Of a stretch of DNA of 64,000 nt, positions 1 to 64,000 are shown in pieces. The DNA comes from a virus (Duplodnaviria > Heunggongvirae > Uroviricota > Caudoviricetes). Position 1 is the stretch's first letter. Every line of letters begins with the position of its first letter. The translations under genes were made by a program, and so were the position numbers. The notes beneath the pieces were generated by a model. It saw only the letters and a program-made list of their open reading frames with translations. It did not search any database and had not been told where the DNA came from. The stretch is from positions 224,001 to 288,000 of IMG/VR virus record IMGVR_UViG_3300010049_000009. One strand, 5' to 3'.

Positions 1-3000
1 CATTATAGCTGTTTGAACATTTCGATAAGTTGAGGGTCCGGGTGCTATAACATGTGAAACCCCCGTAACATCAAATGGTACACCCATTGCTCTTACTTCA
101 CAACTTACCTGATGTAATCCACCAACCGTTGGTTTATAAATCATTGTGTTGGGAGTTTCGTGTGTTTCTGAATTTTGGGTAACAGTGTGTATTATTACAT
201 TATTTATTCTTATAAAAAAAGTGTATTCGTATGGTGGCATTGAACCACTTGGTACACAGACCGCTGTAAAGGTGTCTTTTGGACCATCTACCCACATATT
301 TACTTGATTGGTTGTACCATCTATGTTTAGTGTAGCAGATAACGTTGTTAAACGCCATATAGTAATGGGTTCACAAACAAATGTTATAGCATCAGCAGCA
401 GTTGATTCAAATATAGTACAACATACTTCAAGTGGTACGTTATGTCTAGCACTAACATTCATATTAGCATCGGTCTGCGTCCATGTATTAGAAGTTTGTG
501 AAGCAGCAGTTAATAATACAGCACCCGTGTTCTTGTTACGTAAAGAAAACACATATCTATAAGTATTACCATTTGGATTTGGTGGACTTGGTGTCACTGT
601 TGCTGTAAACGATCCCAAATTACTAACTGTGACCAATCGGTTATCAGGTATTGTTATAACACCTGTTAATGGGAATATTACAATGGGTACTACAACATCT
701 GTATCTGATATGGTTGTAGTACCTGTGTGGCGTATAAACCCATCTTTTCTTATTGTATAAGGATATGTGCCTTGTAAAACCTCAACTTCATATGTGCCAT
801 CATCATTATTTTCAATATCATTAGGAATATTAGTAGTAATAATATTTGCATCTACTACCGGTTGTCCACTAACATTGAAAGAAATATCATAATTCTTATA
901 GAAAAAATCTCCACCACCAGCGGTTATATCAAAGGTCAAAAGGAAACTTTTCTTAACAAGTACAACTTCAACTACTTCGTCAGCGTGGTCAATAGTAACA
1001 TCACCCTCTACTGAATCATAATTATCTTTTGATACATTCCAATCATATTTACCATTTTTGATAAATGTTGTATATGTTCCGTTGTTATGGTTTATTAAAG
1101 AAATTGTTAATTCGGGGTCTGAATCAACAACTTCAATTATAGCATCCGTAATTGGGGTGTTTGTTCCCTCTTCCGAAACAATGAACTTTAATTCGTGTGT
1201 TAACGGTTGAAGTTCAACTAATACCTCAACATCTTGTGGTATGTCACCATCCGCTACGACTGTTCCTGTTTCAGGATAATATCCTTCTGCGGACACATCC
1301 CAAGGATATGTACCGTTTTTCAGTGTTGTTATATAATAACCACCACCAATATTTTCTATTTCAAGTTCAGGGCACAAAACAGTTGCGTCAACTATGTGTT
1401 CACGTGTCCTTTTATCTATCACTTCAAAAATTATTTTATGTACCGCGTCTATTTGAAAACGTAAATCTATTACATCTTCTCCGCAGTCATTTGCAACTTT
1501 TAATTTGACAGTATATTCACCATACCCTGTTGGTGTACCACTAAGTACACCATTTGAATTGATTGTTAAACCAGCAGGCATTGTTCCTTCGACCGACCAA
1601 GTACCTGGACTACCACTGTGTTGAAATGCACCACCTCTTGGTTCACCCATTATGGCGTGAATATAACCAGCATATTGTATTTTTGGGGGACCACAAATTA
1701 TCAAAGTAATATCCTCAATCACCTCACAACAAACACTTCTAAATCGCACCGTGAAAGTAAATTCACCAAATACTTCGGGAATACCGCTAATCAAACCTGT
1801 TTCCTGATTTAACATTAATCCTGTTGGTAAAACCCCCACAAATACCTCAAAAACACCCGGTGTTCCGTCATTTTTTAGTTGTATGTTTATTTCTTCACCT
1901 TCTATAATTTCATATTCTTCTTCACTAACGTTATCTACCGGTGAACACACAAACATATGAATCATATGTTCTACATCACCGCAATAATTTTCCGCTTTTA
2001 TTGTGAAATAAAAATCACCAAATTCTTCTGTTATTCCGCTAATATTACCTGTTTCACCATCCAAAATTAAACCTTGTGGTAAACCTTTCTTACCACCGGC
2101 AGCGACTATATCTGCGGGTATTTCCCGATCCACTATTAACCAAGCGTGGGGTATCGTTCCTTCAAACATTATATTTGCTGAATATTCGTCACCTAATTCT
2201 GTGTACAAATAATTTGTTGTTACTTCCGGTTTTCTACAAACGAACATTGTTACTTCTCTTTCGTCTTCACCACAAGAATTTTCAACTTTTACGGTAATTG
2301 TGAAGTCACCAAACATTGCCCAATCGCTTGGAACACCGGTAATTTCACCTGTTTCAGGATTCAAACTTAATCCCGGTGGTAAGTCTGTCCATTCTCTCAC
2401 ACCTTTGGTAATTGACCACGTTGCGGGTTTTGTACCAAACGCTTCTAATTGTTGTGAGTTTTCTTCTGCAATAACAAATTCGATATGTGGGGTTATAACG
2501 GTTGGTTGAGCACACACAAACATATGAATAGTGTGTTCTACCTCACCACAATAATTTTCTACTTTTACGGTGAACAAGAAGTTACCAAATGTTAATGGTG
2601 TCCCACTAACTTCACCTGTAAATTCATCTAACATTAAACCTTCGGGTAATCCATAAACATAACCCTCTAATTGTGCCCATTCAGGTAATTCACTATCAAC
2701 TATTGACCAATAATCGGGTGTTGTACCTTCATATTGAATATTTGCTGAATATTCGTTGTTTAACAAACCATACAAATAATTTGTTGTTACTTCCGGTTTT
2801 CTACAAACGAACAATTCTATTTCTTTTTCATCTTCACTACAAGAGTTTTCAACTTTAACAGTAATTGTGAACTCACCAAACATATTCCAATCAGTTGGAA
2901 CACCTGTAATTTCACCTGTTTCAGGATTCAAACTTAATCCTGGTGGTAAGTCTGTCCAACTATTTACACCTTTTGTTATTGTCCATGTACCTTGTGTACC

Positions 3001-6000
3001 GAAAGATTCCAATTGTTGTGAGTTTTCTTCTGCGATAACAAATTCAACTCCTTCGGTTAATACTTCTGCTTTACCGCAAACGTATATATGTAATCCTATT
3101 TCGTGTTCACCACAGTAATTTTCAAGTCTTACTACTACGTCAAAGTCACCAAACTCGGTTGGTACACCTGTTACCCATCCTGTTTCTTCGTCTAATTCCA
3201 AACCTTCCGGTAATTCACCTTCAACGATTGACCAAATTCCGGGTGAACCAAAGAATCTTAATTCTCTTGGGTGTTCTTCATCCATTACTAATGCCAAACT
3301 AGTTGTTTGAACTTCGGGTTTAGCACATATAGAAATATTTATTAATTTTACATCCTCACCACAATCATTGACAAATTTTGCTACAAAACTAAATTCACCA
3401 AATTCGGTTGGTGTTCCAAATATTACACCTTCGGCGGTAATAAATAAACCGTTAGGTAAAGAACCTTCGGCGATTGACCAAGTTCCTTCTGAACCTATTA
3501 CTTCTAATTGAACTTCACTTTCTTCTTCAAGAACAAATTCAATATCTTCGGTTATAACGGTTGGTTTTAAACATACAGTAAAATTAACTTCTTTTGTTGC
3601 TTCACCACAAGCGTTTTCAACTTGTACGGTGATAGTGAAATCACCCGATTCTGTTGGTACGCCACTCATAACACCTGTCTCTTCATCTAATTCCAAACCT
3701 TCCGGTAATTCACCTTCAATAACAGTCCATTTTCCTGGTCTGCTACCTGTGAATTGGAATTGTTGTATAACGTTATCATCTACTACGTAGAAATTATCTA
3801 TTTCACCTATAATGTTTGGTAATTGACAAACAAATATTACAACTATTCTTGTTGCTTCACCACAACTATTTTCAAGTTTTACTTCAAAATGGAAGTGTCC
3901 TGATACAACCGGTGTTCCGCTAACTTCACCTGTTTCGGTATTCAAAGTTAAACCTGTTGGTAATGCGCCGTTTATAATACTCCATGTTCCTGGTGTACCA
4001 TCTTGTTCAAATTTTGCTGAACCCGCTTCGTTTAATCTGAAATCCATGTGGTCGTTAGTGATAATCGGTAATCCACACATAAACATATTGATCACCTGTG
4101 TATCTTCACCACAAGGGTTAGTTACTTTTACAGTGAATGTAAAATCACCAAATTCTCTTGGTCTCCCACTGATTTCACCTGTTAATTCATTCAATCTCAA
4201 ACCTTCGGGTAATGTACCATCTATAATTTTCCATTCACCTTGTGTTCCGTCATTCGTTAATTGGAATGATATTCTTCCTTCCATTACAAATTCTAGTTCA
4301 CTTGCACTTGTAATAGTTGGTGTAGCACACACGGTTATATGCACTTCTTTTGTTGCTACGCCGCAATGGTTAGTAAGTTCAACTGTAATAGGGAAGTCAC
4401 CAAATTCGGTCAATGTTCCGCTGATAACACCTGTATTAGGATTCAATGTGAAATTGTTTGGTAATGTACCTGCAACAATTTTCCAAGTTCCTGGTGTACC
4501 TGTTGATAACAGTTGTTGTTCTGACTGTGTTCCCATTACAAAACCCATATTTTCGGTCAAAACGTTTGGTAGTCCGCACATAAATATATGTATTGGTTTA
4601 TATGCTTCACCGCAATAGTTGGTTACTTTTACTATTAAATGGAAGTTACCAAATTCAACTGCGATACCACTGATCAAACCTGTTTCAATATCCAATTCCA
4701 ACCCCACCGGTAGTTCACCCTCATGGATTGACCATGTTCCTGGTGTACCGAAGTGTGTTAATTGTAGGTTAATTTCATCACCCATAACATAGTCGAAATA
4801 TCCTGGATTTGTTACTTCCGGTTTTCCGCAAACAAAGATACTAATTTCTTTTTCCGCCTCACCGCAAGGATTTTTAAGTACCACAGTGAATAAAAATTCA
4901 CCCATTTCAGTTGCTGTTCCACTAATAACTCCTGATTCACTATCCAATGATAGACCGTTTGGTAATACACCTTCTGTGATTTCCCAAGTTCCTGGTCTAC
5001 TTCCTGTGAATTGAAGTTGTTGTGAACTATTTTCGTTTAATATAAAATCAAATTCTTCGCTTGTAATGTCAGGTAACTTACAGATAAATAGATTTACCTC
5101 TTGTGTTGCTTCACCACAAGGATTTGTTATTTGTACAGTGAATTTGAAGTGTCCCCAAACTGTTGGGATACCACTTATTTCACCTGTTTCTTCGTCTAAT
5201 TCTAAACCTGTTGGTAATGAACTACCGTCAGCAATTGACCACAAACCTTCTGTTCCAAAGTTTTCCAATTGGATTGAAATTTCATCGTCAAATACGGTTT
5301 CAAATGTATTTGGACTTGTAACTACCGGTTTTGCACAGATAAACAAGTCAAATTCTTTCATATCTTCACCACAAGGGTTTTCTATTTTCACTGTGAAGAA
5401 GAAATTACCAAACTCTGTTGGAATACCGCTTATCAAACCTGTTTCGGTGTTTAGTGATAATCCGGCTGGTAACAATGAAGGGGTTTCGTCTGAATATGTG
5501 ATAATACTGTTTTCTACAAGCGACCAAGTTCCTGGTCTGCTTCCTGAAAACAATAATTGTAATTCGTTATACTCATCCATTACGAAATCTACTTCGGTAT
5601 CATTCAATATAGCGGGTTTTCCACAAATGAACATATCAATATCTTGGATTGCGTCACCACAGGGGTTAGTAACCGACACAGTAAATTTGAAGTTACCAAA
5701 TACTGTTGGAACACCATAGATTTCACCTGTTTCTTCTTCTAAAAACAATCCGGCTGGTAATTCACTATCAACTAATGACCATACACCTTCTGTTCCCGAA
5801 GATTCTAATTGTGTATAACCTTCTTCACCCATTACAAAATTTGATATACTGTTACCACTTGTAACTTCCGGTTTTCCACAAACAAACATATCAATATGTT
5901 TAGTATATTCACCGCAAGGATTTTCTATTTTTACATAGAAACTATAATCACCGAATACGGTAGGAGTACCGAAAATTTCGCCTGTTTCACCATTCAATTC

Positions 6001-9000
6001 TAATCCTGCTGGTAACTCACCACACACGATTGTCCAAGTTCCTGGTCTACTTCCTGAGAACATAAGTTGTTCTGAACTTTCTTCACCCATTACAAACTCC
6101 ATATACGGGCTACTTACAACCGCAGGTTTTCCACAAATGAACATATCAATATTTTGAACTGCTTCACCGCAAGGATTTTCAACTTGAACAGTAAATTTGA
6201 AGTTACCAAATACCATTGGGTTTCCATAAACCTCACCTGTTTCAGCGTCTAATACCAATCCCATAGGAAGTTCACCCTCTATTACTGACCATACACCTTG
6301 TGTTCCGTCAGAAGTGAGTTGTGCTGAACCGTCTTCACCCATTACAAATGACATACTACTACCGCTTGTAACACTTGGTTTTCCGCAAGTAAATATAGTA
6401 AGTTCTTTTGTAGATTCGCCGCAATGATTTTCTATTTTCACAAAGAAACTAAAATCGCCAAATTCGGTAGGTGTACCACTAATTTCGCCGGTTGTAGGAT
6501 TCAATGTTAATCCTGTTGGCAACTCACCACACACGATTGTCCAAGTTCCTGGTCTGCTTCCTGAGAATGTCATTTGTTCAGAGTGTTGTTCACCCATTAC
6601 AAATTCCATATCACCACTTGTAACTTCCGGTTTTGCGCATATTTGAATAGAAATTGTTCTAGCGTCTTCACCACAAGCGTTTTCAATTTTAACGGTTATG
6701 GTATATGTACCTGAAACTGTCGGTGTACCACTAATTATTCCTGATTCTCCTTCTAATTCCAAACCATTAGGTAAATTACCATTCATAATTGTCCACACAC
6801 CTTGTGTACCCGAAGCAGTTAGTTGTTCTGCACCGTACTCATTCATTACAAAGTTCAAATCACTTGTGTTTGTAACAGTTGGTTTGGCGCATACAGTAAT
6901 ATTAACTACTTTTGTATCGTCACCACAAGGGTTAGTTATTTTAACAGTAATTGGGAATACACCATATTCTGAAAGTGTTCCACTGATTACACCTGTTTCA
7001 CCGTTAAGAGTAAAACCTGTTGGTAATGCACCGTCTATAATTTCCCAAGTTCCTGGTCTGCTTCCTGAGAACACTAATGTTTGTTCTGATGGTTCACCCA
7101 TTACAAACCCCATATCACCACTGATGACACTTGGTTTTCCACAAATGAACACGTCTATATCTTGTGTTGCTTCACCACAAGGATTAACAACTTTTACACT
7201 AAATTTATAATTACCAAATACGGCTGGTGTACCACTCACAACACCTGTCTCACCATTCAGTGTCAGACCTTCCGGTAGCGAACCACCTGAAATTGACCAA
7301 ACACCTTGTGTTCCTGACGAAGTTAGTTGTGCTTCACCTACTTCACCCATTACAAATTCCATACTACTACCACTTGTAATAGTTGGTTTTGCACAAGTAA
7401 ATATGGTTATATCTTTTATATCTTCACCGCAAGTATTAGTAATTTTAACAGCAACGTCAAATATTCCAAATTCAACCGGAGTACCGCTGATCACACCTGT
7501 TGCTGTGTTCAGTGATAATCCTGTTGGTAAATTACCTGTTACTGACCAAGTTCCTGGTCTGCTACCGTCAAACAATAGTTGTTTTGATGCTGCTTCACCC
7601 ATTACGAACTCCATATCACCACTTGTAACAGTTGGTTTTCCGCAGATAAATATATCCAATGTTTGAGTTGCTTCACCACAAGGATTAACAACTTTTACTG
7701 TTGCAACAAAGTTACCAAATACGGTAGGAATACCACTAACAAGTCCTGTATCAGCGTTCAATGTTAGACCTGCTGGTAATTCATCTACTACTGACCAAGT
7801 ACCTTGTGTTCCGGCTGATGTTAATTGTGCAGAACCTGCTTCACCCATTACGAAACCCATACTACTTCCACTTGTAACACTTGGTTTTCCACAAACGAAT
7901 ACGTTTATTTCTTTTGAAGCGTCACCACAAGGGTTAGTTACTTTCGCAGTAAATGCAAACTCACCAAATTCGGTAGGTGTTCCTGACACAATACCTGTTT
8001 CAGGCTCCATAGTTAATCCGTTAGGTAATGAACCGGCAGTGATTTCCCACATACCTGGTCTTGTACCTGAATAAACTAATCTTTCCAATCCTACGTTACC
8101 CATTACGAACTCCATATCACCGCTTACAACCATTGGTTTTTCGCAAATATGGATAGATATTGGTTGTGAGTTTTCACCACAAGGGTTAGTTATTTTTATT
8201 GTGAAACTATAACTACCTGAAACAACCGGTGTACCATTTACAATACCTGTTTCGGCATCCAATGTTAATCCTTCCGGTAATGTTCCGATAATTGACCACA
8301 ATCCCGCTGTTCCCGAAGACTCTAACTGCGCTGAACCTGCTTCACCTTTTACAAAATTCATTTCAGCACAACACAAGATTGTTGGTTTTGCACATATATT
8401 AATGTTTATTACTTTACTATTTTCACCACAAGCATTTTCAATTTTTGCAGTAAATTCAAAGTCACCGAATACGGTCGGAGTTCCGATAATAACACCTGTA
8501 TCAGCGTTGAATGTCAATCCTGTTGGTAATGTACCTTCGATACTCCAAACTCCTGGTCTACTACCTGAAAACTCTAATTGTTGTACCATAGGATTACCCA
8601 TTACAAGACCCATATCACCCGTCAAAACGGTTGGTTTAGCACAAATTGCCATAGTTATATTTTTCGTTGCTTCACCACAAGGGTTAGTAATTTTCGCTGT
8701 GAAGTTAAATCCACCTGCTACTGTCGGTGTACCACTAATTTCACCTGTATCGGTGTTCAATGATAAACCTTCCGGTAATGTTCCGCTTGAAATTGACCAA
8801 GTTCCTGCTGTTCCCGAAGAAGTTAATATCGCCGAACCGGATTCACCCATTACGAATGACATATGATTGTCGCTTGTAACTGTTGGTTTAGAACAAGTAT
8901 TGATTGTTATATCTTTTACATCCTCACCACAAGGGTTAGTTACTTTTATACTAACAACAAACTCACCAAATTCCGCTGTTCTTCCGGTAATTAAACCTTC

Positions 9001-12000
9001 GTCATTCATTGAAAGACCTGTTGGGAAAGCACCACCATCAAGTGACCAAGTTCCCGGTCTTGTGCCTGCGAATAACAACTGATGTGAAATTGTATCACCC
9101 ATTACTATATCCATATCACCACTTATGATTGATGGTTTTGAACAGATATATAATAAGATTGTTTTAATTGCTTCACCGCAAGGATTTTTGAATTTCACTG
9201 TGAAACTATGTGTTCCTGATACTGTTGGTGTTCCACTAATAACGCCGTCTGCACTTAATGACAATCCATTAGGTAACGATCCGTTATCAATTGACCAAGT
9301 ACCTTCTGTTCCTGTTGCTTCCAACTGAACCGAACCCGCTTCATTCATTACGAAATCACCGTGGTCACTTACAATATTAGGTCTTGCACATATTGTTATG
9401 TTTATAGTTTTACTTGCTTCACCACAAGGGTTTTTCACTATCAAAATAACGTCAAACTCGCCAAATTCGGTTGGAGTTCCACTGATAGTTTCATTTTCTG
9501 CGCTGAAAACTAAACCTGTTGGTAATGTTCCTTCGATAGACCACTCACCAGGTCTTGTTCCTGCAAATTGTAATCTATGTGTAGTTGCTTCACCCATTAC
9601 AAGTGTCATATCGTTAGTTACAACTGATGGTTTTGCACAGATAGAAAGATTGATAGTTTTGCTAGCGTCACCACAAGAGTTAGTAACTTTCACAACAAAA
9701 CTGTAATTACCTGATACGGTTGGTGTTCCACTAACCTCACCTGTAACTTCATTCAGACTTAAACCTGTTGGTAATGCACCACTTTCGATTGACCAAACAC
9801 CTTGTGTTCCTGTTTGTTCTAACAGCGAAGAACCTGGTTCGTTTATAACGAAACTCATATCACCGCTCATAATAGCGGGTTTAGAACAAGTGTTCATGTT
9901 TATATTTTTGCTTCCAACTCCACAAGGGTTAGTAACTTCTACTGTGAAGTTAAATTCACCAAATTCAGGGGTCATACCGCTGATTACACCTGTGTTAGGG
10001 TTCAATGCCAATCCCAACGGTAAATTACCTGCTACGATTGCCCAAGTTCCCGGACGACTACCTGTGAAACGCAATTGATGTGATACAGGAGTATTTTGTA
10101 CAAAGTCTAAATCACCTGTTACAACAACCGGTTTTGCACAAACATTAAGGTCCATTGGTTTGTTTGCTTCACCACAAGGGTTAGTTATTTGAACGGTAAA
10201 TTTATAACTTCCTGACGCAGTTGTCATTCCACTTATTTCACCGTTAGCACTCAATGTCAATCCTTCCGGTAACGCACCACTTATGATTGCCCAAGTACCT
10301 TCTGTTCCTGTTGCTTCCAATTGGAACGCGAATGGTTCACCAGCCACAAAATCAATATTATTACCACTTGTAATAACAGGTTTTGCACAAGAGAACATAG
10401 TTATTTCTTTTGTATCCTCACCGCAAGGGTTAGCAACTCTTACTGTAACAGCAAAGTTACCAATTTCGGTTGGAGTTCCGCTAACAATACCGTTTGTACT
10501 CATAGTAACACCATTCGGGAAACTACCGCTAACGATATTCCAACGACCTGGGCGACTGCCGCTAAATTCAAGTTGTTTTGACATCGGTACGTTTGCCAAG
10601 AACTCTATGTTACTTACAATAACAGTAGGTTCAGCACATACGAATATATTAATACTTTGAATTGCCTCACCACAAGGATAAACAACTTTTACAGTGATCG
10701 CAAAGTTACCCGATTCGGTAGGTACACCGCTGATTAAACCGGTTGAAGGTCTTAAAGTAACACCGTTTGGTAAATCACCTTCTACTGACCATCTTCCTAA
10801 TGTACCTGTGTAAGCCAATTGGAATGAAACTTCCTCATCTAATTTAAAGTTTATGTTATTAGCACTTGTAATTTGTGGTTTAGCACATACAAATATGTTA
10901 AATATTTTTCTTGCAACACCACAAGTGTTTGTCATTCTTATAACAACAGAGAAATCACCCGATTCTGTTGCAACACCGCTGATAACGCCGTCAGCACTCA
11001 ATGTCAAACCAGCAGGTAAAGCACCCGATAATACTACCCAAGTACCCTTTGTTCCTTCCGATTCTAATTGGTGAGAAACATTATCACCCATTACAAATTC
11101 CATATCTTCACTTGTAATAGCAGGTAATCCGCACACATATATAAGCATTTCTTTTGTTGCTTCACCACAATCATTTGTAACTTTCACGGTTATATTGAAA
11201 TCACCGAAAACAGTAGGATTACCACTGATTATACCTGTTGCAGCATCCAATGAAAGACCTGCCGGTAGTGTACCACCAACGATTGACCAAGTACCTTGTG
11301 TTCCAAATGAAGTTAATTGTTCAGAGTGTTGTTCAGTCATTACAAAGTCGAATTTACCGCTACTTGTAACTTCCGGTTTAGCACACACGAACATATTTAT
11401 TTCTTGTTCTTTTTCACCACACTCATTTATTGCTTTAACAGTAAAAGTAAAGTCACCAAACTCGGTAGCAACTCCGCTTATAACACCTGTTTCGGTGTTC
11501 AATTCCAAACCTTCCGGTAATACACCTTCTGAAACTTCCCAAGTTACAGGTTCTGTTCCAACGAATTGTAATTGAACCGATTTTGCTTCACCCATTACAA
11601 ATCCCATATCACTTGAACTTGTAATTTCAGGTTTTCCACAAATATCTATTGTTATAGGTTTATTGACGCTTCCACAAGGATTTGTCATTATAACTGTTAT
11701 TTTAAATTCACCGAATACGGAAGGTGTTCCACTAATTTCACCTGTTACACTGTTCAATGTTAAACCAGCCGGCAAACTACCTTGAACTGACCATACACCT
11801 GTTGTGCCTGATGCTTCCAATTGAATAGTTTTTTCTTCACCCATTACGAAATCCATATCACCACTCAAAATAGCGGGGAATACGCAAAGTGTAATAACAA
11901 CGACAACATCTTCGCCGCGTACTTCTACAACACCGTCTTCTATTTCATAACCTGTTTTTGTTACACTGTATTCGTGTGAACCGTCTGTCAAATGAGTAAC

Positions 12001-14481
12001 ATACGTTCCGTCATTATTGTTATTTACGATAAAATCACCAACTTTAACACTTGCATCTGAAACAGGTGTACCATCTTCCAATTTTATAATAAATGTTGTT
12101 TTTTGTGTTTGTTCTGCTTTTACATTAATAACTTTCGTTGCTTCACCACAATAGTTTTCAACTTTCACTGTTGCACTAAACGAACCGAATTTGGTTGTTG
12201 TTCCACTAACAACACCTTTGTTATCCATTTGGATACCCCAAGGGAAGTTACCTTCAACAACACTCCATCTTCCCGGTCTGCTACCCGCAAACATAAGTTG
12301 TTTTGACATTGGAGTATTTTGTAACACACTAAAATCACCTGTTATGATTTCAGGTTCGCTACATACGAAAATATTTATGTTTTTACTTGTTTGTCCGCAA
12401 TCGTTTGTTAATATAAGTTGAACGTTAAAGTTACCTGATTCTGTTGGTTTTCCTGTCAATAGACCGTCAGCAGTCAATATCAAACCTTCGGGTAATTCAA
12501 ATTCACTTGACCAAACACCTTTCGTACCATTAGATTCCAATAAAATGTGAACACCTTCATTCAACATTAAATTCATATTTCCGGCGGTAGTGATTTCGGG
12601 TTTTCCACAAATTGATACATTAATATCTTTTGTTGCTTCGCTACAATGGTTGGCGACCTTCAAAGTGAAACTGTAATCACCGAATACTTTCGGAGTTCCA
12701 CTAATTGTACCGTTTTCGCTATCCAAAGTTAAACCTTTTGGTAATACACCTTCGGAAATTGACCAAATTCCTGGTCTACTTCCTTCGTAACGCAGTTCAA
12801 CTGTTTTTTCTTCGCCCATTACGAAATCCATATCACCACTTCTGATAACAGGTTCAACACAGACAAATATACTCATACACTTTTCTACCTCACCACAAGC
12901 GTTTGTGAACTTCAAATTAAATTCAAAATATCCACCGGCAGTTGGAGTTCCGCTGATTACACCTGTATTTGGGTCTAAAACTAAACCTGATGGTAAATGA
13001 CCACCTGTAACTGACCAAACACCCGCTGAACCATGTACTTCATATTGCATTTCAACCGCTTTACCTCTTACAAATTCAGAGTCACAACCGCTGCAACAAG
13101 ATATAATGGTTGGTTTCATACAAGCACCCACACCCACTTCTTTAATTGCTTCACCGCAAGGGTTAGTTACTTTTATTTTAAGGTTGAAATCACCAAACAC
13201 TCTCGGTGTTCCACTAATAATACCTGTGTCAGCATCTAACGAAAGACCTTTTGGTAGTTCACCTTCGGCAACCGACCATTTACCTGGTCTTGTTCCCATA
13301 AATTGTAATTCGTGTGTCATTGCCTCACCAACTACAACGTTAATGTTTTCAGGAGAAACTTCCGGTTTTCCACAAATGTAAACTTTCAAATATTGGAAAT
13401 CTTCACCACAAGCATTAATCACTCTTATAGTACAGTTGAAGAAACCGAAAATTGTTGGTGTACCTGTGATAAGACCTTCTTCGTCTAATGATAATCCGCT
13501 TGGTAATCTACCTTCGGCAATTGACCAAACTCCGGGATTTCCGTAAGCGGTTAGTTGTACTTTTGCTTCTTCACCCATTACAAGTTTTACGTCATCATTA
13601 CTTGTAATACGTGGTTCAGCACATATTGTTATTTGAATATCTTTTTCTACTTCACCACAAGGATTGACCACTTTCAATGTAACGTGGAAATCACCAAATT
13701 GTGTTGAAATTCCTGAAAGAACACCTGATTTACCATTCAACGTTACTCCGGTTGGTAATTCACCATCTACAACCGACCAAGTTCCGGGACCACTACCTGA
13801 AAATTGTAGTTGTTCCATTATTTGTTCGTTATACGGAAGAACAAGATTAGAAGATGTTGCAATTGTTGGTTTTGCACATACGTACATATTGATTTTTTTA
13901 GTCAATTCACCACAAGGGTTAGTTACTTTTACAGTAAAATCATATTTACCGAACTCGGTGGGTGTTCCACTAATAAGACCATCCGAACCGATTGAAATAC
14001 CTCTTGGGAAAGTACCCTCAACATACGACCAAACGCCCGGTTTACTTCCAACAAAGGTTAGTTGTTCAGATATTTCTTCATTCATTATAGATTTAATATC
14101 TTTGCTAGAAATTTTACTTGGGGGTTCACACAATTGTACTGCCACATCTACGTCAGATACGGTTACAGTTACGTTTCCACCTTGAGAAATCATTCCAGGT
14201 CTACTAACATTAAATTGATATTCACCCGGAATAACATTCATTGCCTTGTAGGAACCGTCAAAATGGTTTACTATCTTTATTTTGCTTGATAGAATTGAAA
14301 TAGTGGCATCCGTTATTGGATTACCATCTAAATCAGATACGTAAAATGTTATTACGAAATCTATGTCGTTAATACTTTGAGCAGAATTGGCGACAACAAC
14401 AGGCGCATTATCGCTCACAACGCGAGAAAGCACACTGTATTTTTGTGTCGCATGACGATTAACAGAAAATTTTGATGCCAT
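1..14481 (-). CDS. Giant Ig-like repeat protein (>=4827 aa, C-terminus outside window); ~49 He_PIG/putative Ig-type repeats plus carboxypeptidase-regulatory-like beta-sandwich domains; probable virion fibre or adhesin
   Basis: ATG at 14481 (MASKFSVNRHATQKYSVL...). 14481 is a multiple of 3 and the same frame reads ...TYRNVQTAIM at position 1. The track lists no minus-strand ORF here, consistent with no stop in the window; spot-checked segments are open. Repeating ~83-aa unit W-S-I-x-x-G-x-L-P-x-G-L-x-L...G-x-I-S-G-T-P-T-x-x-G-x-F-x-F-T-V-x-V-x-N-P-C-G-E, counted 49 times. Confidence 0.9.
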   Translation of the reverse strand, partial: MASKFSVNRHATQKYSVLSRVVSDNAPVVVANSAQSINDIDFVITFYVSDLDGNPITDATISILSSKIKIVNHFDGSYKAMNVIPGEYQFNVSRPGMISQGGNVTVTVSDVDVAVQLCEPPSKISSKDIKSIMNEEISEQLTFVGSKPGVWSYVEGTFPRGISIGSDGLISGTPTEFGKYDFTVKVTNPCGELTKKINMYVCAKPTIATSSNLVLPYNEQIMEQLQFSGSGPGTWSVVDGELPTGVTLNGKSGVLSGISTQFGDFHVTLKVVNPCGEVEKDIQITICAEPRITSNDDVKLVMGEEAKVQLTAYGNPGVWSIAEGRLPSGLSLDEEGLITGTPTIFGFFNCTIRVINACGEDFQYLKVYICGKPEVSPENINVVVGEAMTHELQFMGTRPGKWSVAEGELPKGLSLDADTGIISGTPRVFGDFNLKIKVTNPCGEAIKEVGVGACMKPTIISCCSGCDSEFVRGKAVEMQYEVHGSAGVWSVTGGHLPSGLVLDPNTGVISGTPTAGGYFEFNLKFTNACGEVEKCMSIFVCVEPVIRSGDMDFVMGEEKTVELRYEGSRPGIWSISEGVLPKGLTLDSENGTISGTPKVFGDYSFTLKVANHCSEATKDINVSICGKPEITTAGNMNLMLNEGVHILLESNGTKGVWSSEFELPEGLILTADGLLTGKPTESGNFNVQLILTNDCGQTSKNINIFVCSEPEIITGDFSVLQNTPMSKQLMFAGSRPGRWSVVEGNFPWGIQMDNKGVVSGTTTKFGSFSATVKVENYCGEATKVINVKAEQTQKTTFIIKLEDGTPVSDASVKVGDFIVNNNNDGTYVTHLTDGSHEYSVTKTGYEIEDGVVEVRGEDVVVVITLCVFPAILSGDMDFVMGEEKTIQLEASGTTGVWSVQGSLPAGLTLNSVTGEISGTPSVFGEFKITVIMTNPCGSVNKPITIDICGKPEITSSSDMGFVMGEAKSVQLQFVGTEPVTWEVSEGVLPEGLELNTETGVISGVATEFGDFTFTVKAINECGEKEQEINMFVCAKPEVTSSGKFDFVMTEQHSEQLTSFGTQGTWSIVGGTLPAGLSLDAATGIISGNPTVFGDFNITVKVTNDCGEATKEMLIYVCGLPAITSEDMEFVMGDNVSHQLESEGTKGTWVVLSGALPAGLTLSADGVISGVATESGDFSVVIRMTNTCGVARKIFNIFVCAKPQITSANNINFKLDEEVSFQLAYTGTLGRWSVEGDLPNGVTLRPSTGLISGVPTESGNFAITVKVVYPCGEAIQSINIFVCAEPTVIVSNIEFLANVPMSKQLEFSGSRPGRWNIVSGSFPNGVTMSTNGIVSGTPTEIGNFAVTVRVANPCGEDTKEITMFSCAKPVITSGNNIDFVAGEPFAFQLEATGTEGTWAIISGALPEGLTLSANGEISGMTTASGSYKFTVQITNPCGEANKPMDLNVCAKPVVVTGDLDFVQNTPVSHQLRFTGSRPGTWAIVAGNLPLGLALNPNTGVISGMTPEFGEFNFTVEVTNPCGVGSKNINMNTCSKPAIMSGDMSFVINEPGSSLLEQTGTQGVWSIESGALPTGLSLNEVTGEVSGTPTVSGNYSFVVKVTNSCGDASKTINLSICAKPSVVTNDMTLVMGEATTHRLQFAGTRPGEWSIEGTLPTGLVFSAENETISGTPTEFGEFDVILIVKNPCGEASKTINITICARPNIVSDHGDFVMNEAGSVQLEATGTEGTWSIDNGSLPNGLSLSADGVISGTPTVSGTHSFTVKFKNPCGEAIKTILLYICSKPSIISGDMDIVMGDTISHQLLFAGTRPGTWSLDGGAFPTGLSMNDEGLITGRTAEFGEFVVSIKVTNPCGEDVKDITINTCSKPTVTSDNHMSFVMGESGSAILTSSGTAGTWSISSGTLPEGLSLNTDTGEISGTPTVAGGFNFTAKITNPCGEATKNITMAICAKPTVLTGDMGLVMGNPMVQQLEFSGSRPGVWSIEGTLPTGLTFNADTGVIIGTPTVFGDFEFTAKIENACGENSKVININICAKPTILCCAEMNFVKGEAGSAQLESSGTAGLWSIIGTLPEGLTLDAETGIVNGTPVVSGSYSFTIKITNPCGENSQPISIHICEKPMVVSGDMEFVMGNVGLERLVYSGTRPGMWEITAGSLPNGLTMEPETGIVSGTPTEFGEFAFTAKVTNPCGDASKEINVFVCGKPSVTSGSSMGFVMGEAGSAQLTSAGTQGTWSVVDELPAGLTLNADTGLVSGIPTVFGNFVATVKVVNPCGEATQTLDIFICGKPTVTSGDMEFVMGEAASKQLLFDGSRPGTWSVTGNLPTGLSLNTATGVISGTPVEFGIFDVAVKITNTCGEDIKDITIFTCAKPTITSGSSMEFVMGEVGEAQLTSSGTQGVWSISGGSLPEGLTLNGETGVVSGTPAVFGNYKFSVKVVNPCGEATQDIDVFICGKPSVISGDMGFVMGEPSEQTLVFSGSRPGTWEIIDGALPTGFTLNGETGVISGTLSEYGVFPITVKITNPCGDDTKVVNITVCAKPTVTNTSDLNFVMNEYGAEQLTASGTQGVWTIMNGNLPNGLELEGESGIISGTPTVSGTYTITVKIENACGEDARTISIQICAKPEVTSGDMEFVMGEQHSEQMTFSGSRPGTWTIVCGELPTGLTLNPTTGEISGTPTEFGDFSFFVKIENHCGESTKELTIFTCGKPSVTSGSSMSFVMGEDGSAQLTSDGTQGVWSVIEGELPMGLVLDAETGEVYGNPMVFGNFKFTVQVENPCGEAVQNIDMFICGKPAVVSSPYMEFVMGEESSEQLMFSGSRPGTWTIVCGELPAGLELNGETGEIFGTPTVFGDYSFYVKIENPCGEYTKHIDMFVCGKPEVTSGNSISNFVMGEEGYTQLESSGTEGVWSLVDSELPAGLFLEEETGEIYGVPTVFGNFKFTVSVTNPCGDAIQDIDMFICGKPAILNDTEVDFVMDEYNELQLLFSGSRPGTWSLVENSIITYSDETPSLLPAGLSLNTETGLISGIPTEFGNFFFTVKIENPCGEDMKEFDLFICAKPVVTSPNTFETVFDDEISIQLENFGTEGLWSIADGSSLPTGLELDEETGEISGIPTVWGHFKFTVQITNPCGEATQEVNLFICKLPDITSEEFDFILNENSSQQLQFTGSRPGTWEITEGVLPNGLSLDSESGVISGTATEMGEFLFTVVLKNPCGEAEKEISIFVCGKPEVTNPGYFDYVMGDEINLQLTHFGTPGTWSIHEGELPVGLELDIETGLISGIAVEFGNFHLIVKVTNYCGEAYKPIHIFMCGLPNVLTENMGFVMGTQSEQQLLSTGTPGTWKIVAGTLPNNFTLNPNTGVISGTLTEFGDFPITVELTNHCGVATKEVHITVCATPTITSASELEFVMEGRISFQLTNDGTQGEWKIIDGTLPEGLRLNELTGEISGRPREFGDFTFTVKVTNPCGEDTQVINMFMCGLPIITNDHMDFRLNEAGSAKFEQDGTPGTWSIINGALPTGLTLNTETGEVSGTPVVSGHFHFEVKLENSCGEATRIVVIFVCQLPNIIGEIDNFYVVDDNVIQQFQFTGSRPGKWTVIEGELPEGLELDEETGVMSGVPTESGDFTITVQVENACGEATKEVNFTVCLKPTVITEDIEFVLEEESEVQLEVIGSEGTWSIAEGSLPNGLFITAEGVIFGTPTEFGEFSFVAKFVNDCGEDVKLINISICAKPEVQTTSLALVMDEEHPRELRFFGSPGIWSIVEGELPEGLELDEETGWVTGVPTEFGDFDVVVRLENYCGEHEIGLHIYVCGKAEVLTEGVEFVIAEENSQQLESFGTQGTWTITKGVNSWTDLPPGLSLNPETGEITGVPTDWNMFGEFTITVKVENSCSEDEKEIELFVCRKPEVTTNYLYGLLNNEYSANIQYEGTTPDYWSIVDSELPEWAQLEGYVYGLPEGLMLDEFTGEVSGTPLTFGNFLFTVKVENYCGEVEHTIHMFVCAQPTVITPHIEFVIAEENSQQLEAFGTKPATWSITKGVREWTDLPPGLSLNPETGEITGVPSDWAMFGDFTITVKVENSCGEDEREVTMFVCRKPEVTTNYLYTELGDEYSANIMFEGTIPHAWLIVDREIPADIVAAGGKKGLPQGLILDGETGNISGITEEFGDFYFTIKAENYCGDVEHMIHMFVCSPVDNVSEEEYEIIEGEEINIQLKNDGTPGVFEVFVGVLPTGLMLNQETGLISGIPEVFGEFTFTVRFRSVCCEVIEDITLIICGPPKIQYAGYIHAIMGEPRGGAFQHSGSPGTWSVEGTMPAGLTINSNGVLSGTPTGYGEYTVKLKVANDCGEDVIDLRFQIDAVHKIIFEVIDKRTREHIVDATVLCPELEIENIGGGYYITTLKNGTYPWDVSAEGYYPETGTVVADGDIPQDVEVLVELQPLTHELKFIVSEEGTNTPITDAIIEVVDSDPELTISLINHNNGTYTTFIKNGKYDWNVSKDNYDSVEGDVTIDHADEVVEVVLVKKSFLLTFDITAGGGDFFYKNYDISFNVSGQPVVDANIITTNIPNDIENNDDGTYEVEVLQGTYPYTIRKDGFIRHTGTTTISDTDVVVPIVIFPLTGVITIPDNRLVTVSNLGSFTATVTPSPPNPNGNTYRYVFSLRNKNTGAVLLTAASQTSNTWTQTDANMNVSARHNVPLEVCCTIFESTAADAITFVCEPITIWRLTTLSATLNIDGTTNQVNMWVDGPKDTFTAVCVPSGSMPPYEYTFFIRINNVIIHTVTQNSETHETPNTMIYKPTVGGLHQVSCEVRAMGVPFDVTGVSHVIAPGPSTYRNVQTAIM
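1440..14140 (-). repeat. Intragenic tandem array of ~250-bp Ig-domain units (~49 copies, mostly alternating A/B types)
   Basis: ttcacc(a/g)ca (reverse complement of CGE codons) or a close variant recurs every ~245-290 bp from 1478 to 13907. One non-Ig domain interrupts at ~11890-12110. Confidence 0.9.
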
Positions 14482-14532
14482 AGTTATTATTATTTTTTTA
14501 GCCTATTAGGAACTATTATTTTTATTTTATAA

Positions 14533-14540
14533 ATAAATAG
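14533..14540 (-). promoter_or_regulatory. CTATTTAT late-type promoter motif upstream of giant Ig protein
   Basis: Same octamer in sense orientation precedes six other putative virion genes in the window. Confidence 0.55.
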
Positions 14541-14637
14541 TATTGATTTATATTTTGAATGACATTAAAATCACAGTCACATTTTTAAAAATAACGGAAA
14601 TAAAGTATATTTACGATAAGAATAATAAAATAATAAT

Positions 14638-16116
14638 ATGCAATCACTTACCAATCAGGGGGTTAATACACCAAAGAGTAAAAAACCGGCTACGAAACCG
14701 GAAAGGGGTCTTTACGATGACGAATTTCAAAAAAGACTAATCAAAATTTTAATCGAAGAAAGAGATAAGTTCAAGAACGATATGCAGTATATCAATCAGA
14801 ACGCTTTCACAAACACATCATATAAATTAATATCAGGAACAATCAAAGATTATGTCTTTGAATATGATTATGTTCCTTCGTATGATTTACTAAACTCACT
14901 ACTATCCTCTAAAATATCTGATGATATTGATTTGGAATTAACATTAGAATCACTCAAAGAAATAAGAGAACTCGACAGTGAGGGTTTGGTGTGGGTTAGA
15001 AAAGAAGCAATAGATTTCTTCAAGCGACAGGAATTAGTCAAGTTTTTCAATATGCAATTGGAAGATTTGAAAAATGGTATTGACATAACATCGAGAGATT
15101 TACAAGGGGATATTGGAAAGATACAATCAATTGGAACACATGATACAATTTTCAGCGGGGTATATGATGATTTAGAAGAAACTTTTGAACCACAAAGCAT
15201 AGTCCGTATTCCAACCACTTGTAAAGAAATAGATGAGTATCTTCAAGGCGGAATTATAAAACCAAATCTTGTTGTTGTGGCGGCTGGTAGTGGTGTTGGT
15301 AAAACAACAATATCTAGTGCACTTGCTCATGGTGCAGCCATTTCCGATTTTAAGGTGTTACAGGTGTTCTTCGAGGATAAAGTACCCGCTATTAAACGAA
15401 AAATCTTTGGTGCAATAACCGAAATTGAAGCACGACTTATCAATACGGAAGAATATTCGGAAAGAGCAAAACAACTTGCTCTCAATTACGAACACAAAGA
15501 CCTTGTTAAGAAAAACATAAAATTAGCTAAATTTAGAAATGGTGAAGTAACACCAAATATGCTTAAACAATATGTGTTGGGGTTGATAAATAGTGGGTTT
15601 AAACCCGATATGATTATAATAGACTATTTTGAATGTATGGCGAATCCTATTGATAGAACCATACAAAATGAATGGAAGTTGGAAACCAAAAAAATGAGGG
15701 AAATAGAAAACCTATGTACCGATTTTGACTGTGCTATTGTTGTTACAACACAAGGAACAAAGGATAGTATGGAAGGTATGTTATTAACTATGAATAAAAT
15801 TGGTGGTTCGGCAGGTAAAGTTCAAGTCGGACACATGGTAATAACCCTAAACAGAACACAAAAAGACGCTGACGAAAATAGAGCAGAACTTTTTATCCCC
15901 AAAAATCGAGAAGGAAAAGCAGGTAGAATATTTAGTCTACATCTTAATAATGGTATACCAAAATTGGTAGTAGATAGTACCTTTGAAAGCATTGAAGTAC
16001 TTAAAGCAAAACAAAAACAAGATGCTCACGATATGCCGCCGCCCGAAGTTGAATATACAAAAAGGGCAATTGATAGAATAAATAAAAAATACGATAAAAC
16101 CAACGAATATGATTGA
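14638..16116 (+). CDS. Replicative DNA helicase, DnaB/T4 gp41-like
   Basis: Walker A AAGSGVGKTT, Walker B IIIDY, TTQ motif, KNREG arginine finger. Confidence 0.9.
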   Translation: MQSLTNQGVNTPKSKKPATKPERGLYDDEFQKRLIKILIEERDKFKNDMQYINQNAFTNTSYKLISGTIKDYVFEYDYVPSYDLLNSLLSSKISDDIDLELTLESLKEIRELDSEGLVWVRKEAIDFFKRQELVKFFNMQLEDLKNGIDITSRDLQGDIGKIQSIGTHDTIFSGVYDDLEETFEPQSIVRIPTTCKEIDEYLQGGIIKPNLVVVAAGSGVGKTTISSALAHGAAISDFKVLQVFFEDKVPAIKRKIFGAITEIEARLINTEEYSERAKQLALNYEHKDLVKKNIKLAKFRNGEVTPNMLKQYVLGLINSGFKPDMIIIDYFECMANPIDRTIQNEWKLETKKMREIENLCTDFDCAIVVTTQGTKDSMEGMLLTMNKIGGSAGKVQVGHMVITLNRTQKDADENRAELFIPKNREGKAGRIFSLHLNNGIPKLVVDSTFESIEVLKAKQKQDAHDMPPPEVEYTKRAIDRINKKYDKTNEYD

Positions 16117-18814
16117 TAAAGTAGACATTTCAAGACAATCGAAAATTAAGGTGGTGTGGAACACATATTCACACCTATACACAAAGGACATTGAAAAGCA
16201 AATCATAAATGCTTTCAGTAAAAAATATAATATTCCGAAAACATCTATAAAGGTTGAACCAAAAGTTAAAGTTGTTGACGAACAAGGAAACGAAATATCT
16301 GTAAAAACAGAAGTTATTGATAATATCCACGACCCGAACTTCCAAAAGAAATTATTTCAAGAGTTTATCAGGATAAACAATATCGAAAACATAGATTTCA
16401 ACCAAATAAATATTATTGATGATGAAATTAATGAGAGTATTGACTATAATCAATACGCTAAATTCAATAAAATCACCGTCAAATGGATAGAAGTTAAGAA
16501 CTTTTTATCGTTTGGACCCGAATTAACACGTTTGGATTTAACCGAATTAAGTGGATTAGTTCTTATTGCCGGTGAACCCGCAAACCAAGCAGGAAAATCA
16601 GTATTAACCGGTGATGCTATTCGATATTTACTATATGGTAAAACCAATAGAACAAATTCCCAAGACACCATATTCAATAGATTTCTTAAACAAGAAACAG
16701 AAGTTATTGTGCGTGGTTGTATCGCCATTAATGGGGAAGAATTTGTTATAGAAAGGAAATTAACAAGGGCAAAAAAGAGAACAAAAACCTCAAAAGCAAG
16801 TGGTACAGTTCAATACTTTAAAGTTATTGATAAGTTTTGGGACCCCGAAAAACCGTTGGAAGATTACGATCCTGATACATTTGATAATAAATCGGGTGAC
16901 GTTAGAAACACTAATAAGGTTATCAAAGAATCTCTTATGAAAGAAGATGATTTTAACCTTATTACAACAGCAAACGCTAAAACGTTAGACGGTCTAATTG
17001 ATACCGGTGAAGCAGGATTATCCAAATTGTTCTCACGTTGGATTGGTTTATCCGTTGTCGAAGATAAAGAAGTTATTGCGAAAAGTTTGTTTAAGGAAAA
17101 AAGTAAAAACTTCTTATCCAACCAACATTCAACCGACCAACTTCAACAAACTAATATTGAACTCAACGATAATATTACAAATGGTCGTGAAATGTTAGTT
17201 AAATTTAATGAAAATCTCACTTCACAAAATAAAGCGATAGTTGATTTAACAAAAGCAAAGGAAGCGTTGATAGCAAGTAAGGGTGTGGTTGATGAAAAAA
17301 TTGTTAAACTTGATTTTGAAACACAGGAAAAACGTAAAGCGGAAATCGTTGAACAAGGTAAAAATCTTCGTCTCCAAGAAAAAGAATTTTCGGATAAAGT
17401 TACCGAATTGAAAGATGTTATTATTACGGTAGATAAAAATGTTATTGAAAAGAATAGACAAAATATAACACAAACTAATGATCAACATAATAAGTTAATT
17501 AGTGAAACCAAAGACTATCATAATAAACTCATCACTAACATTAAAGAAGGGCATAGTTCAAACATTGCAAATATAAAAGAAAAAGCAAATAATCAAATAT
17601 TACCATTAGTCAGTGATATTGCAACCATAAAAGCAACTCACGCAGCATTAAAAGAAGAAAATGTGAAGTTAGACGGTAGTAGGGTTTGCCCAACTTGTAA
17701 GCGTTCTTATGATGCCGATGTTTTGAAAAATATTAATGATACCATAAAATCAAATTCCGAAAAAATGGAAAAATTGAAACAAGAAGGTATTGTTAAAAAT
17801 AAAAACAAAGAAATAATCGAAAAAGAATGTACTGATACAATTGCGAAGGCTGAGTTGGAAATAAAAACAAGACTTGAAAAAGCGGAGACTGATATGAAAA
17901 ATATTATTCTTCAAATGGAAAAGGAACAAAAAGATACCATTGATAAACTCACAAAAGAAAATCAAGAGTTAATTGATAAGTTGGAGTTGGAAACAAAACA
18001 GATTGACGAGCGCAACAGGTGGGAATTGAAACTATCCCAAACAAGAGTTGAAATTCAAAAATCTCTGAACGATTACAATGAAGTTGATAAATTACTCAAA
18101 GAATATGTCGCTAACAAAGAAACCATACAGAAAAATATGGAACTCGACATACAAGTTGGTAATATGAATATCCGAATTAAAACCGAAGAGGAAATCAAAG
18201 AAAATATTATAAAAGAAATATCCAAAGTACAGAATAATATTGATATTTGTGAAAAACAAGTTAAGGTGAACACCGAATTGATTGGTAAATTATATATAGA
18301 AAATGAATATATAAAACACCATCAATTATTGATTTCCCTACTATCGAAAGACGGTATTAAAAAACTTGTGCTGCGCAATATAATTCCATTAATCAATAGT
18401 AATCTGAATAATCTTCTGAATGACCTTACAGATTTTAGTGTGGAAATTATAATAGATGAAAAGAATAATGTGAATTTTAATATTATAAAAGAAGATGATA
18501 ATGGGGAAATTGAAAGCGGCAACCTAAAAAGCGCAAGTGGATTTGAACGTACTATGAGTTCATTGGCATTGCGCTCTACATTAGTGAAATATGGTGCAAT
18601 ACCTCTTATTGATTTTTGTGTTCTTGACGAAATTACGGCGTGTGTTTCCCCACATAATTATCATTTACTATATGAATTATTTCAAAGGTTTAATGATAAC
18701 TATTCAACTGTTTTTGTTATTTCACATTCAGACGATTTCAATAGTTTCTTTGAAAAAATGATAACAGTTAAAAAAGAAAAAAATGTTAGTAGAATAATAA
18801 AGAATAAAATATAA
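16109..18814 (+). CDS. sbcC: SbcC/Rad50/gp46-like SMC ATPase with ~115-aa N-terminal extension
   Basis: KNFLSF, Walker A NQAGKS, coiled coil with CPTC zinc hook, signature SGFE, Walker B VLDE, ISH H-loop. Confidence 0.9.
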   Translation: MIDKVDISRQSKIKVVWNTYSHLYTKDIEKQIINAFSKKYNIPKTSIKVEPKVKVVDEQGNEISVKTEVIDNIHDPNFQKKLFQEFIRINNIENIDFNQINIIDDEINESIDYNQYAKFNKITVKWIEVKNFLSFGPELTRLDLTELSGLVLIAGEPANQAGKSVLTGDAIRYLLYGKTNRTNSQDTIFNRFLKQETEVIVRGCIAINGEEFVIERKLTRAKKRTKTSKASGTVQYFKVIDKFWDPEKPLEDYDPDTFDNKSGDVRNTNKVIKESLMKEDDFNLITTANAKTLDGLIDTGEAGLSKLFSRWIGLSVVEDKEVIAKSLFKEKSKNFLSNQHSTDQLQQTNIELNDNITNGREMLVKFNENLTSQNKAIVDLTKAKEALIASKGVVDEKIVKLDFETQEKRKAEIVEQGKNLRLQEKEFSDKVTELKDVIITVDKNVIEKNRQNITQTNDQHNKLISETKDYHNKLITNIKEGHSSNIANIKEKANNQILPLVSDIATIKATHAALKEENVKLDGSRVCPTCKRSYDADVLKNINDTIKSNSEKMEKLKQEGIVKNKNKEIIEKECTDTIAKAELEIKTRLEKAETDMKNIILQMEKEQKDTIDKLTKENQELIDKLELETKQIDERNRWELKLSQTRVEIQKSLNDYNEVDKLLKEYVANKETIQKNMELDIQVGNMNIRIKTEEEIKENIIKEISKVQNNIDICEKQVKVNTELIGKLYIENEYIKHHQLLISLLSKDGIKKLVLRNIIPLINSNLNNLLNDLTDFSVEIIIDEKNNVNFNIIKEDDNGEIESGNLKSASGFERTMSSLALRSTLVKYGAIPLIDFCVLDEITACVSPHNYHLLYELFQRFNDNYSTVFVISHSDDFNSFFEKMITVKKEKNVSRIIKNKI

Positions 18815-18819
18815 AAAGT

Positions 18820-19131
18820 ATGTATATAACAGTAGATATAAATAATTATGCGTGTATATTACTCCTAATTCTATTTAGTGGGTATATTCTATATAAAATT
18901 TTTCAAAAAAAGAAAACAAAGTTGTTATCTTATGAAATGGAAGATTTGTTGATAAATTCGTGGATTTTGAAAGTAGAAGAATCTTATTTCTTCGGAATGA
19001 TTAAGATAACAAAAAAATTCAGATTTAAAATTCCGATAAATTCTGATATTGATGATTATTTAAGGCATTGGGATCAGATAATTGAAGGTAAATATCAAAT
19101 AGGTTTAACAAATAGCGAAGAAGTAAAATGA
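18820..19131 (+). CDS. Hypothetical membrane-anchored protein
   Basis: N-terminal hydrophobic stretch (ACILLLILFSGYILY); tight operon spacing. Confidence 0.6.
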   Translation: MYITVDINNYACILLLILFSGYILYKIFQKKKTKLLSYEMEDLLINSWILKVEESYFFGMIKITKKFRFKIPINSDIDDYLRHWDQIIEGKYQIGLTNSEEVK

Positions 19132-19541
19132 AAAAAGTAGTTAGATTTAGTGTTTTTGAAACAAATAGTAGTAGTTCGCACAGTTTCACTGTTGGTCCCC
19201 TAATAATAGCAGAAGGTTTTGAACAAAAAGCGTGTTATTTATTGGGTTCTTTATTTGCTTGGGTGGAAATGGATATGGAAGAAACAGAAATATTCAAACT
19301 TATACAACGGTTAAAACCGGATTTTGAATATGACCCAAATATCTTTGACAATAGAGCGGAAGATTTTGATTGTGCATTAAATAACGATTTTTTATATAAA
19401 AGGTTTAGACCATCATATAGTTTTCCTAATGATAAACTTGAAGCAACAATAATTGCTTGTAGTGATTGGAAAATAAATGAAAACGTTAAAGAATATTTAA
19501 GAGATGATTCTGTAATTTATTCAGATGGATTTGGAAGATAA
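19128..19541 (+). CDS. Hypothetical phage protein with N-terminal RxxxFETNSSSSHS motif
   Basis: VRFSVFETNSSSSHSF, a motif recurrent in large phages, function unknown. Confidence 0.7.
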   Translation: MKKVVRFSVFETNSSSSHSFTVGPLIIAEGFEQKACYLLGSLFAWVEMDMEETEIFKLIQRLKPDFEYDPNIFDNRAEDFDCALNNDFLYKRFRPSYSFPNDKLEATIIACSDWKINENVKEYLRDDSVIYSDGFGR

Positions 19542-19556
19542 TAATAACATAACAAT

Positions 19557-20438
19557 ATGGTAAAGAAAATAATAATGATAGCGGACATACATATCAAATG
19601 TAACCGCTTACACGAAGAATATCAAGAGGTTTTAACAAACTTCATAGAAGATATTAAACCAATATGTGATGAAGAAACATTGATATTGGTGGCGGGTGAT
19701 ATTGTGGATAATTTCGTTAATATTTCTAACGAATTGGAAATAATTGTATCATGGTTCCTCAAAGAATTGGATAAAATATGTCCTACTATTGTAATAGCAG
19801 GTAATCACGATTGCACACGCGGTAATTTAACCAAGACTGACACATTAACACCAATATTCAAAATGGTGGATTTCCGTCAGACACGGTTTTTAGACATGGA
19901 ATTAGAATATAAATCAGGTATCATTGAATACGATAATAAGTTTTCTTTTGCTGTTTATAGTCTTTTTGATGGGTATAGAGAACCCGATATAAAAACATAT
20001 AAGAAAAACAACCCCGATAAGGTTGTAATTGGATTATTTCACGGTGCACTTGTAGGAAGTAAAACCCCAATCGGTTTCACAATGGAAAAGGGGAGTAATT
20101 CAAACATATTCGGAGATTGCGACTTGGTATTGGCGGGGGATATTCACATGCCCCAAACAATAATATTAAAGAATAATACTGAAACTATATTGAGACAAGA
20201 AAAACAATTCCCATTAAAGTTTCATTATTCGGGAAGTCTTATTCCCCAAAATTACGGTGAAAAAATTGATGGTCATGGGTACTCAATAATAACACCAATT
20301 TGGTATCTAAATGGCGATAGAGTACCGGAGTTTAAAATAGAACACGTAGAAGTGGAAAACCCATACAAACTATATTCTTTTGAAGTAAACAGTTTGGAAG
20401 ATATAGAAAATAATTTGGAATCATTAACCAATAAATGA
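19557..20438 (+). CDS. sbcD: SbcD/Mre11/gp47-like metallophosphoesterase nuclease
   Basis: DIH, GD, GNHD, HG, GDIH, YSGS motifs; near sbcC. Confidence 0.9.
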   Translation: MVKKIIMIADIHIKCNRLHEEYQEVLTNFIEDIKPICDEETLILVAGDIVDNFVNISNELEIIVSWFLKELDKICPTIVIAGNHDCTRGNLTKTDTLTPIFKMVDFRQTRFLDMELEYKSGIIEYDNKFSFAVYSLFDGYREPDIKTYKKNNPDKVVIGLFHGALVGSKTPIGFTMEKGSNSNIFGDCDLVLAGDIHMPQTIILKNNTETILRQEKQFPLKFHYSGSLIPQNYGEKIDGHGYSIITPIWYLNGDRVPEFKIEHVEVENPYKLYSFEVNSLEDIENNLESLTNK

Positions 20439-20974
20439 CAAAGATAAATGATTATAAAGAAGATTTTAAATTCGCAAATAACCCAATAACTCAAAAACAA
20501 TTAGATCAAGTATATAAAGAAGTCTTTTTTCCAACATTAAAAGAAATAGAACTTATTGAAGATAAAAAAAGACAGTTTGAATTAGGTATAGATAAAATAA
20601 TACACTTTGATTGTAATAATTATATTACGTTAGAAGAAAAAATGCGTAGAAGCGCATATAACGATATATTAATCGAAAGATACCATATTGATAACAATGG
20701 TAAGAAAACAGCAGGTTGGTTATATAAAACCCGATGTGATATTCTTTCCTACTCAATATGCCCAAACGATATACTTGAAACACTATATTTAATACCATTT
20801 GTTTCATTGAGAATGGCATGGGAAAATAATCGGAAAGAGTGGGAAACCAAGTTTCAAATAAAAGGTGCTAATAATCGCACCCACATTACATATAACACCC
20901 CAATACCGATTAATGTCCTAACAAAAGAAATTCGAGATTTGAAAGTTTGGAAAAAAAATGTAGGTTTGTTATAA
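20435..20974 (+). CDS. Putative PD-(D/E)xK-fold nuclease
   Basis: GID...LEEK core followed by DILIE and GWLY...CD, typical of phage restriction-endonuclease-like proteins. Confidence 0.55.
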   Translation: MTKINDYKEDFKFANNPITQKQLDQVYKEVFFPTLKEIELIEDKKRQFELGIDKIIHFDCNNYITLEEKMRRSAYNDILIERYHIDNNGKKTAGWLYKTRCDILSYSICPNDILETLYLIPFVSLRMAWENNRKEWETKFQIKGANNRTHITYNTPIPINVLTKEIRDLKVWKKNVGLL

Positions 20975-21000
20975 ATAACATAATAATAAAAATAATAATC

Positions 21001-21291
21001 ATGGTATTAGAATTAAAAACCAAAGAAGCAAAAATCGAATATGAAATATATAGACGTTTGTTTGCTGCATCAACACCACCAGGTGATTTTGACGAATTGG
21101 TTGCCAACGCAACAATAGACGAAAAGGGACAACGCCACATACCATTTATGGATTATGAAATAAGTCATAATGATATGGATGCTATTATTGACGCTGTTAT
21201 GAAAGAATACAAAGTCAAGAAAAGTATGCGAGGTGTGTACAAAACAAGAGTTTATTTGGGTTGTTCACCAAAAAGTAAAGTCGAAAAATAA
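21001..21291 (+). CDS. Hypothetical protein
   Basis: ATG at 21001 after an A/T-rich leader; ends LGCSPK. Confidence 0.65.
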   Translation: MVLELKTKEAKIEYEIYRRLFAASTPPGDFDELVANATIDEKGQRHIPFMDYEISHNDMDAIIDAVMKEYKVKKSMRGVYKTRVYLGCSPKSKVEK

Positions 21292-21310
21292 TCTAAAAAA
21301 AAATTGATAT

Positions 21311-22162
21311 ATGCCTATAAAACCATCCAACCACGACAGGTCGGGGTATGAATATTACACCAAAGAAGAAACAGTTAGAAAAATAATTTATCATTATGAT
21401 TATCATTTCCGTAAAAGTGATATAATATGGTTGCCATTTAACAGTGAAGATAAACCCATATTTAAAATAATGTCGGAAAGATACCCAAATAAACGGGTGA
21501 TAACCAACCCCCACAAAAAAGAGTGGTACAACGAAAATATTGGTTGTTATGACTTTTGGGAATGGGTGGATGACGCGGAGTTTAGAACTATGATTCTGAA
21601 TAATAGGGTAATGGTATTTGATAATCCACCATTTAAAGGTGCTACGAATGTGATGCGAAATCTATTAATAGCGAGAGAACGTAATAAAAACCTTAATTTC
21701 ATTCTATTTAGTGACGCAATGACCGGTATGAATAAGGTTACTTCGCTCAATAAGAATGGTGCTATTGCTTATCACATATTGGGTAATGTTGAATTTGATA
21801 ACACCCAAGATAAAGATAAACGTATCAGTATTGCATTATTTTCTAATCTATTCGAGGAAATAAAATTTGTATATGGTATCGGCATTGATCAACGTGATAG
21901 AAATGGTATTCAACATTGGTCTGAAAGGTGTAATCTTCATAAATACAGAGACGAGCGTGGTGGACAGATTAGTTCTGCTGAATTAATTAACGTTTGTGCC
22001 AGGGGTACACCCGAATTAGGTGGTTATGAATTTAAGTTAAATAGATTTGATTTCACCCAAAAGTGTGTGAAGTTTGGGGGTTGTGCAATATACAACTTTG
22101 AAACCGATGAGGAAATGGAAAAACTTAACCAAAAGTTAGGTTTAGAAAACAGATATGGGTAA
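21311..22162 (+). CDS. Putative adenine-specific DNA methyltransferase
   Basis: EYYT, IWLPFN (degenerate motif I), FDNPPF (motif IV). Confidence 0.6.
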   Translation: MPIKPSNHDRSGYEYYTKEETVRKIIYHYDYHFRKSDIIWLPFNSEDKPIFKIMSERYPNKRVITNPHKKEWYNENIGCYDFWEWVDDAEFRTMILNNRVMVFDNPPFKGATNVMRNLLIARERNKNLNFILFSDAMTGMNKVTSLNKNGAIAYHILGNVEFDNTQDKDKRISIALFSNLFEEIKFVYGIGIDQRDRNGIQHWSERCNLHKYRDERGGQISSAELINVCARGTPELGGYEFKLNRFDFTQKCVKFGGCAIYNFETDEEMEKLNQKLGLENRYG

Positions 22163-22379
22163 ACAAGTATATATAACAGAAAAACAAATTGGTGTAATTG
22201 TCAAAGTTCTTTATACACTTGAAAATGTAACAGCGGTCGAACCGTTTGGAGAAGAGGCTGACGAAGCAACAATAGCAGCATATCATCAGGATATTGAAGA
22301 TAGAGACGAAATGCGAAAATTACTTGTAAAGTATTACGGTAAAGCAATACCCACCCTTCTTAAATATTTTGATGATTAA
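22155..22379 (+). CDS. Small protein with KxxITExQ leader; putative internal head protein
   Basis: MGKQVYITEKQ...TLE, matching the leaders at 50563 and 50890. Confidence 0.55.
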   Translation: MGKQVYITEKQIGVIVKVLYTLENVTAVEPFGEEADEATIAAYHQDIEDRDEMRKLLVKYYGKAIPTLLKYFDD

Positions 22380-24325
22380 TAACCTTGTTTAAATGGGTTA
22401 TATGTGTGATAATTTGAACCACAATTTACCGGAGCAGCATAAAAATTCCGTTTTTCTTTTTCTCTGTTTACCGTAGCGGTTCTTAAAAACCCAACAGGTT
22501 TTCTTTTTTCAGGAACAACTTCTTGTGTGTTTTGATTAGTTTTATTATCTACTAATGTTTTCGACCAATCCCTTGCAAATAACCCCAATGTTAGTTTAGT
22601 TTTGTTTTTTTGTGTTTCACCCTTTACAATATAATGTTCAAACACATATACACCCATTGCTAATGCCATTAAGGTATCGTCATGACAACCGTTGGCGTGA
22701 TCAACCTTACCATTCTTTATAATCCACGTTTCCGCTTCTGCGATAGTCCTCACACTTCTAATTCGGAGTGTATTGTGAGTTAACATTTCGATAAATTTGG
22801 AAATCATAAATGTACGCTGACCCTTTATGTGCATACCAGGTATTTTTTCAGACTGTGGTGTTTCAAATTCCTTCTTACTATCATCTTTAAGATACTCCTT
22901 ATTAACATTTATACCATAATATATGTTGGGATATTTCCTTGCAACCAACGCTAAACTCACTATTTCACCATAACCATTTGTATTATCTGTGATTATGAGT
23001 GCTTCATTATATATCAAACCATATTTATATGCTATATCGGCGACAATATCACCGGTCATTCTACCTTCAAATTCCGCCACTTGTTCAATGTATTTATCCC
23101 CCGTATCTTCATCAATAGCATCTACGTCTATAATTTCAATAGCAGAATTATCACCCGCATCACCACGTGATAGGTCGGCGGTGAGAATATACCTGTGTCC
23201 TGGAATAGGATATTTCCATATTCTCATTTCAGGATAAAGTGGGTCTGTTTTATAGTTTTCCGAAACGTTTTTATTACGCTGCATTTCTATAACTTCGGGT
23301 TTGATTGCTGTGTTACCTGAACCTAAAAACGAACATTCTAACTCCTGTGCTATTTTAACGGCATCGTTGTTTGAAGCATTACATTCACTAATATACCACG
23401 GTGATATTGCTCTCCAACCATCAGATTCCATTCTTTTCCAACGCTCCGGATCATACTTAACGTCACCCCCCTTATTAATTATTGTGTCTTCATCCCAAAT
23501 CTTTGTAACAATTTCTTCCCCCTTTTTATTGATACCGGGTACTTCTTTCCACCATTTGAGGTATTTGTTAAATCGTGGGTCATGATACCACTTCAAATAA
23601 GTAATCTTATAGTTATTTTTACCTAATTCTGCATTATGATATGTCTGATAATATAACTTATCTTTAAGATTAGGTGTGGATATCATTATAATACGTTTAT
23701 CCTTCACAGTACCAGCTGTTCTGATTACAGAAGCAGCAACCTCATCACCACGTTCAATAAACGCAGCCTCATCAAGCATAATAATTGAAGCAGCAGATAT
23801 ACCACGAGCGGCGTTAGGACCCGAACTTCTTGCATAAACTTTACAACTATTGAATAATTCTAACTCTTCTTGTGTGTTTTTGAGAAAAATATCTTTTTTA
23901 TTTACTAACTCACCCTCTTCATTTACATAATCTTTATCGGGGTGATAATAATCTTCACCAAAAAACCAACGTGGGGTTTGTTCAATAAAGGCTTTTACTT
24001 TACTTAAATCATCCTTTGACATACCCAATTTGTTAGTAACAATTACCGCTGTTTCCATTTTACCGGTAGGACATAATACCAAACTAGCAGCAATCCACGC
24101 ACAGGTAACAGTTGAATAACCCGATTGTCGGGGTTTTAATACAATTGAATTTTGATTATTAGCAATATTATATAAAAACTCTTTCTGTTTTGGAAAGAGT
24201 TTAAACTGTACACTCCGCTCTTGGGTGGCATCATACGTTGTTAAAAAATTTTCAATAAAATATATTCTACTTTTATCTTGAAAACATTTAACATATTCTT
24301 CTATTTGTTGTTCTTGTGTTATCAT
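22376..24325 (-). CDS. terL: Terminase large subunit (T4 gp17-like)
   Basis: KPRQSGYST Walker A, IMLDEAAF Walker B, ISTPN motif III, RNase H-like ADLSRGDAGDNS and HDDTLMALA. Confidence 0.93.
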   Translation of the reverse strand: MITQEQQIEEYVKCFQDKSRIYFIENFLTTYDATQERSVQFKLFPKQKEFLYNIANNQNSIVLKPRQSGYSTVTCAWIAASLVLCPTGKMETAVIVTNKLGMSKDDLSKVKAFIEQTPRWFFGEDYYHPDKDYVNEEGELVNKKDIFLKNTQEELELFNSCKVYARSSGPNAARGISAASIIMLDEAAFIERGDEVAASVIRTAGTVKDKRIIMISTPNLKDKLYYQTYHNAELGKNNYKITYLKWYHDPRFNKYLKWWKEVPGINKKGEEIVTKIWDEDTIINKGGDVKYDPERWKRMESDGWRAISPWYISECNASNNDAVKIAQELECSFLGSGNTAIKPEVIEMQRNKNVSENYKTDPLYPEMRIWKYPIPGHRYILTADLSRGDAGDNSAIEIIDVDAIDEDTGDKYIEQVAEFEGRMTGDIVADIAYKYGLIYNEALIITDNTNGYGEIVSLALVARKYPNIYYGINVNKEYLKDDSKKEFETPQSEKIPGMHIKGQRTFMISKFIEMLTHNTLRIRSVRTIAEAETWIIKNGKVDHANGCHDDTLMALAMGVYVFEHYIVKGETQKNKTKLTLGLFARDWSKTLVDNKTNQNTQEVVPEKRKPVGFLRTATVNREKEKRNFYAAPVNCGSNYHTYNPFKQGY

Positions 24326-24398
24326 AATCGTATTTCATAATTTTGTTTTTATAAAATAAAATTATTCTATTACATTCAAACTATTATTCTTTATTTTT

Positions 24399-27011
24399 TT
24401 AAGAATTTCGTGAAATATAATCATCAAGTTCTGCCGACGTATCACGGATTGTGGGTGCTTCACCTTCACCATCCCAATCATTATCAGGGTGATTTTCTTC
24501 CGCTTCATTACTTCTAAGTGTTGCTTTTATTGCATTTTCCACTCTTTTAACAGTTTTAACATCTAATGGTTTAGTATCACTACCACCACACCAAGCAGTT
24601 GAAAGACCTTCTATGTAATCATAATCAAGTGTATCATTCGGGTCTAATTCGTCAAGAATGTCGCGTAATGATGTTGTTGTCATTGCTACCGCAGGTTTTG
24701 TTGGTGCAGTTGATTGAACATTTTGACCGAACAACTCCTTTCTTATCAACATATCCAATTTGTCAGAAGACATAATAGCCAATTTTGGGTTATTTAACCA
24801 TTTAAAAATTTTCTCTGTTGGTAATTGTTCGTGCGAAAATTCGTCTTTTTGAATTTGTGTAATTCTATTTATTATTCGTTTTCTATCTTTTTCTAAAAGC
24901 GGTGATTGCAACATTTGTGATTTAATTTCTAATTTCAAGTGCATCATATCAGTAAAATCCGACACACTTAAAGATAACCATTTTTTAATTTGGTTTCTTA
25001 ATGCTCTTTCACCATCATTTGCACCACCCCTTGAAGTATTTGTTTTGATCAAATTACCACGTGAATCATATGCAAAAAGTCTATTAGAATTTTTATCGAG
25101 AGTGTTTGTTGTTAAATCCCCATCATCTTTTAAACTATCATAATCATATAGTTGTTCACCTTTCTTCGCTTTACGTGTTGGACCAGAAGATAAATCAACA
25201 TTGGGTATAAATTCTTTTTCTTCGTCTTCGTTTAGTTTTTTACGTTTTAGAGATTCTTGTATATCACCACCAAACATTTCAGATACTATTCTTTTTAATG
25301 TTGAATTATCAACCTTATATTTTTTCATTATAATATCAGCATATGTTTCATCAGTAAGTATGTTTTTAATATAACTTCTTATTTCTGTACTTTCTTCGGG
25401 TGTATTATCACGTTTTGTTGATTTCTTTTCTTCATAAAACCACTCACCAATTCTTGCGTGAATATAAACCATAGCGTTCTTCATTGCTGCTTTTTCAATA
25501 AGTTCTTCCTGCGCATCAGGCGACATTTTTGTCCAACCCGCGCCAAATATACCATATTCTTCCCCACCAGGATTATAAACCTGTGCTTCGCGGTCGTAAT
25601 TTTTACTTCCTTTGAATTTAACATAGTAACCATCTTTAAACTCCATATGATGTAGGGTTTTTAAGTGTGTAATTAAACTCTCAAAACTTTTTTTATCATT
25701 TTCATCTAAACTTTCAATTTGTTCTTGGTTTGTACCAACAATTTTATCAATAAACCTATTAAGTGCGGGTGAAGAATCATATGCTCTCGTTATTCTTCTA
25801 TCAGGATTAAATGGGAGAGAAGGTAATATATCTTTTCTATCCATAATATCATCACGCATTTCCTTATCAGATTGTCCACCTAAAAGGTGTTCTTTCATTT
25901 TTAATTCATTTTCCGCTTCATAATCTTCTATTGCAAACTGAATTTCCATATCTATTGCTTCGGCAACAGTAGTGTATTCTGATAAATCATCCTCTATTTT
26001 CTTTATTTCACCCTTATCTTCCCAATTAGGGTGTTTGCGTTTAAATGCATCAACGTCATTATTTGGTATATCATACTCTTTTCCTGTTCCGTGAACCACA
26101 AACTGATACCTTGTTTCTGCTGCCGAAGGATCACCATCTTCATCCTCATATTTAATATACATTGTATCAAACTTACTAGTATCGAAACCGTCTTTGGTGG
26201 TAAAATCATTTCCTCTAAAAACATCTCTTACTTTTCCAACATATGTTTCATTTCCTTCCACATTCTTATTCGATCTATCTCGTTTGTCAGGTGTTTCTTT
26301 ATAAACCCTATCTATAATTCTATTTAAAATAGATGTTACGACCTGTGTGTCTTCATTAGTTTCTACTTTAATACCCTTTTCGGAAAGACGTTTCATTATA
26401 TATGCCGAAAACGCACTTGCTTGGTTATGTTGAATTGTTTTTTCGGGTGCAACATTGGGGTCTTCATCATCACCCATTGCTTCTTGCGCCGCCCTTTTTA
26501 TCACGTCTTGTTCCAATTGTTGTGCCATTATATTTTTAGCGCGCTTGTTGGTATCACTTTGTTTACCCGCATCATTTCTTTGATCAGTGGTTCGTCTTGA
26601 TAACCATATTGGTTCTTTGGTTGGTGTACCATCTTCTCTTGTAAATTCTATTTCAATAGGATTACAATCCGCATCAACATAATATTGACTTCCTCTACCA
26701 CCCCTTTCACAATCACTACCAACTATTTGGGCAACATAAACATTGTCGTTACCAAAATGGGGTTTCATTATTGTTGTTTTTCCTGTTTTTGAATTATTTT
26801 TTATTTTTTGTGCAGGTCTCAACATACCACCAAATACTTCCCCCTTTTCCCCATATCTTGGAACTTTAAACGATATGGGCATGTCAGTTCTAGGTAAACT
26901 ATAAGGGACACCATTTGATTCACCTCTTGACGGTGCTTCCTCATCAGTTGTTTTACGGTTTGCTTCGTTTATCGGATTTTTTTGGACTTTAATCCATTCA
27001 TTTGTTATCAT
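24399..27011 (-). CDS. Large hydrophilic hypothetical protein (870 aa); possible internal virion protein
   Basis: Long ORF preceded by CTATTTAT; carries PINE, IQE and LNE sites. Confidence 0.75.
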   Translation of the reverse strand: MITNEWIKVQKNPINEANRKTTDEEAPSRGESNGVPYSLPRTDMPISFKVPRYGEKGEVFGGMLRPAQKIKNNSKTGKTTIMKPHFGNDNVYVAQIVGSDCERGGRGSQYYVDADCNPIEIEFTREDGTPTKEPIWLSRRTTDQRNDAGKQSDTNKRAKNIMAQQLEQDVIKRAAQEAMGDDEDPNVAPEKTIQHNQASAFSAYIMKRLSEKGIKVETNEDTQVVTSILNRIIDRVYKETPDKRDRSNKNVEGNETYVGKVRDVFRGNDFTTKDGFDTSKFDTMYIKYEDEDGDPSAAETRYQFVVHGTGKEYDIPNNDVDAFKRKHPNWEDKGEIKKIEDDLSEYTTVAEAIDMEIQFAIEDYEAENELKMKEHLLGGQSDKEMRDDIMDRKDILPSLPFNPDRRITRAYDSSPALNRFIDKIVGTNQEQIESLDENDKKSFESLITHLKTLHHMEFKDGYYVKFKGSKNYDREAQVYNPGGEEYGIFGAGWTKMSPDAQEELIEKAAMKNAMVYIHARIGEWFYEEKKSTKRDNTPEESTEIRSYIKNILTDETYADIIMKKYKVDNSTLKRIVSEMFGGDIQESLKRKKLNEDEEKEFIPNVDLSSGPTRKAKKGEQLYDYDSLKDDGDLTTNTLDKNSNRLFAYDSRGNLIKTNTSRGGANDGERALRNQIKKWLSLSVSDFTDMMHLKLEIKSQMLQSPLLEKDRKRIINRITQIQKDEFSHEQLPTEKIFKWLNNPKLAIMSSDKLDMLIRKELFGQNVQSTAPTKPAVAMTTTSLRDILDELDPNDTLDYDYIEGLSTAWCGGSDTKPLDVKTVKRVENAIKATLRSNEAEENHPDNDWDGEGEAPTIRDTSAELDDYISRNS

Positions 27012-27030
27012 ATCAAATATTATTTTTTTT

Positions 27031-27038
27031 ATAAATAG
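27031..27038 (-). promoter_or_regulatory. CTATTTAT late-type promoter motif
   Basis: About 20 nt upstream of ATG 27011. Confidence 0.55.
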
Positions 27039-27100
27039 TATTTTATATGTAATTTTATAGGGATAGTATTAAAATCTCATAAACTAAATAATATACCGAT

Positions 27101-27286
27101 ATGCAAGTAGTAACTATTAGTATCAATGTAATGCACGAACTTATACAGAAAGCAGCACTTATGGGTATTGAAAAAGCACTTAAAGTAAATGTTAGGGGTC
27201 ACAGCACCCTTCCCGAAAGAAATATTGAACGTGCAAATAATATTGCAAACAAAATTATGGTTGATAACTTTCTATTACTCCCATAG
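27101..27286 (+). CDS. Hypothetical protein
   Basis: 61-aa ORF with A-rich leader. Confidence 0.5.
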   Translation: MQVVTISINVMHELIQKAALMGIEKALKVNVRGHSTLPERNIERANNIANKIMVDNFLLLP

Positions 27287-27287
27287 G

Positions 27288-27314
27288 ATCGGATTATTAT
27301 TTTGTTCTTTTATT
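27288..27314 (+). promoter_or_regulatory. ATCGGATTA-N12-TTTATT promoter
   Basis: One of 8 copies with identical 12-nt spacing. Confidence 0.7.
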
Positions 27315-27340
27315 CGCTGTAAATTTAAAAATTGAAATTT

Positions 27341-27631
27341 ATGTTTTGTAAAGGAATGAGAACAGATATGGGAGATTTCCCAATTAGTCCATTGAACCCA
27401 CTCATAGTAACGCGGGTTGTTGATGGTAAAATATTTCAGCGCGCATACACATTTAGTGCGAAGGCGGAGCTCGAAGCATTTGTTGAAGACAATTTGGTCT
27501 TTGATGATGGAAGAACACTGATAGGGGTGTGGAAGGGTGAATGGCGAAGTGATGTGTTTGAGTTGGATTTCAACACAATTATTCCAAAAGTAATTGCATT
27601 TGGTAGAAATTATAAAACGTTTAAATATTAA
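27341..27631 (+). CDS. Hypothetical protein
   Basis: ORF downstream of promoter motif; GVWKGEWRSDVF motif. Start uncertain (27341 or 27356). Confidence 0.6.
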   Translation: MFCKGMRTDMGDFPISPLNPLIVTRVVDGKIFQRAYTFSAKAELEAFVEDNLVFDDGRTLIGVWKGEWRSDVFELDFNTIIPKVIAFGRNYKTFKY

Positions 27632-27637
27632 ATAATT

Positions 27638-27883
27638 ATGGTTGATTTTGTAGTAAAATCCCCTGAGGGAAGAATAGCAGTAGTTGCTTCACGGCAAAAA
27701 TTTAAGTATATTAAAGCCGGATACGTTGACTTCGGTCAACTCGATTTATCAAACACCGATGTAAAACACCTCTTACATAAAGGTTATACCAAAGAAGAGA
27801 TTTTTGCAATGGGTGTTCAAAAACATGTCAAACTAGAAAAAAGAATTAAAAATGGCAAAGAACATTTTTTCACAGTCAAGTAA
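27638..27883 (+). CDS. Hypothetical protein
   Basis: 81-aa ORF in operon. Confidence 0.55.
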   Translation: MVDFVVKSPEGRIAVVASRQKFKYIKAGYVDFGQLDLSNTDVKHLLHKGYTKEEIFAMGVQKHVKLEKRIKNGKEHFFTVK

Positions 27884-29261
27884 GTATAATCCTAACTACG
27901 CAACGCGGGTTATTAGGATTGATAACATTAGAAATCACCCCAACGCCGATAAACTCGATATTATCACTGTAACAGGCGACAATATTATAGTTGCAAGGGA
28001 TAGTGTGAAAGTTGGTGATTTAATGGTGTTTTGTGGGGTTGAATCTGCTCTGAATTTGGATTTTTTACGTGTAAATAACCAATTTCGTGATAAGGAAGCA
28101 AACGCAAATACCACAGAAACCGGTTTCTTTGAAGATAAAGGTCGTGTAAAAGCAATCAAACTTCGTAATGAAATCTCAACAGGATTTTTGTTTCCCATAT
28201 CTTGGTTAAATGTGTGGCAACCCGAATTAAATCTAAATAAAATTGAGGATTATATTGGGATAGGATTTGACGAAGTCGGCGGACAACTCTTTTCAAAGAA
28301 ATATGTTGTTTATAAACGCGAACCAGGTATGTCAGGTGGTGGTAAAAACAGACGTAACAACAAACTGAAACAGTTTGATAAACTCATTGAAAATCAGTTT
28401 TCGTTTCATTACGATACCGCAAGAGTTGTTGATAATATGTACAAAATAGCACCTGATGATGTTATTGCGATAACAAGTAAATTTCATGGTAGTAGTGTCA
28501 TTGCCGGATATGTTTTGACAAATAAACAATTGTCTTGGTTTGAAAAACTCTTATTAAGATTGGGTGTAAAAATTGAAACAAAACAATACGACTATGTTTA
28601 TTCAAGTCGTGGTGTTATCAAAAATCGCTATATCAACAAAGATGTTGGAAGTGGTTTCTATGCAACCGATATTTGGACATTCGCAGGGGAAGAATTGAAA
28701 CCATTCTTACACAAAGGACAAACCGTTTATGCTGAACTTTGTGGATATGAACCCGGAACGAAGAAGTTCATTCAAAAAGACCACGATTATTTCAACAATG
28801 AGGGTGAAATGTCAATCCACATTTATCGTATCACTTCGACCAATGAGGATGGTGTTGTTCACGAATGGACAGTAAAACAAATTCAAGGTTGGTGTCAAAA
28901 AATGGGATTAATAATTCCACATTTGGAATTAACTGCGATTACTCCTGCAAAAACCCGAATTATGCCGGTGAAAGAATTGTACTACGGCAAAGCAAAGGAT
29001 GTGTTTCCCGAATTAGCGGTTGAAGAACATTGGCACAGAAATTTTGCTGATATGTTATCAAAAGATACTGAAAGATTCTCTATGGAGTTAAATTCTCCCG
29101 ACTGTCGCAATCGTGTTCCTCATGAGGGTGTGTGTATTCGTAATGAAAGTAAGGGTTATCCTGCTCTGAAAATGAAAACCAAAGCACACTTCCTAATGGA
29201 AACCCAAAACATGGATAAAGGTGAAGTGGATATTGAAAGTGTAGAATCCGAAGAAGTTTAA
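27852..29261 (+). CDS. ATP-dependent RNA ligase with N-terminal tRNA-binding OB fold (DRB0094/Rnl2-like)
   Basis: N-terminal IRNHPNADKLDI...VKAIKLRNEISTG (tRNA_bind-like); ligase motifs KFHGSS, YAELCG, EGVCIR, KMK. Confidence 0.8.
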   Translation: MAKNIFSQSSKYNPNYATRVIRIDNIRNHPNADKLDIITVTGDNIIVARDSVKVGDLMVFCGVESALNLDFLRVNNQFRDKEANANTTETGFFEDKGRVKAIKLRNEISTGFLFPISWLNVWQPELNLNKIEDYIGIGFDEVGGQLFSKKYVVYKREPGMSGGGKNRRNNKLKQFDKLIENQFSFHYDTARVVDNMYKIAPDDVIAITSKFHGSSVIAGYVLTNKQLSWFEKLLLRLGVKIETKQYDYVYSSRGVIKNRYINKDVGSGFYATDIWTFAGEELKPFLHKGQTVYAELCGYEPGTKKFIQKDHDYFNNEGEMSIHIYRITSTNEDGVVHEWTVKQIQGWCQKMGLIIPHLELTAITPAKTRIMPVKELYYGKAKDVFPELAVEEHWHRNFADMLSKDTERFSMELNSPDCRNRVPHEGVCIRNESKGYPALKMKTKAHFLMETQNMDKGEVDIESVESEEV

Positions 29262-29266
29262 TTTAA

Positions 29267-29309
29267 TAAAACTACCCATATTACGGTGTGGGTAGTTTTA
29301 TTTTTTTTT
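29267..29309 (+). terminator. Intrinsic terminator
   Basis: taaaactacccata-ttacgg-tgtgggtagtttta stem followed by a T-run. Confidence 0.8.
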
Positions 29310-29310
29310 G

Positions 29311-29318
29311 TATATTTG
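29311..29318 (+). promoter_or_regulatory. Bacteroidetes-type -7 box TAnnTTTG (TATATTTG)
   Basis: Immediately upstream of the polB ATG; the same box (TATGTTTG) lies at 42254 before the phosphatase. Confidence 0.45.
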
Positions 29319-29322
29319 TACA

Positions 29323-32300
29323 ATGATAGATAATGATAAAATAAATGTTTTTCTTAATGGTCGTGATCCACAACAACGCATATCAAATATTGAGTGTGGA
29401 TATAACGATAAAAGTGTAAAAGTATATTCACGTAATGACAAAAATAGAGTAGTATGTCATTCGGAAGACTTACTTCCTTTTGTGTGGGCTACCGCCGCTG
29501 TTTCAAGAATGATGTTTGGTGGTGATAGACCCAAACTCATAGAAGAAATGAAAAAAACCGGTATTAAATGTAAGGGGTTACAAACAAAAGGTGAAAATGG
29601 TTTTGAACCCGATAGAATGGTTAATGGGTACTGCGTGTTATTTCAAGCAAGTAAACCCATGTCATACTCCGCATTTGAAAAATTCTTTGCGAAAGCCTTG
29701 GGTTGGGGTAAAAAGGGATCATTATTTTATGGTGAAATTGAGGGTAAAAGACATTTTTTAGTGGTTAATCCGATAGAAATGTTTCTCATTCACACAGGAA
29801 AACGTTTTTTTAAGGGTTATGATGATTATGACGATTTATTACGCCTCACTTGGGACATTGAAACAACAGGATTAGACCCCGACTACCATCAAATCACACA
29901 AATTGGTATAAGAACCAATAGGGACTATGAAAAAATCATTCATGTTAATGAAAGAACTTCGGAATTAAAGGCAATAGAATATTTTTTATATTACGTTGGT
30001 CAATTAAACCCCGATTGTGTTGCAGGTCATAATAGCGAAAACTTCGATTGGCATTTTATTTTAACACGTTGTAAAATTCTGTCAGTTGATTTTGATTGGG
30101 AAGAGTGGTGTCGCAAAACTAAACACATACCAAATCTTAATCAAAGAATAGAAGAAATATGTGCACAACACAAAACCCTGAATTTTAATAATGATTGGTT
30201 TGCTGCAATGGCGTTGTTATATACAGGTGATAAAATATACAAAAAAACAAAACAGAAAGTACTTAAACTTGGTGGGGAAATGGAATTTTATTTTCCCACG
30301 ATTTTTCCTTCTCATACTGTCATAGATTCACTTCACGCAGTTAGACGCGCACAAGCAATTGACAGTAATTTCAAATCAGGTAGTTTAAAATATGCTGCCG
30401 AATATGCTAAAGTTAAACGCCCAAACAGAGTGTATATTCCGGGTGACCAAATTGCAGAAATATATAAAGACAAAGAATGTCATTATTTATTAAATGAAGA
30501 AAACGGGGAATGGTATTTGCAAACAGAGGTGGAAGATAATGATGTTGATATTAATGAATATCCCCGAAAATTGGTTAGTGGCGAATATCTTGCGGACAGA
30601 TACCTTTTAGACGACTTGTATGAGGGTGATAGGGTAGAATATACCTACAATTCACCAAACTTCTTTCTATGTAAATTATTACCCATTATTTATCAGAAAG
30701 CAACCACAATGGGGACATCTGCTGGTTGGAAGTATATGTTATTAGCATTTTCTTATGAAAATAATATTGCAATTCCAATTACCGATAGACTTTATCCGTT
30801 CACAGGGGGATTATCCCGGCTATGGAGAACAGGTTTTGTTAAAGACGTTGTAAAATATGATTTCAATTCTCTTTATCCTGCTATTACACTAACATGGGAT
30901 ATATTTCCACAATTAGATATTAGCGGCGTATTTAAGGCGTTACTTGGACATATTCTTTCAGAACGTGAAAAATATAAGGGATTAAAGAAAGACGCAGGAA
31001 AAACAGTTGGAAAATTAAAATCTGACAATGCAGATTCAGACGAAATAAGAAAATGGGAAGCATTAGAAAATAAATATGATAAGTTACAGTTGCCAATGAA
31101 GATATTCGGAAACGGTTTCTTCGGGTCCTATGGCGCAGCAAACATTTTCAATTGGGGGTCTGTTCCACATGCTGAACAAATTACTTGTACCGCTCGAATG
31201 TGTTTACGTTTGTTGATAAAATGGATGATGGATCGTGGATTTCAACCTATCGTCGGCGATACCGATGGTGTTAATTTCACTTATTCACAGGTAGATAAGG
31301 AATATACTTACACTGAAAAGGGTTTAAATCGCAACACAAAAGAGGGTAGAGAATCGAAAGGTATTCACGCATATTGTGCTGAATTTAATGATTTGTTTAT
31401 GCGGGACAAAATGGGACTTGGATTGGATGAAATTGTTCCTGCAAGTATATATTTCAGTCGTAAAAACTATGCCGACTTACTTGAAAACGGTAAGATAAAA
31501 CTTGTGGGTAACTCAATTAAGAGTAAGAAAATGCCCAAGTTTATAGAATCGTTTATTGACACTAATCTCCCACTATTATTAAAAGAAGATGGGCAACAAT
31601 TTTTGGAAAATTATTATGCTTATATTGGAAAAATATTTAATAGACAGATACCATTAAGACAAATTGCTTCTATTGGTAAAGTTAAAATTTCTTTGAGTCA
31701 ATACAAAGAAAAAATGGAAGAAAAAAACAAACTCGGTAACAGTAAAGCGAAACAAGCTTGGTATGAACTTGCCATTAGAGAAAACTTAAATGTTTTACCG
31801 GGTGATACGATTTATTATATCAACACAGGATTAAAAAAGGGAACAGGTGATGTTGTAAAAACCCCTGTTTATGAGTTGGATAATGAGGGTAAACCGGTAA
31901 TGGTGGATAGAGTTGATAAAGCAGGTAATATTGTTTATAGTAAGAGAAAACCGACCAAGAAAAACCCAAATCCTGAACCGGTTGCACTTCAAGATAAGAA
32001 AATATCGCATTATGATTATGTTTTAAATTGTGTAAGAATTGACGAAAAAATATTAGAAACAGATATAGAATATTATGGAAACGAAGATATTTTTGGTGAC
32101 GATGGTTTAAAGTACAACATTCCGAAGTACATTGAACAGTTTAATAAGCGTATTACAGGTTTATTGACTTGTTTCCACCCTGATATTCGGAATCAAATTT
32201 TAATAACAAACCCAAAAGATAGGCAATATTGGGATAAATCCAAGACACAATTGGTATCAGGTATGCCCAAAAAACCAACTGATGAGGACACAATAAAGGA

Positions 32301-32739
32301 GTTGTTTACAATGGAAGATAAGGAAATTAGATTTTGGATTTCCGTACCCGAAGTTTTAGAAACTCTTCCTGACAAAGTACCGCCGTTTTTAAATACAAGT
32401 GAGTTGAGTGGTGCAATGGGTGATTGGGAAGCAATCAAGAAGGAATATCTTGATAGACAGGAAATCTTAAAACAAGATATTATTAAAGCGGAAGTTGATT
32501 TATATAACACAATATTGACTTCGGATACTGACGGTGAAGCAGTATTAAACAAACTTATTGAGGTTTTCCAATTAAAAGACAATTATTTATATTCAAAAAA
32601 CTATGACGTTAAAATTGGTAGTGTTGCTGATTTATTCGGAATATCTGATAAATATGCTCTTGAAACGGTTGATGAAGACGTTGCCGAAAACACATTGGAA
32701 AAACCAATAGTAATTAAAGACGAAGATTTTCCATTTTAA
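29323..32739 (+). CDS. polB: Family B DNA polymerase
   Basis: Exonuclease motifs WDIETTG, GHNSENFDW, YLLDD; polymerase motifs YDFNSLYP, KIFGNGFFG, GDTDG, RKNYA. Confidence 0.93.
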   Translation: MIDNDKINVFLNGRDPQQRISNIECGYNDKSVKVYSRNDKNRVVCHSEDLLPFVWATAAVSRMMFGGDRPKLIEEMKKTGIKCKGLQTKGENGFEPDRMVNGYCVLFQASKPMSYSAFEKFFAKALGWGKKGSLFYGEIEGKRHFLVVNPIEMFLIHTGKRFFKGYDDYDDLLRLTWDIETTGLDPDYHQITQIGIRTNRDYEKIIHVNERTSELKAIEYFLYYVGQLNPDCVAGHNSENFDWHFILTRCKILSVDFDWEEWCRKTKHIPNLNQRIEEICAQHKTLNFNNDWFAAMALLYTGDKIYKKTKQKVLKLGGEMEFYFPTIFPSHTVIDSLHAVRRAQAIDSNFKSGSLKYAAEYAKVKRPNRVYIPGDQIAEIYKDKECHYLLNEENGEWYLQTEVEDNDVDINEYPRKLVSGEYLADRYLLDDLYEGDRVEYTYNSPNFFLCKLLPIIYQKATTMGTSAGWKYMLLAFSYENNIAIPITDRLYPFTGGLSRLWRTGFVKDVVKYDFNSLYPAITLTWDIFPQLDISGVFKALLGHILSEREKYKGLKKDAGKTVGKLKSDNADSDEIRKWEALENKYDKLQLPMKIFGNGFFGSYGAANIFNWGSVPHAEQITCTARMCLRLLIKWMMDRGFQPIVGDTDGVNFTYSQVDKEYTYTEKGLNRNTKEGRESKGIHAYCAEFNDLFMRDKMGLGLDEIVPASIYFSRKNYADLLENGKIKLVGNSIKSKKMPKFIESFIDTNLPLLLKEDGQQFLENYYAYIGKIFNRQIPLRQIASIGKVKISLSQYKEKMEEKNKLGNSKAKQAWYELAIRENLNVLPGDTIYYINTGLKKGTGDVVKTPVYELDNEGKPVMVDRVDKAGNIVYSKRKPTKKNPNPEPVALQDKKISHYDYVLNCVRIDEKILETDIEYYGNEDIFGDDGLKYNIPKYIEQFNKRITGLLTCFHPDIRNQILITNPKDRQYWDKSKTQLVSGMPKKPTDEDTIKELFTMEDKEIRFWISVPEVLETLPDKVPPFLNTSELSGAMGDWEAIKKEYLDRQEILKQDIIKAEVDLYNTILTSDTDGEAVLNKLIEVFQLKDNYLYSKNYDVKIGSVADLFGISDKYALETVDEDVAENTLEKPIVIKDEDFPF

Positions 32740-32750
32740 AATAATTGAAT

Positions 32751-33800
32751 ATGAATACACAACAAAAAATATTTCTTAAAGAATATTTAAGAGACTTTAA
32801 TCGTTTAATTGGTAATACACAATTATTAAACGAAGAATTACATATAGCAGATGGGGTTAAAGAACTAACAACTTATATAGAACACCGTTTATCAAAATAT
32901 AAAAACCCAAAGGGGGATAATTTTAATTTTTCCATAACGAAAAAAGAATATATTTTGTATTTACATAGTCTTGGTTATTCCAATAGTGTTTGTGAAAATC
33001 TTGCTTTTTTTGAAAATTTACAAATACAGGGGCGTATTAGTAACTATACTCACCCCCATTTAATGAGTGGTAAAACGGGGTTCGGGGAACTTAATAAAAA
33101 CCCTAAAATGAATTTTACAACACCACCAAATGTAAAAAAACATAGAGCAGATATTAAAATAGATAACCCAAATATTGCATTATATTTGGGAAAATTACAT
33201 GGAGAACCATATGCGCCACGATATTATGAGGTTATACAACACGAAGTATCTCATTTATATAACGCGATAAAAAAATTCCACAATAAAAATTATGGGTATT
33301 CAAAAAATTTTACCAAATTATCTAATATGTATAACAAAAGTAAAGAGAATCTAAATAATTCTAATGATATTGTAAAGTTGTTTGCGGAAATATATTATTA
33401 TCTTTGTAGAAATGAACAATCTGCTTTTGCTAATGGTTTATATAGACGCTTAATATCTGAAAAACCAAACTTTGAAACCCCCGAAAATGTAGAAAACTAT
33501 TTACATAATACTGTACAATATCAACAACTTCTCATATTCAAAGACGTTTTAAGTGATATTGATAATTTTGTTGTAGATGAAGAGTGGAATGAAGCAAAAG
33601 AATTGTTTTTTGGTCGGTCGGTAAGTAATGAACAAGTCAAAAAAACAATCAAATTATTTTTATATAGGGAAATACCAAATTTTCAAAAAAAACTATCGGG
33701 GATTGTAATGAAATATAAAAAAGATTTACCACAAATTACAAACAGTAAAAACAATTTTATAAATTTAATGAATGGCACTCCACATAGCACGGGAAGTTAA
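32751..33800 (+). CDS. Putative zincin metallopeptidase, paralog 1 (with leader)
   Basis: IQHEVSH (HExxH) and downstream NEQSAFANG. Confidence 0.65.
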   Translation: MNTQQKIFLKEYLRDFNRLIGNTQLLNEELHIADGVKELTTYIEHRLSKYKNPKGDNFNFSITKKEYILYLHSLGYSNSVCENLAFFENLQIQGRISNYTHPHLMSGKTGFGELNKNPKMNFTTPPNVKKHRADIKIDNPNIALYLGKLHGEPYAPRYYEVIQHEVSHLYNAIKKFHNKNYGYSKNFTKLSNMYNKSKENLNNSNDIVKLFAEIYYYLCRNEQSAFANGLYRRLISEKPNFETPENVENYLHNTVQYQQLLIFKDVLSDIDNFVVDEEWNEAKELFFGRSVSNEQVKKTIKLFLYREIPNFQKKLSGIVMKYKKDLPQITNSKNNFINLMNGTPHSTGS

Positions 33801-34695
33801 AACATTAACAGATTATATAGAATATTGTTTAATGGAATACAACAACCCATTTTATGATTTTTTTGATTTTTCCATAACAAAAGACGAATATTTATCCTTT
33901 TTAGAAGAAATTGGTGAATGTAAATCGTTAGCGTTTTTTGATGTTGTAAAAGTAAGGGGTGAATTGATAAATTTTGATTCTCTCGATTCAATAGAAAATG
34001 CGCGTGTTGGTTATGGGGAAACATATTATATTGTAAGATTAATTGATAAAGTAGAACATAAAATTAAGAACACATACGTAGCAGAAACTCACATAATAGA
34101 CCCTGTTATAGATTTGAATTTGGTTAAGGTGTGTGGTGATCCATACAATAGAAGATATGAAGAAATAATACAACATGAAGTGGCACATTTTTATAAAGCA
34201 ATAAAAAGATACCATAAAAGAGTAAAAAACATAGATACACGTAATTATAGAGAGTTATCAAGATTACGTGAAATTGCTTGTAAAAATTGTTATAATGAAA
34301 ATCTAACTATTAGATTTATTGCTGAAATGTATTATTTTCTTAATAGAGAAGAACAATCAGCATTTGCTAATGGTTTATATAAACGTTTGGTTATTGAAAA
34401 TCCAATGGATGTATATGCGTGTATTGCTGATACAAGAGAGTTTAAATATCTAAAAGGGTTTAAAAGGGTTTTACAAGATATTGACCGTTATATAGAAGAT
34501 GAAGATTGGTTTGAAGCCAAAAAATTATTTTACGGTGAAACCGTGAGTAGTGCTCACGCTAAAAAAATGATAAAAACCTTTCTACGTAGAGAAGTACCCA
34601 AATTTCAGAAAAAAATATCCGGTGTTATTACAAAATATTTAGAAGAAGAAATAATGAGGGGATATCATAAAAGAGAATACCGTTTCAGATATTAA
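33772..34695 (+). CDS. Putative zincin metallopeptidase, paralog 2 (no leader)
   Basis: IQHEVAH and EEQSAFANG; colinear similarity with paralog 1. Confidence 0.65.
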   Translation: MALHIAREVKTLTDYIEYCLMEYNNPFYDFFDFSITKDEYLSFLEEIGECKSLAFFDVVKVRGELINFDSLDSIENARVGYGETYYIVRLIDKVEHKIKNTYVAETHIIDPVIDLNLVKVCGDPYNRRYEEIIQHEVAHFYKAIKRYHKRVKNIDTRNYRELSRLREIACKNCYNENLTIRFIAEMYYFLNREEQSAFANGLYKRLVIENPMDVYACIADTREFKYLKGFKRVLQDIDRYIEDEDWFEAKKLFYGETVSSAHAKKMIKTFLRREVPKFQKKISGVITKYLEEEIMRGYHKREYRFRY

Positions 34696-34743
34696 ACTTT
34701 TAAATGTATTTTTACCGTAAATAAAACAAATAAAATTTAACAT

Positions 34744-35067
34744 ATGCCTGAATTTGATAAATTACAAGAAGTAAATGCCCTTATGGGTGAAAAACCATTA
34801 GTAGAAAATTTCGGAATAAACCTTAACGAAGCGTTGGGTGAAACCCAAGCAGAAGAGGTAAAAGAAGAAAGAAAGTGTGCTGTATGTGGTAGTACAGATA
34901 TATACAAATATACCACAAGACCGTTGTGTGCAAAATGCGCTGGTATGGTTGAAAAACCAAAGCGTGTACCTTATGTGAGAGCAGAAAAGAAACTTGGGCG
35001 AAATGATATTTGTTCATGTGGTAGTGGTAAAAAGTTCAAAAAATGTTGTTATGGCAGTAATATATAA
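34744..35067 (+). CDS. SEC-C motif protein with additional zinc ribbon
   Basis: [18 protein letters not shown] (SEC-C) preceded by CAVC...CAKC. Confidence 0.85.
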
Positions 35068-35611
35068 AACAAAAACCGATGTTGTAGAAGAAATATGGTA
35101 TGAATCAAGTAATATACATTATACAAAGGTTGATATTAGTAAGTTACGACACAAAATATTAAAACTTGCAGAGGGAATTGTTCCCACTCCAACAACAGAA
35201 GAAAAAACTGTAATAGATTTTACTGTACCAATACTTGATGTTACAGTAGTATTTAATCGTGGTGCACAATATATATACAAAGATGTTGAAATACACGATT
35301 ATCAATCTTTTGTTGAAATTCTAAATAGAGAAGCACCCGACTCACATGGGAAAGCCTTCAACAGATTTATCAAAACATATCCGTTTGAAAAACTTGACGA
35401 TGTTGATATTGATGAATTAAAAATCAAACGCTTGAAATATGAAGACGCTGAAAGAATTTCCAAAATGGAATATGAAGAAAAGGTGGGTGAGTGTTTGAAT
35501 AATATGATTAACGGTAACGTAACCAATGAATATCTAATTGAAAAATTTGGTGTGGAAGTCGTAACCGAAGCGTGTGATAAAGAAGCAAGATACCTTGAAA
35601 AACTATGTTAG
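35051..35611 (+). CDS. KTSC-domain protein
   Basis: ESSNI...[14 protein letters not shown]...[11 protein letters not shown]. Confidence 0.75.
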
Positions 35612-35612
35612 T

Positions 35613-35843
35613 ATGACAGTAGAATGGACAAGAGCAGCACGTTGTGAAGATTGTTATTTTTGTGGATATTACCGCCCACGAAGAAAAGACGGTACAACAT
35701 GTTCTAAGAGAAGACACAAATGCGCACTTAAAAAGATACACGTTACCCTTAAACAACCGGTTTGTTCTGATTGGCAAATGTCAGATTCGGGTGAACCAAG
35801 TTATATTGGACATATTGAAATAGGTGTTTTATTTAGAGAATGA
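35613..35843 (+). CDS. Cys-rich putative zinc-binding protein
   Basis: CEDCYFC...C...C...C pattern. Confidence 0.6.
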   Translation: MTVEWTRAARCEDCYFCGYYRPRRKDGTTCSKRRHKCALKKIHVTLKQPVCSDWQMSDSGEPSYIGHIEIGVLFRE

Positions 35844-35844
35844 A

Positions 35845-36618
35845 ATGGAATATACTTGGAATAACATTTATAATGTTGATTGTTTGATTGGAATGAAGGA
35901 ATTATCAAACAACTGTGTAGATTTGGTTGTCACTTCACCACCCTATGATGATTTACGAAATTATAATGGTTATTCATTCAATTTTGAAGAAATTGCTAAA
36001 GAATTATTCCGAACACTAAAACAAGGTGGCGTAATGGTGTGGGTTGTCGGCGACAAAATCAAAAACGGTAATAAGAGTTTGACAAGTTTTCGACAAGGAA
36101 TCACGTTTCAAGAAATAGGATTCAACGTTCATGACGTAATGATATACCAAAAGAAAAACACCCCATTTATGCGCTCTAATGCTTACACAAATTGTTTTGA
36201 ATTTATGTTTGTGTTATCAAAAGGAAAACCAAAAACCTTCAACCCACTCAAAACACGTACTGTTCGACACGGTGTTGAAAAATTGGTAGCAAATAAAAAA
36301 GCAGATGGTGTAAATAATAAGGTCGTTGCTGAATTAAAAAAGGAAAAAACCTTAAACAATATATGGGAATATGCCGTTGGATCGGGTGGTTCTACCAAAG
36401 ATAAAATTGCATTTCAACACACCGCAATTTTCCCCGAAAAACTTGCACAAGACCACATATTATCGTGGTCAAACGTAGGTGATTTGGTTTTTGATCCAAT
36501 GTGTGGGTCGGGAACCACTTGTAAAATGGCAAAACTTAACAAACGTAATTATTTGGGTATGGAAATATCACCTGAATATACGGAATTATCAATAAAACGT
36601 GTAAATTTAATAAAATGA
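35845..36618 (+). CDS. Beta-class N4-C/N6-A DNA methyltransferase
   Basis: VTSPPY (motif IV) near N-terminus, HTAIFP, DPMCGSGTT (motif I) near C-terminus. Confidence 0.92.
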   Translation: MEYTWNNIYNVDCLIGMKELSNNCVDLVVTSPPYDDLRNYNGYSFNFEEIAKELFRTLKQGGVMVWVVGDKIKNGNKSLTSFRQGITFQEIGFNVHDVMIYQKKNTPFMRSNAYTNCFEFMFVLSKGKPKTFNPLKTRTVRHGVEKLVANKKADGVNNKVVAELKKEKTLNNIWEYAVGSGGSTKDKIAFQHTAIFPEKLAQDHILSWSNVGDLVFDPMCGSGTTCKMAKLNKRNYLGMEISPEYTELSIKRVNLIK

Positions 36619-37313
36619 ACAAAATGAGTAAAATGGAAAGAGTGTTAAATGATATGGACTCAAAAATGATTGACAGATTTTTTGAAAAATATGTTAAGGA
36701 TCGTGGTGTACAACACACAGACATATCATTTATGTCTATGCTTGATATATATTATAAGGTATATGGGCGCGAACAATTCGGTGAAGTAGAATATTGGGAA
36801 GAAAGAAAAGAGAGGTGGTTCAAACATGTTGAAAGTAAACACCAAGACGAACACAAAGAGTGGGTAGAAGACGAATTAAAAAAATATAATCTTTGGTTAG
36901 AATACAATGCAGAACATAATAGTAATTATAGGGTAATTACATGGTATCATTGTATATTTGATACAATGGGTTTTGATACACTCGAAGAAGCGGAAGCATA
37001 TATTAAAGAACTCGGTGAAAGAGAATGTCAATCTTTCAGTGTTGGTGGAAATTGGAGGTTTATGGTTGAATGTATTATTAACAAAAACAATATTATTGTT
37101 TCAACAAACCCCGATTGGTCTTATGAAAAACATGTTATACCAACGGAACAAAAAATACGTTCAGGGGTTGGTGATATTTACCCATTTGGTACTTATAAGG
37201 GTATGAATTGGGTTCCACTTATTTATATGGTGGAAAAACAAATAAAAGTAGATAAGTTAAAAGAAGAAGGGGGAGAAGAAGATTTTTATGAATTAAAAGA
37301 AGAAAATGATTAG
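36615..37313 (+). CDS. Hypothetical protein
   Basis: 232-aa ORF overlapping both neighbours. Confidence 0.7.
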   Translation: MNKMSKMERVLNDMDSKMIDRFFEKYVKDRGVQHTDISFMSMLDIYYKVYGREQFGEVEYWEERKERWFKHVESKHQDEHKEWVEDELKKYNLWLEYNAEHNSNYRVITWYHCIFDTMGFDTLEEAEAYIKELGERECQSFSVGGNWRFMVECIINKNNIIVSTNPDWSYEKHVIPTEQKIRSGVGDIYPFGTYKGMNWVPLIYMVEKQIKVDKLKEEGGEEDFYELKEEND

Positions 37314-37914
37314 AAAGTTAGGAAATATTGTTGCACAAAAATCTGATTTGCGTTTAATGAATAAAGTCAGTTTTATTCATTACACAGAGGTTATGACGGA
37401 TATTATAAATGATATTCCAACTCTTATTATTGGTTGGAATAACGTAAAACGACTATATCCCGACACCCCATTGTCAATTCTAAAAGAAAAAATTGATAAT
37501 AAAACATGGTGGTGTTTTAGCCCACAGGAAAAAAACACAAAACATATTGAATGTGTATCAGAATTTTATCAAACTATAATTGAAATAATCAAAGAGAAAA
37601 TACCATATCATTTCATTAATATTTTTGAATTAACACTATCGGAAACAAAAGAAATTATATCCACATTAAATTCTAATACACGTGTGGTATGTTATGTGCA
37701 TTATAATTTTATGTATGTTTACATTAACAATGAAGTGTTGGGGTTTAATCTTGAAGATATTGAATATTTGGGGATTCCGAAAAATAAAATACTCAAATAT
37801 TTTTATAATAATACGAATAACAGTATATTTTACAAAGCGGATTTTCTTCAAGAAGAAGTAATGCAAATAATACAAAACAATTTATACTTAATACCCATTT
37901 TTTATGAAGGATAA
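37306..37914 (+). CDS. Hypothetical phage protein (PTLIIGW motif)
   Basis: 202-aa ORF in operon. Confidence 0.7.
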   Translation: MIRKLGNIVAQKSDLRLMNKVSFIHYTEVMTDIINDIPTLIIGWNNVKRLYPDTPLSILKEKIDNKTWWCFSPQEKNTKHIECVSEFYQTIIEIIKEKIPYHFINIFELTLSETKEIISTLNSNTRVVCYVHYNFMYVYINNEVLGFNLEDIEYLGIPKNKILKYFYNNTNNSIFYKADFLQEEVMQIIQNNLYLIPIFYEG

Positions 37915-38734
37915 AAAGATTAATTCTAGTTTAAGATCATTTGGTGGTAAATCAAATATGCTTAATAGTCTGTATGAATATTTTCCACCTGCCGACCAAT
38001 ATGGTGGATACGTAGAACCATTTATGGGGTCGTTGGTTGTGGGGTTAAACCTACCACACGACAAATGTTCTTTAATAGTTAATGATTTGAATAAAAATAT
38101 TTATTCATTCTTTAAGGTTGTACAAGATAAAGATATGTTTGCGAAGTTGAAAGCAAAACTTGATATTGTTTTTTATTCGGAAGACATTTTTTGGGAGTCT
38201 TTGGAATGGATAAAAGAAGTGGGACAAAAGGATGGTTATTCAATTGAAGATAGAGCATACCATTTTTTCATTGTAAATAGAATGTCTTATTCGGGAAACA
38301 ATCAAAGTTTCGGAAAAAATATGGTTATCAGAAGAGGTGTTTCCAAGTCGGTATCAGATACGTTTAGCACAATAGACGGAATGACCGAAACACACCAAAG
38401 AATACAACATTTTGTTATATTAAACAGAGACGCTCTCGAAATAATAGATAATTACAACAAATCCAATTACTTTTTCTATATGGACCCACCGTATCACCAC
38501 AGCACACGCACCGCTGCAAGATATCCGGTAGATATGAGTGATGCTCAACAGGAACAATTTGTTAATTTAATCGTAAATGGGGATGCAAAATACTTGGTGT
38601 CAGGATATAGGTGTGAATTATATGACGATGTTTTCTTATCCAATGGTTGGAAAAGGGTTGATTTCAACATAAACACAGTCACAGGGCAGAATAAACCCAA
38701 AGAAAAAACAGAATCATTATACATGAATTATTAA
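37904..38734 (+). CDS. dam: Dam-like (D12 class) DNA adenine methyltransferase
   Basis: GGKS, YVEPFMGS, NDLN, YMDPPY. Confidence 0.9.
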   Translation: MKDKKINSSLRSFGGKSNMLNSLYEYFPPADQYGGYVEPFMGSLVVGLNLPHDKCSLIVNDLNKNIYSFFKVVQDKDMFAKLKAKLDIVFYSEDIFWESLEWIKEVGQKDGYSIEDRAYHFFIVNRMSYSGNNQSFGKNMVIRRGVSKSVSDTFSTIDGMTETHQRIQHFVILNRDALEIIDNYNKSNYFFYMDPPYHHSTRTAARYPVDMSDAQQEQFVNLIVNGDAKYLVSGYRCELYDDVFLSNGWKRVDFNINTVTGQNKPKEKTESLYMNY

Positions 38735-38746
38735 AATAGTTATAAT

Positions 38747-39232
38747 ATGTTATCAATAGTAGTCGCAGTAGATCAAAATCTTGGAATTGGTGTAAAAAAC
38801 AAATTATTATGCCATTTACCCAATGATTTAAAAAACTTCAAAAACATAACAACAGGTGGAACAATAATAATGGGTCGAAAAACATACGATTCACTACCAA
38901 TAAAACCACTACCAAACAGACAAAATATTGTAGTCAGTAGAACAATCGAAAATCTATTGGGGAGTTCAGTTGTTTCCAATTTACAAGAAATTAAAGATTG
39001 GAGATTTCATGAAGAAGAATATTTTGTTATTGGTGGTGCGGAAATTTATCGTGAATTATTACCATTTGCGGATAAAATGTATATGACCGTAATCCAACAT
39101 GTATTTGACGAAGCGGATACATTTTTTCCCGATTTATGTTCAAATGAATGGCGTTTAATATCCGGTGAAATGTGTCGTAAAGACGAAAAACACGCATACG
39201 ATTATAAATTTGAAGTGTGGGAGAGGTGTTAA
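38747..39232 (+). CDS. folA: Dihydrofolate reductase
   Basis: IVVAV...GIG, HLPNDLKNFK, MGRKTYDS, PLPNRQN, IGGAEIY, DTFFP. Confidence 0.97.
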   Translation: MLSIVVAVDQNLGIGVKNKLLCHLPNDLKNFKNITTGGTIIMGRKTYDSLPIKPLPNRQNIVVSRTIENLLGSSVVSNLQEIKDWRFHEEEYFVIGGAEIYRELLPFADKMYMTVIQHVFDEADTFFPDLCSNEWRLISGEMCRKDEKHAYDYKFEVWERC

Positions 39233-39417
39233 ATGTTTTGGGTAAACATAATTTGTCTTCTATAGAGATAAATGATTTTCCAACTCACACCCTTGGTTAT
39301 GGTAATTTCATAATCGGTAGTAGGGAGTTTGTGGATTCATTAAATATGTTTGCGGAAGCATGTAATAATAACAAAAAAATCGAAAAAATAAGTAAGAAAA
39401 ATTCTAATAAAAAATAA
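39217..39417 (+). CDS. Hypothetical protein
   Basis: Fills the gap between folA and thyA. Confidence 0.4.
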   Translation: MGEVLNVLGKHNLSSIEINDFPTHTLGYGNFIIGSREFVDSLNMFAEACNNNKKIEKISKKNSNKK

Positions 39418-39422
39418 ATAAA

Positions 39423-40358
39423 ATGGAAAGACAATATTTAGATATTATGCAGGAAATCCTCGATAAGGGGGATTATAAACCAGCGGCAAGGGAAAACCTA
39501 CCAGGAACAAAAGAGTTGTTTGTACGCACAATCAGACACAACCTACAAGAAGGTTTTCCGCTGCTAACAACACGTAAGATTTATTTACGCGGAACATTTG
39601 AAGAACTAAAATGGTTTCTAAAAGGTAGTACAAATGTGGGTGAACTTATTCGTGCAAACTGTAATTTTTGGAATGAAGATGTTTATAAATTCAATCGAAA
39701 ATTATATGGGTTACACAATGTACCCGAATATGATACGTGGTTGGAGGAAGTAAAAGGTGGCGATGATCGTTTTGCGGATGGTGGTACGTTATATGGTTCA
39801 TTGTGGCGAAATTTCAACGGACAAACCGACCAAATTTGTAACTTAATCAATATGATATTGAAAACACCAAACTCACGTTATTCAATAGTATCCGCATGGC
39901 ATCCAACTGTTATTACGAATGGCGAAAACGCATTACCCGCTTGTCATATGATTTGGCAAACCAATGTTAGAGAAGGAAAATATTTGGATTTGTATATTGA
40001 TCAAAGAAGTTGTGATTTTCCTATCGGTGTACCTGTGAATATTGCGTCATACGCATTGTTAATACACATTTTGTGTTTGTTGTTACCATACGAACCAGGT
40101 GAATTGATATGGACAGGAAATAGCGTACATATCTACGAAAATCAATTTGAAACCTGTCAAGAACAGTTGAGCAGAGAACCAAGAGAATTACCCAAATTGA
40201 ATATTTTGGTAAATAAAACCATTAAAAATGAGTGGACTTCTTATGAATTAACATGGTTTTTTAATTCTTTGGAATTTAATAATTTAGAATTATCTAACTA
40301 TAATCCACATCCGAAGTTGGATTATGTCTTTTCTTCGGGATTAGTAAAAAAGAAATAA
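39423..40358 (+). CDS. thyA: Thymidylate synthase
   Basis: FPLLTTRK, ELKWF, ALPACH, QRSCD, GVPVNIASY, HIYENQ. Confidence 0.97.
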   Translation: MERQYLDIMQEILDKGDYKPAARENLPGTKELFVRTIRHNLQEGFPLLTTRKIYLRGTFEELKWFLKGSTNVGELIRANCNFWNEDVYKFNRKLYGLHNVPEYDTWLEEVKGGDDRFADGGTLYGSLWRNFNGQTDQICNLINMILKTPNSRYSIVSAWHPTVITNGENALPACHMIWQTNVREGKYLDLYIDQRSCDFPIGVPVNIASYALLIHILCLLLPYEPGELIWTGNSVHIYENQFETCQEQLSREPRELPKLNILVNKTIKNEWTSYELTWFFNSLEFNNLELSNYNPHPKLDYVFSSGLVKKK

Positions 40359-40519
40359 TGGTAACAAAATTCTATTGTTTAGATTGTAAAAACATAACCG
40401 AAACTGTTCGTTGGATTATGGAACGCGCTGAAAAAGCGGGTATGAAACTCAAATGTAGAACGTGTGGTAGTACAACGCTTTCGGAGATTGATGAAAAAGG
40501 TAAAAAAGTAGTATGTTAA
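40358..40519 (+). CDS. Small zinc-ribbon protein (53 aa, not in ORF track)
   Basis: MVTKFYCLDCKN...KCRTCGST; TAATG coupling to thyA. Confidence 0.65.
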   Translation: MVTKFYCLDCKNITETVRWIMERAEKAGMKLKCRTCGSTTLSEIDEKGKKVVC

Positions 40520-40776
40520 TACAGATAATTATAACAATTTGTGGGATTTCTTCAATTTGGTTAGTTGGAAGAAAAGAGAATTGGCGTAAATACGGATATG
40601 TGATAGGTTTGGTAGCACAACCATTTTGGTTTATATGGGCATATCAAACAGAATCTTGGGGGATTTTGATAATGTCAATATTCTACGCATACTCTTGGGC
40701 GCAGGGGGTTTATAACCACTTTGAAGAATTTAAAAAACGTATCCACAAAGTTTTCGACATACCTTCGGGTCAATAA
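40513..40776 (+). CDS. Small 3-TM membrane protein, half PnuC-like
   Basis: Three hydrophobic segments; GYVIGLVAQPFWFIWAY...WG. Confidence 0.6.
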   Translation: MLIQIIITICGISSIWLVGRKENWRKYGYVIGLVAQPFWFIWAYQTESWGILIMSIFYAYSWAQGVYNHFEEFKKRIHKVFDIPSGQ

Positions 40777-40779
40777 TCA

Positions 40780-41370
40780 TCATTTTTTAGACACTGTTTT
40801 TAGTGTCGAAGGGGTAAGTACAAATGCTTGTGTATTATTAATCACAAACAATATTTGCCCCTTTTTATTTTGTACAATTTTACCGGAATATGATTTACCT
40901 TCTATTACTAATGATAATTGTTTCGGTGTATCTTCAACAATTTCATAGTTTTCCGCCATATATTGTCTTTGTTGTGGTTGTTGGTATTGTGGTTGTGGCG
41001 ACATACTATTAGCAACTGCTTCTAATATACTTCCCGACCCAGCACCAGCTGCCACGGGTGGTGTTTTAACAAGGTTGTTGAAATAACTTTCCCCAAGCAT
41101 ACCTCTCAAAACGTCATTATTTACATTTTGTGTACCACCCGGTTGGTGATGTATTCTTGGTATTTTATGTCCACCCTGTACAGATTCATTAGATAGTTGA
41201 ACAGGTGGAAGCGGCGCATTACCGGCGGCTACCATACCGACCCCACCTCTATTATTTTGTTTGGTTTTATCAACGCTTTTATTAAGTACTTCATTGAATA
41301 AAGCACTTGGGTTATCTGTTTGAAACAGGTGTTGCATTAAGTTTTCACTTGGTATATTATTATCCATCAT
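40780..41370 (-). CDS. Hypothetical protein, low complexity with C-terminal beta domain
   Basis: 196-aa ORF with several (L/I)xE sites. Confidence 0.7.
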   Translation of the reverse strand: MMDNNIPSENLMQHLFQTDNPSALFNEVLNKSVDKTKQNNRGGVGMVAAGNAPLPPVQLSNESVQGGHKIPRIHHQPGGTQNVNNDVLRGMLGESYFNNLVKTPPVAAGAGSGSILEAVANSMSPQPQYQQPQQRQYMAENYEIVEDTPKQLSLVIEGKSYSGKIVQNKKGQILFVINNTQAFVLTPSTLKTVSKK

Positions 41371-41420
41371 AACATCTTTTTTAATTAATATAATAGTATG
41401 AGAATATTATTCAACTGTTA

Positions 41421-42218
41421 TTAGATTTTTAGTTTATCTTTTATCTTTTTTTCAGACGAAGTTTTCTTTTTATTCGGTATTGATATGTTTTGACTACCAC
41501 TTTCTGTTCTATATATACCCCAATATTTGTTAGTGAGTGTTTGGGATTTAGTAAATAACTCTTTTGTTCTCTGCAACATTGCTTCGAGAGTTTTCTTTCG
41601 GAATGGTTTGATTTTTTTACCCGCTTGTTCGTCTTTCAACAACTTATTGTACATATTATTAACACTTGTATATGTACCTTTCAAGTCATTTGTTGTTTTT
41701 CTTAAATCATCATATTTCTTTTTAACCGATTGTGTTGGTAATTGAAGGTCTTGTTTAACATCTTTTTCACTTTCGGTTTCGTCACCCGGTAATGCGCTAC
41801 CACCAACTACGATTGGTTTTCCTGGTTCGTTGAAATTTGCTATAATTCGTTCTCTGTCTGACCTAAACCACCTATCATCTTCGGGATTAAATTGGGGTGG
41901 TGGGTTTGTTACGGTGTTAGTTAAGACATTAAATTCCACAATATCTTTCAAATATAATACTTTATACAATGACCCCTGCGGTGGTTTTTGAGTTTGTCCC
42001 CACGAAGCGTTTTTTGGTTTGATTTGATAAAAACGAATGGCGGGTTGGTCTTGATAGCGACCTGTACCCAAACACAAAACAACACCGTACCGTGTACTTG
42101 GTACGCTGCCATATCCTGGGACCTGCGAATTGTATGTTGTTACAGCACAAAGGCGATTACCTTTCAATGCTCTCAAAATATCATTTCGGTTTGCAGATTC
42201 ATTGATTATTCTTAACAT
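41421..42218 (-). CDS. Divergent WYL-like domain protein with IINE leader
   Basis: ILRALKGNR...R.G..LCLG...AIRFYQ...YKVLYLKDI...PPQFNPEDD resembles phage WYL-like proteins. Confidence 0.5.
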   Translation of the reverse strand: MLRIINESANRNDILRALKGNRLCAVTTYNSQVPGYGSVPSTRYGVVLCLGTGRYQDQPAIRFYQIKPKNASWGQTQKPPQGSLYKVLYLKDIVEFNVLTNTVTNPPPQFNPEDDRWFRSDRERIIANFNEPGKPIVVGGSALPGDETESEKDVKQDLQLPTQSVKKKYDDLRKTTNDLKGTYTSVNNMYNKLLKDEQAGKKIKPFRKKTLEAMLQRTKELFTKSQTLTNKYWGIYRTESGSQNISIPNKKKTSSEKKIKDKLKI

Positions 42219-42222
42219 ATGT

Positions 42223-42230
42223 ATAAATAG
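42223..42230 (-). promoter_or_regulatory. CTATTTAT late-type promoter motif, near-leaderless
   Basis: 4 nt upstream of ATG 42218. Confidence 0.5.
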
Positions 42231-42278
42231 TTTAAAAGTTCTAATTTATATTGTATGTTTGTACAAAAATACGTTTAT

Positions 42279-42869
42279 ATGAATATAAATACTCAAAAGA
42301 TTTCGTTAAGGGAAAAGTTCACCATACACGTAATGGGTATGTTGGAATTTCACCAACTAATGACAAAAAGTGATTTCAATGATTCTAATATTGAAGACCA
42401 AACCAAATTGGCGATTATATCAATAACAGGTGGTGAACCTTCGGATAAACATTATTTCAAAAGAAGTCATGCAAACGTTTTGAATATATCTTTCTACGAT
42501 ATTGACGAAGCGGTTGAAATAAGTGGTGTAAAACATGAACCAATTACTGTTGAACAAGCACGAAGAATAATTGATTTCATTGAAGTAAATCAAAATAAAA
42601 ATTATATTATTCATTGTGTGGCTGGTGTTTCACGGTCGGGGGCTGTTGCACAATTTATAACTGATTTCTATGGGTGGGCGGACAAATCTACATTCAATTA
42701 TCAGTATGGAAAGAAGATTATTCCTAACACTATCGTTAGAAAAAGGTTAAAAGAGGAGTGGATCGGAAAACACTCTAAATTGGATATTAACGAATATCAA
42801 GAAATGTTAAAACAAAATGAAGTACAAACACTAGAAGTAAAAGAAAAAGAAGATGGAGAAAATACTTAA
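42279..42869 (+). CDS. Protein tyrosine/dual-specificity (CX5R) phosphatase
   Basis: IIHCVAGVSRSGAVA, upstream FYD acid loop, downstream PN. Confidence 0.88.
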   Translation: MNINTQKISLREKFTIHVMGMLEFHQLMTKSDFNDSNIEDQTKLAIISITGGEPSDKHYFKRSHANVLNISFYDIDEAVEISGVKHEPITVEQARRIIDFIEVNQNKNYIIHCVAGVSRSGAVAQFITDFYGWADKSTFNYQYGKKIIPNTIVRKRLKEEWIGKHSKLDINEYQEMLKQNEVQTLEVKEKEDGENT

Positions 42870-43302
42870 CATAGCAATCGTATCCCACGATAGGCGAAAA
42901 GAGGATATGATAGAGTGGGCAAGACACAACGTTGAGTTTTTGTGCAAACATAATTTATATTGCACAGGAACAACCGGTGGTTTAGTGAAAAAAATGTTTC
43001 AAGAAGAAAACTGTTCCGGTAGAAATGTTACGTGTTATAAATCGGGTCCGGTTGGCGGCGACTTGGAAATTGGTGCAATGGTTGTGAACGGAAATATTAA
43101 TTTCTGTATATTTTTGATTGACGACCTCAATCCAAACCCGCACGAATCTGATATTCAGGCGTTGTTGCGACAGTGTCGTATTCACAATGTTCCTGTTGCA
43201 TGTAACAGACACAGTGCTGACTTAATGATAACAAGTACATTGTGGGATGAAGATTATAAACCCACAAAACCAAAATACGCCAACTTCAAAAGAGAGGGGT
43301 AA
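42853..43302 (+). CDS. mgsA: Methylglyoxal synthase
   Basis: SHDRRK, CTGTTG, SGPVGGD, PHESDIQALLRQC, PVACN. Confidence 0.95.
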   Translation: MEKILNIAIVSHDRRKEDMIEWARHNVEFLCKHNLYCTGTTGGLVKKMFQEENCSGRNVTCYKSGPVGGDLEIGAMVVNGNINFCIFLIDDLNPNPHESDIQALLRQCRIHNVPVACNRHSADLMITSTLWDEDYKPTKPKYANFKREG

Positions 43303-43304
43303 AC

Positions 43305-43331
43305 ATCGGATTAATTTTTAATCTTTTTATT
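43305..43331 (+). promoter_or_regulatory. ATCGGATTA-N12-TTTATT promoter
   Basis: Exact 12-nt spacing. Confidence 0.7.
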
Positions 43332-43344
43332 GACCAATTGTCGT

Positions 43345-43803
43345 ATGACACATCGGGAATTATGCAAAGCCGGAGCATCATTTATGAAACGGTACGGTAT
43401 TGCAAAGTGGGAAAAACCCACATATGTAGTATGCGAATTAGAACGTTGCGGAGAATCCCCTGATGTATTTGGTTTCGGTGGTGCGCGCACACAATTAATT
43501 GAGGTCAAAACATCACGTGCAGATTTTCTTGCCGACAAAAAGAAACTTTGGCGAATAAATCCCGAAATGGGTTTGGGTGAATTGCGGTCCTTTCTTTGTA
43601 TGGAAGGTCTTATTTTAGAAGGAGAGTTGCCGCTGAATTGGGGTCTATTATATTGTGACAACAAACAGAGGATCGGATTAATTCGCGAACCATATATTCA
43701 AGCAGCGTGTTCGTATCAAGAAATGAATCTTGCTGCGTCAGTGTTGAGAAGAGAGGGGGTAAAGTCAAAAATTTTTTCATATAAAAAATATAAAAATGAA
43801 TAG
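43345..43803 (+). CDS. PD-(D/E)xK nuclease-fold protein (MmcB-like)
   Basis: ESPDVFGF...LIEVKTSRADFLADKKK...ELPLNWGL. Confidence 0.7.
   Translation: MTHRELCKAGASFMKRYGIAKWEKPTYVVCELERCGESPDVFGFGGARTQLIEVKTSRADFLADKKKLWRINPEMGLGELRSFLCMEGLILEGELPLNWGLLYCDNKQRIGLIREPYIQAACSYQEMNLAASVLRREGVKSKIFSYKKYKNE
43672..43698 (+). promoter_or_regulatory. Intragenic ATCGGATTA-N12-TATATT promoter upstream of sigma genes
   Basis: Perfect motif and spacing retained inside a coding sequence. Confidence 0.7.
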
Positions 43804-44014
43804 TACAGATAAAAAGGACTTGCAGATAGAAAATCTGACAAGAGAGGTAGAGAGAATAGAGATGTGGTTAGGACAACATCTCGAAAACAACCTCAATAAA
43901 AACGGTGGTACAATTGCCGTAGTCGAAATTCCTGTAGTGGAAATTCTTGACATATATAGATTGATTTCCGATACGTTGGAAAAAATCTATGAAACCGATG
44001 AAACCGAAGATTAG
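43796..44014 (+). CDS. Hypothetical protein
   Basis: 72-aa ORF overlapping the upstream stop. Confidence 0.55.
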   Translation: MNSTDKKDLQIENLTREVERIEMWLGQHLENNLNKNGGTIAVVEIPVVEILDIYRLISDTLEKIYETDETED

Positions 44015-44043
44015 TAACCAAAAACAATAATAATAAATAAAAC

Positions 44044-45153
44044 ATGAGAAGTAGTCTTAATACGAAGAAAGTTGGTTTTTTTACGGAAGCAAATGATGTT
44101 GTGAGTGCTTATTACAAGGATATACGCGACACAATGACATTATTACCCGAAGAAGAAGTGGCATTGTTCAGAGCATATAAAGAAAATGGTGATGAAAAGG
44201 CGCGGATTAAATTAATCGAAGCAAATCAAAAATTTGTGGTTTCTGTTGCCAAAAAATACATCAACAATACCAACCAATCAATTTTATCCGACCTAATCAA
44301 TGAGGGAAACATTGGGTTGATGACCGCATTAGAAAATTTTAATATGGAGAGGGGTTTCAAATTCATAACATATGCTGTGTGGTATATCAAAAGAGAAATC
44401 CAAAACTTCATAATTGATAACAAATTGGTTGCTCAAACAAATTTGCAAAAAACAATATTCCATGTTGATAAAATTAAGGAGAAATTCCGAAACATTAATG
44501 GAAGGGAAATGGATGTTGATGAATTAATGGAAGAGTTGGAACAACAACACAACGTAAAAATAATTGATAAAAGTGATTTGTATGTTTTATCCTTTGATTC
44601 GATTGACACACCGGCGACACCAAAAACAGAGCAAGACGAATTTTCTCCAACCGAAAGTGAGTTCAATAATATGTTTTACACACAAAACACCATTATTGAC
44701 ATAATCGATGACGAGGATAATAAAATATTAGCCAAAGAATATTTGACAATATTATTACCACGTGAGCGGGAAATCGTTGAATTATATTACGGTATAAATA
44801 CATTTGCTGAATATACTTTGGATGATATTGCTGATAACTATGGTTTCACTACCGAAAGAATTAGACAAATCATTAAAAATGCGATTGACATAATGAAAAT
44901 ACGTCATAAAGTTAGTAGAATTGACGAAATAAAACAATATGTAACGCTATTATCAAGAGTAGAGGTGTATTTATTAAACTTACATCTAATGCAAAAATTT
45001 ACACCACAGGATATTTCCGAGAGATCGGATTTTACCGCCGAAAGTATTCAACAGGCGTTGTGTGGTGCGATAGAAATAGTTTATAACTTTTATAAATTTA
45101 GATTAAATGAAAATAGATACGAGGTTAAAGTCAAAAATCTTTCAGCGGAGTGA
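44044..45153 (+). CDS. RpoD/sigma70-family sigma factor 1 with extra C-terminal region-4-like repeat
   Basis: ANQKFVVSVAKKY, DLINEGNIGL, GFKFITYAVWYI, region 4 TLDDIADNYGFTTERIRQI. Confidence 0.9.
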   Translation: MRSSLNTKKVGFFTEANDVVSAYYKDIRDTMTLLPEEEVALFRAYKENGDEKARIKLIEANQKFVVSVAKKYINNTNQSILSDLINEGNIGLMTALENFNMERGFKFITYAVWYIKREIQNFIIDNKLVAQTNLQKTIFHVDKIKEKFRNINGREMDVDELMEELEQQHNVKIIDKSDLYVLSFDSIDTPATPKTEQDEFSPTESEFNNMFYTQNTIIDIIDDEDNKILAKEYLTILLPREREIVELYYGINTFAEYTLDDIADNYGFTTERIRQIIKNAIDIMKIRHKVSRIDEIKQYVTLLSRVEVYLLNLHLMQKFTPQDISERSDFTAESIQQALCGAIEIVYNFYKFRLNENRYEVKVKNLSAE

Positions 45154-46021
45154 CTCATTACAAAAATTCTACACCGACATTGCCAAATACCCTATTTTGG
45201 GGGTTGATGAGGAAGTAGAACTCTTTCACTCTTATAGAAATGACGGCGACATAAGGGCTAGGGATAAAATAATCCAAAGCAACCAACGCTTCGTAGTGTC
45301 GGTTGCCAAAAAATACGCCAAAACAGAAATCGAATTAATGGATATGATTTCAGAAGGAAACATTGGGTTGATGAAGGCGGCTGAAAAATTTGATACCACC
45401 TATGGATTCAAGTTTATAAGTTATGCAGTACATTGGATATATTCTTACATTTCAACATATTTGAATAAGAGGGAATTAATCAAGAAAAACGTTGATTATC
45501 AACTCCGAAAGAAAGTTGAAGAGATAAGGAAAGAACTCAATAAAGAGGGGTGGGATGTAAATATCAGTACAATAGCATCTATATTAAAGGATAGACATAA
45601 TATCCACGTAAGCGAAGAAGAGTTATGTGCAATATCCACCATTTCTATTGATATTCCAATAGACGACACAGATTATGTTTCCGGTCTAACAGATTTCAAT
45701 GAGTTTTACTGTTCTCACAATGAGGTTACAGATGCCATTGATGACGACCATAACAAGTTTCTTGTGGAAACATATTTGAGTTATCTAACAGCCAAAGAAC
45801 AAGAAGTCATCAAACTTTACTTCGGGATTGATGGTGAAGAAGCGTTAGGAACATTTGCAATGGTCGCCCAAAGATTGGAAATACCCAATCACCGCGCTGC
45901 TGGTCTTTTTCACAGAGGATTACGTAAAATGCAAATAGAATTTCGGAGAACAAAAAAACGAAGATCGGATTATTTTAGTAAAAATATATTAAGTGATAGT
46001 TATAAATTTTTAAATTCATAA
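45107..46021 (+). CDS. RpoD/sigma70-family sigma factor 2 with divergent region 4.2
   Basis: SNQRFVVSVAKKY, DMISEGNIGLMKAAEKFD, GFKFISYAVHWI. Confidence 0.9.
   Translation: MKIDTRLKSKIFQRSDSLQKFYTDIAKYPILGVDEEVELFHSYRNDGDIRARDKIIQSNQRFVVSVAKKYAKTEIELMDMISEGNIGLMKAAEKFDTTYGFKFISYAVHWIYSYISTYLNKRELIKKNVDYQLRKKVEEIRKELNKEGWDVNISTIASILKDRHNIHVSEEELCAISTISIDIPIDDTDYVSGLTDFNEFYCSHNEVTDAIDDDHNKFLVETYLSYLTAKEQEVIKLYFGIDGEEALGTFAMVAQRLEIPNHRAAGLFHRGLRKMQIEFRRTKKRRSDYFSKNILSDSYKFLNS
45964..45990 (+). promoter_or_regulatory. ATCGGATTA-N12-TATATT promoter upstream of parB-like gene
   Basis: Exact motif and spacing. Confidence 0.7.
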
Positions 46022-46026
46022 AACAA

Positions 46027-47016
46027 ATGGAAAATATAAATATGAAAGTCGTTAAAAGCGACGAGGAAATTTTAGGTAGTGTGAGTGGTGGTGATGTGAA
46101 CAAAACCGTAAGAAAAGACGTTTTTCAAATTGACCCAAAAACGTTGACGGTGGATGCGGAACACAATGTTCGTAATTTTACAGACAAGGTTGTTCTCGAA
46201 CACATTGAATCGTTGGCAGCAAATATTGCTGAAAACGGTGTTTTAACGCCGCTGACGTGCCGCAGGGAATCTATTGGAAAAGACCCCAACACCGGCGAAC
46301 CCATTTACAAGTACATTATTGTTGACGGCGAATGTCGCTATCGTGCAACACTATTACTTGAAAGTAGAGGTACACCTGTTTGCCGAGTTCCTGCAATTTT
46401 GGAAAGGTCAACCAACAACGAGGCGAACCGAGTTTTGGATATGTTAAACGCCAATGAGAGTTTGCGTTTTGCGCCGATTGAACTCGCTGCTGCGTATAAT
46501 AAGTTCTTGAACTTCGGTTGGACAGAAGAAGAAATTGCCAAAAAATTGGGTAAGAGTTTAAACCACGTAAAAGAAACGGTTGCATTGTTAGCGCATGACG
46601 AAAGTGTTATTGCAGCACTTAAAAGTAACAAAGTTACCGCCAACAATGTGCGCCAACTTGATAAAAAAATCAAGGAAGAAGGTGTAATGAACGATTACAC
46701 CCGGAAAAAAGAGGTGAGTGAAAGACTTGAAAAGGCTATCAAACTTGCCGAAACGGAAGAGGGTGGTGTTGCGAAAAGTGGAAAACTGAATATCACAAAG
46801 TTTTTGGGTATCAGTCAAACGGAAAGTGAACGCATTATCAGCGCAATCGAATTAATAACCGATACGTTGAGAAACAGGGATTTCACACGGGCAAACCTAC
46901 TCGACTTGGCGGAAGATTTACGTGCCGGACAATCAATCCAAAACGCTGTCAATCATGTGTTTGGATTATCACTTATCGAAGATACGGAAGTGGAAGTATC
47001 TGCGAATGACGAATAA
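46027..47016 (+). CDS. ParB/Srx-domain protein with HTH
   Basis: LAANIAENGVLTPL, IVDGECRYRA, GWTEEEIAKKLGKS. Confidence 0.88.
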   Translation: MENINMKVVKSDEEILGSVSGGDVNKTVRKDVFQIDPKTLTVDAEHNVRNFTDKVVLEHIESLAANIAENGVLTPLTCRRESIGKDPNTGEPIYKYIIVDGECRYRATLLLESRGTPVCRVPAILERSTNNEANRVLDMLNANESLRFAPIELAAAYNKFLNFGWTEEEIAKKLGKSLNHVKETVALLAHDESVIAALKSNKVTANNVRQLDKKIKEEGVMNDYTRKKEVSERLEKAIKLAETEEGGVAKSGKLNITKFLGISQTESERIISAIELITDTLRNRDFTRANLLDLAEDLRAGQSIQNAVNHVFGLSLIEDTEVEVSANDE

Positions 47017-47033
47017 TACTTTTTTTCTGCTGT

Positions 47034-47067
47034 GGGGTGATTAGCGATAATCACCCCTTTTGTTTTT
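47034..47067 (+). terminator. Intrinsic terminator
   Basis: ggggtgatta-GCGA-taatcacccc perfect 10-bp stem followed by a T-tract. Confidence 0.88.
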
Positions 47068-47113
47068 CATAAAAATAACTATATATTTACAGAAAATTTT
47101 AAAGTAATTAAAA

Positions 47114-48208
47114 ATGAATTTATACGATAGATTAGGTATAACCGCCGAAGAGAAGAAATTACAGGGAAAACCTTTTGAAGATGTTGTTAAACGTCAGTAT
47201 AGAGCGTATGCTACACAGCATCACCCCGATAAATTTCAAGACCCAAAAGAAAAAGAAGAAGCAACGACTAAATTTCAAGGTATTGCCGAAGCAAAAGATG
47301 TTTTATCAGATTCACAAAAGAGGATGCAATATGATATGACAGGAAGTACTTCGGGATTTAACTTCCAAAATTTTAATTCGCGTGCCGATATTGATGATAT
47401 ATTACAATCATTCTTTCATGGTGGGGGTCATTGGGGGTTTAGACAACAACATCAACCCCAACAACAAATAATAAAGGGTCAAGACGTTGTAATACGCATA
47501 ACCCTCGACATAAAAGACGTGTACAAAGGCACGGAAAAGAAATATAAATTCAAACGCGGTATCACTTGTTCACATTGCGAAGGTGTAAATCTTCAAACTT
47601 GTTATACTTGTAAGGGGAGTGGTATGGTAACAACCTCACAACAAATGGGTGGCACAATGTTCTTCCAACAAACAAACATATGTCCACACTGTCAAGGAAC
47701 AGGAAAAACAGTTCAACAAAATTCAAAACAATGTAGTTATTGTAAAAACATTGGTGTAATTGAAAAAGAAGAAATTGTTACATTACAAATACCACGTGGA
47801 ATTACCAAGGGTGTAACCCTATCACGTGAAGGTATGGGACACCAACTCCCAAAAGGTTATAGTGGAGTAAGTGGTGATTTGAAAATTGTAATTGGTAATA
47901 TCACAAGCGATTTATACCAAGTTGATAACTATAATCTTGTAAGATATTTGGATGTTCCTATCCTGGATATTATTACGGGTACTAGTGTTGATATTACAAC
48001 ACCGGTTGGTGAAAAAATAAAGGTGGATATACCCCAAAATTTCACTAATACAGGTTCGTTAATGTTGGGTGGATACGGAATACCACATGGTAATCAAAAA
48101 TCCGCTGGTGATATTTATTTAGTGATTAAACACAAGTTTCCGACTATATTAGATAGTTCGGATAAAAAGAAAATCGAAGAATTGAAGAAATCTAAAAATT
48201 TTAAATAA
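47114..48208 (+). CDS. dnaJ: DnaJ chaperone (type I)
   Basis: HPD motif, G/F region, four CxxC repeats, C-terminal GDLKI/GDIYL. Confidence 0.93.
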   Translation: MNLYDRLGITAEEKKLQGKPFEDVVKRQYRAYATQHHPDKFQDPKEKEEATTKFQGIAEAKDVLSDSQKRMQYDMTGSTSGFNFQNFNSRADIDDILQSFFHGGGHWGFRQQHQPQQQIIKGQDVVIRITLDIKDVYKGTEKKYKFKRGITCSHCEGVNLQTCYTCKGSGMVTTSQQMGGTMFFQQTNICPHCQGTGKTVQQNSKQCSYCKNIGVIEKEEIVTLQIPRGITKGVTLSREGMGHQLPKGYSGVSGDLKIVIGNITSDLYQVDNYNLVRYLDVPILDIITGTSVDITTPVGEKIKVDIPQNFTNTGSLMLGGYGIPHGNQKSAGDIYLVIKHKFPTILDSSDKKKIEELKKSKNFK

Positions 48209-48209
48209 T

Positions 48210-48746
48210 ATGACACTTTTTGCATGGTTTTTAATAATTGGGATTACAGCAACATGGTTTGCGTTTTACTATTTTGGTCCCGAAGACACTTATGATAGTT
48301 ATTGGTTTTGGTGGTTTGTTCGTAAATACATTTTTATAATGGTGATTTTATTTATAGTTATGTATATAGCAAACGGATTTGATAATGAGGAAAGGTTTCA
48401 AATAGTAGAAACAAAGGAAACCATTCACACATTAGTTTCGTTAGGTGCACGAGCATCACTTGAAGGAAAATTCTTTTTAGGTACAGGAAAAGTGGGTGAA
48501 AACCCACGTTACTACTTTATGAGAGAAGAAGTGGGTGGTTATCGTATGGCTTGTGTAACAACACATAATACATTAGTTATTGAAGATAATAATGAAACAC
48601 CAAGAGTAGAGAAGGTGCGGGTTGTAAATAAAGCAATCAAACCACGTTTCTTTAAGTATGACGAAAACAAACACACTAGTTACCGGATTTATATACCCGA
48701 AAACTCGATTACAAGGGATTTTAAAATTGATGTAAATAACCTTTAA
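48210..48746 (+). CDS. Hypothetical membrane protein
   Basis: Two N-terminal TM segments; LEGKFFLGTG motif. Confidence 0.7.
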   Translation: MTLFAWFLIIGITATWFAFYYFGPEDTYDSYWFWWFVRKYIFIMVILFIVMYIANGFDNEERFQIVETKETIHTLVSLGARASLEGKFFLGTGKVGENPRYYFMREEVGGYRMACVTTHNTLVIEDNNETPRVEKVRVVNKAIKPRFFKYDENKHTSYRIYIPENSITRDFKIDVNNL

Positions 48747-48800
48747 CTATTCGGAAAATCACAAATAACCTTATATTTATAGATATAAAAAAGGTGTATT

Positions 48801-49310
48801 GTGGATTACAGTAGTGGAATAATTTTGTATAGAAACAGAACCCCCAAAGAACGCGAATTTTTCTTGGTACACCCCGGCGGAGTATTCTATAGAACGGTTG
48901 AAAAAGGGGGTTTTTGGGGGTTTCCAAAAGGTAAAATAGAAAACTTTGATTGGTTCAGATTTCCTTATTCAATAACAGGAAAACCCGAAAGAGATGCTGC
49001 CCTATTTACAGCAATACGAGAATATCACGAAGAAACAGGTGATAAGAAAGATTTTAACCCCCTTCTCAATATTATAGAATATATGGGGCGTGTACTACAA
49101 AGAAAAAATAAAGTAGTATATGTGTTCGCAATGGAATGTACTTGGGAACTAAACGCCGAAGAATGTTATTCAAATACTATTGACGTTGTAGTTGATAATA
49201 AAAGTCATAAAATACCGGAAAATGACGGTTTCATGTGGGCAACATACGGTGAGTTAGAGAAACTTGTACATCCAAAACACCTTCATTTTTATCAGAAACT
49301 AGTGATATAA
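48801..49310 (+). CDS. Nudix hydrolase
   Basis: LVHPGG, WGFPKG...AIREYHEETG Nudix box with an insertion. Confidence 0.85.
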   Translation: MDYSSGIILYRNRTPKEREFFLVHPGGVFYRTVEKGGFWGFPKGKIENFDWFRFPYSITGKPERDAALFTAIREYHEETGDKKDFNPLLNIIEYMGRVLQRKNKVVYVFAMECTWELNAEECYSNTIDVVVDNKSHKIPENDGFMWATYGELEKLVHPKHLHFYQKLVI

Positions 49311-50563
49311 GTGTCACTATCACTTATTATATCTCTCTTTTTTTCTAAATCAGAGTGAAAATTATCTTGGTCAATCTTATACCTAATACCATCTATCATA
49401 GATTGTAATTCAATTTTACCTTGTCTTGTGTTAGCAAATATGTTTTGCATAAAAGTATTAAACTCATCAGTTGGTTTGGATACTATCATATAGAATATAT
49501 ATGGTATTATATCAGTATATTCTATATCACCAAGTTTTTCTTCCAATTTCATCCACATTCCCATTCCGAAACGTAAATCCCAATAAGCGGCATAACGAAA
49601 ATCCGCCTTTTTCAAAACATATTTCATTTTATCGGGGTCATTCGGTAATCCATTAACCGAAATCAAATCCAACATTGCTCTCACAGATTCATGAAGCAAC
49701 GCTATAAAGTTTTTACCCTTAACAGTAATAGAGGATTTACTATTACTTCTTACAGTAATATCAGACGTACTACCAAACGTTACATTATCTTCGTCAACCT
49801 TATTAGCGTTTGACATAAAATTAACATATTCGTTTAATAATATGATGCGCTTATATAACCCTAATAATTTATCATTCAATAGGAATATATCCTTTATATA
49901 AAATTCGTACAAATGAATGAAATGATTAGAAATACCCTGCATTAAACAATTTACTATACGCCTTTTATAAACATCATCATTAATACCCTTAAAGTCGTCA
50001 ATACCTTCAAACTCAATATCGTCAGTTGCTTCGGGTAGTAATGACATTTTAATATCATCTGCTGTTATTTTATCTACCATTTCGATAGTAAGATCAACAT
50101 CTTCTTTTGATACACCAAACACCTTTTTGATTATGTTCATTACCAACACCTCCAACTGTGCTTTTATTGGTTTTTCAATTTCTTGACACTCTTTTAGAAG
50201 TTTAGATAGTTCATTTTTACATTCATTTACATTATCCATATCTAAATCCGGGTACATACCACTTAAATCGGAAGTTATGACTCTAAATGGATATAATAAT
50301 AACTTTTCTTCAAACTTAACTTCATCCTCCGGTGGAAACGCTGGGTTATCACCCAAAGAGGTTTTACCCGCTAATATTTGTTTTACCATTTCTTTCGGTA
50401 ACGATTCTGCGGGTGTGTGTAAATTTCCGATCTTGAAAAAATCCCAACCTTTTCCTTGTGCGTACATATCTACTGCTTGTACAACATAATCAGGTGGGTT
50501 ATCTTCATTTAACAAAGATAACATTTTTGCTTGCCTTTCGGATATAATTATTTTTTTTGGCAT
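49292..50563 (-). CDS. Hypothetical protein with KKIIISERQ leader; putative internal head protein
   Basis: MPKKIIISERQAKMLSLLNE; KRRIVNCLMQG and LLHE motifs. Confidence 0.75.
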   Translation of the reverse strand: MPKKIIISERQAKMLSLLNEDNPPDYVVQAVDMYAQGKGWDFFKIGNLHTPAESLPKEMVKQILAGKTSLGDNPAFPPEDEVKFEEKLLLYPFRVITSDLSGMYPDLDMDNVNECKNELSKLLKECQEIEKPIKAQLEVLVMNIIKKVFGVSKEDVDLTIEMVDKITADDIKMSLLPEATDDIEFEGIDDFKGINDDVYKRRIVNCLMQGISNHFIHLYEFYIKDIFLLNDKLLGLYKRIILLNEYVNFMSNANKVDEDNVTFGSTSDITVRSNSKSSITVKGKNFIALLHESVRAMLDLISVNGLPNDPDKMKYVLKKADFRYAAYWDLRFGMGMWMKLEEKLGDIEYTDIIPYIFYMIVSKPTDEFNTFMQNIFANTRQGKIELQSMIDGIRYKIDQDNFHSDLEKKRDIISDSDTYITSF

Positions 50564-50575
50564 AGTGCAAATATA

Positions 50576-50890
50576 TTATTTTTTACTGAATAATTTGGAT
50601 AAAAATGATTTGGGTTCTTCAAGGTCTGCTCTTGGATATGGGTTTCGTTCTTCCCATTCCAATTGTTCAGGTGTCTTTACATATCCTTTATTTGTAATTG
50701 GTGTTTTACCAACAGCCTTTTCTCTGTCTTTCCACCACTTGTTGCGGGCTTTTCTCTGTCTTTCTTCTGCGGCATATTTCTTTTCCATTTCTTTTTTACC
50801 CAAATTACGATAGGTTGAGTAAGCACCACCCAACAAACTTTCAACTAATATTTGCAACTGACCTTCGGATATGATAATTTTTTTACCCAT
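50576..50890 (-). CDS. Small basic protein with KKIIISEGQ leader
   Basis: MGKKIIISEGQLQILVE. Confidence 0.7.
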   Translation of the reverse strand: MGKKIIISEGQLQILVESLLGGAYSTYRNLGKKEMEKKYAAEERQRKARNKWWKDREKAVGKTPITNKGYVKTPEQLEWEERNPYPRADLEEPKSFLSKLFSKK

Positions 50891-50896
50891 TGTGTT

Positions 50897-52243
50897 TTAC
50901 TTTTTAAATTCGTCAAGTAAGTCTTGTTTTGTTACTATTTTATAGTACTCAATACCTTCTTTAACAAAGTAATCGTTCAATCTTTGGTCTTCAGCAACCT
51001 CTTCGCTTTTGTCAACTATCAATTCTTTTTTAGCGGCGTTCTTTATCACGAGATTTTTGTCTTTTGGCGCATTTTCACTCAATCTTAATAGAGATAACAT
51101 TTGCGCTTGTCTTTCAGAAATAATAATAGTTCTACCCATGGTTTTATGTTCTAATTTAGGTTTTATTTTCTTTGGTTTTGGTATAATTCGAGCGGCGATC
51201 AAAATATTTTTAATTTCATCCATTCCTTCGCCATCAACTAATTTTGCTAATATGGTTCCAAGTTTAGGTGCAAACTTACCCTTTACTCTTTTCTGTTCAA
51301 GTGGATCAACTTCTTGTCCTTCCGCCTCAATTGCTGTGTGTACAAGACCACTATCTTTGATTAACACTGCGTATAATATTAGTAAATTAACAGGAATATA
51401 ATCTTTAGGATCGGTATCGTCACCCCTATTTTTTATCTTGGTTTTAGTATCACTTTGTTTTGCTAATGAATTAACAATCTCTTTTTTAATACCCAAATCA
51501 GGACTACCCCCGTCAAGAATTTTGTTTATTTCTTTCTTCAACAATGCCCCAATAAAGTTTTGGTTTTCGGGTAATCCCATCATATTTCCTATTGCTTCCG
51601 CTTTAGAATCTATACCCGACATTTTATTGTGATAATTCACAAGATTTGGGTCCATTGTTCTTTCAAGTTTTTTCTTTTTGTTTAAACCCTTATCCATAGC
51701 GGTAGTGGATAACAACGTATCAAACTCCCTCAACCTTATTTTCATATCTTCGGGTAGTGGTGAACGTCTTGCTAAAGCATTTTTCAATATAACTCCAAGT
51801 CCACCCAACGCTTGCTGTGTAAGAAAATCGGGGTCTTGATAAACTTCTTCAATAATATCAAAATCCTTATCGGTAAATGGAACATTTGCTGCAAGATCAA
51901 ATATATCTTTTTGTAAATACACCGTTCTTAACCAATTATTGTCTTTCACACCTTTTGTAAACACATCTACCCAAGTGTGGTAACGTTGTGCTGTTGAAGT
52001 TTTATATTCATTCAAAGTTGAAGCGTTATCCCTTTCACGCCAAGCATATAGTGTTGTTGAAGTATTTGGTTGCCCTGAAACTGTTATGTTATTATCATCA
52101 CCCAATGTTTCAACCGCATTATCAACTTGGGTTTTTACATCTTCGTCTTTATCTTTGTCAATCACAATTTCTACCTTTCCCTTGTCATCCTCATTCAACG
52201 TAATTTCTTTGAGTTCACCAATTATTTTCGGTATAATTTTCAT
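50897..52243 (-). CDS. Hypothetical protein with LNE sites and an internal leader copy
   Basis: ITLNE, TLNE; internal MGRTIIISERQAQMLSLL at in-frame ATG 51139. Confidence 0.75.
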   Translation of the reverse strand: MKIIPKIIGELKEITLNEDDKGKVEIVIDKDKDEDVKTQVDNAVETLGDDNNITVSGQPNTSTTLYAWRERDNASTLNEYKTSTAQRYHTWVDVFTKGVKDNNWLRTVYLQKDIFDLAANVPFTDKDFDIIEEVYQDPDFLTQQALGGLGVILKNALARRSPLPEDMKIRLREFDTLLSTTAMDKGLNKKKKLERTMDPNLVNYHNKMSGIDSKAEAIGNMMGLPENQNFIGALLKKEINKILDGGSPDLGIKKEIVNSLAKQSDTKTKIKNRGDDTDPKDYIPVNLLILYAVLIKDSGLVHTAIEAEGQEVDPLEQKRVKGKFAPKLGTILAKLVDGEGMDEIKNILIAARIIPKPKKIKPKLEHKTMGRTIIISERQAQMLSLLRLSENAPKDKNLVIKNAAKKELIVDKSEEVAEDQRLNDYFVKEGIEYYKIVTKQDLLDEFKK

Positions 52244-52258
52244 GTTAATTTATTTTTA

Positions 52259-52284
52259 TATAAATAGCATTGAAACTATTTATA
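52259..52284. promoter_or_regulatory. Back-to-back divergent CTATTTAT promoters
   Basis: ATAAATAG-cattgaaa-CTATTTAT between divergent genes 52243(-) and 52303(+). Confidence 0.65.
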
Positions 52285-52302
52285 ATAAAATAAATATTGT
52301 CA

Positions 52303-53457
52303 ATGATAACGAATGAACAGAAAAGTCTTTTTGAGTATGTGAGAATGAACATGGGTGCGCCCCTAGTCATTGTCCCCATTACAGACGACCAACTCTGTGT
52401 TCTTATGGATTTCTGTGTTAATGAATACCAAAAACACATGAATCAGTTTTTGATAACCCAAAACTTTGCGCAAGTATATGGTAAGAATATTCTGAATGAA
52501 AATGATTTAGCATGGAAACTAACATTCCGAAACTTTGATTATGCAAAACAATTCAGTTATTTCTTTTCAAAGGAAAAGGGGTTACAAGCACAAGGACCAT
52601 ACGAACTAAAAAAGGATTACTTTTTGGTGGAAAAGGGTAAACAGAGTTATGTGATACCGGCTGGTAGGGCGATCAATAGTGTATTATATGTAACACCAAA
52701 CACAACAGACCCAGCATTAATGAGTGGAGTAGGTGGTTTTGGTGGTGCAGAAGGACAAATATCGGGTTTTGGTGGTATTGGTGCAGGTGCTTATGGTATA
52801 AGTGGTTCATTCGGTATGCCCGGAATGGGTGCTTCTACATACAGTGGTGCGGGTGTTGGTGGTGCTTTTATGATGCCAGCCTATGATTTCACCCTTTTGG
52901 CAGCAGATATGAATATGAAACAAAAATTAACCGGAAGAGAATTGGTGTATAAAATTACAGCAATGGAAAGTGGTGAACATATTATCCACATTTACGGTGA
53001 TAAATTTTGGCAAAGCCCCCATTTCTTCGGTAGGGGAAGACAATGTGCTGTGTGGTACACTTATTATGATAGTACTGATCCGGATGAGTGTGCGAGAGTA
53101 AATTCCGAAGTTATGTTGTCACCCGATCAATATCCCATATCTTCAAGAAAATATGAATTTATGAACGCCAACGCCAAACAAACCATTCAAGCATTGTTAG
53201 CAGCAAAAGCAAAACAAGTGGTTGGTTATACAAAAGGTTATGCAAGTGGTGAAATAAAGATTGATGACGCAGTAATGAAATTAGATTACACTATGTTTAT
53301 CAATGACGGAAAAGCGGAATGGGAAAAAGAAATACAAGCGTTGGATACTTGGTTAGAAACTCTATTACCACACCACTTGTTAGCTAAACAAAAAGAAATG
53401 ATTGAAAGTATGCGCGCAATTATGAGTGGTACACCATTGCAAATATATGTGTATTAA
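52303..53457 (+). CDS. Putative neck/head-tail adaptor protein (T4 gp13-like)
   Basis: MGAPLVIVPITDDQL N-terminus and helical C-terminus ending PLQIYVY; Gly-rich insertion. Confidence 0.6.
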   Translation: MITNEQKSLFEYVRMNMGAPLVIVPITDDQLCVLMDFCVNEYQKHMNQFLITQNFAQVYGKNILNENDLAWKLTFRNFDYAKQFSYFFSKEKGLQAQGPYELKKDYFLVEKGKQSYVIPAGRAINSVLYVTPNTTDPALMSGVGGFGGAEGQISGFGGIGAGAYGISGSFGMPGMGASTYSGAGVGGAFMMPAYDFTLLAADMNMKQKLTGRELVYKITAMESGEHIIHIYGDKFWQSPHFFGRGRQCAVWYTYYDSTDPDECARVNSEVMLSPDQYPISSRKYEFMNANAKQTIQALLAAKAKQVVGYTKGYASGEIKIDDAVMKLDYTMFINDGKAEWEKEIQALDTWLETLLPHHLLAKQKEMIESMRAIMSGTPLQIYVY

Positions 53458-53481
53458 TAAAAATAATGTAAATTAGAAATT

Positions 53482-55188
53482 ATGTTAAAGATAAAAACAT
53501 TCGCAAATAAATCGTCAACCATAGTATTCGATAGCAATAATAACTTCGGAGCCAATCCGATTCTATCCGCTTTCTATGGTCGTGGTGGGTTTAGTCGCAT
53601 ATTAATACAATTCAAACTTGATTATATTCGCCAATTTGTACAAGATAAAACCTTTCCCGATTTATGTAAAATGAAACACACGTTGAAAATGTGGAATTGT
53701 GGAAATATGGATTTCCGCAGTTATACTTCCCCATGTCCAACGATTAACTTACAAACAGCAGCCCGCGCACAAAGTTTTGAACTTATTATGTTCAAAATTC
53801 CACAATATTGGGATAACGGTCGAGGATATGATGCCGATAACATTAACCATGTCAGCACAACATTATGTGGAACCAACCTATTCGACCAACATATCAGTTG
53901 TGACGGTGTAACTTGGCATCAAGCAAGAACAGAATGGCAATGGGGTGTGGGTATTTTGGGGCACTATGACCACCTTTTATTCAAACCGGAACGAGAATAT
54001 TTTAGATTAGACGAAGAAAATAGAAGTAGTAATTTAGACGAATTAAATCTTATTCAACTTAATTATATTTACGATAAATACGGAAACGTTTTATACCCAA
54101 TAGAAGAATCATTTCCTTACGAAGGAGTTTCAAAAGGAATTTATTCAGAAAAATTTCTTGAAGAACAATATTTTAGATTTAATAATAACCAATCAAGTGT
54201 TATTTTAAGGTCAAAACATTTTGAATATGGTAACGAAAACCTTACGTGGGACATATCAGACATAATTACCGATTGGTTAATTAGAGAAAACCCATATAAT
54301 TTAGTAAATCACGGATTCGCAATATGTTTTGCACCCGAATATAATAAAATAATGTGTGATATTCCACAGTGTATCAACTTCTTCGGACATAATTGTAGTA
54401 ATTTCTTTGAACCCTATATTGAAACCTCTTATGAGGATACCATTTTAGATGATAGACAAAATTTTCATTTAGATATTCCGAATAGACTTTACTTTTATTT
54501 TAATCGTATGGGTCATGGTATTAATTTGAATTGGAAAAAGTCTGAAAAACCTGTGTGTACAATAACAGGAACATTGGAAGATGGTAGTGAATATGTGGAA
54601 ACACCCGAAGTTCACCAAGCAACAAAGGGGGTTTATTATGTGGATGTTGAATTATCAGAAGGTGATACAAGTGCCAATCGTATGTTTTATGACGAATGGT
54701 CCAATCTTTCATATTACGATTGTAAGAAAGATAAAAACATAAATGTCGCAGATAAAACATTAGAATTTACCACAAGAGACCCTGACGAATTATATTCATA
54801 CGGTGATAATGATTCTATGCCGAAAAAATATTCGGTAACTTGTAGTGGGATAAGTTATAATGAAAAGGTAAGAAGAGATGATGGTATTCGCAAACTTATG
54901 TTTGAATTTGCGTTACAATACACATATAATCAAGTAGCACTTATTGACGAAGCAAAGTGTATGCTTTTTATAAAAGACGGATATAACAAAATTATTGATG
55001 TGTGGGAAGATTGGCAACCAATCAACCGAACATTCAATTCAAATTATATTCTATTTGATTGTCAATCTTATCTTCCAAACAAATATTATTTAGATGTTAT
55101 TACGACCTCGAATGGTGAGGTAAAACGACACGTAGAGGTTTTAAGTTTTGATATTATTTCAAATGAAACGGGAGGGCATTATGTATAA
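53482..55188 (+). CDS. Putative virion structural protein
   Basis: FSRILIQF and WDNGRGYD beta-rich pattern; follows the neck-like gene. Confidence 0.55.
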   Translation: MLKIKTFANKSSTIVFDSNNNFGANPILSAFYGRGGFSRILIQFKLDYIRQFVQDKTFPDLCKMKHTLKMWNCGNMDFRSYTSPCPTINLQTAARAQSFELIMFKIPQYWDNGRGYDADNINHVSTTLCGTNLFDQHISCDGVTWHQARTEWQWGVGILGHYDHLLFKPEREYFRLDEENRSSNLDELNLIQLNYIYDKYGNVLYPIEESFPYEGVSKGIYSEKFLEEQYFRFNNNQSSVILRSKHFEYGNENLTWDISDIITDWLIRENPYNLVNHGFAICFAPEYNKIMCDIPQCINFFGHNCSNFFEPYIETSYEDTILDDRQNFHLDIPNRLYFYFNRMGHGINLNWKKSEKPVCTITGTLEDGSEYVETPEVHQATKGVYYVDVELSEGDTSANRMFYDEWSNLSYYDCKKDKNINVADKTLEFTTRDPDELYSYGDNDSMPKKYSVTCSGISYNEKVRRDDGIRKLMFEFALQYTYNQVALIDEAKCMLFIKDGYNKIIDVWEDWQPINRTFNSNYILFDCQSYLPNKYYLDVITTSNGEVKRHVEVLSFDIISNETGGHYV

Positions 55189-55585
55189 TGGCACTGATTA
55201 TCTAAAACGATTTAACGAATTATCTGCTTACAACCGCCAAAGAGGTGTAATAAAAGAAGAGCGGAATCAGTTGGATATGGTAAAAAAAATTGTGAAATTT
55301 TTAAATGATAATTATACTCCCGGTGAAACCACCACAGTAACTATTGATGGACGCGTTACCAAAAAAAAGGTTATCGGTATACGAGCAAATGATAGTAAAA
55401 ACATAAATTTAATGGTTGCACAAATCTCACCATTAGATGTTTTCTTTCGTGTTGAAGAAGAATTTAAAGGTGATATTGAAAAATCCAAAAAGCGGGATAT
55501 ATTTTTGAAGAACGTGATAATTGATTGGTTCAATGGGTTCGATGGTTTAAAAAATGGTATCCTTTCAAAAAATTTATCATACTAA
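55181..55585 (+). CDS. Hypothetical protein with YLKRFNELSAY...IKE leader
   Basis: Coupled to the upstream gene. Confidence 0.65.
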   Translation: MYNGTDYLKRFNELSAYNRQRGVIKEERNQLDMVKKIVKFLNDNYTPGETTTVTIDGRVTKKKVIGIRANDSKNINLMVAQISPLDVFFRVEEEFKGDIEKSKKRDIFLKNVIIDWFNGFDGLKNGILSKNLSY

Positions 55586-55663
55586 ATGGTAATTCCTGTT
55601 GTTTTATTGCAACAAAAACAGTTTTTTTGTAGAAAATAATAATAATAATTTAATTGTTATATA

Positions 55664-58378
55664 ATGGATAATAATGAAATGGTAACTCCTCATGTAAATG
55701 AAAATGTGAGTGTTCTTGAGGAAACGATAAAGTACTTCAATGGTGATAAAAATGTCGCAAACATTTTTTCAGAAAAATACTCCTTTAATAAATCTGAAAC
55801 ACCACGTCAAGTCTATTTAAGAGAAGCAAATGAACTCGCTAAAATCGAATATAGATATGAAAAAAACATAACAAAAGAAATATGGGATAAATTAACCCCA
55901 TACGGCAAACACCGATATCGTTATATAGGTGATAACGATAATACTGATCGTAAGGAAATGTGGAGTAAAATTTTTGATCTATTATATGGTCAAGAAATTT
56001 GTTCGGGTGGTTCAGTGACTTCAACAGTAGGAACCGGCGAATTATCTTCTATATCCAACTGTACGGTTATAGAATCACCACACGATTCCCTTATTGGTCT
56101 CAATAGAAGTGCAATGGAAATGCAACTTTTAGCAAAAAGACGTTGTGGTGTTGGTATGGATATATCAACTATCAGACCCGAAGGTGCGATTGTTAATAAT
56201 CAATCAAAAATATCGGCGGGTGTTGTATTATGGATGAATAAATATTCCAACGCAATTAATGAAGTAGCGCAAAGTAATAGACGTGGTGCTCTATTATTGT
56301 CAATACATTGTATGCACCCCGACGTATTATCATTTATTCTTGCAAAGAAAGATTTGACAAAAGTAACCGGTGCTAACATCAGTGTCAAGTGGACAGACGA
56401 ATTTTGGGCGGCGTTAGATAATAATGGTGATTGGATTACCACATTTCCCGTTGAAATTCCAATAACAGATCAAATAATTGAAGCAGTAAAAGACGTAGAT
56501 TATAATGTACTCACCTCTATTGGAAACGAAATATACGTCAAAAAACTCAAAGCACGAGATTTGTGGAACACATTTATAAAATGTTCATGGCAAAGTGGTG
56601 AACCGGGTGGTTTCTTATGGTCAAAGATTATTGATTTTAGTCCAAATAGTGTTTATAAAACCTTACGTGCTATAACAACCAATCCGTGCGGCGAAATAGA
56701 TCTAGCTGCCAATGATTCTTGTCGTCTTATACACAAAAATTTGACAAAATGTGTGGAGTATCCATATGTAAGAGACCGACAAAAATTAAATGAAAATAAA
56801 TTATACAGACTTGCTTACGAAAACGTGTGTCTAGGGGATAATATTGTGGATTTGGAAGTAGATGCAATTGACAGAATATTAAATTCTATTGATCCATTCT
56901 ATATGAAAACACATCTTTGGGATGATAGTGATTTGGAAAATGATATTAAATCATATAAATTACATTGTATTCATAGTGATAAAGAAATAAATGACGAATT
57001 TATTCTATGGTTGAAATTCCGTGATAAGGGGTTACAAGGTAGGCGTTGTGGTTGTGGATTACTCGGTTGGGGTGATATGTACGCTATGTTGGGTGTTCCC
57101 TATGGTGACGAAGAAACCACCAAAAAAGTAATGCGAATAGTTTTCAAAGCAGAACTCGATGCGCAATATGATTTGGCAATCATACGAGGACCATTCCCAT
57201 TGTGGGATAGAAATTTGGAATTTGGTTTTACAGACGGTCAATTAGTTGGTAAAAATGATTTCTACCAATGGATGTTGGAAGAGTTTCCCAAAGAAACCGA
57301 AAGAATGTTTATGAATGGTAGACGTAATTCTTCGTGGAGTACGGTAGCACCAACAGGCACAAAGGGGTTAATAGCACAGGTTACAAGTGGTATAGAACCA
57401 ATATTTCAACCTTATTACATAAGAAGAAAGAAGGTTTATTCAGACCAAGCACATGATTTTGTTGATAAAGACGGGCAAAAATTCACAAGTTATGTCATAG
57501 TTCACCACGGATTAGAACAATGGTTAAAAGATGGTAATTTCAGTTATCACAAATTAACCGAAAACTGTAAAGAAGAGGATTGGAAGGAAATCTATAAATC
57601 ATCCCCTTACTATTTACAATCTTCACATGATCTAAACACCGAAACACGTGTTAAAACACAGGGAATGATACAACAATATATAACAGAAAGTATTAGTTCT
57701 ACTGTGAATTTGAAGAAAACCGCAACCATAAAAGACGTAGAAGATTGTTATATAATGGCACGAAAATATGGTTTGAAGGGTATAACAGTATATCGTGATG
57801 GTTGTAGAGCAGGAATATTGGTTACAAAGAATGATAGTTGCGAAGAATTTATTGAAAGATCGGCTCCTAAACGACCAAAAGTACTACCTGCCGACCTATA
57901 TAAGGTCAAATATAAAGGTAAAACTTGGATAGTAACCGTTGGTTTATACTGTGATAGACCATACGAACTGTTCGTTTTTGAACCCGATTTAGAAACAGTT
58001 GAATTATATGTTCCGAGTTATGGTAAAATAAATGACCACAAAGGTATTATTACCAAAGTATCGAAAGGATGTTATGAATTTAAGTCAGATTTGATTAGAA
58101 TACCCGATATGGAAAAATATAATTCGGTTGAAGAAAAAGCACACGTGTATAGAACCTCGTTGGAATTGCGACACGGAACACCATTAAAATATCTTATTAA
58201 TGTTATTAAGAGATATGATGATAATGTAACTTCGTTCAGTTCTTTGACAGGAAAAATACTTTCAAAGTATATCAAAGAACCCGAAAACTTGGATGAAAAA
58301 TGTCCACAGTGTGGGGAAACACAATTAATTAGAGAAATTGGTTGTGTAAGTTGTACCTGCGGTTGGAGTAAATGTTAA
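55664..58378 (+). CDS. nrdJ: Class II (adenosylcobalamin-dependent) ribonucleotide reductase
   Basis: SNC, RRGA, GEPG, TNPCGE, TVAPTGT, SGIEP, KGITVYRDG, C-terminal zinc ribbon CPQCG...CGWSKC; no beta subunit adjacent. Confidence 0.9.
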   Translation: MDNNEMVTPHVNENVSVLEETIKYFNGDKNVANIFSEKYSFNKSETPRQVYLREANELAKIEYRYEKNITKEIWDKLTPYGKHRYRYIGDNDNTDRKEMWSKIFDLLYGQEICSGGSVTSTVGTGELSSISNCTVIESPHDSLIGLNRSAMEMQLLAKRRCGVGMDISTIRPEGAIVNNQSKISAGVVLWMNKYSNAINEVAQSNRRGALLLSIHCMHPDVLSFILAKKDLTKVTGANISVKWTDEFWAALDNNGDWITTFPVEIPITDQIIEAVKDVDYNVLTSIGNEIYVKKLKARDLWNTFIKCSWQSGEPGGFLWSKIIDFSPNSVYKTLRAITTNPCGEIDLAANDSCRLIHKNLTKCVEYPYVRDRQKLNENKLYRLAYENVCLGDNIVDLEVDAIDRILNSIDPFYMKTHLWDDSDLENDIKSYKLHCIHSDKEINDEFILWLKFRDKGLQGRRCGCGLLGWGDMYAMLGVPYGDEETTKKVMRIVFKAELDAQYDLAIIRGPFPLWDRNLEFGFTDGQLVGKNDFYQWMLEEFPKETERMFMNGRRNSSWSTVAPTGTKGLIAQVTSGIEPIFQPYYIRRKKVYSDQAHDFVDKDGQKFTSYVIVHHGLEQWLKDGNFSYHKLTENCKEEDWKEIYKSSPYYLQSSHDLNTETRVKTQGMIQQYITESISSTVNLKKTATIKDVEDCYIMARKYGLKGITVYRDGCRAGILVTKNDSCEEFIERSAPKRPKVLPADLYKVKYKGKTWIVTVGLYCDRPYELFVFEPDLETVELYVPSYGKINDHKGIITKVSKGCYEFKSDLIRIPDMEKYNSVEEKAHVYRTSLELRHGTPLKYLINVIKRYDDNVTSFSSLTGKILSKYIKEPENLDEKCPQCGETQLIREIGCVSCTCGWSKC

Positions 58379-58404
58379 GAAATAAATTTAATAAAAATAG
58401 TAAA

Positions 58405-58623
58405 ATGAAAATAGAAACAGGATTATCCCTTACGTCACTTTTGTTCATAGTATTTGTGGTACTAAAATTGACAAATCACATTGATTGGAGTTGGTGGTGG
58501 ATAACAGCACCACTTTGGGGTCCATTTGGTTTAGTGGTTGGTGGTATAGTACTAATTGGTCTTGGAGTTGGATTAGTTCAACTAATTAGAGCGTTAGTTG
58601 CTATATTCATGAAAAAGAAATGA
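58405..58623 (+). CDS. Small membrane protein (LKL...IDWSWWWI.APLW family)
   Basis: Motif widespread in phages. Confidence 0.75.
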   Translation: MKIETGLSLTSLLFIVFVVLKLTNHIDWSWWWITAPLWGPFGLVVGGIVLIGLGVGLVQLIRALVAIFMKKK

Positions 58624-58625
58624 GG

Positions 58626-58652
58626 ATCGGATTAATTTATTGTTTTTATATT
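58626..58652 (+). promoter_or_regulatory. ATCGGATTA-N12-TATATT promoter upstream of helicase
   Basis: Exact motif and spacing. Confidence 0.72.
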
Positions 58653-58680
58653 ATAGAAAACATAAACAAATTAATATAAT

Positions 58681-60606
58681 ATGAAAGCAAGTAAATATCA
58701 AGAAGCGATCTATGATTGGGTAAAAAATGGTAAAGGAAGTTGTGTAGTTGAGGCTATCGCCGGATCGGGTAAAACTACTGTGTTGAAAGATGTGGTAAAA
58801 CTCATTCCTGACGACAAAAGAGTGTTGATGATAGCCTTCAACAAAAGTATTGTTGATGAACTTCAAAGAAAAATCCAACAATCGAATACAAAGATATGTA
58901 CATCACATTCATTGGGTTTTCTTATGTTGAAACAACATTTCAAATATCAAGATTACACCCCACAACTAAATGTAGATGAATACAAATATCGTACCTACAT
59001 TAAAAGGGAATTAAAAACCCTTACATTGGGCATTGAGTTTAAGGATAGAACAGAAGCGGAAGAGTTTAAAGAAGTAATTCTATCTTTGATTGATTTGTGT
59101 CGCTTTTACTTGTGTGAAACCAACGAACAGATTGAAACAATCGCCGAAAAATATAACTTTTTAGTTAATTCAGACCACGTCAGAATTATTAAGAATGTTA
59201 TTAATTGGGGTAAAACAAACCTCGAAACAATAGACTTCGGAGATATGGTAAGTTTACCAAATTATCTGAATATTGTTATCAATTCGTGTAAGTATGATTG
59301 GGTGCTTGTTGACGAGGCACAGGATTTGAGCGTTGCCCAACAAGAGTTGGTCAAAAGAACTGCAAAGAAAGGTGGTACAAGGTTTATATACGTTGGTGAC
59401 GGTTCACAATGTATTCAAACATTTGCCGGAAGCGACAACGAAGCGTTTCAAAAATTGAAATCCCTTCCAAATACCATTTCACTACCATTGTCAATTAATT
59501 ATAGATGTCCTTCATTTGTTGAGGGTCTTGCCCGACAATTTGTACCAAACTTCGAGGTTTTCAATAAACAAAGAGCAGGTATAACAAGACGTAATGTTCG
59601 TGTGGTAGACATTAAAAATAACTCTATGGTTATTTGTCGCAAAACACAACCACTGATTGAACTCTATCTTATGTTAATCAAAGAAAACAGAAAGTGTTAT
59701 ATCAAGGGGTTGGATATTGGAAACACCATTATTGAGGTGATAGAAAGATTGGATACACCATATATCGCCGCTGATTTGAGAGGTGATGGTGTAATACCAA
59801 AATTGTATAAACAATTATTTGAGCATCGGGATTCTATTATGAAGAAATTCAAAATTGACGTGTATGATGCCACAAATGAGAGTTTCTTCCAGCGAAAACT
59901 CGAAACAATTAACGTTATAAAGGCGTTGTCAGAAGGAATTACCGAAACATACCAACTGATAGATAAATGTAAGAGGGTTTTCAGACAACAAAACACTGAC
60001 GGTATTTGTTTGATAACAAACCATAAAGCCAAAGGGTTGGAAAATGATGTTGTCTATCATCTTTGTCCGTCATTGCTTCCCGACAAAAGAGCAAAAAAAG
60101 ATTGGGAAATACAGACAGAACAAAATTTAGAATATGTTCTTTACACCCGGACAAAAAATGAGTTTTATACCATATCGGAAGAGGATTTTCCTCCACCACA
60201 AGGTAGTAAAGATATAAAAGAATTAGTGGCATATCTCAAAGAGGTTGAACATATGTTAAGTAGAAAAACAACAGATGTTGAGAAGTCAAATGTTACAAAG
60301 AAGTTAGAACCACCTAAACCCAAGACCGAATCACAAAAAAAGGCGAGTGATTTAATGGATAAGGTAATGGAAAAGAAAAAAGAAGAGTTTGCTCTTATCC
60401 AAAAGTATAACCGAATTATGGTTGGTAAAACAATTGAAGATTGTTATATTATCTTCAATGATTTCGGAATAACATCTGACATTAATATCGCCACAATCAA
60501 CGGAAAACCGTATGAGGGTAGAAAAAAGGGTAAAAAAGATACAATTAACGTTGATATTGATGATCATAAATTAATAGTTTTAGAAGTAGTAAGAATAGGA
60601 AAATGA
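58681..60606 (+). CDS. UvrD/REP-like superfamily 1 helicase
   Basis: AIAGSGKTT, VDEAQD, VGD..Q, LSINYRC, HKAKGLE, YVLYTR. Confidence 0.92.
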   Translation: MKASKYQEAIYDWVKNGKGSCVVEAIAGSGKTTVLKDVVKLIPDDKRVLMIAFNKSIVDELQRKIQQSNTKICTSHSLGFLMLKQHFKYQDYTPQLNVDEYKYRTYIKRELKTLTLGIEFKDRTEAEEFKEVILSLIDLCRFYLCETNEQIETIAEKYNFLVNSDHVRIIKNVINWGKTNLETIDFGDMVSLPNYLNIVINSCKYDWVLVDEAQDLSVAQQELVKRTAKKGGTRFIYVGDGSQCIQTFAGSDNEAFQKLKSLPNTISLPLSINYRCPSFVEGLARQFVPNFEVFNKQRAGITRRNVRVVDIKNNSMVICRKTQPLIELYLMLIKENRKCYIKGLDIGNTIIEVIERLDTPYIAADLRGDGVIPKLYKQLFEHRDSIMKKFKIDVYDATNESFFQRKLETINVIKALSEGITETYQLIDKCKRVFRQQNTDGICLITNHKAKGLENDVVYHLCPSLLPDKRAKKDWEIQTEQNLEYVLYTRTKNEFYTISEEDFPPPQGSKDIKELVAYLKEVEHMLSRKTTDVEKSNVTKKLEPPKPKTESQKKASDLMDKVMEKKKEEFALIQKYNRIMVGKTIEDCYIIFNDFGITSDINIATINGKPYEGRKKGKKDTINVDIDDHKLIVLEVVRIGK

Positions 60607-60845
60607 AAGTAGTAATAACATTTAAAGTAGATGAGGAAACATTAGAAATGGCAATCCGAAACGCCTTGTATTATCGCATAAAAGTTAATAAAACAAACTT
60701 ATTGCAAATTATCAAAGACGAGGTTCATGGAAAAGGTCATTCTGTAATTGATTTTCCCGAACATTGGGGAGACGACTTAATGGATATAGATGACGAAGAA
60801 GTTGAAATGTTAGTAAACAAGTATAGAAACTTAATAGGTAAATAA
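60603..60845 (+). CDS. Hypothetical protein
   Basis: ATGA overlap with the helicase stop. Confidence 0.6.
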   Translation: MKVVITFKVDEETLEMAIRNALYYRIKVNKTNLLQIIKDEVHGKGHSVIDFPEHWGDDLMDIDDEEVEMLVNKYRNLIGK

Positions 60846-60900
60846 AATGAAAAAGATTGAGTATTTTGTGGTAAAAGAAGTCGGAGAATTAACCGTATAA

Positions 60901-61000
60901 CATCGGAATAATATTCCAATTTTATATTAGGTGTTATAATATCAAAAATATTTGAGATAGACAAGAAGTACATCGGATTAATATTTTGATTTTATATTAG
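60901..61000 (+). promoter_or_regulatory. Tandem duplicated promoter (70-bp period) upstream of metK
   Basis: catcggaataatattccaattttatattag (60901) and catcggattaatattttgattttatattag (60971). Confidence 0.72.
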
Positions 61001-61046
61001 TGAACATATAAACGATATATTTTTTTAACAAATTAAATTTTTAAAT

Positions 61047-62201
61047 ATGAATAGTATAGTAAAAACGATTAGTAGCGAATACGTAAGTAGTGGACACCCC
61101 GATAAAATGGCGGATTGGATTGCAGATGCAATTGTGGATGCATGTCTCAGAGAAGACCCAAACTCTCGTTGTGGAGTTGAAGTAATGGTAAAAGATAACA
61201 TAGTTGTCTTGGGTGGCGAAATAAAAACGAACGCGGTTAAAACAAACTTTGAAAACATTGTAAAAGATACGTATGCAATTTTGGCTTTTCCTCATAACCA
61301 TAATCTTGATCCTTCAAACATTAAGGTTATAAACTTGATTGGAAAACAATCCGTTGAAATCAACCAAGGAGTTGATAGGGAAGATGGTGAAATCGGGGCT
61401 GGAGACCAGGGTCACGTTTGGGGTTATGCTTCTAACGACACAGATGTTTTTATGCCGTTAGGACATTACATTGCCAAAAAAATTGCAAACTATGTGTCAA
61501 AACAACCATTTTTGGGTCCTGACACAAAAAGTCAAGTTATTGTTAATGAAAGCGCAACCGGAAAAGAAGTAACCTATATTTTGGTAAGTACAATGCACCA
61601 AGTATTAACCCTCGATGAGGTGCGTGACCAAGTGCGCCAAATGATACTTACAAACGAAATGGGGTTAAGTGAAGATATATTCAAAAAATATATCAACTCA
61701 GTCATTAAGATTGATGTCAATCCATGCGGAAGTTGGAATGTGGGTGGACCCGTGAGTGATGCGGGTGTTACGGGAAGAAAATTGGTAGTAGATGCCTTCG
61801 GTGGTTATGCAAGAATTGGTGGGGGTGCTACCAGCGGCAAAGATATGTCAAAGGTTGATAGGTCTGCCCAATACGCCTGTCGTTGGTTAGCGAAAAATAT
61901 TGTGGCGGCAGGTATCGCCGACACTGCCGAAGTTGGATTAAGTTATGCAATTGGTGTAGTAGAACCTTGTTCAATCAACATTGAATTGAATAGAAACCAA
62001 GAACTTGTACCGGCAATATTGGAATACATTGTAAGAAACGTCAGATTGACCCCAAAAGCAATTATGGAGAGATTTGATTTCGCAAACCCACGATTTGAAA
62101 TAGTTACCTGTGAGGGTGCATATGGACACAATGACAATTCCATAACATTTCCTTGGGAGAATTTGAATCTCAAATATGATTTAGTAGGTTTGTTAAAATA
62201 A
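61047..62201 (+). CDS. metK: S-adenosylmethionine synthetase
   Basis: SEYVSSGHPDK, GAGDQG, PDTKSQV, DAGVTGRK, GGGATSGKDMSKVDRS. Confidence 0.97.
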   Translation: MNSIVKTISSEYVSSGHPDKMADWIADAIVDACLREDPNSRCGVEVMVKDNIVVLGGEIKTNAVKTNFENIVKDTYAILAFPHNHNLDPSNIKVINLIGKQSVEINQGVDREDGEIGAGDQGHVWGYASNDTDVFMPLGHYIAKKIANYVSKQPFLGPDTKSQVIVNESATGKEVTYILVSTMHQVLTLDEVRDQVRQMILTNEMGLSEDIFKKYINSVIKIDVNPCGSWNVGGPVSDAGVTGRKLVVDAFGGYARIGGGATSGKDMSKVDRSAQYACRWLAKNIVAAGIADTAEVGLSYAIGVVEPCSINIELNRNQELVPAILEYIVRNVRLTPKAIMERFDFANPRFEIVTCEGAYGHNDNSITFPWENLNLKYDLVGLLK

Positions 62202-62218
62202 ATATATGTTTGTATCTG

Positions 62219-62256
62219 AACCCCCATTTTTGGAAAATTAAGAATGGGGGTTTTTT
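62219..62256 (+). terminator. Intrinsic terminator after metK
   Basis: aacccccatt...aatgggggtt stem followed by a T-run. Confidence 0.8.
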
Positions 62257-62299
62257 AAAATGATTATCCGCAATAATACCCCGAAAAATCCGAAAACAG

Positions 62300-62326
62300 A
62301 TCGGATAAATAACTTCTATTTATATT
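62300..62326 (+). promoter_or_regulatory. ATCGGATAA-N12-TATATT promoter overlapping CTATTTAT motif
   Basis: Both promoter classes are superimposed (CTATTTAT at 62316-62323). Confidence 0.65.
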
Positions 62327-62335
62327 AGGGGTAAA

Positions 62336-63196
62336 ATGATAAAATTTAGTGATATGACAAATGAACAAAAAATAATAGTAGAAGCGGCAGCGAAACGTTT
62401 CCAAACTTTATCCGGTGTGGATAACATTATAATAAAGGAAAGTAACGTGAATAGAATTAGACATTGGGTAACAACCAAAGAAATTGCTATTATTAGTGGT
62501 TGGCGCGATGAAATAAAAGATGTTGTTTCAAACACCGAAAATCAGTGGGATATTGAAAATGTGGGTACAAAACTTACCACAAGTGAAAAAAAAGTAAGAA
62601 ATAGAGAATTAAAATCTACGTTATCTACTTTAGAATATGGTATAACACCAATCAAAGGTAATTTTTGGGAACGATACGGAACAAATAATCAAGTTGAAGT
62701 TAGAGAAGACTCCTACTTTGTTGTTAATTTGAATGATGACCCTAATTTTTTCAAAAATATTTTTGAACTCGGTGTTTATTATAATCAAGACGCTATACTA
62801 CATTCACCAAAAGGTAGTATTGAAGGGTCTTTAATTGGTACTAATAATTGTGAGTATTTTGGATATGGAACCAAAAGAAAAGCAGGAAATTTCATGTCCA
62901 ATGTTGAAAGTGAATTTATGAGTAGAATTGGGAGTATGGGTTTTAGTTTTGTTGAAAAAGAAAAAACAAGAAAAGATTCTAAACCAACTTTTGATGATAG
63001 AAAAAAAATAAGAACTGATAATAATGGTGTTGTATCCAACAAAGATATATCAGAAAGTTTAGACGTAGTATTCACACTTGGATTTGCTGCAAGACATTTA
63101 TGTAATGAAGAAGCGAGAAAAATCTTAATTCCATTAGGGTTAACAAATGAAGGAAAACGAATTGGGTATAAAAATTATCGTAATTTTTTAGTTTAA
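62336..63196 (+). CDS. SAM lyase (T3 SAMase)/DUF3293-like protein with leader
   Basis: IISGWR...RNRELKSTL...IKGNFWE...VREDSYFVV...LGVYYNQDAIL parallels T3 SAMase VSAFR...GCYRE...EE...EQDCVL (recalled sequence). Confidence 0.55.
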   Translation: MIKFSDMTNEQKIIVEAAAKRFQTLSGVDNIIIKESNVNRIRHWVTTKEIAIISGWRDEIKDVVSNTENQWDIENVGTKLTTSEKKVRNRELKSTLSTLEYGITPIKGNFWERYGTNNQVEVREDSYFVVNLNDDPNFFKNIFELGVYYNQDAILHSPKGSIEGSLIGTNNCEYFGYGTKRKAGNFMSNVESEFMSRIGSMGFSFVEKEKTRKDSKPTFDDRKKIRTDNNGVVSNKDISESLDVVFTLGFAARHLCNEEARKILIPLGLTNEGKRIGYKNYRNFLV

Positions 63197-63259
63197 CAAA
63201 TGAAAGGGATAATGGGGTATAATTGCGGATAATCATATTTTTTTCTATTTATATGTATT

Positions 63260-64000
63260 ATGAATATGATAGAACAAAATTTTCTTGTGGAAAGTAGTAA
63301 TAATTATTTAGATAAATTCCAATTCATATTAGGATATAATCCCGCAAAGGGTGGGCAACTTAACGAATCATACCATAGTGAATACCGTGGTTATACTAAC
63401 GTGGGGTTTGTTAAAGACGGTAATCAGTGGACAGCAAAGGGTGGTGATGCATATTTGTTTGTTAATCCCGATCTTCCCGAACACGTGCGTTTTAAGTTCT
63501 TAACAGATAAAGACCTTAATGCTAATTATATTAGTCAACTACCAATATCATTATCGTCAGCTCGTGTAACATTATATCCCGAATATGTGGGAACAATTTA
63601 TGACGAATTAATTAATGGAAAACCAAAAACCGAAGAGGATAAAGAAGCGGATTTGGTTAAACATAAAGAGTTCATGGCAAAATTGAATATCCAAAAAGGG
63701 AGGGTGGTTTTACTACACACTTCCCCACATAGAATTACAGACGGATACATTAAATCAGGTATAAAAAATAATTGGACACCAAACAACGCACAAGGTGGAA
63801 TATTCTTTTGGGCAACCAAAGAACGAGGAATTGATGCAAGCGGTGGTAATTACCATTACTATTGTGCTCTTCCTATTGGCGAAGTATATGATGGTAAAAA
63901 CAACCCGGAAGATTTTAAAGACGATTATGAAGCATTGGAAAAAGGATACAAAGTAATTGTTAATGAATGGAAACAAGGTGGTGTAAGCGGCGGATTTGCT
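63260..64000 (+). CDS. Partial ORF (>=247 aa, not in ORF track); possible ADP-ribosyltransferase-like fold
   Basis: Open from ATG 63260 to the window end; leader ...FILGYNPAKGGQLNE; VLLHTS...GIFFWAT; CTATTTAT at 63245. Confidence 0.7.
   Translation, partial: MNMIEQNFLVESSNNYLDKFQFILGYNPAKGGQLNESYHSEYRGYTNVGFVKDGNQWTAKGGDAYLFVNPDLPEHVRFKFLTDKDLNANYISQLPISLSSARVTLYPEYVGTIYDELINGKPKTEEDKEADLVKHKEFMAKLNIQKGRVVLLHTSPHRITDGYIKSGIKNNWTPNNAQGGIFFWATKERGIDASGGNYHYYCALPIGEVYDGKNNPEDFKDDYEALEKGYKVIVNEWKQGGVSGGFA

Follow-up and report, generated by a model that had tools for sequence, protein, structure and literature searches.

Why would a phage encode, side by side, an enzyme that makes SAM and one that is predicted to destroy it? 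The question is raised by two neighbouring genes in the 64,000-nucleotide stretch of DNA analysed here (the window, G000:C1:224001-288000), which belongs to a 367,155-base record that has direct terminal repeats and is rated complete. The record carries genes for a T4-type portal, a gp23 capsid protein, a gp21-type protease (Peptidase_S77), sheath and tube, and is a T4-like jumbo myophage. Its host can be guessed to be one of the Bacteroidota, from homologues in Lak phages and one cluster member labelled Bacteroidales. According to the initial annotation, an injected lyase may deplete SAM when the phage enters, and phage MetK may later refill the SAM needed to methylate progeny DNA. The genes of the locus are:

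58681..60606, + strand: UvrD-like helicase gene, with a bipartite promoter at 58626; also 5' of metK in one related group
61047..62201, + strand: metK, intact SAM synthetase gene, 384 aa (open reading frame, Pfam, active-site comparison and tree)
62336..63196, + strand: encodes a predicted SAM lyase of the T3 fold, 286 aa (motifs, Pfam and fold); its start may be 62354
63260..64000, + strand: gene X, 276 aa, running past the window to G000:C1:288090; leader and C-terminal ADP-ribosyltransferase (ART)-like fold

The synthetase half of the pair is as annotated, since the metK frame is open and all three S-AdoMet synthetase Pfam domains scored over their cut-offs. Phage MetK is identical to enterobacterial MetK at 17 of 19 checked positions of the active-site region, and has Ser for Arg and Trp for Phe at 229-230; the importance and roles of these 19 positions are those that we take them to have. 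In a tree of 58 rows, picked from the surveyed loci with near-copies dropped, the window MetK fell inside a 16-row jumbo-phage clade (support 100/100) with a 7-row sister clade. Regarding its origin, no Bacteroidota title appeared among the best 80 matches of a genome scan covering 2 of 64 parts.

The second gene holds all five motifs quoted in the initial annotation (IISGWR, RNRELKSTL, KGNFWE, REDSYFVV and YNQDAIL), together with the N-terminal leader RFQTLSG...IIKE. Against PF23780 (S-AdoMet_lyase) it scored E 4.8e-6 and 27 bits in one run (cut-off 28) and 28.3 bits, over the cut-off, in another, and its relatives score well above this cut-off. The protein, modelled with AlphaFold2 from 30 sequences (pLDDT 77.3, pTM 0.75), is predicted to consist of a leader up to Glu35, a lyase domain at about residues 36-210 and a low-confidence tail. 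The best Foldseek match was the T3 SAM lyase (8bb1_E, E 3.0e-4, prob 1.00), and VIA aligned 131 of 147 residues of this enzyme with the model (Z 12.0, rmsd 3.0 A). Next in the VIA comparison were Orf1 (Z 6.2), Svi3-3 (Z 5.8) and a SAM-AMP lyase (Z 4.5), amid unrelated PII-like folds, whose Z scores of 4.8 or less are far under the 12.0 of the T3 match. No SAM lyase came up when the PDB was searched by sequence, whether with the lyase protein or with profile A1; the fold searches alone gave one. The model thereby predicts a SAM-lyase fold, closest to that of T3.

The predicted lyase domain also presents a candidate active site, with G108, F110, E124, Q151 and D152 as its residues of interest. 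Among 139 relatives (those under 330 aa, out of 177 ids from family searches), G108 and E124 are each kept in 138/139 and Q151 in 139/139. Judged by motif order and spacing, these three would match G56, E69 and Q104 of Svi3-3 and, for the last two, E68 and Q94 of T3 (reference residues from the accessible parts of PMC7877911 and bioRxiv 2023.02.27.530186, respectively); this Gly, Glu and Gln are described as strictly conserved (PMC7877911). Position 110 is Phe where Svi3-3 has Tyr58, the aromatic residue under the sulfonium, and is Tyr in 104 of the 139 relatives; the Y58F change in Svi3-3 lowers activity fivefold, leaving about a fifth (PMC7877911). An orthologue of AcrIIIB4 was considered separately and ruled out by the loop motif and the fold score (Z 4.5): there is no Cys between G108 and E124 of the window lyase to correspond to Cys66, which in the SAM-AMP lyase/AcrIIIB4 belongs to the loop preceding the catalytic Glu, and the AcrIIIB4 accession was absent among the listed members of 10 lyase clusters.

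With 2663 clusters at 50% identity (E 0.001), the family of the lyase is large, and it reaches Lak phages; cultured phages with homologues are S-CREM2, PANV1 and Alishewanella phages. The genome of the window phage itself has three divergent lyase-like genes (the two paralogues lie at G000:C1:119506 and 66419), which suggests different substrates. The window lyase could cleave a SAM-derived immune signal such as SAM-AMP, not SAM, and would then be in no conflict with MetK. A phage lyase specific for SAM-AMP has been described (PMC12255297), SAM-AMP signalling occurs in Bacteroides, and the Phe in place of Tyr58 also fits such a substrate; all in all we regard this explanation as improbable. 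Another possible link between the two enzymes is physical, as the best fold matches are T3 SAMase chains from complexes with MetK, and T3 SAMase is stabilised by MetK (bioRxiv 2023.02.27.530186, accessible part). Phage MetK could be a binding partner of the lyase, as E. coli MetK is of T3 SAMase, serving as stabiliser, sponge or inhibitor-proof replacement of host MetK. However, the residues of T3 that contact MetK (N-terminal tail and Q103-T106) are kept only in close T3 relatives, according to the same source, and T4, N9, Q103, T104 and H105 have no evident counterpart in lyase alignment A1, as mapped by sequence offset only, and we consider a binding role very unlikely.

In the window, the SAM made by MetK would have consumers of the phage's own:

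35824..36618, + strand: N6/N4 DNA methyltransferase gene, SAM consumer (Pfam)
37904..38734, + strand: Dam-like D12 adenine methyltransferase gene, SAM consumer (Pfam)

Three such enzymes had been counted in the window. These two are confirmed by Pfam, but the third (21311-22162) has an NPPF motif only and no Pfam match. In the whole genome there are seven N6/N4 or Dam-type methyltransferase paralogues and three further ORFs with NPPF.

How the expression of metK and the lyase gene may be arranged is suggested by the following elements:

60902..60928, + strand: first of two bipartite promoter-like sites (ATCGGA-N15-TATATT) before metK
60972..60998, + strand: second bipartite promoter-like site before metK
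62218..62256, + strand: intrinsic-terminator-like hairpin and T run, downstream of metK and ahead of the lyase gene
62300..62326, + strand: dual promoter-like site before the lyase gene, bipartite ATCGGA-N15-TATATT overlapped by late box CTATTTAT
63245..63252, + strand: late box before gene X

The bipartite motif has 83 sites in the genome, compared with 1.0 (maximum 3) in 20 shuffles, and 63 of them lie in the small-gene region at 300-367 kb. metK has two copies, the helicase gene and the lyase gene have one each, and an ATCGGA element is found upstream of all three lyase-like genes of the genome. From the genes behind the sites, this promoter class would be early/middle. Two sigma factors of the phage are encoded at 44044-46021. 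The late-type motif noted earlier before the lyase gene, CTATTTAT, is indeed present at 62316-62323, where it overlaps the -10-like half of the bipartite promoter; such dual sites make up 5 of the 83 bipartite sites. Of the 343 genome ORFs of at least 100 aa, 66 have TATTTAT in the 60 nt before them, against 15.3 (maximum 29) in 200 mononucleotide shuffles; the motif peaks at 21-28 nt upstream (34 of the 66 ORFs), whereas its reverse complement precedes 42/343 ORFs without a positional peak. The late box precedes the genes for protease, portal, sheath and tube and the gene 5' of the capsid gene; none was found directly before the capsid or terminase gene. In the relatives, 5 of the 9 metK-adjacent lyase genes checked have a late box. 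The hairpin between metK and the lyase gene is stable (-21.2 kcal/mol, z -3.26, equalled by 0/200 shuffles), and a single metK-lyase operon is ruled out by this terminator and the separate promoter between the genes. A SAM-II riboswitch at about 60890, considered from a short match, was likewise rejected after pattern, Rfam and own-model searches: neither Rfam (RF01726) nor our own model R1, built without base pairs, matched upstream of the window metK, and the pattern GAUUU...UUGC...GCUAAA is absent from the whole phage genome. In relatives, a SAM-II-like motif lies 5' of metK in 11 loci, where low SAM is therefore expected to switch metK on; 0/7 loci reached the Rfam gathering score (L103, 39.7 bits, cut-off 44).

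The suggestion that the lyase is carried in the virion gains from several signs: the late box, a motif at the leader boundary, the gp21-type protease and a homologue found in virions. Where the variable leader meets the start of the conserved domain, 131/139 relatives have [ILVM]xE. The sites at which gp21 cleaves Alt in T4 are ITE and LTE, and the internal proteins of T4 are targeted by propeptides of 10-20 residues (PMC5694885, accessible text). The leader of the window lyase is part of a repeated unit:

62294..62416, + strand: promoter-plus-leader cassette, 85% identical over 127 nt with the cassette of a second lyase gene

This second, distant gene (G000:C1:119506-120234, - strand) encodes a divergent lyase with 21 leader residues identical to those of the window lyase. 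Identical leaders on two divergent lyases resemble, by analogy, the SPN3US head proteins gp53 and gp54, which are divergent with their first 15 residues identical (PMC5694885). In cyanophage S-CREM2, mass spectrometry of virions detected the 'SAM hydrolase' ORF6, with table values of 19 and 26.3 that we take as peptides and percent coverage; the accessible text has its authors proposing that ORF6 enters the host and blunts restriction, co-purification not being excluded by them (PMC10665884). ORF6 is homologous to the window lyase (HHalign 98.6, E 6e-16) and has a leader of the same kind. For two other homologues the available text is silent: the PANV1 paper, in its accessible part, contains no proteomics (PMC9239159), and none of 11 gel bands of CP220 was matched to the locus tag of its homologue in the accessible part of PMC2853527. 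Because of the late box, the leader boundary, the shared cassette and the S-CREM2 virion homologue, packaging of the window lyase into the head is likely. Glu35-Ser36 could alternatively be a structural helix cap and not a cut site.

Taken together, we tentatively favour a hand-over from a SAM sink to a SAM source, in which an injected lyase drains SAM at entry, phage MetK resupplies SAM for methylation, and the change from one to the other is set after translation; we regard this as quite possible, if somewhat short of probable. We infer SAM as the substrate, and packaging, cleavage, injection, an anti-defence effect and a use for the SAM of MetK, in the following order. The predicted lyase would be loaded into the prohead and clipped after Glu35 by the gp21-type protease of the phage; the clipped enzyme would be injected and would deplete SAM by splitting it into MTA and homoserine lactone, which would blunt SAM-dependent host defences at entry; phage MetK would then refill SAM for the DNA methyltransferases of the phage. 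Newly made lyase would most likely be restrained post-translationally, by the uncleaved leader or capture in the prohead, or be outpaced by MetK. Of the refuting outcomes named in the initial annotation, none of those that this analysis could check was observed. A clean early/late split of the two genes by transcription is not supported, since the lyase gene carries the promoter class of metK plus a late box. As both genes have the same early/middle-type promoter, the hand-over is not a simple early/late switch here, and both are probably transcribed together; the lyase gene is probably transcribed alongside metK and again late.

The common promoter class, including the ATCGGA element upstream of all three lyase-like genes, also agrees with sink and source working simultaneously, so that free SAM is held below the need of restriction and BREX and the flux still feeds the phage methyltransferases, with MetK offsetting the cost of the lyase instead of reversing its effect later. 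T3 SAMase is reported to block defence and to affect host DNA modification little (bioRxiv 2023.02.27.530186, accessible part), and a lyase is present in 6/6 near-complete jumbo records bearing metK, both of which fit. Such a cycle would however burn ATP and methionine, the early/middle label rests only on the genes behind the promoter class, and the adjacent lyases of relatives are mostly late-box (5/9 checked); we think this reading rather unlikely.

If the hand-over is real, the pairing should recur in other phages. The adjacency is kept in other jumbo phages, as a lyase-like gene lies within about 2.5 kb in 15/80 viral metK loci, which were collected by an alignment-based scan (single-protein patterns had given 1 locus). 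All 15 fall among the 25 loci of the jumbo MetK clades plus L148 and none among the other 55; in 10 of these 25, the fetched flanks hold no lyase. Beside 160 other, mostly cellular, metK loci (1.36 Mb), neither lyase nor gene X was found. Since three of our profiles were seeded from the same surveyed loci, Pfam serves as the independent check on the adjacent lyases, and it was over cut-off for those tested in L092, L094, L097, L104, L112 and L142 and sub-threshold for L148. The pairing, common when counted from metK, is rare when counted from the lyase, most lyase-bearing phages being without metK: it lies within 10 kb in 3/80 lyase loci and in 3/49 records (for 49 of the 80 loci, mostly longer contigs), with 0/3 among complete ones, and Lak phages carry the lyase and are not among the listed MetK matches. 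Jumbo records at least 90% complete with a jumbo-clade metK hold a lyase somewhere in 6/6 cases, although jumbo phages in general often carry lyases; neither of two records that are small, complete and equipped with a distant metK has one.

Adjacency of this kind could also reflect inherited order, or a hotspot at which genes of head-packaged effectors insert; metK would then just serve the many methyltransferases, with no particular connection to the lyase. The window and one related group have the order helicase-metK-lyase-X in common, a terminator separates metK from the lyase gene, gene X occurs at metK without a lyase (L103, L111), and the distance from metK to the lyase is about 20 kb or greater in G055, G058, G059 and G065. 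By group, adjacency is seen in 6/14, and four of these six fall in one MetK clade (100/100), whose merging leaves 3/11. On the other side, the adjacent lyases belong to at least four subfamilies and lie upstream of metK, downstream or fused, and the sister clade (L104-L107) and L148 are adjacent too, L148 by a sub-threshold Pfam match. The 3/11 groups give a binomial p of 0.0005-0.025 at assumed chance rates of 1.5-6%, a rough figure given that the groups are not fully independent. On balance, we find inherited order or a hotspot doubtful as the explanation, and retain the hand-over from injected lyase to MetK as our preferred reading.

Gene X bears on both. The VIA search with its C-terminal model returned nearly all 50 rows as ART folds, the best with a Z of only 5.6 (111 aligned, rmsd 3.9), Atlas gave leads at 0.88 and Pfam gave no match. 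In most adjacent loci, its homologues either adjoin metK or form fusions with lyase domains; in L103 and L111 they adjoin metK with no lyase there. Because gene X and the lyase gene occur beside metK equally often, the metK site may simply collect head-packaged genes; the pattern of gene X would be consistent with a kit aimed jointly at SAM and NAD or with such a hotspot. The former can be extended to T4-like jumbo phages as a cofactor takeover kit, in which capsid-addressed lyases and an ART domain would drain SAM and MetK would restore the pool. It would comprise several divergent SAM-lyase domains, up to three of them in one protein, plus an ART-fold domain, and a copy-and-paste promoter-plus-leader cassette that would target them to the capsid and keep them inactive until the prohead protease cuts. 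Once injected, the domains would deplete both SAM and the immune signals derived from it. The pool for methylation of progeny DNA would be restored by a MetK devoted to this task, which in many relatives would be controlled by a SAM riboswitch. In this wide form we hold the proposal to be speculative and unlikely.

To what extent is the pair new? Its parts are already known: T3 SAMase, a SAM hydrolase detected in virions and metK in many temperate phages. The view that the opposing pair lacks a description stood insofar as we found no paper on a phage pairing a SAM lyase with metK, in mostly freely accessible literature, but a virion-borne SAM-degrading enzyme has already been proposed (PMC10665884). 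In the accessible text of PMC13037316 metK appears only in a host genome, and that of PMC9239159 and PMC2853527 has nothing on the lyase homologues. T3 answers the SAM problem by giving up methylation; the phages with the pair seem to combine two opposite needs, an absence of SAM for host restriction or BREX at entry and ample SAM later for their many methyltransferases. If true, this would show how a phage times a central cofactor, and the large lyase family would be a widespread injected counter-defence, active before any transcription. For jumbo phages that are uncultured, the leader cassette offers a capsid-targeting signal that can be put to the test, and S-CREM2, PANV1 and the Alishewanella phages are cultured, which makes the packaging half testable now.

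Compared with known systems, the intact MetK of the window has counterparts in temperate phages, streptococcal ones among them (PHROG 1569), but these enzymes are about 40% identical to it and fall outside the jumbo clade; the 55 more distant viral metK loci have no adjoining lyase, many of these loci being short. The short variable leader of the window lyase ends in (I/L)xE as in T4 internal head proteins and Alt (PMC5694885, accessible text), a likeness of layout that extends to the gp21-type protease gene and the putative ART-fold neighbour, with targeting and cleavage putative in the window phage. S-CREM2 ORF6 has a homologous domain, an acidic leader ending LxE and a detection in virions (PMC10665884, accessible text); unlike the window lyase it is 414 aa with a long tail, and the 14 kb examined has 18 annotated genes, none of them metK, the activity being putative in both. 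The Svi3-3 and Orf1 lyases (PDB 6ZM9, 6ZNB; PMC7877911, accessible text) have the PII-like core and the catalytic Glu/Gln in common with the window lyase but are weaker structural matches (Z 5.8 and 6.2), and Svi3-3 is a trimer with Tyr58 where the window has Phe. SAM-AMP lyases, candidate AcrIIIB4 included (PDB 9GAD; PMC12255297), share superfamily and Glu/Gln pair, although the match is at Z 4.5 and their Trp/Cys loop motif is missing in the window lyase. The closest counterpart is T3 gene 0.3 (PF23780; PDB 8BB1, 7OCK), with the same predicted monomer-type fold, a C-terminal extension, and Gly, Glu and Gln in the same order with a Glu-Gln spacing of 26 against 27 in the window lyase. Identity between the two is about 15%, and the window lyase differs in its 35-residue leader, 75-residue tail and late box. 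Furthermore, the T3 SAM lyase gene is the first to be transcribed and T3 DNA is kept unmethylated, whereas the window phage encodes MetK and many methyltransferases.

The viral record to which the window belongs (G000; 367,155 bases, record numbering prefixed G000:C1) carries two further genes resembling the predicted SAM lyase.

G000:C1:119506-120234, minus strand, second SAM-lyase-like gene
G000:C1:66419-67168, minus strand, third SAM-lyase-like gene

The second gene shares the promoter-leader cassette of the window lyase (85% over 127 nt), despite which its domain is very divergent. The third has only the upstream part of the cassette in common (78% over 77 nt), its Pfam lyase match is weak (E 0.16) and Asp occupies the catalytic Glu position. 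Behind it lie tandem paralogues (G000:C1:65473-66405 and 64562-65473, minus strand), the former with a leader resembling that of the lyase.

Related viral loci (L numbers) gathered around lyase or metK showed additional arrangements.

L062:9423-9890, 155-aa ORF between metK and lyase; also in L093, L096 and L102
L092:10287-12404, X-lyase fusion directly after metK
L112:11278-14232, X-lyase fusion directly after metK
L001/L064 (= L096/L102), 9992-12166, metK with in-frame insertion

The 155-aa ORF matches the lyase profile weakly (E about 0.007) and is devoid of the lyase Glu and Gln motifs, and is possibly a dead paralogue or an inhibitor. L094/L095 have a divergent, intact lyase at this position instead. 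Directly 3' of metK in L092, L146 and L112, the ADP-ribosyltransferase (ART)-like domain of gene X is fused with two or three lyase domains. In the Atlas, 59 viral proteins of ~372 aa form a cluster that likewise combines PF23780 with an X-like structure. More ART-like and NADAR genes lie close to metK in relatives: L104:7998-8762 (minus strand; assigned by eye only), L108:12249-12980 (minus strand) and L112:7806-9331.

The metK insertion, about 330 aa long, is probably an intein. Furthermore, a SAM-II-like riboswitch motif was found at most about 130 nt upstream of metK in L092, L093-L096, L102, L103, L111, L112, L142 and L146, that of L103 scoring 39.7 bits against RF01726 (E 1.6e-6), below the gathering score of 44.

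The bipartite promoter-like motif ATCGGA-N15-TATATT occurs at 83 sites across G000, 63 of them in the small-gene region (300-367 kb).

Window 43672, 45964, 58626, 60902, 60972, 62300, motif sites
Window 44044-46021, two sigma-70-like genes, candidate readers of the motif

Elsewhere in the record, a family of small ORFs shares the FETNSSS motif in many copies, and a large polyvalent protein is encoded.

G000:C1:15662-16933, 67302, 100311-102310, 107329; window 19128-19541, examples of FETNSSS small ORFs
G000:C1:58499-64474, plus strand, 1991-aa polyvalent protein, late box

The latter contains an InPase domain and WG repeats, and its PHROG match is to DarB-like antirestriction proteins.
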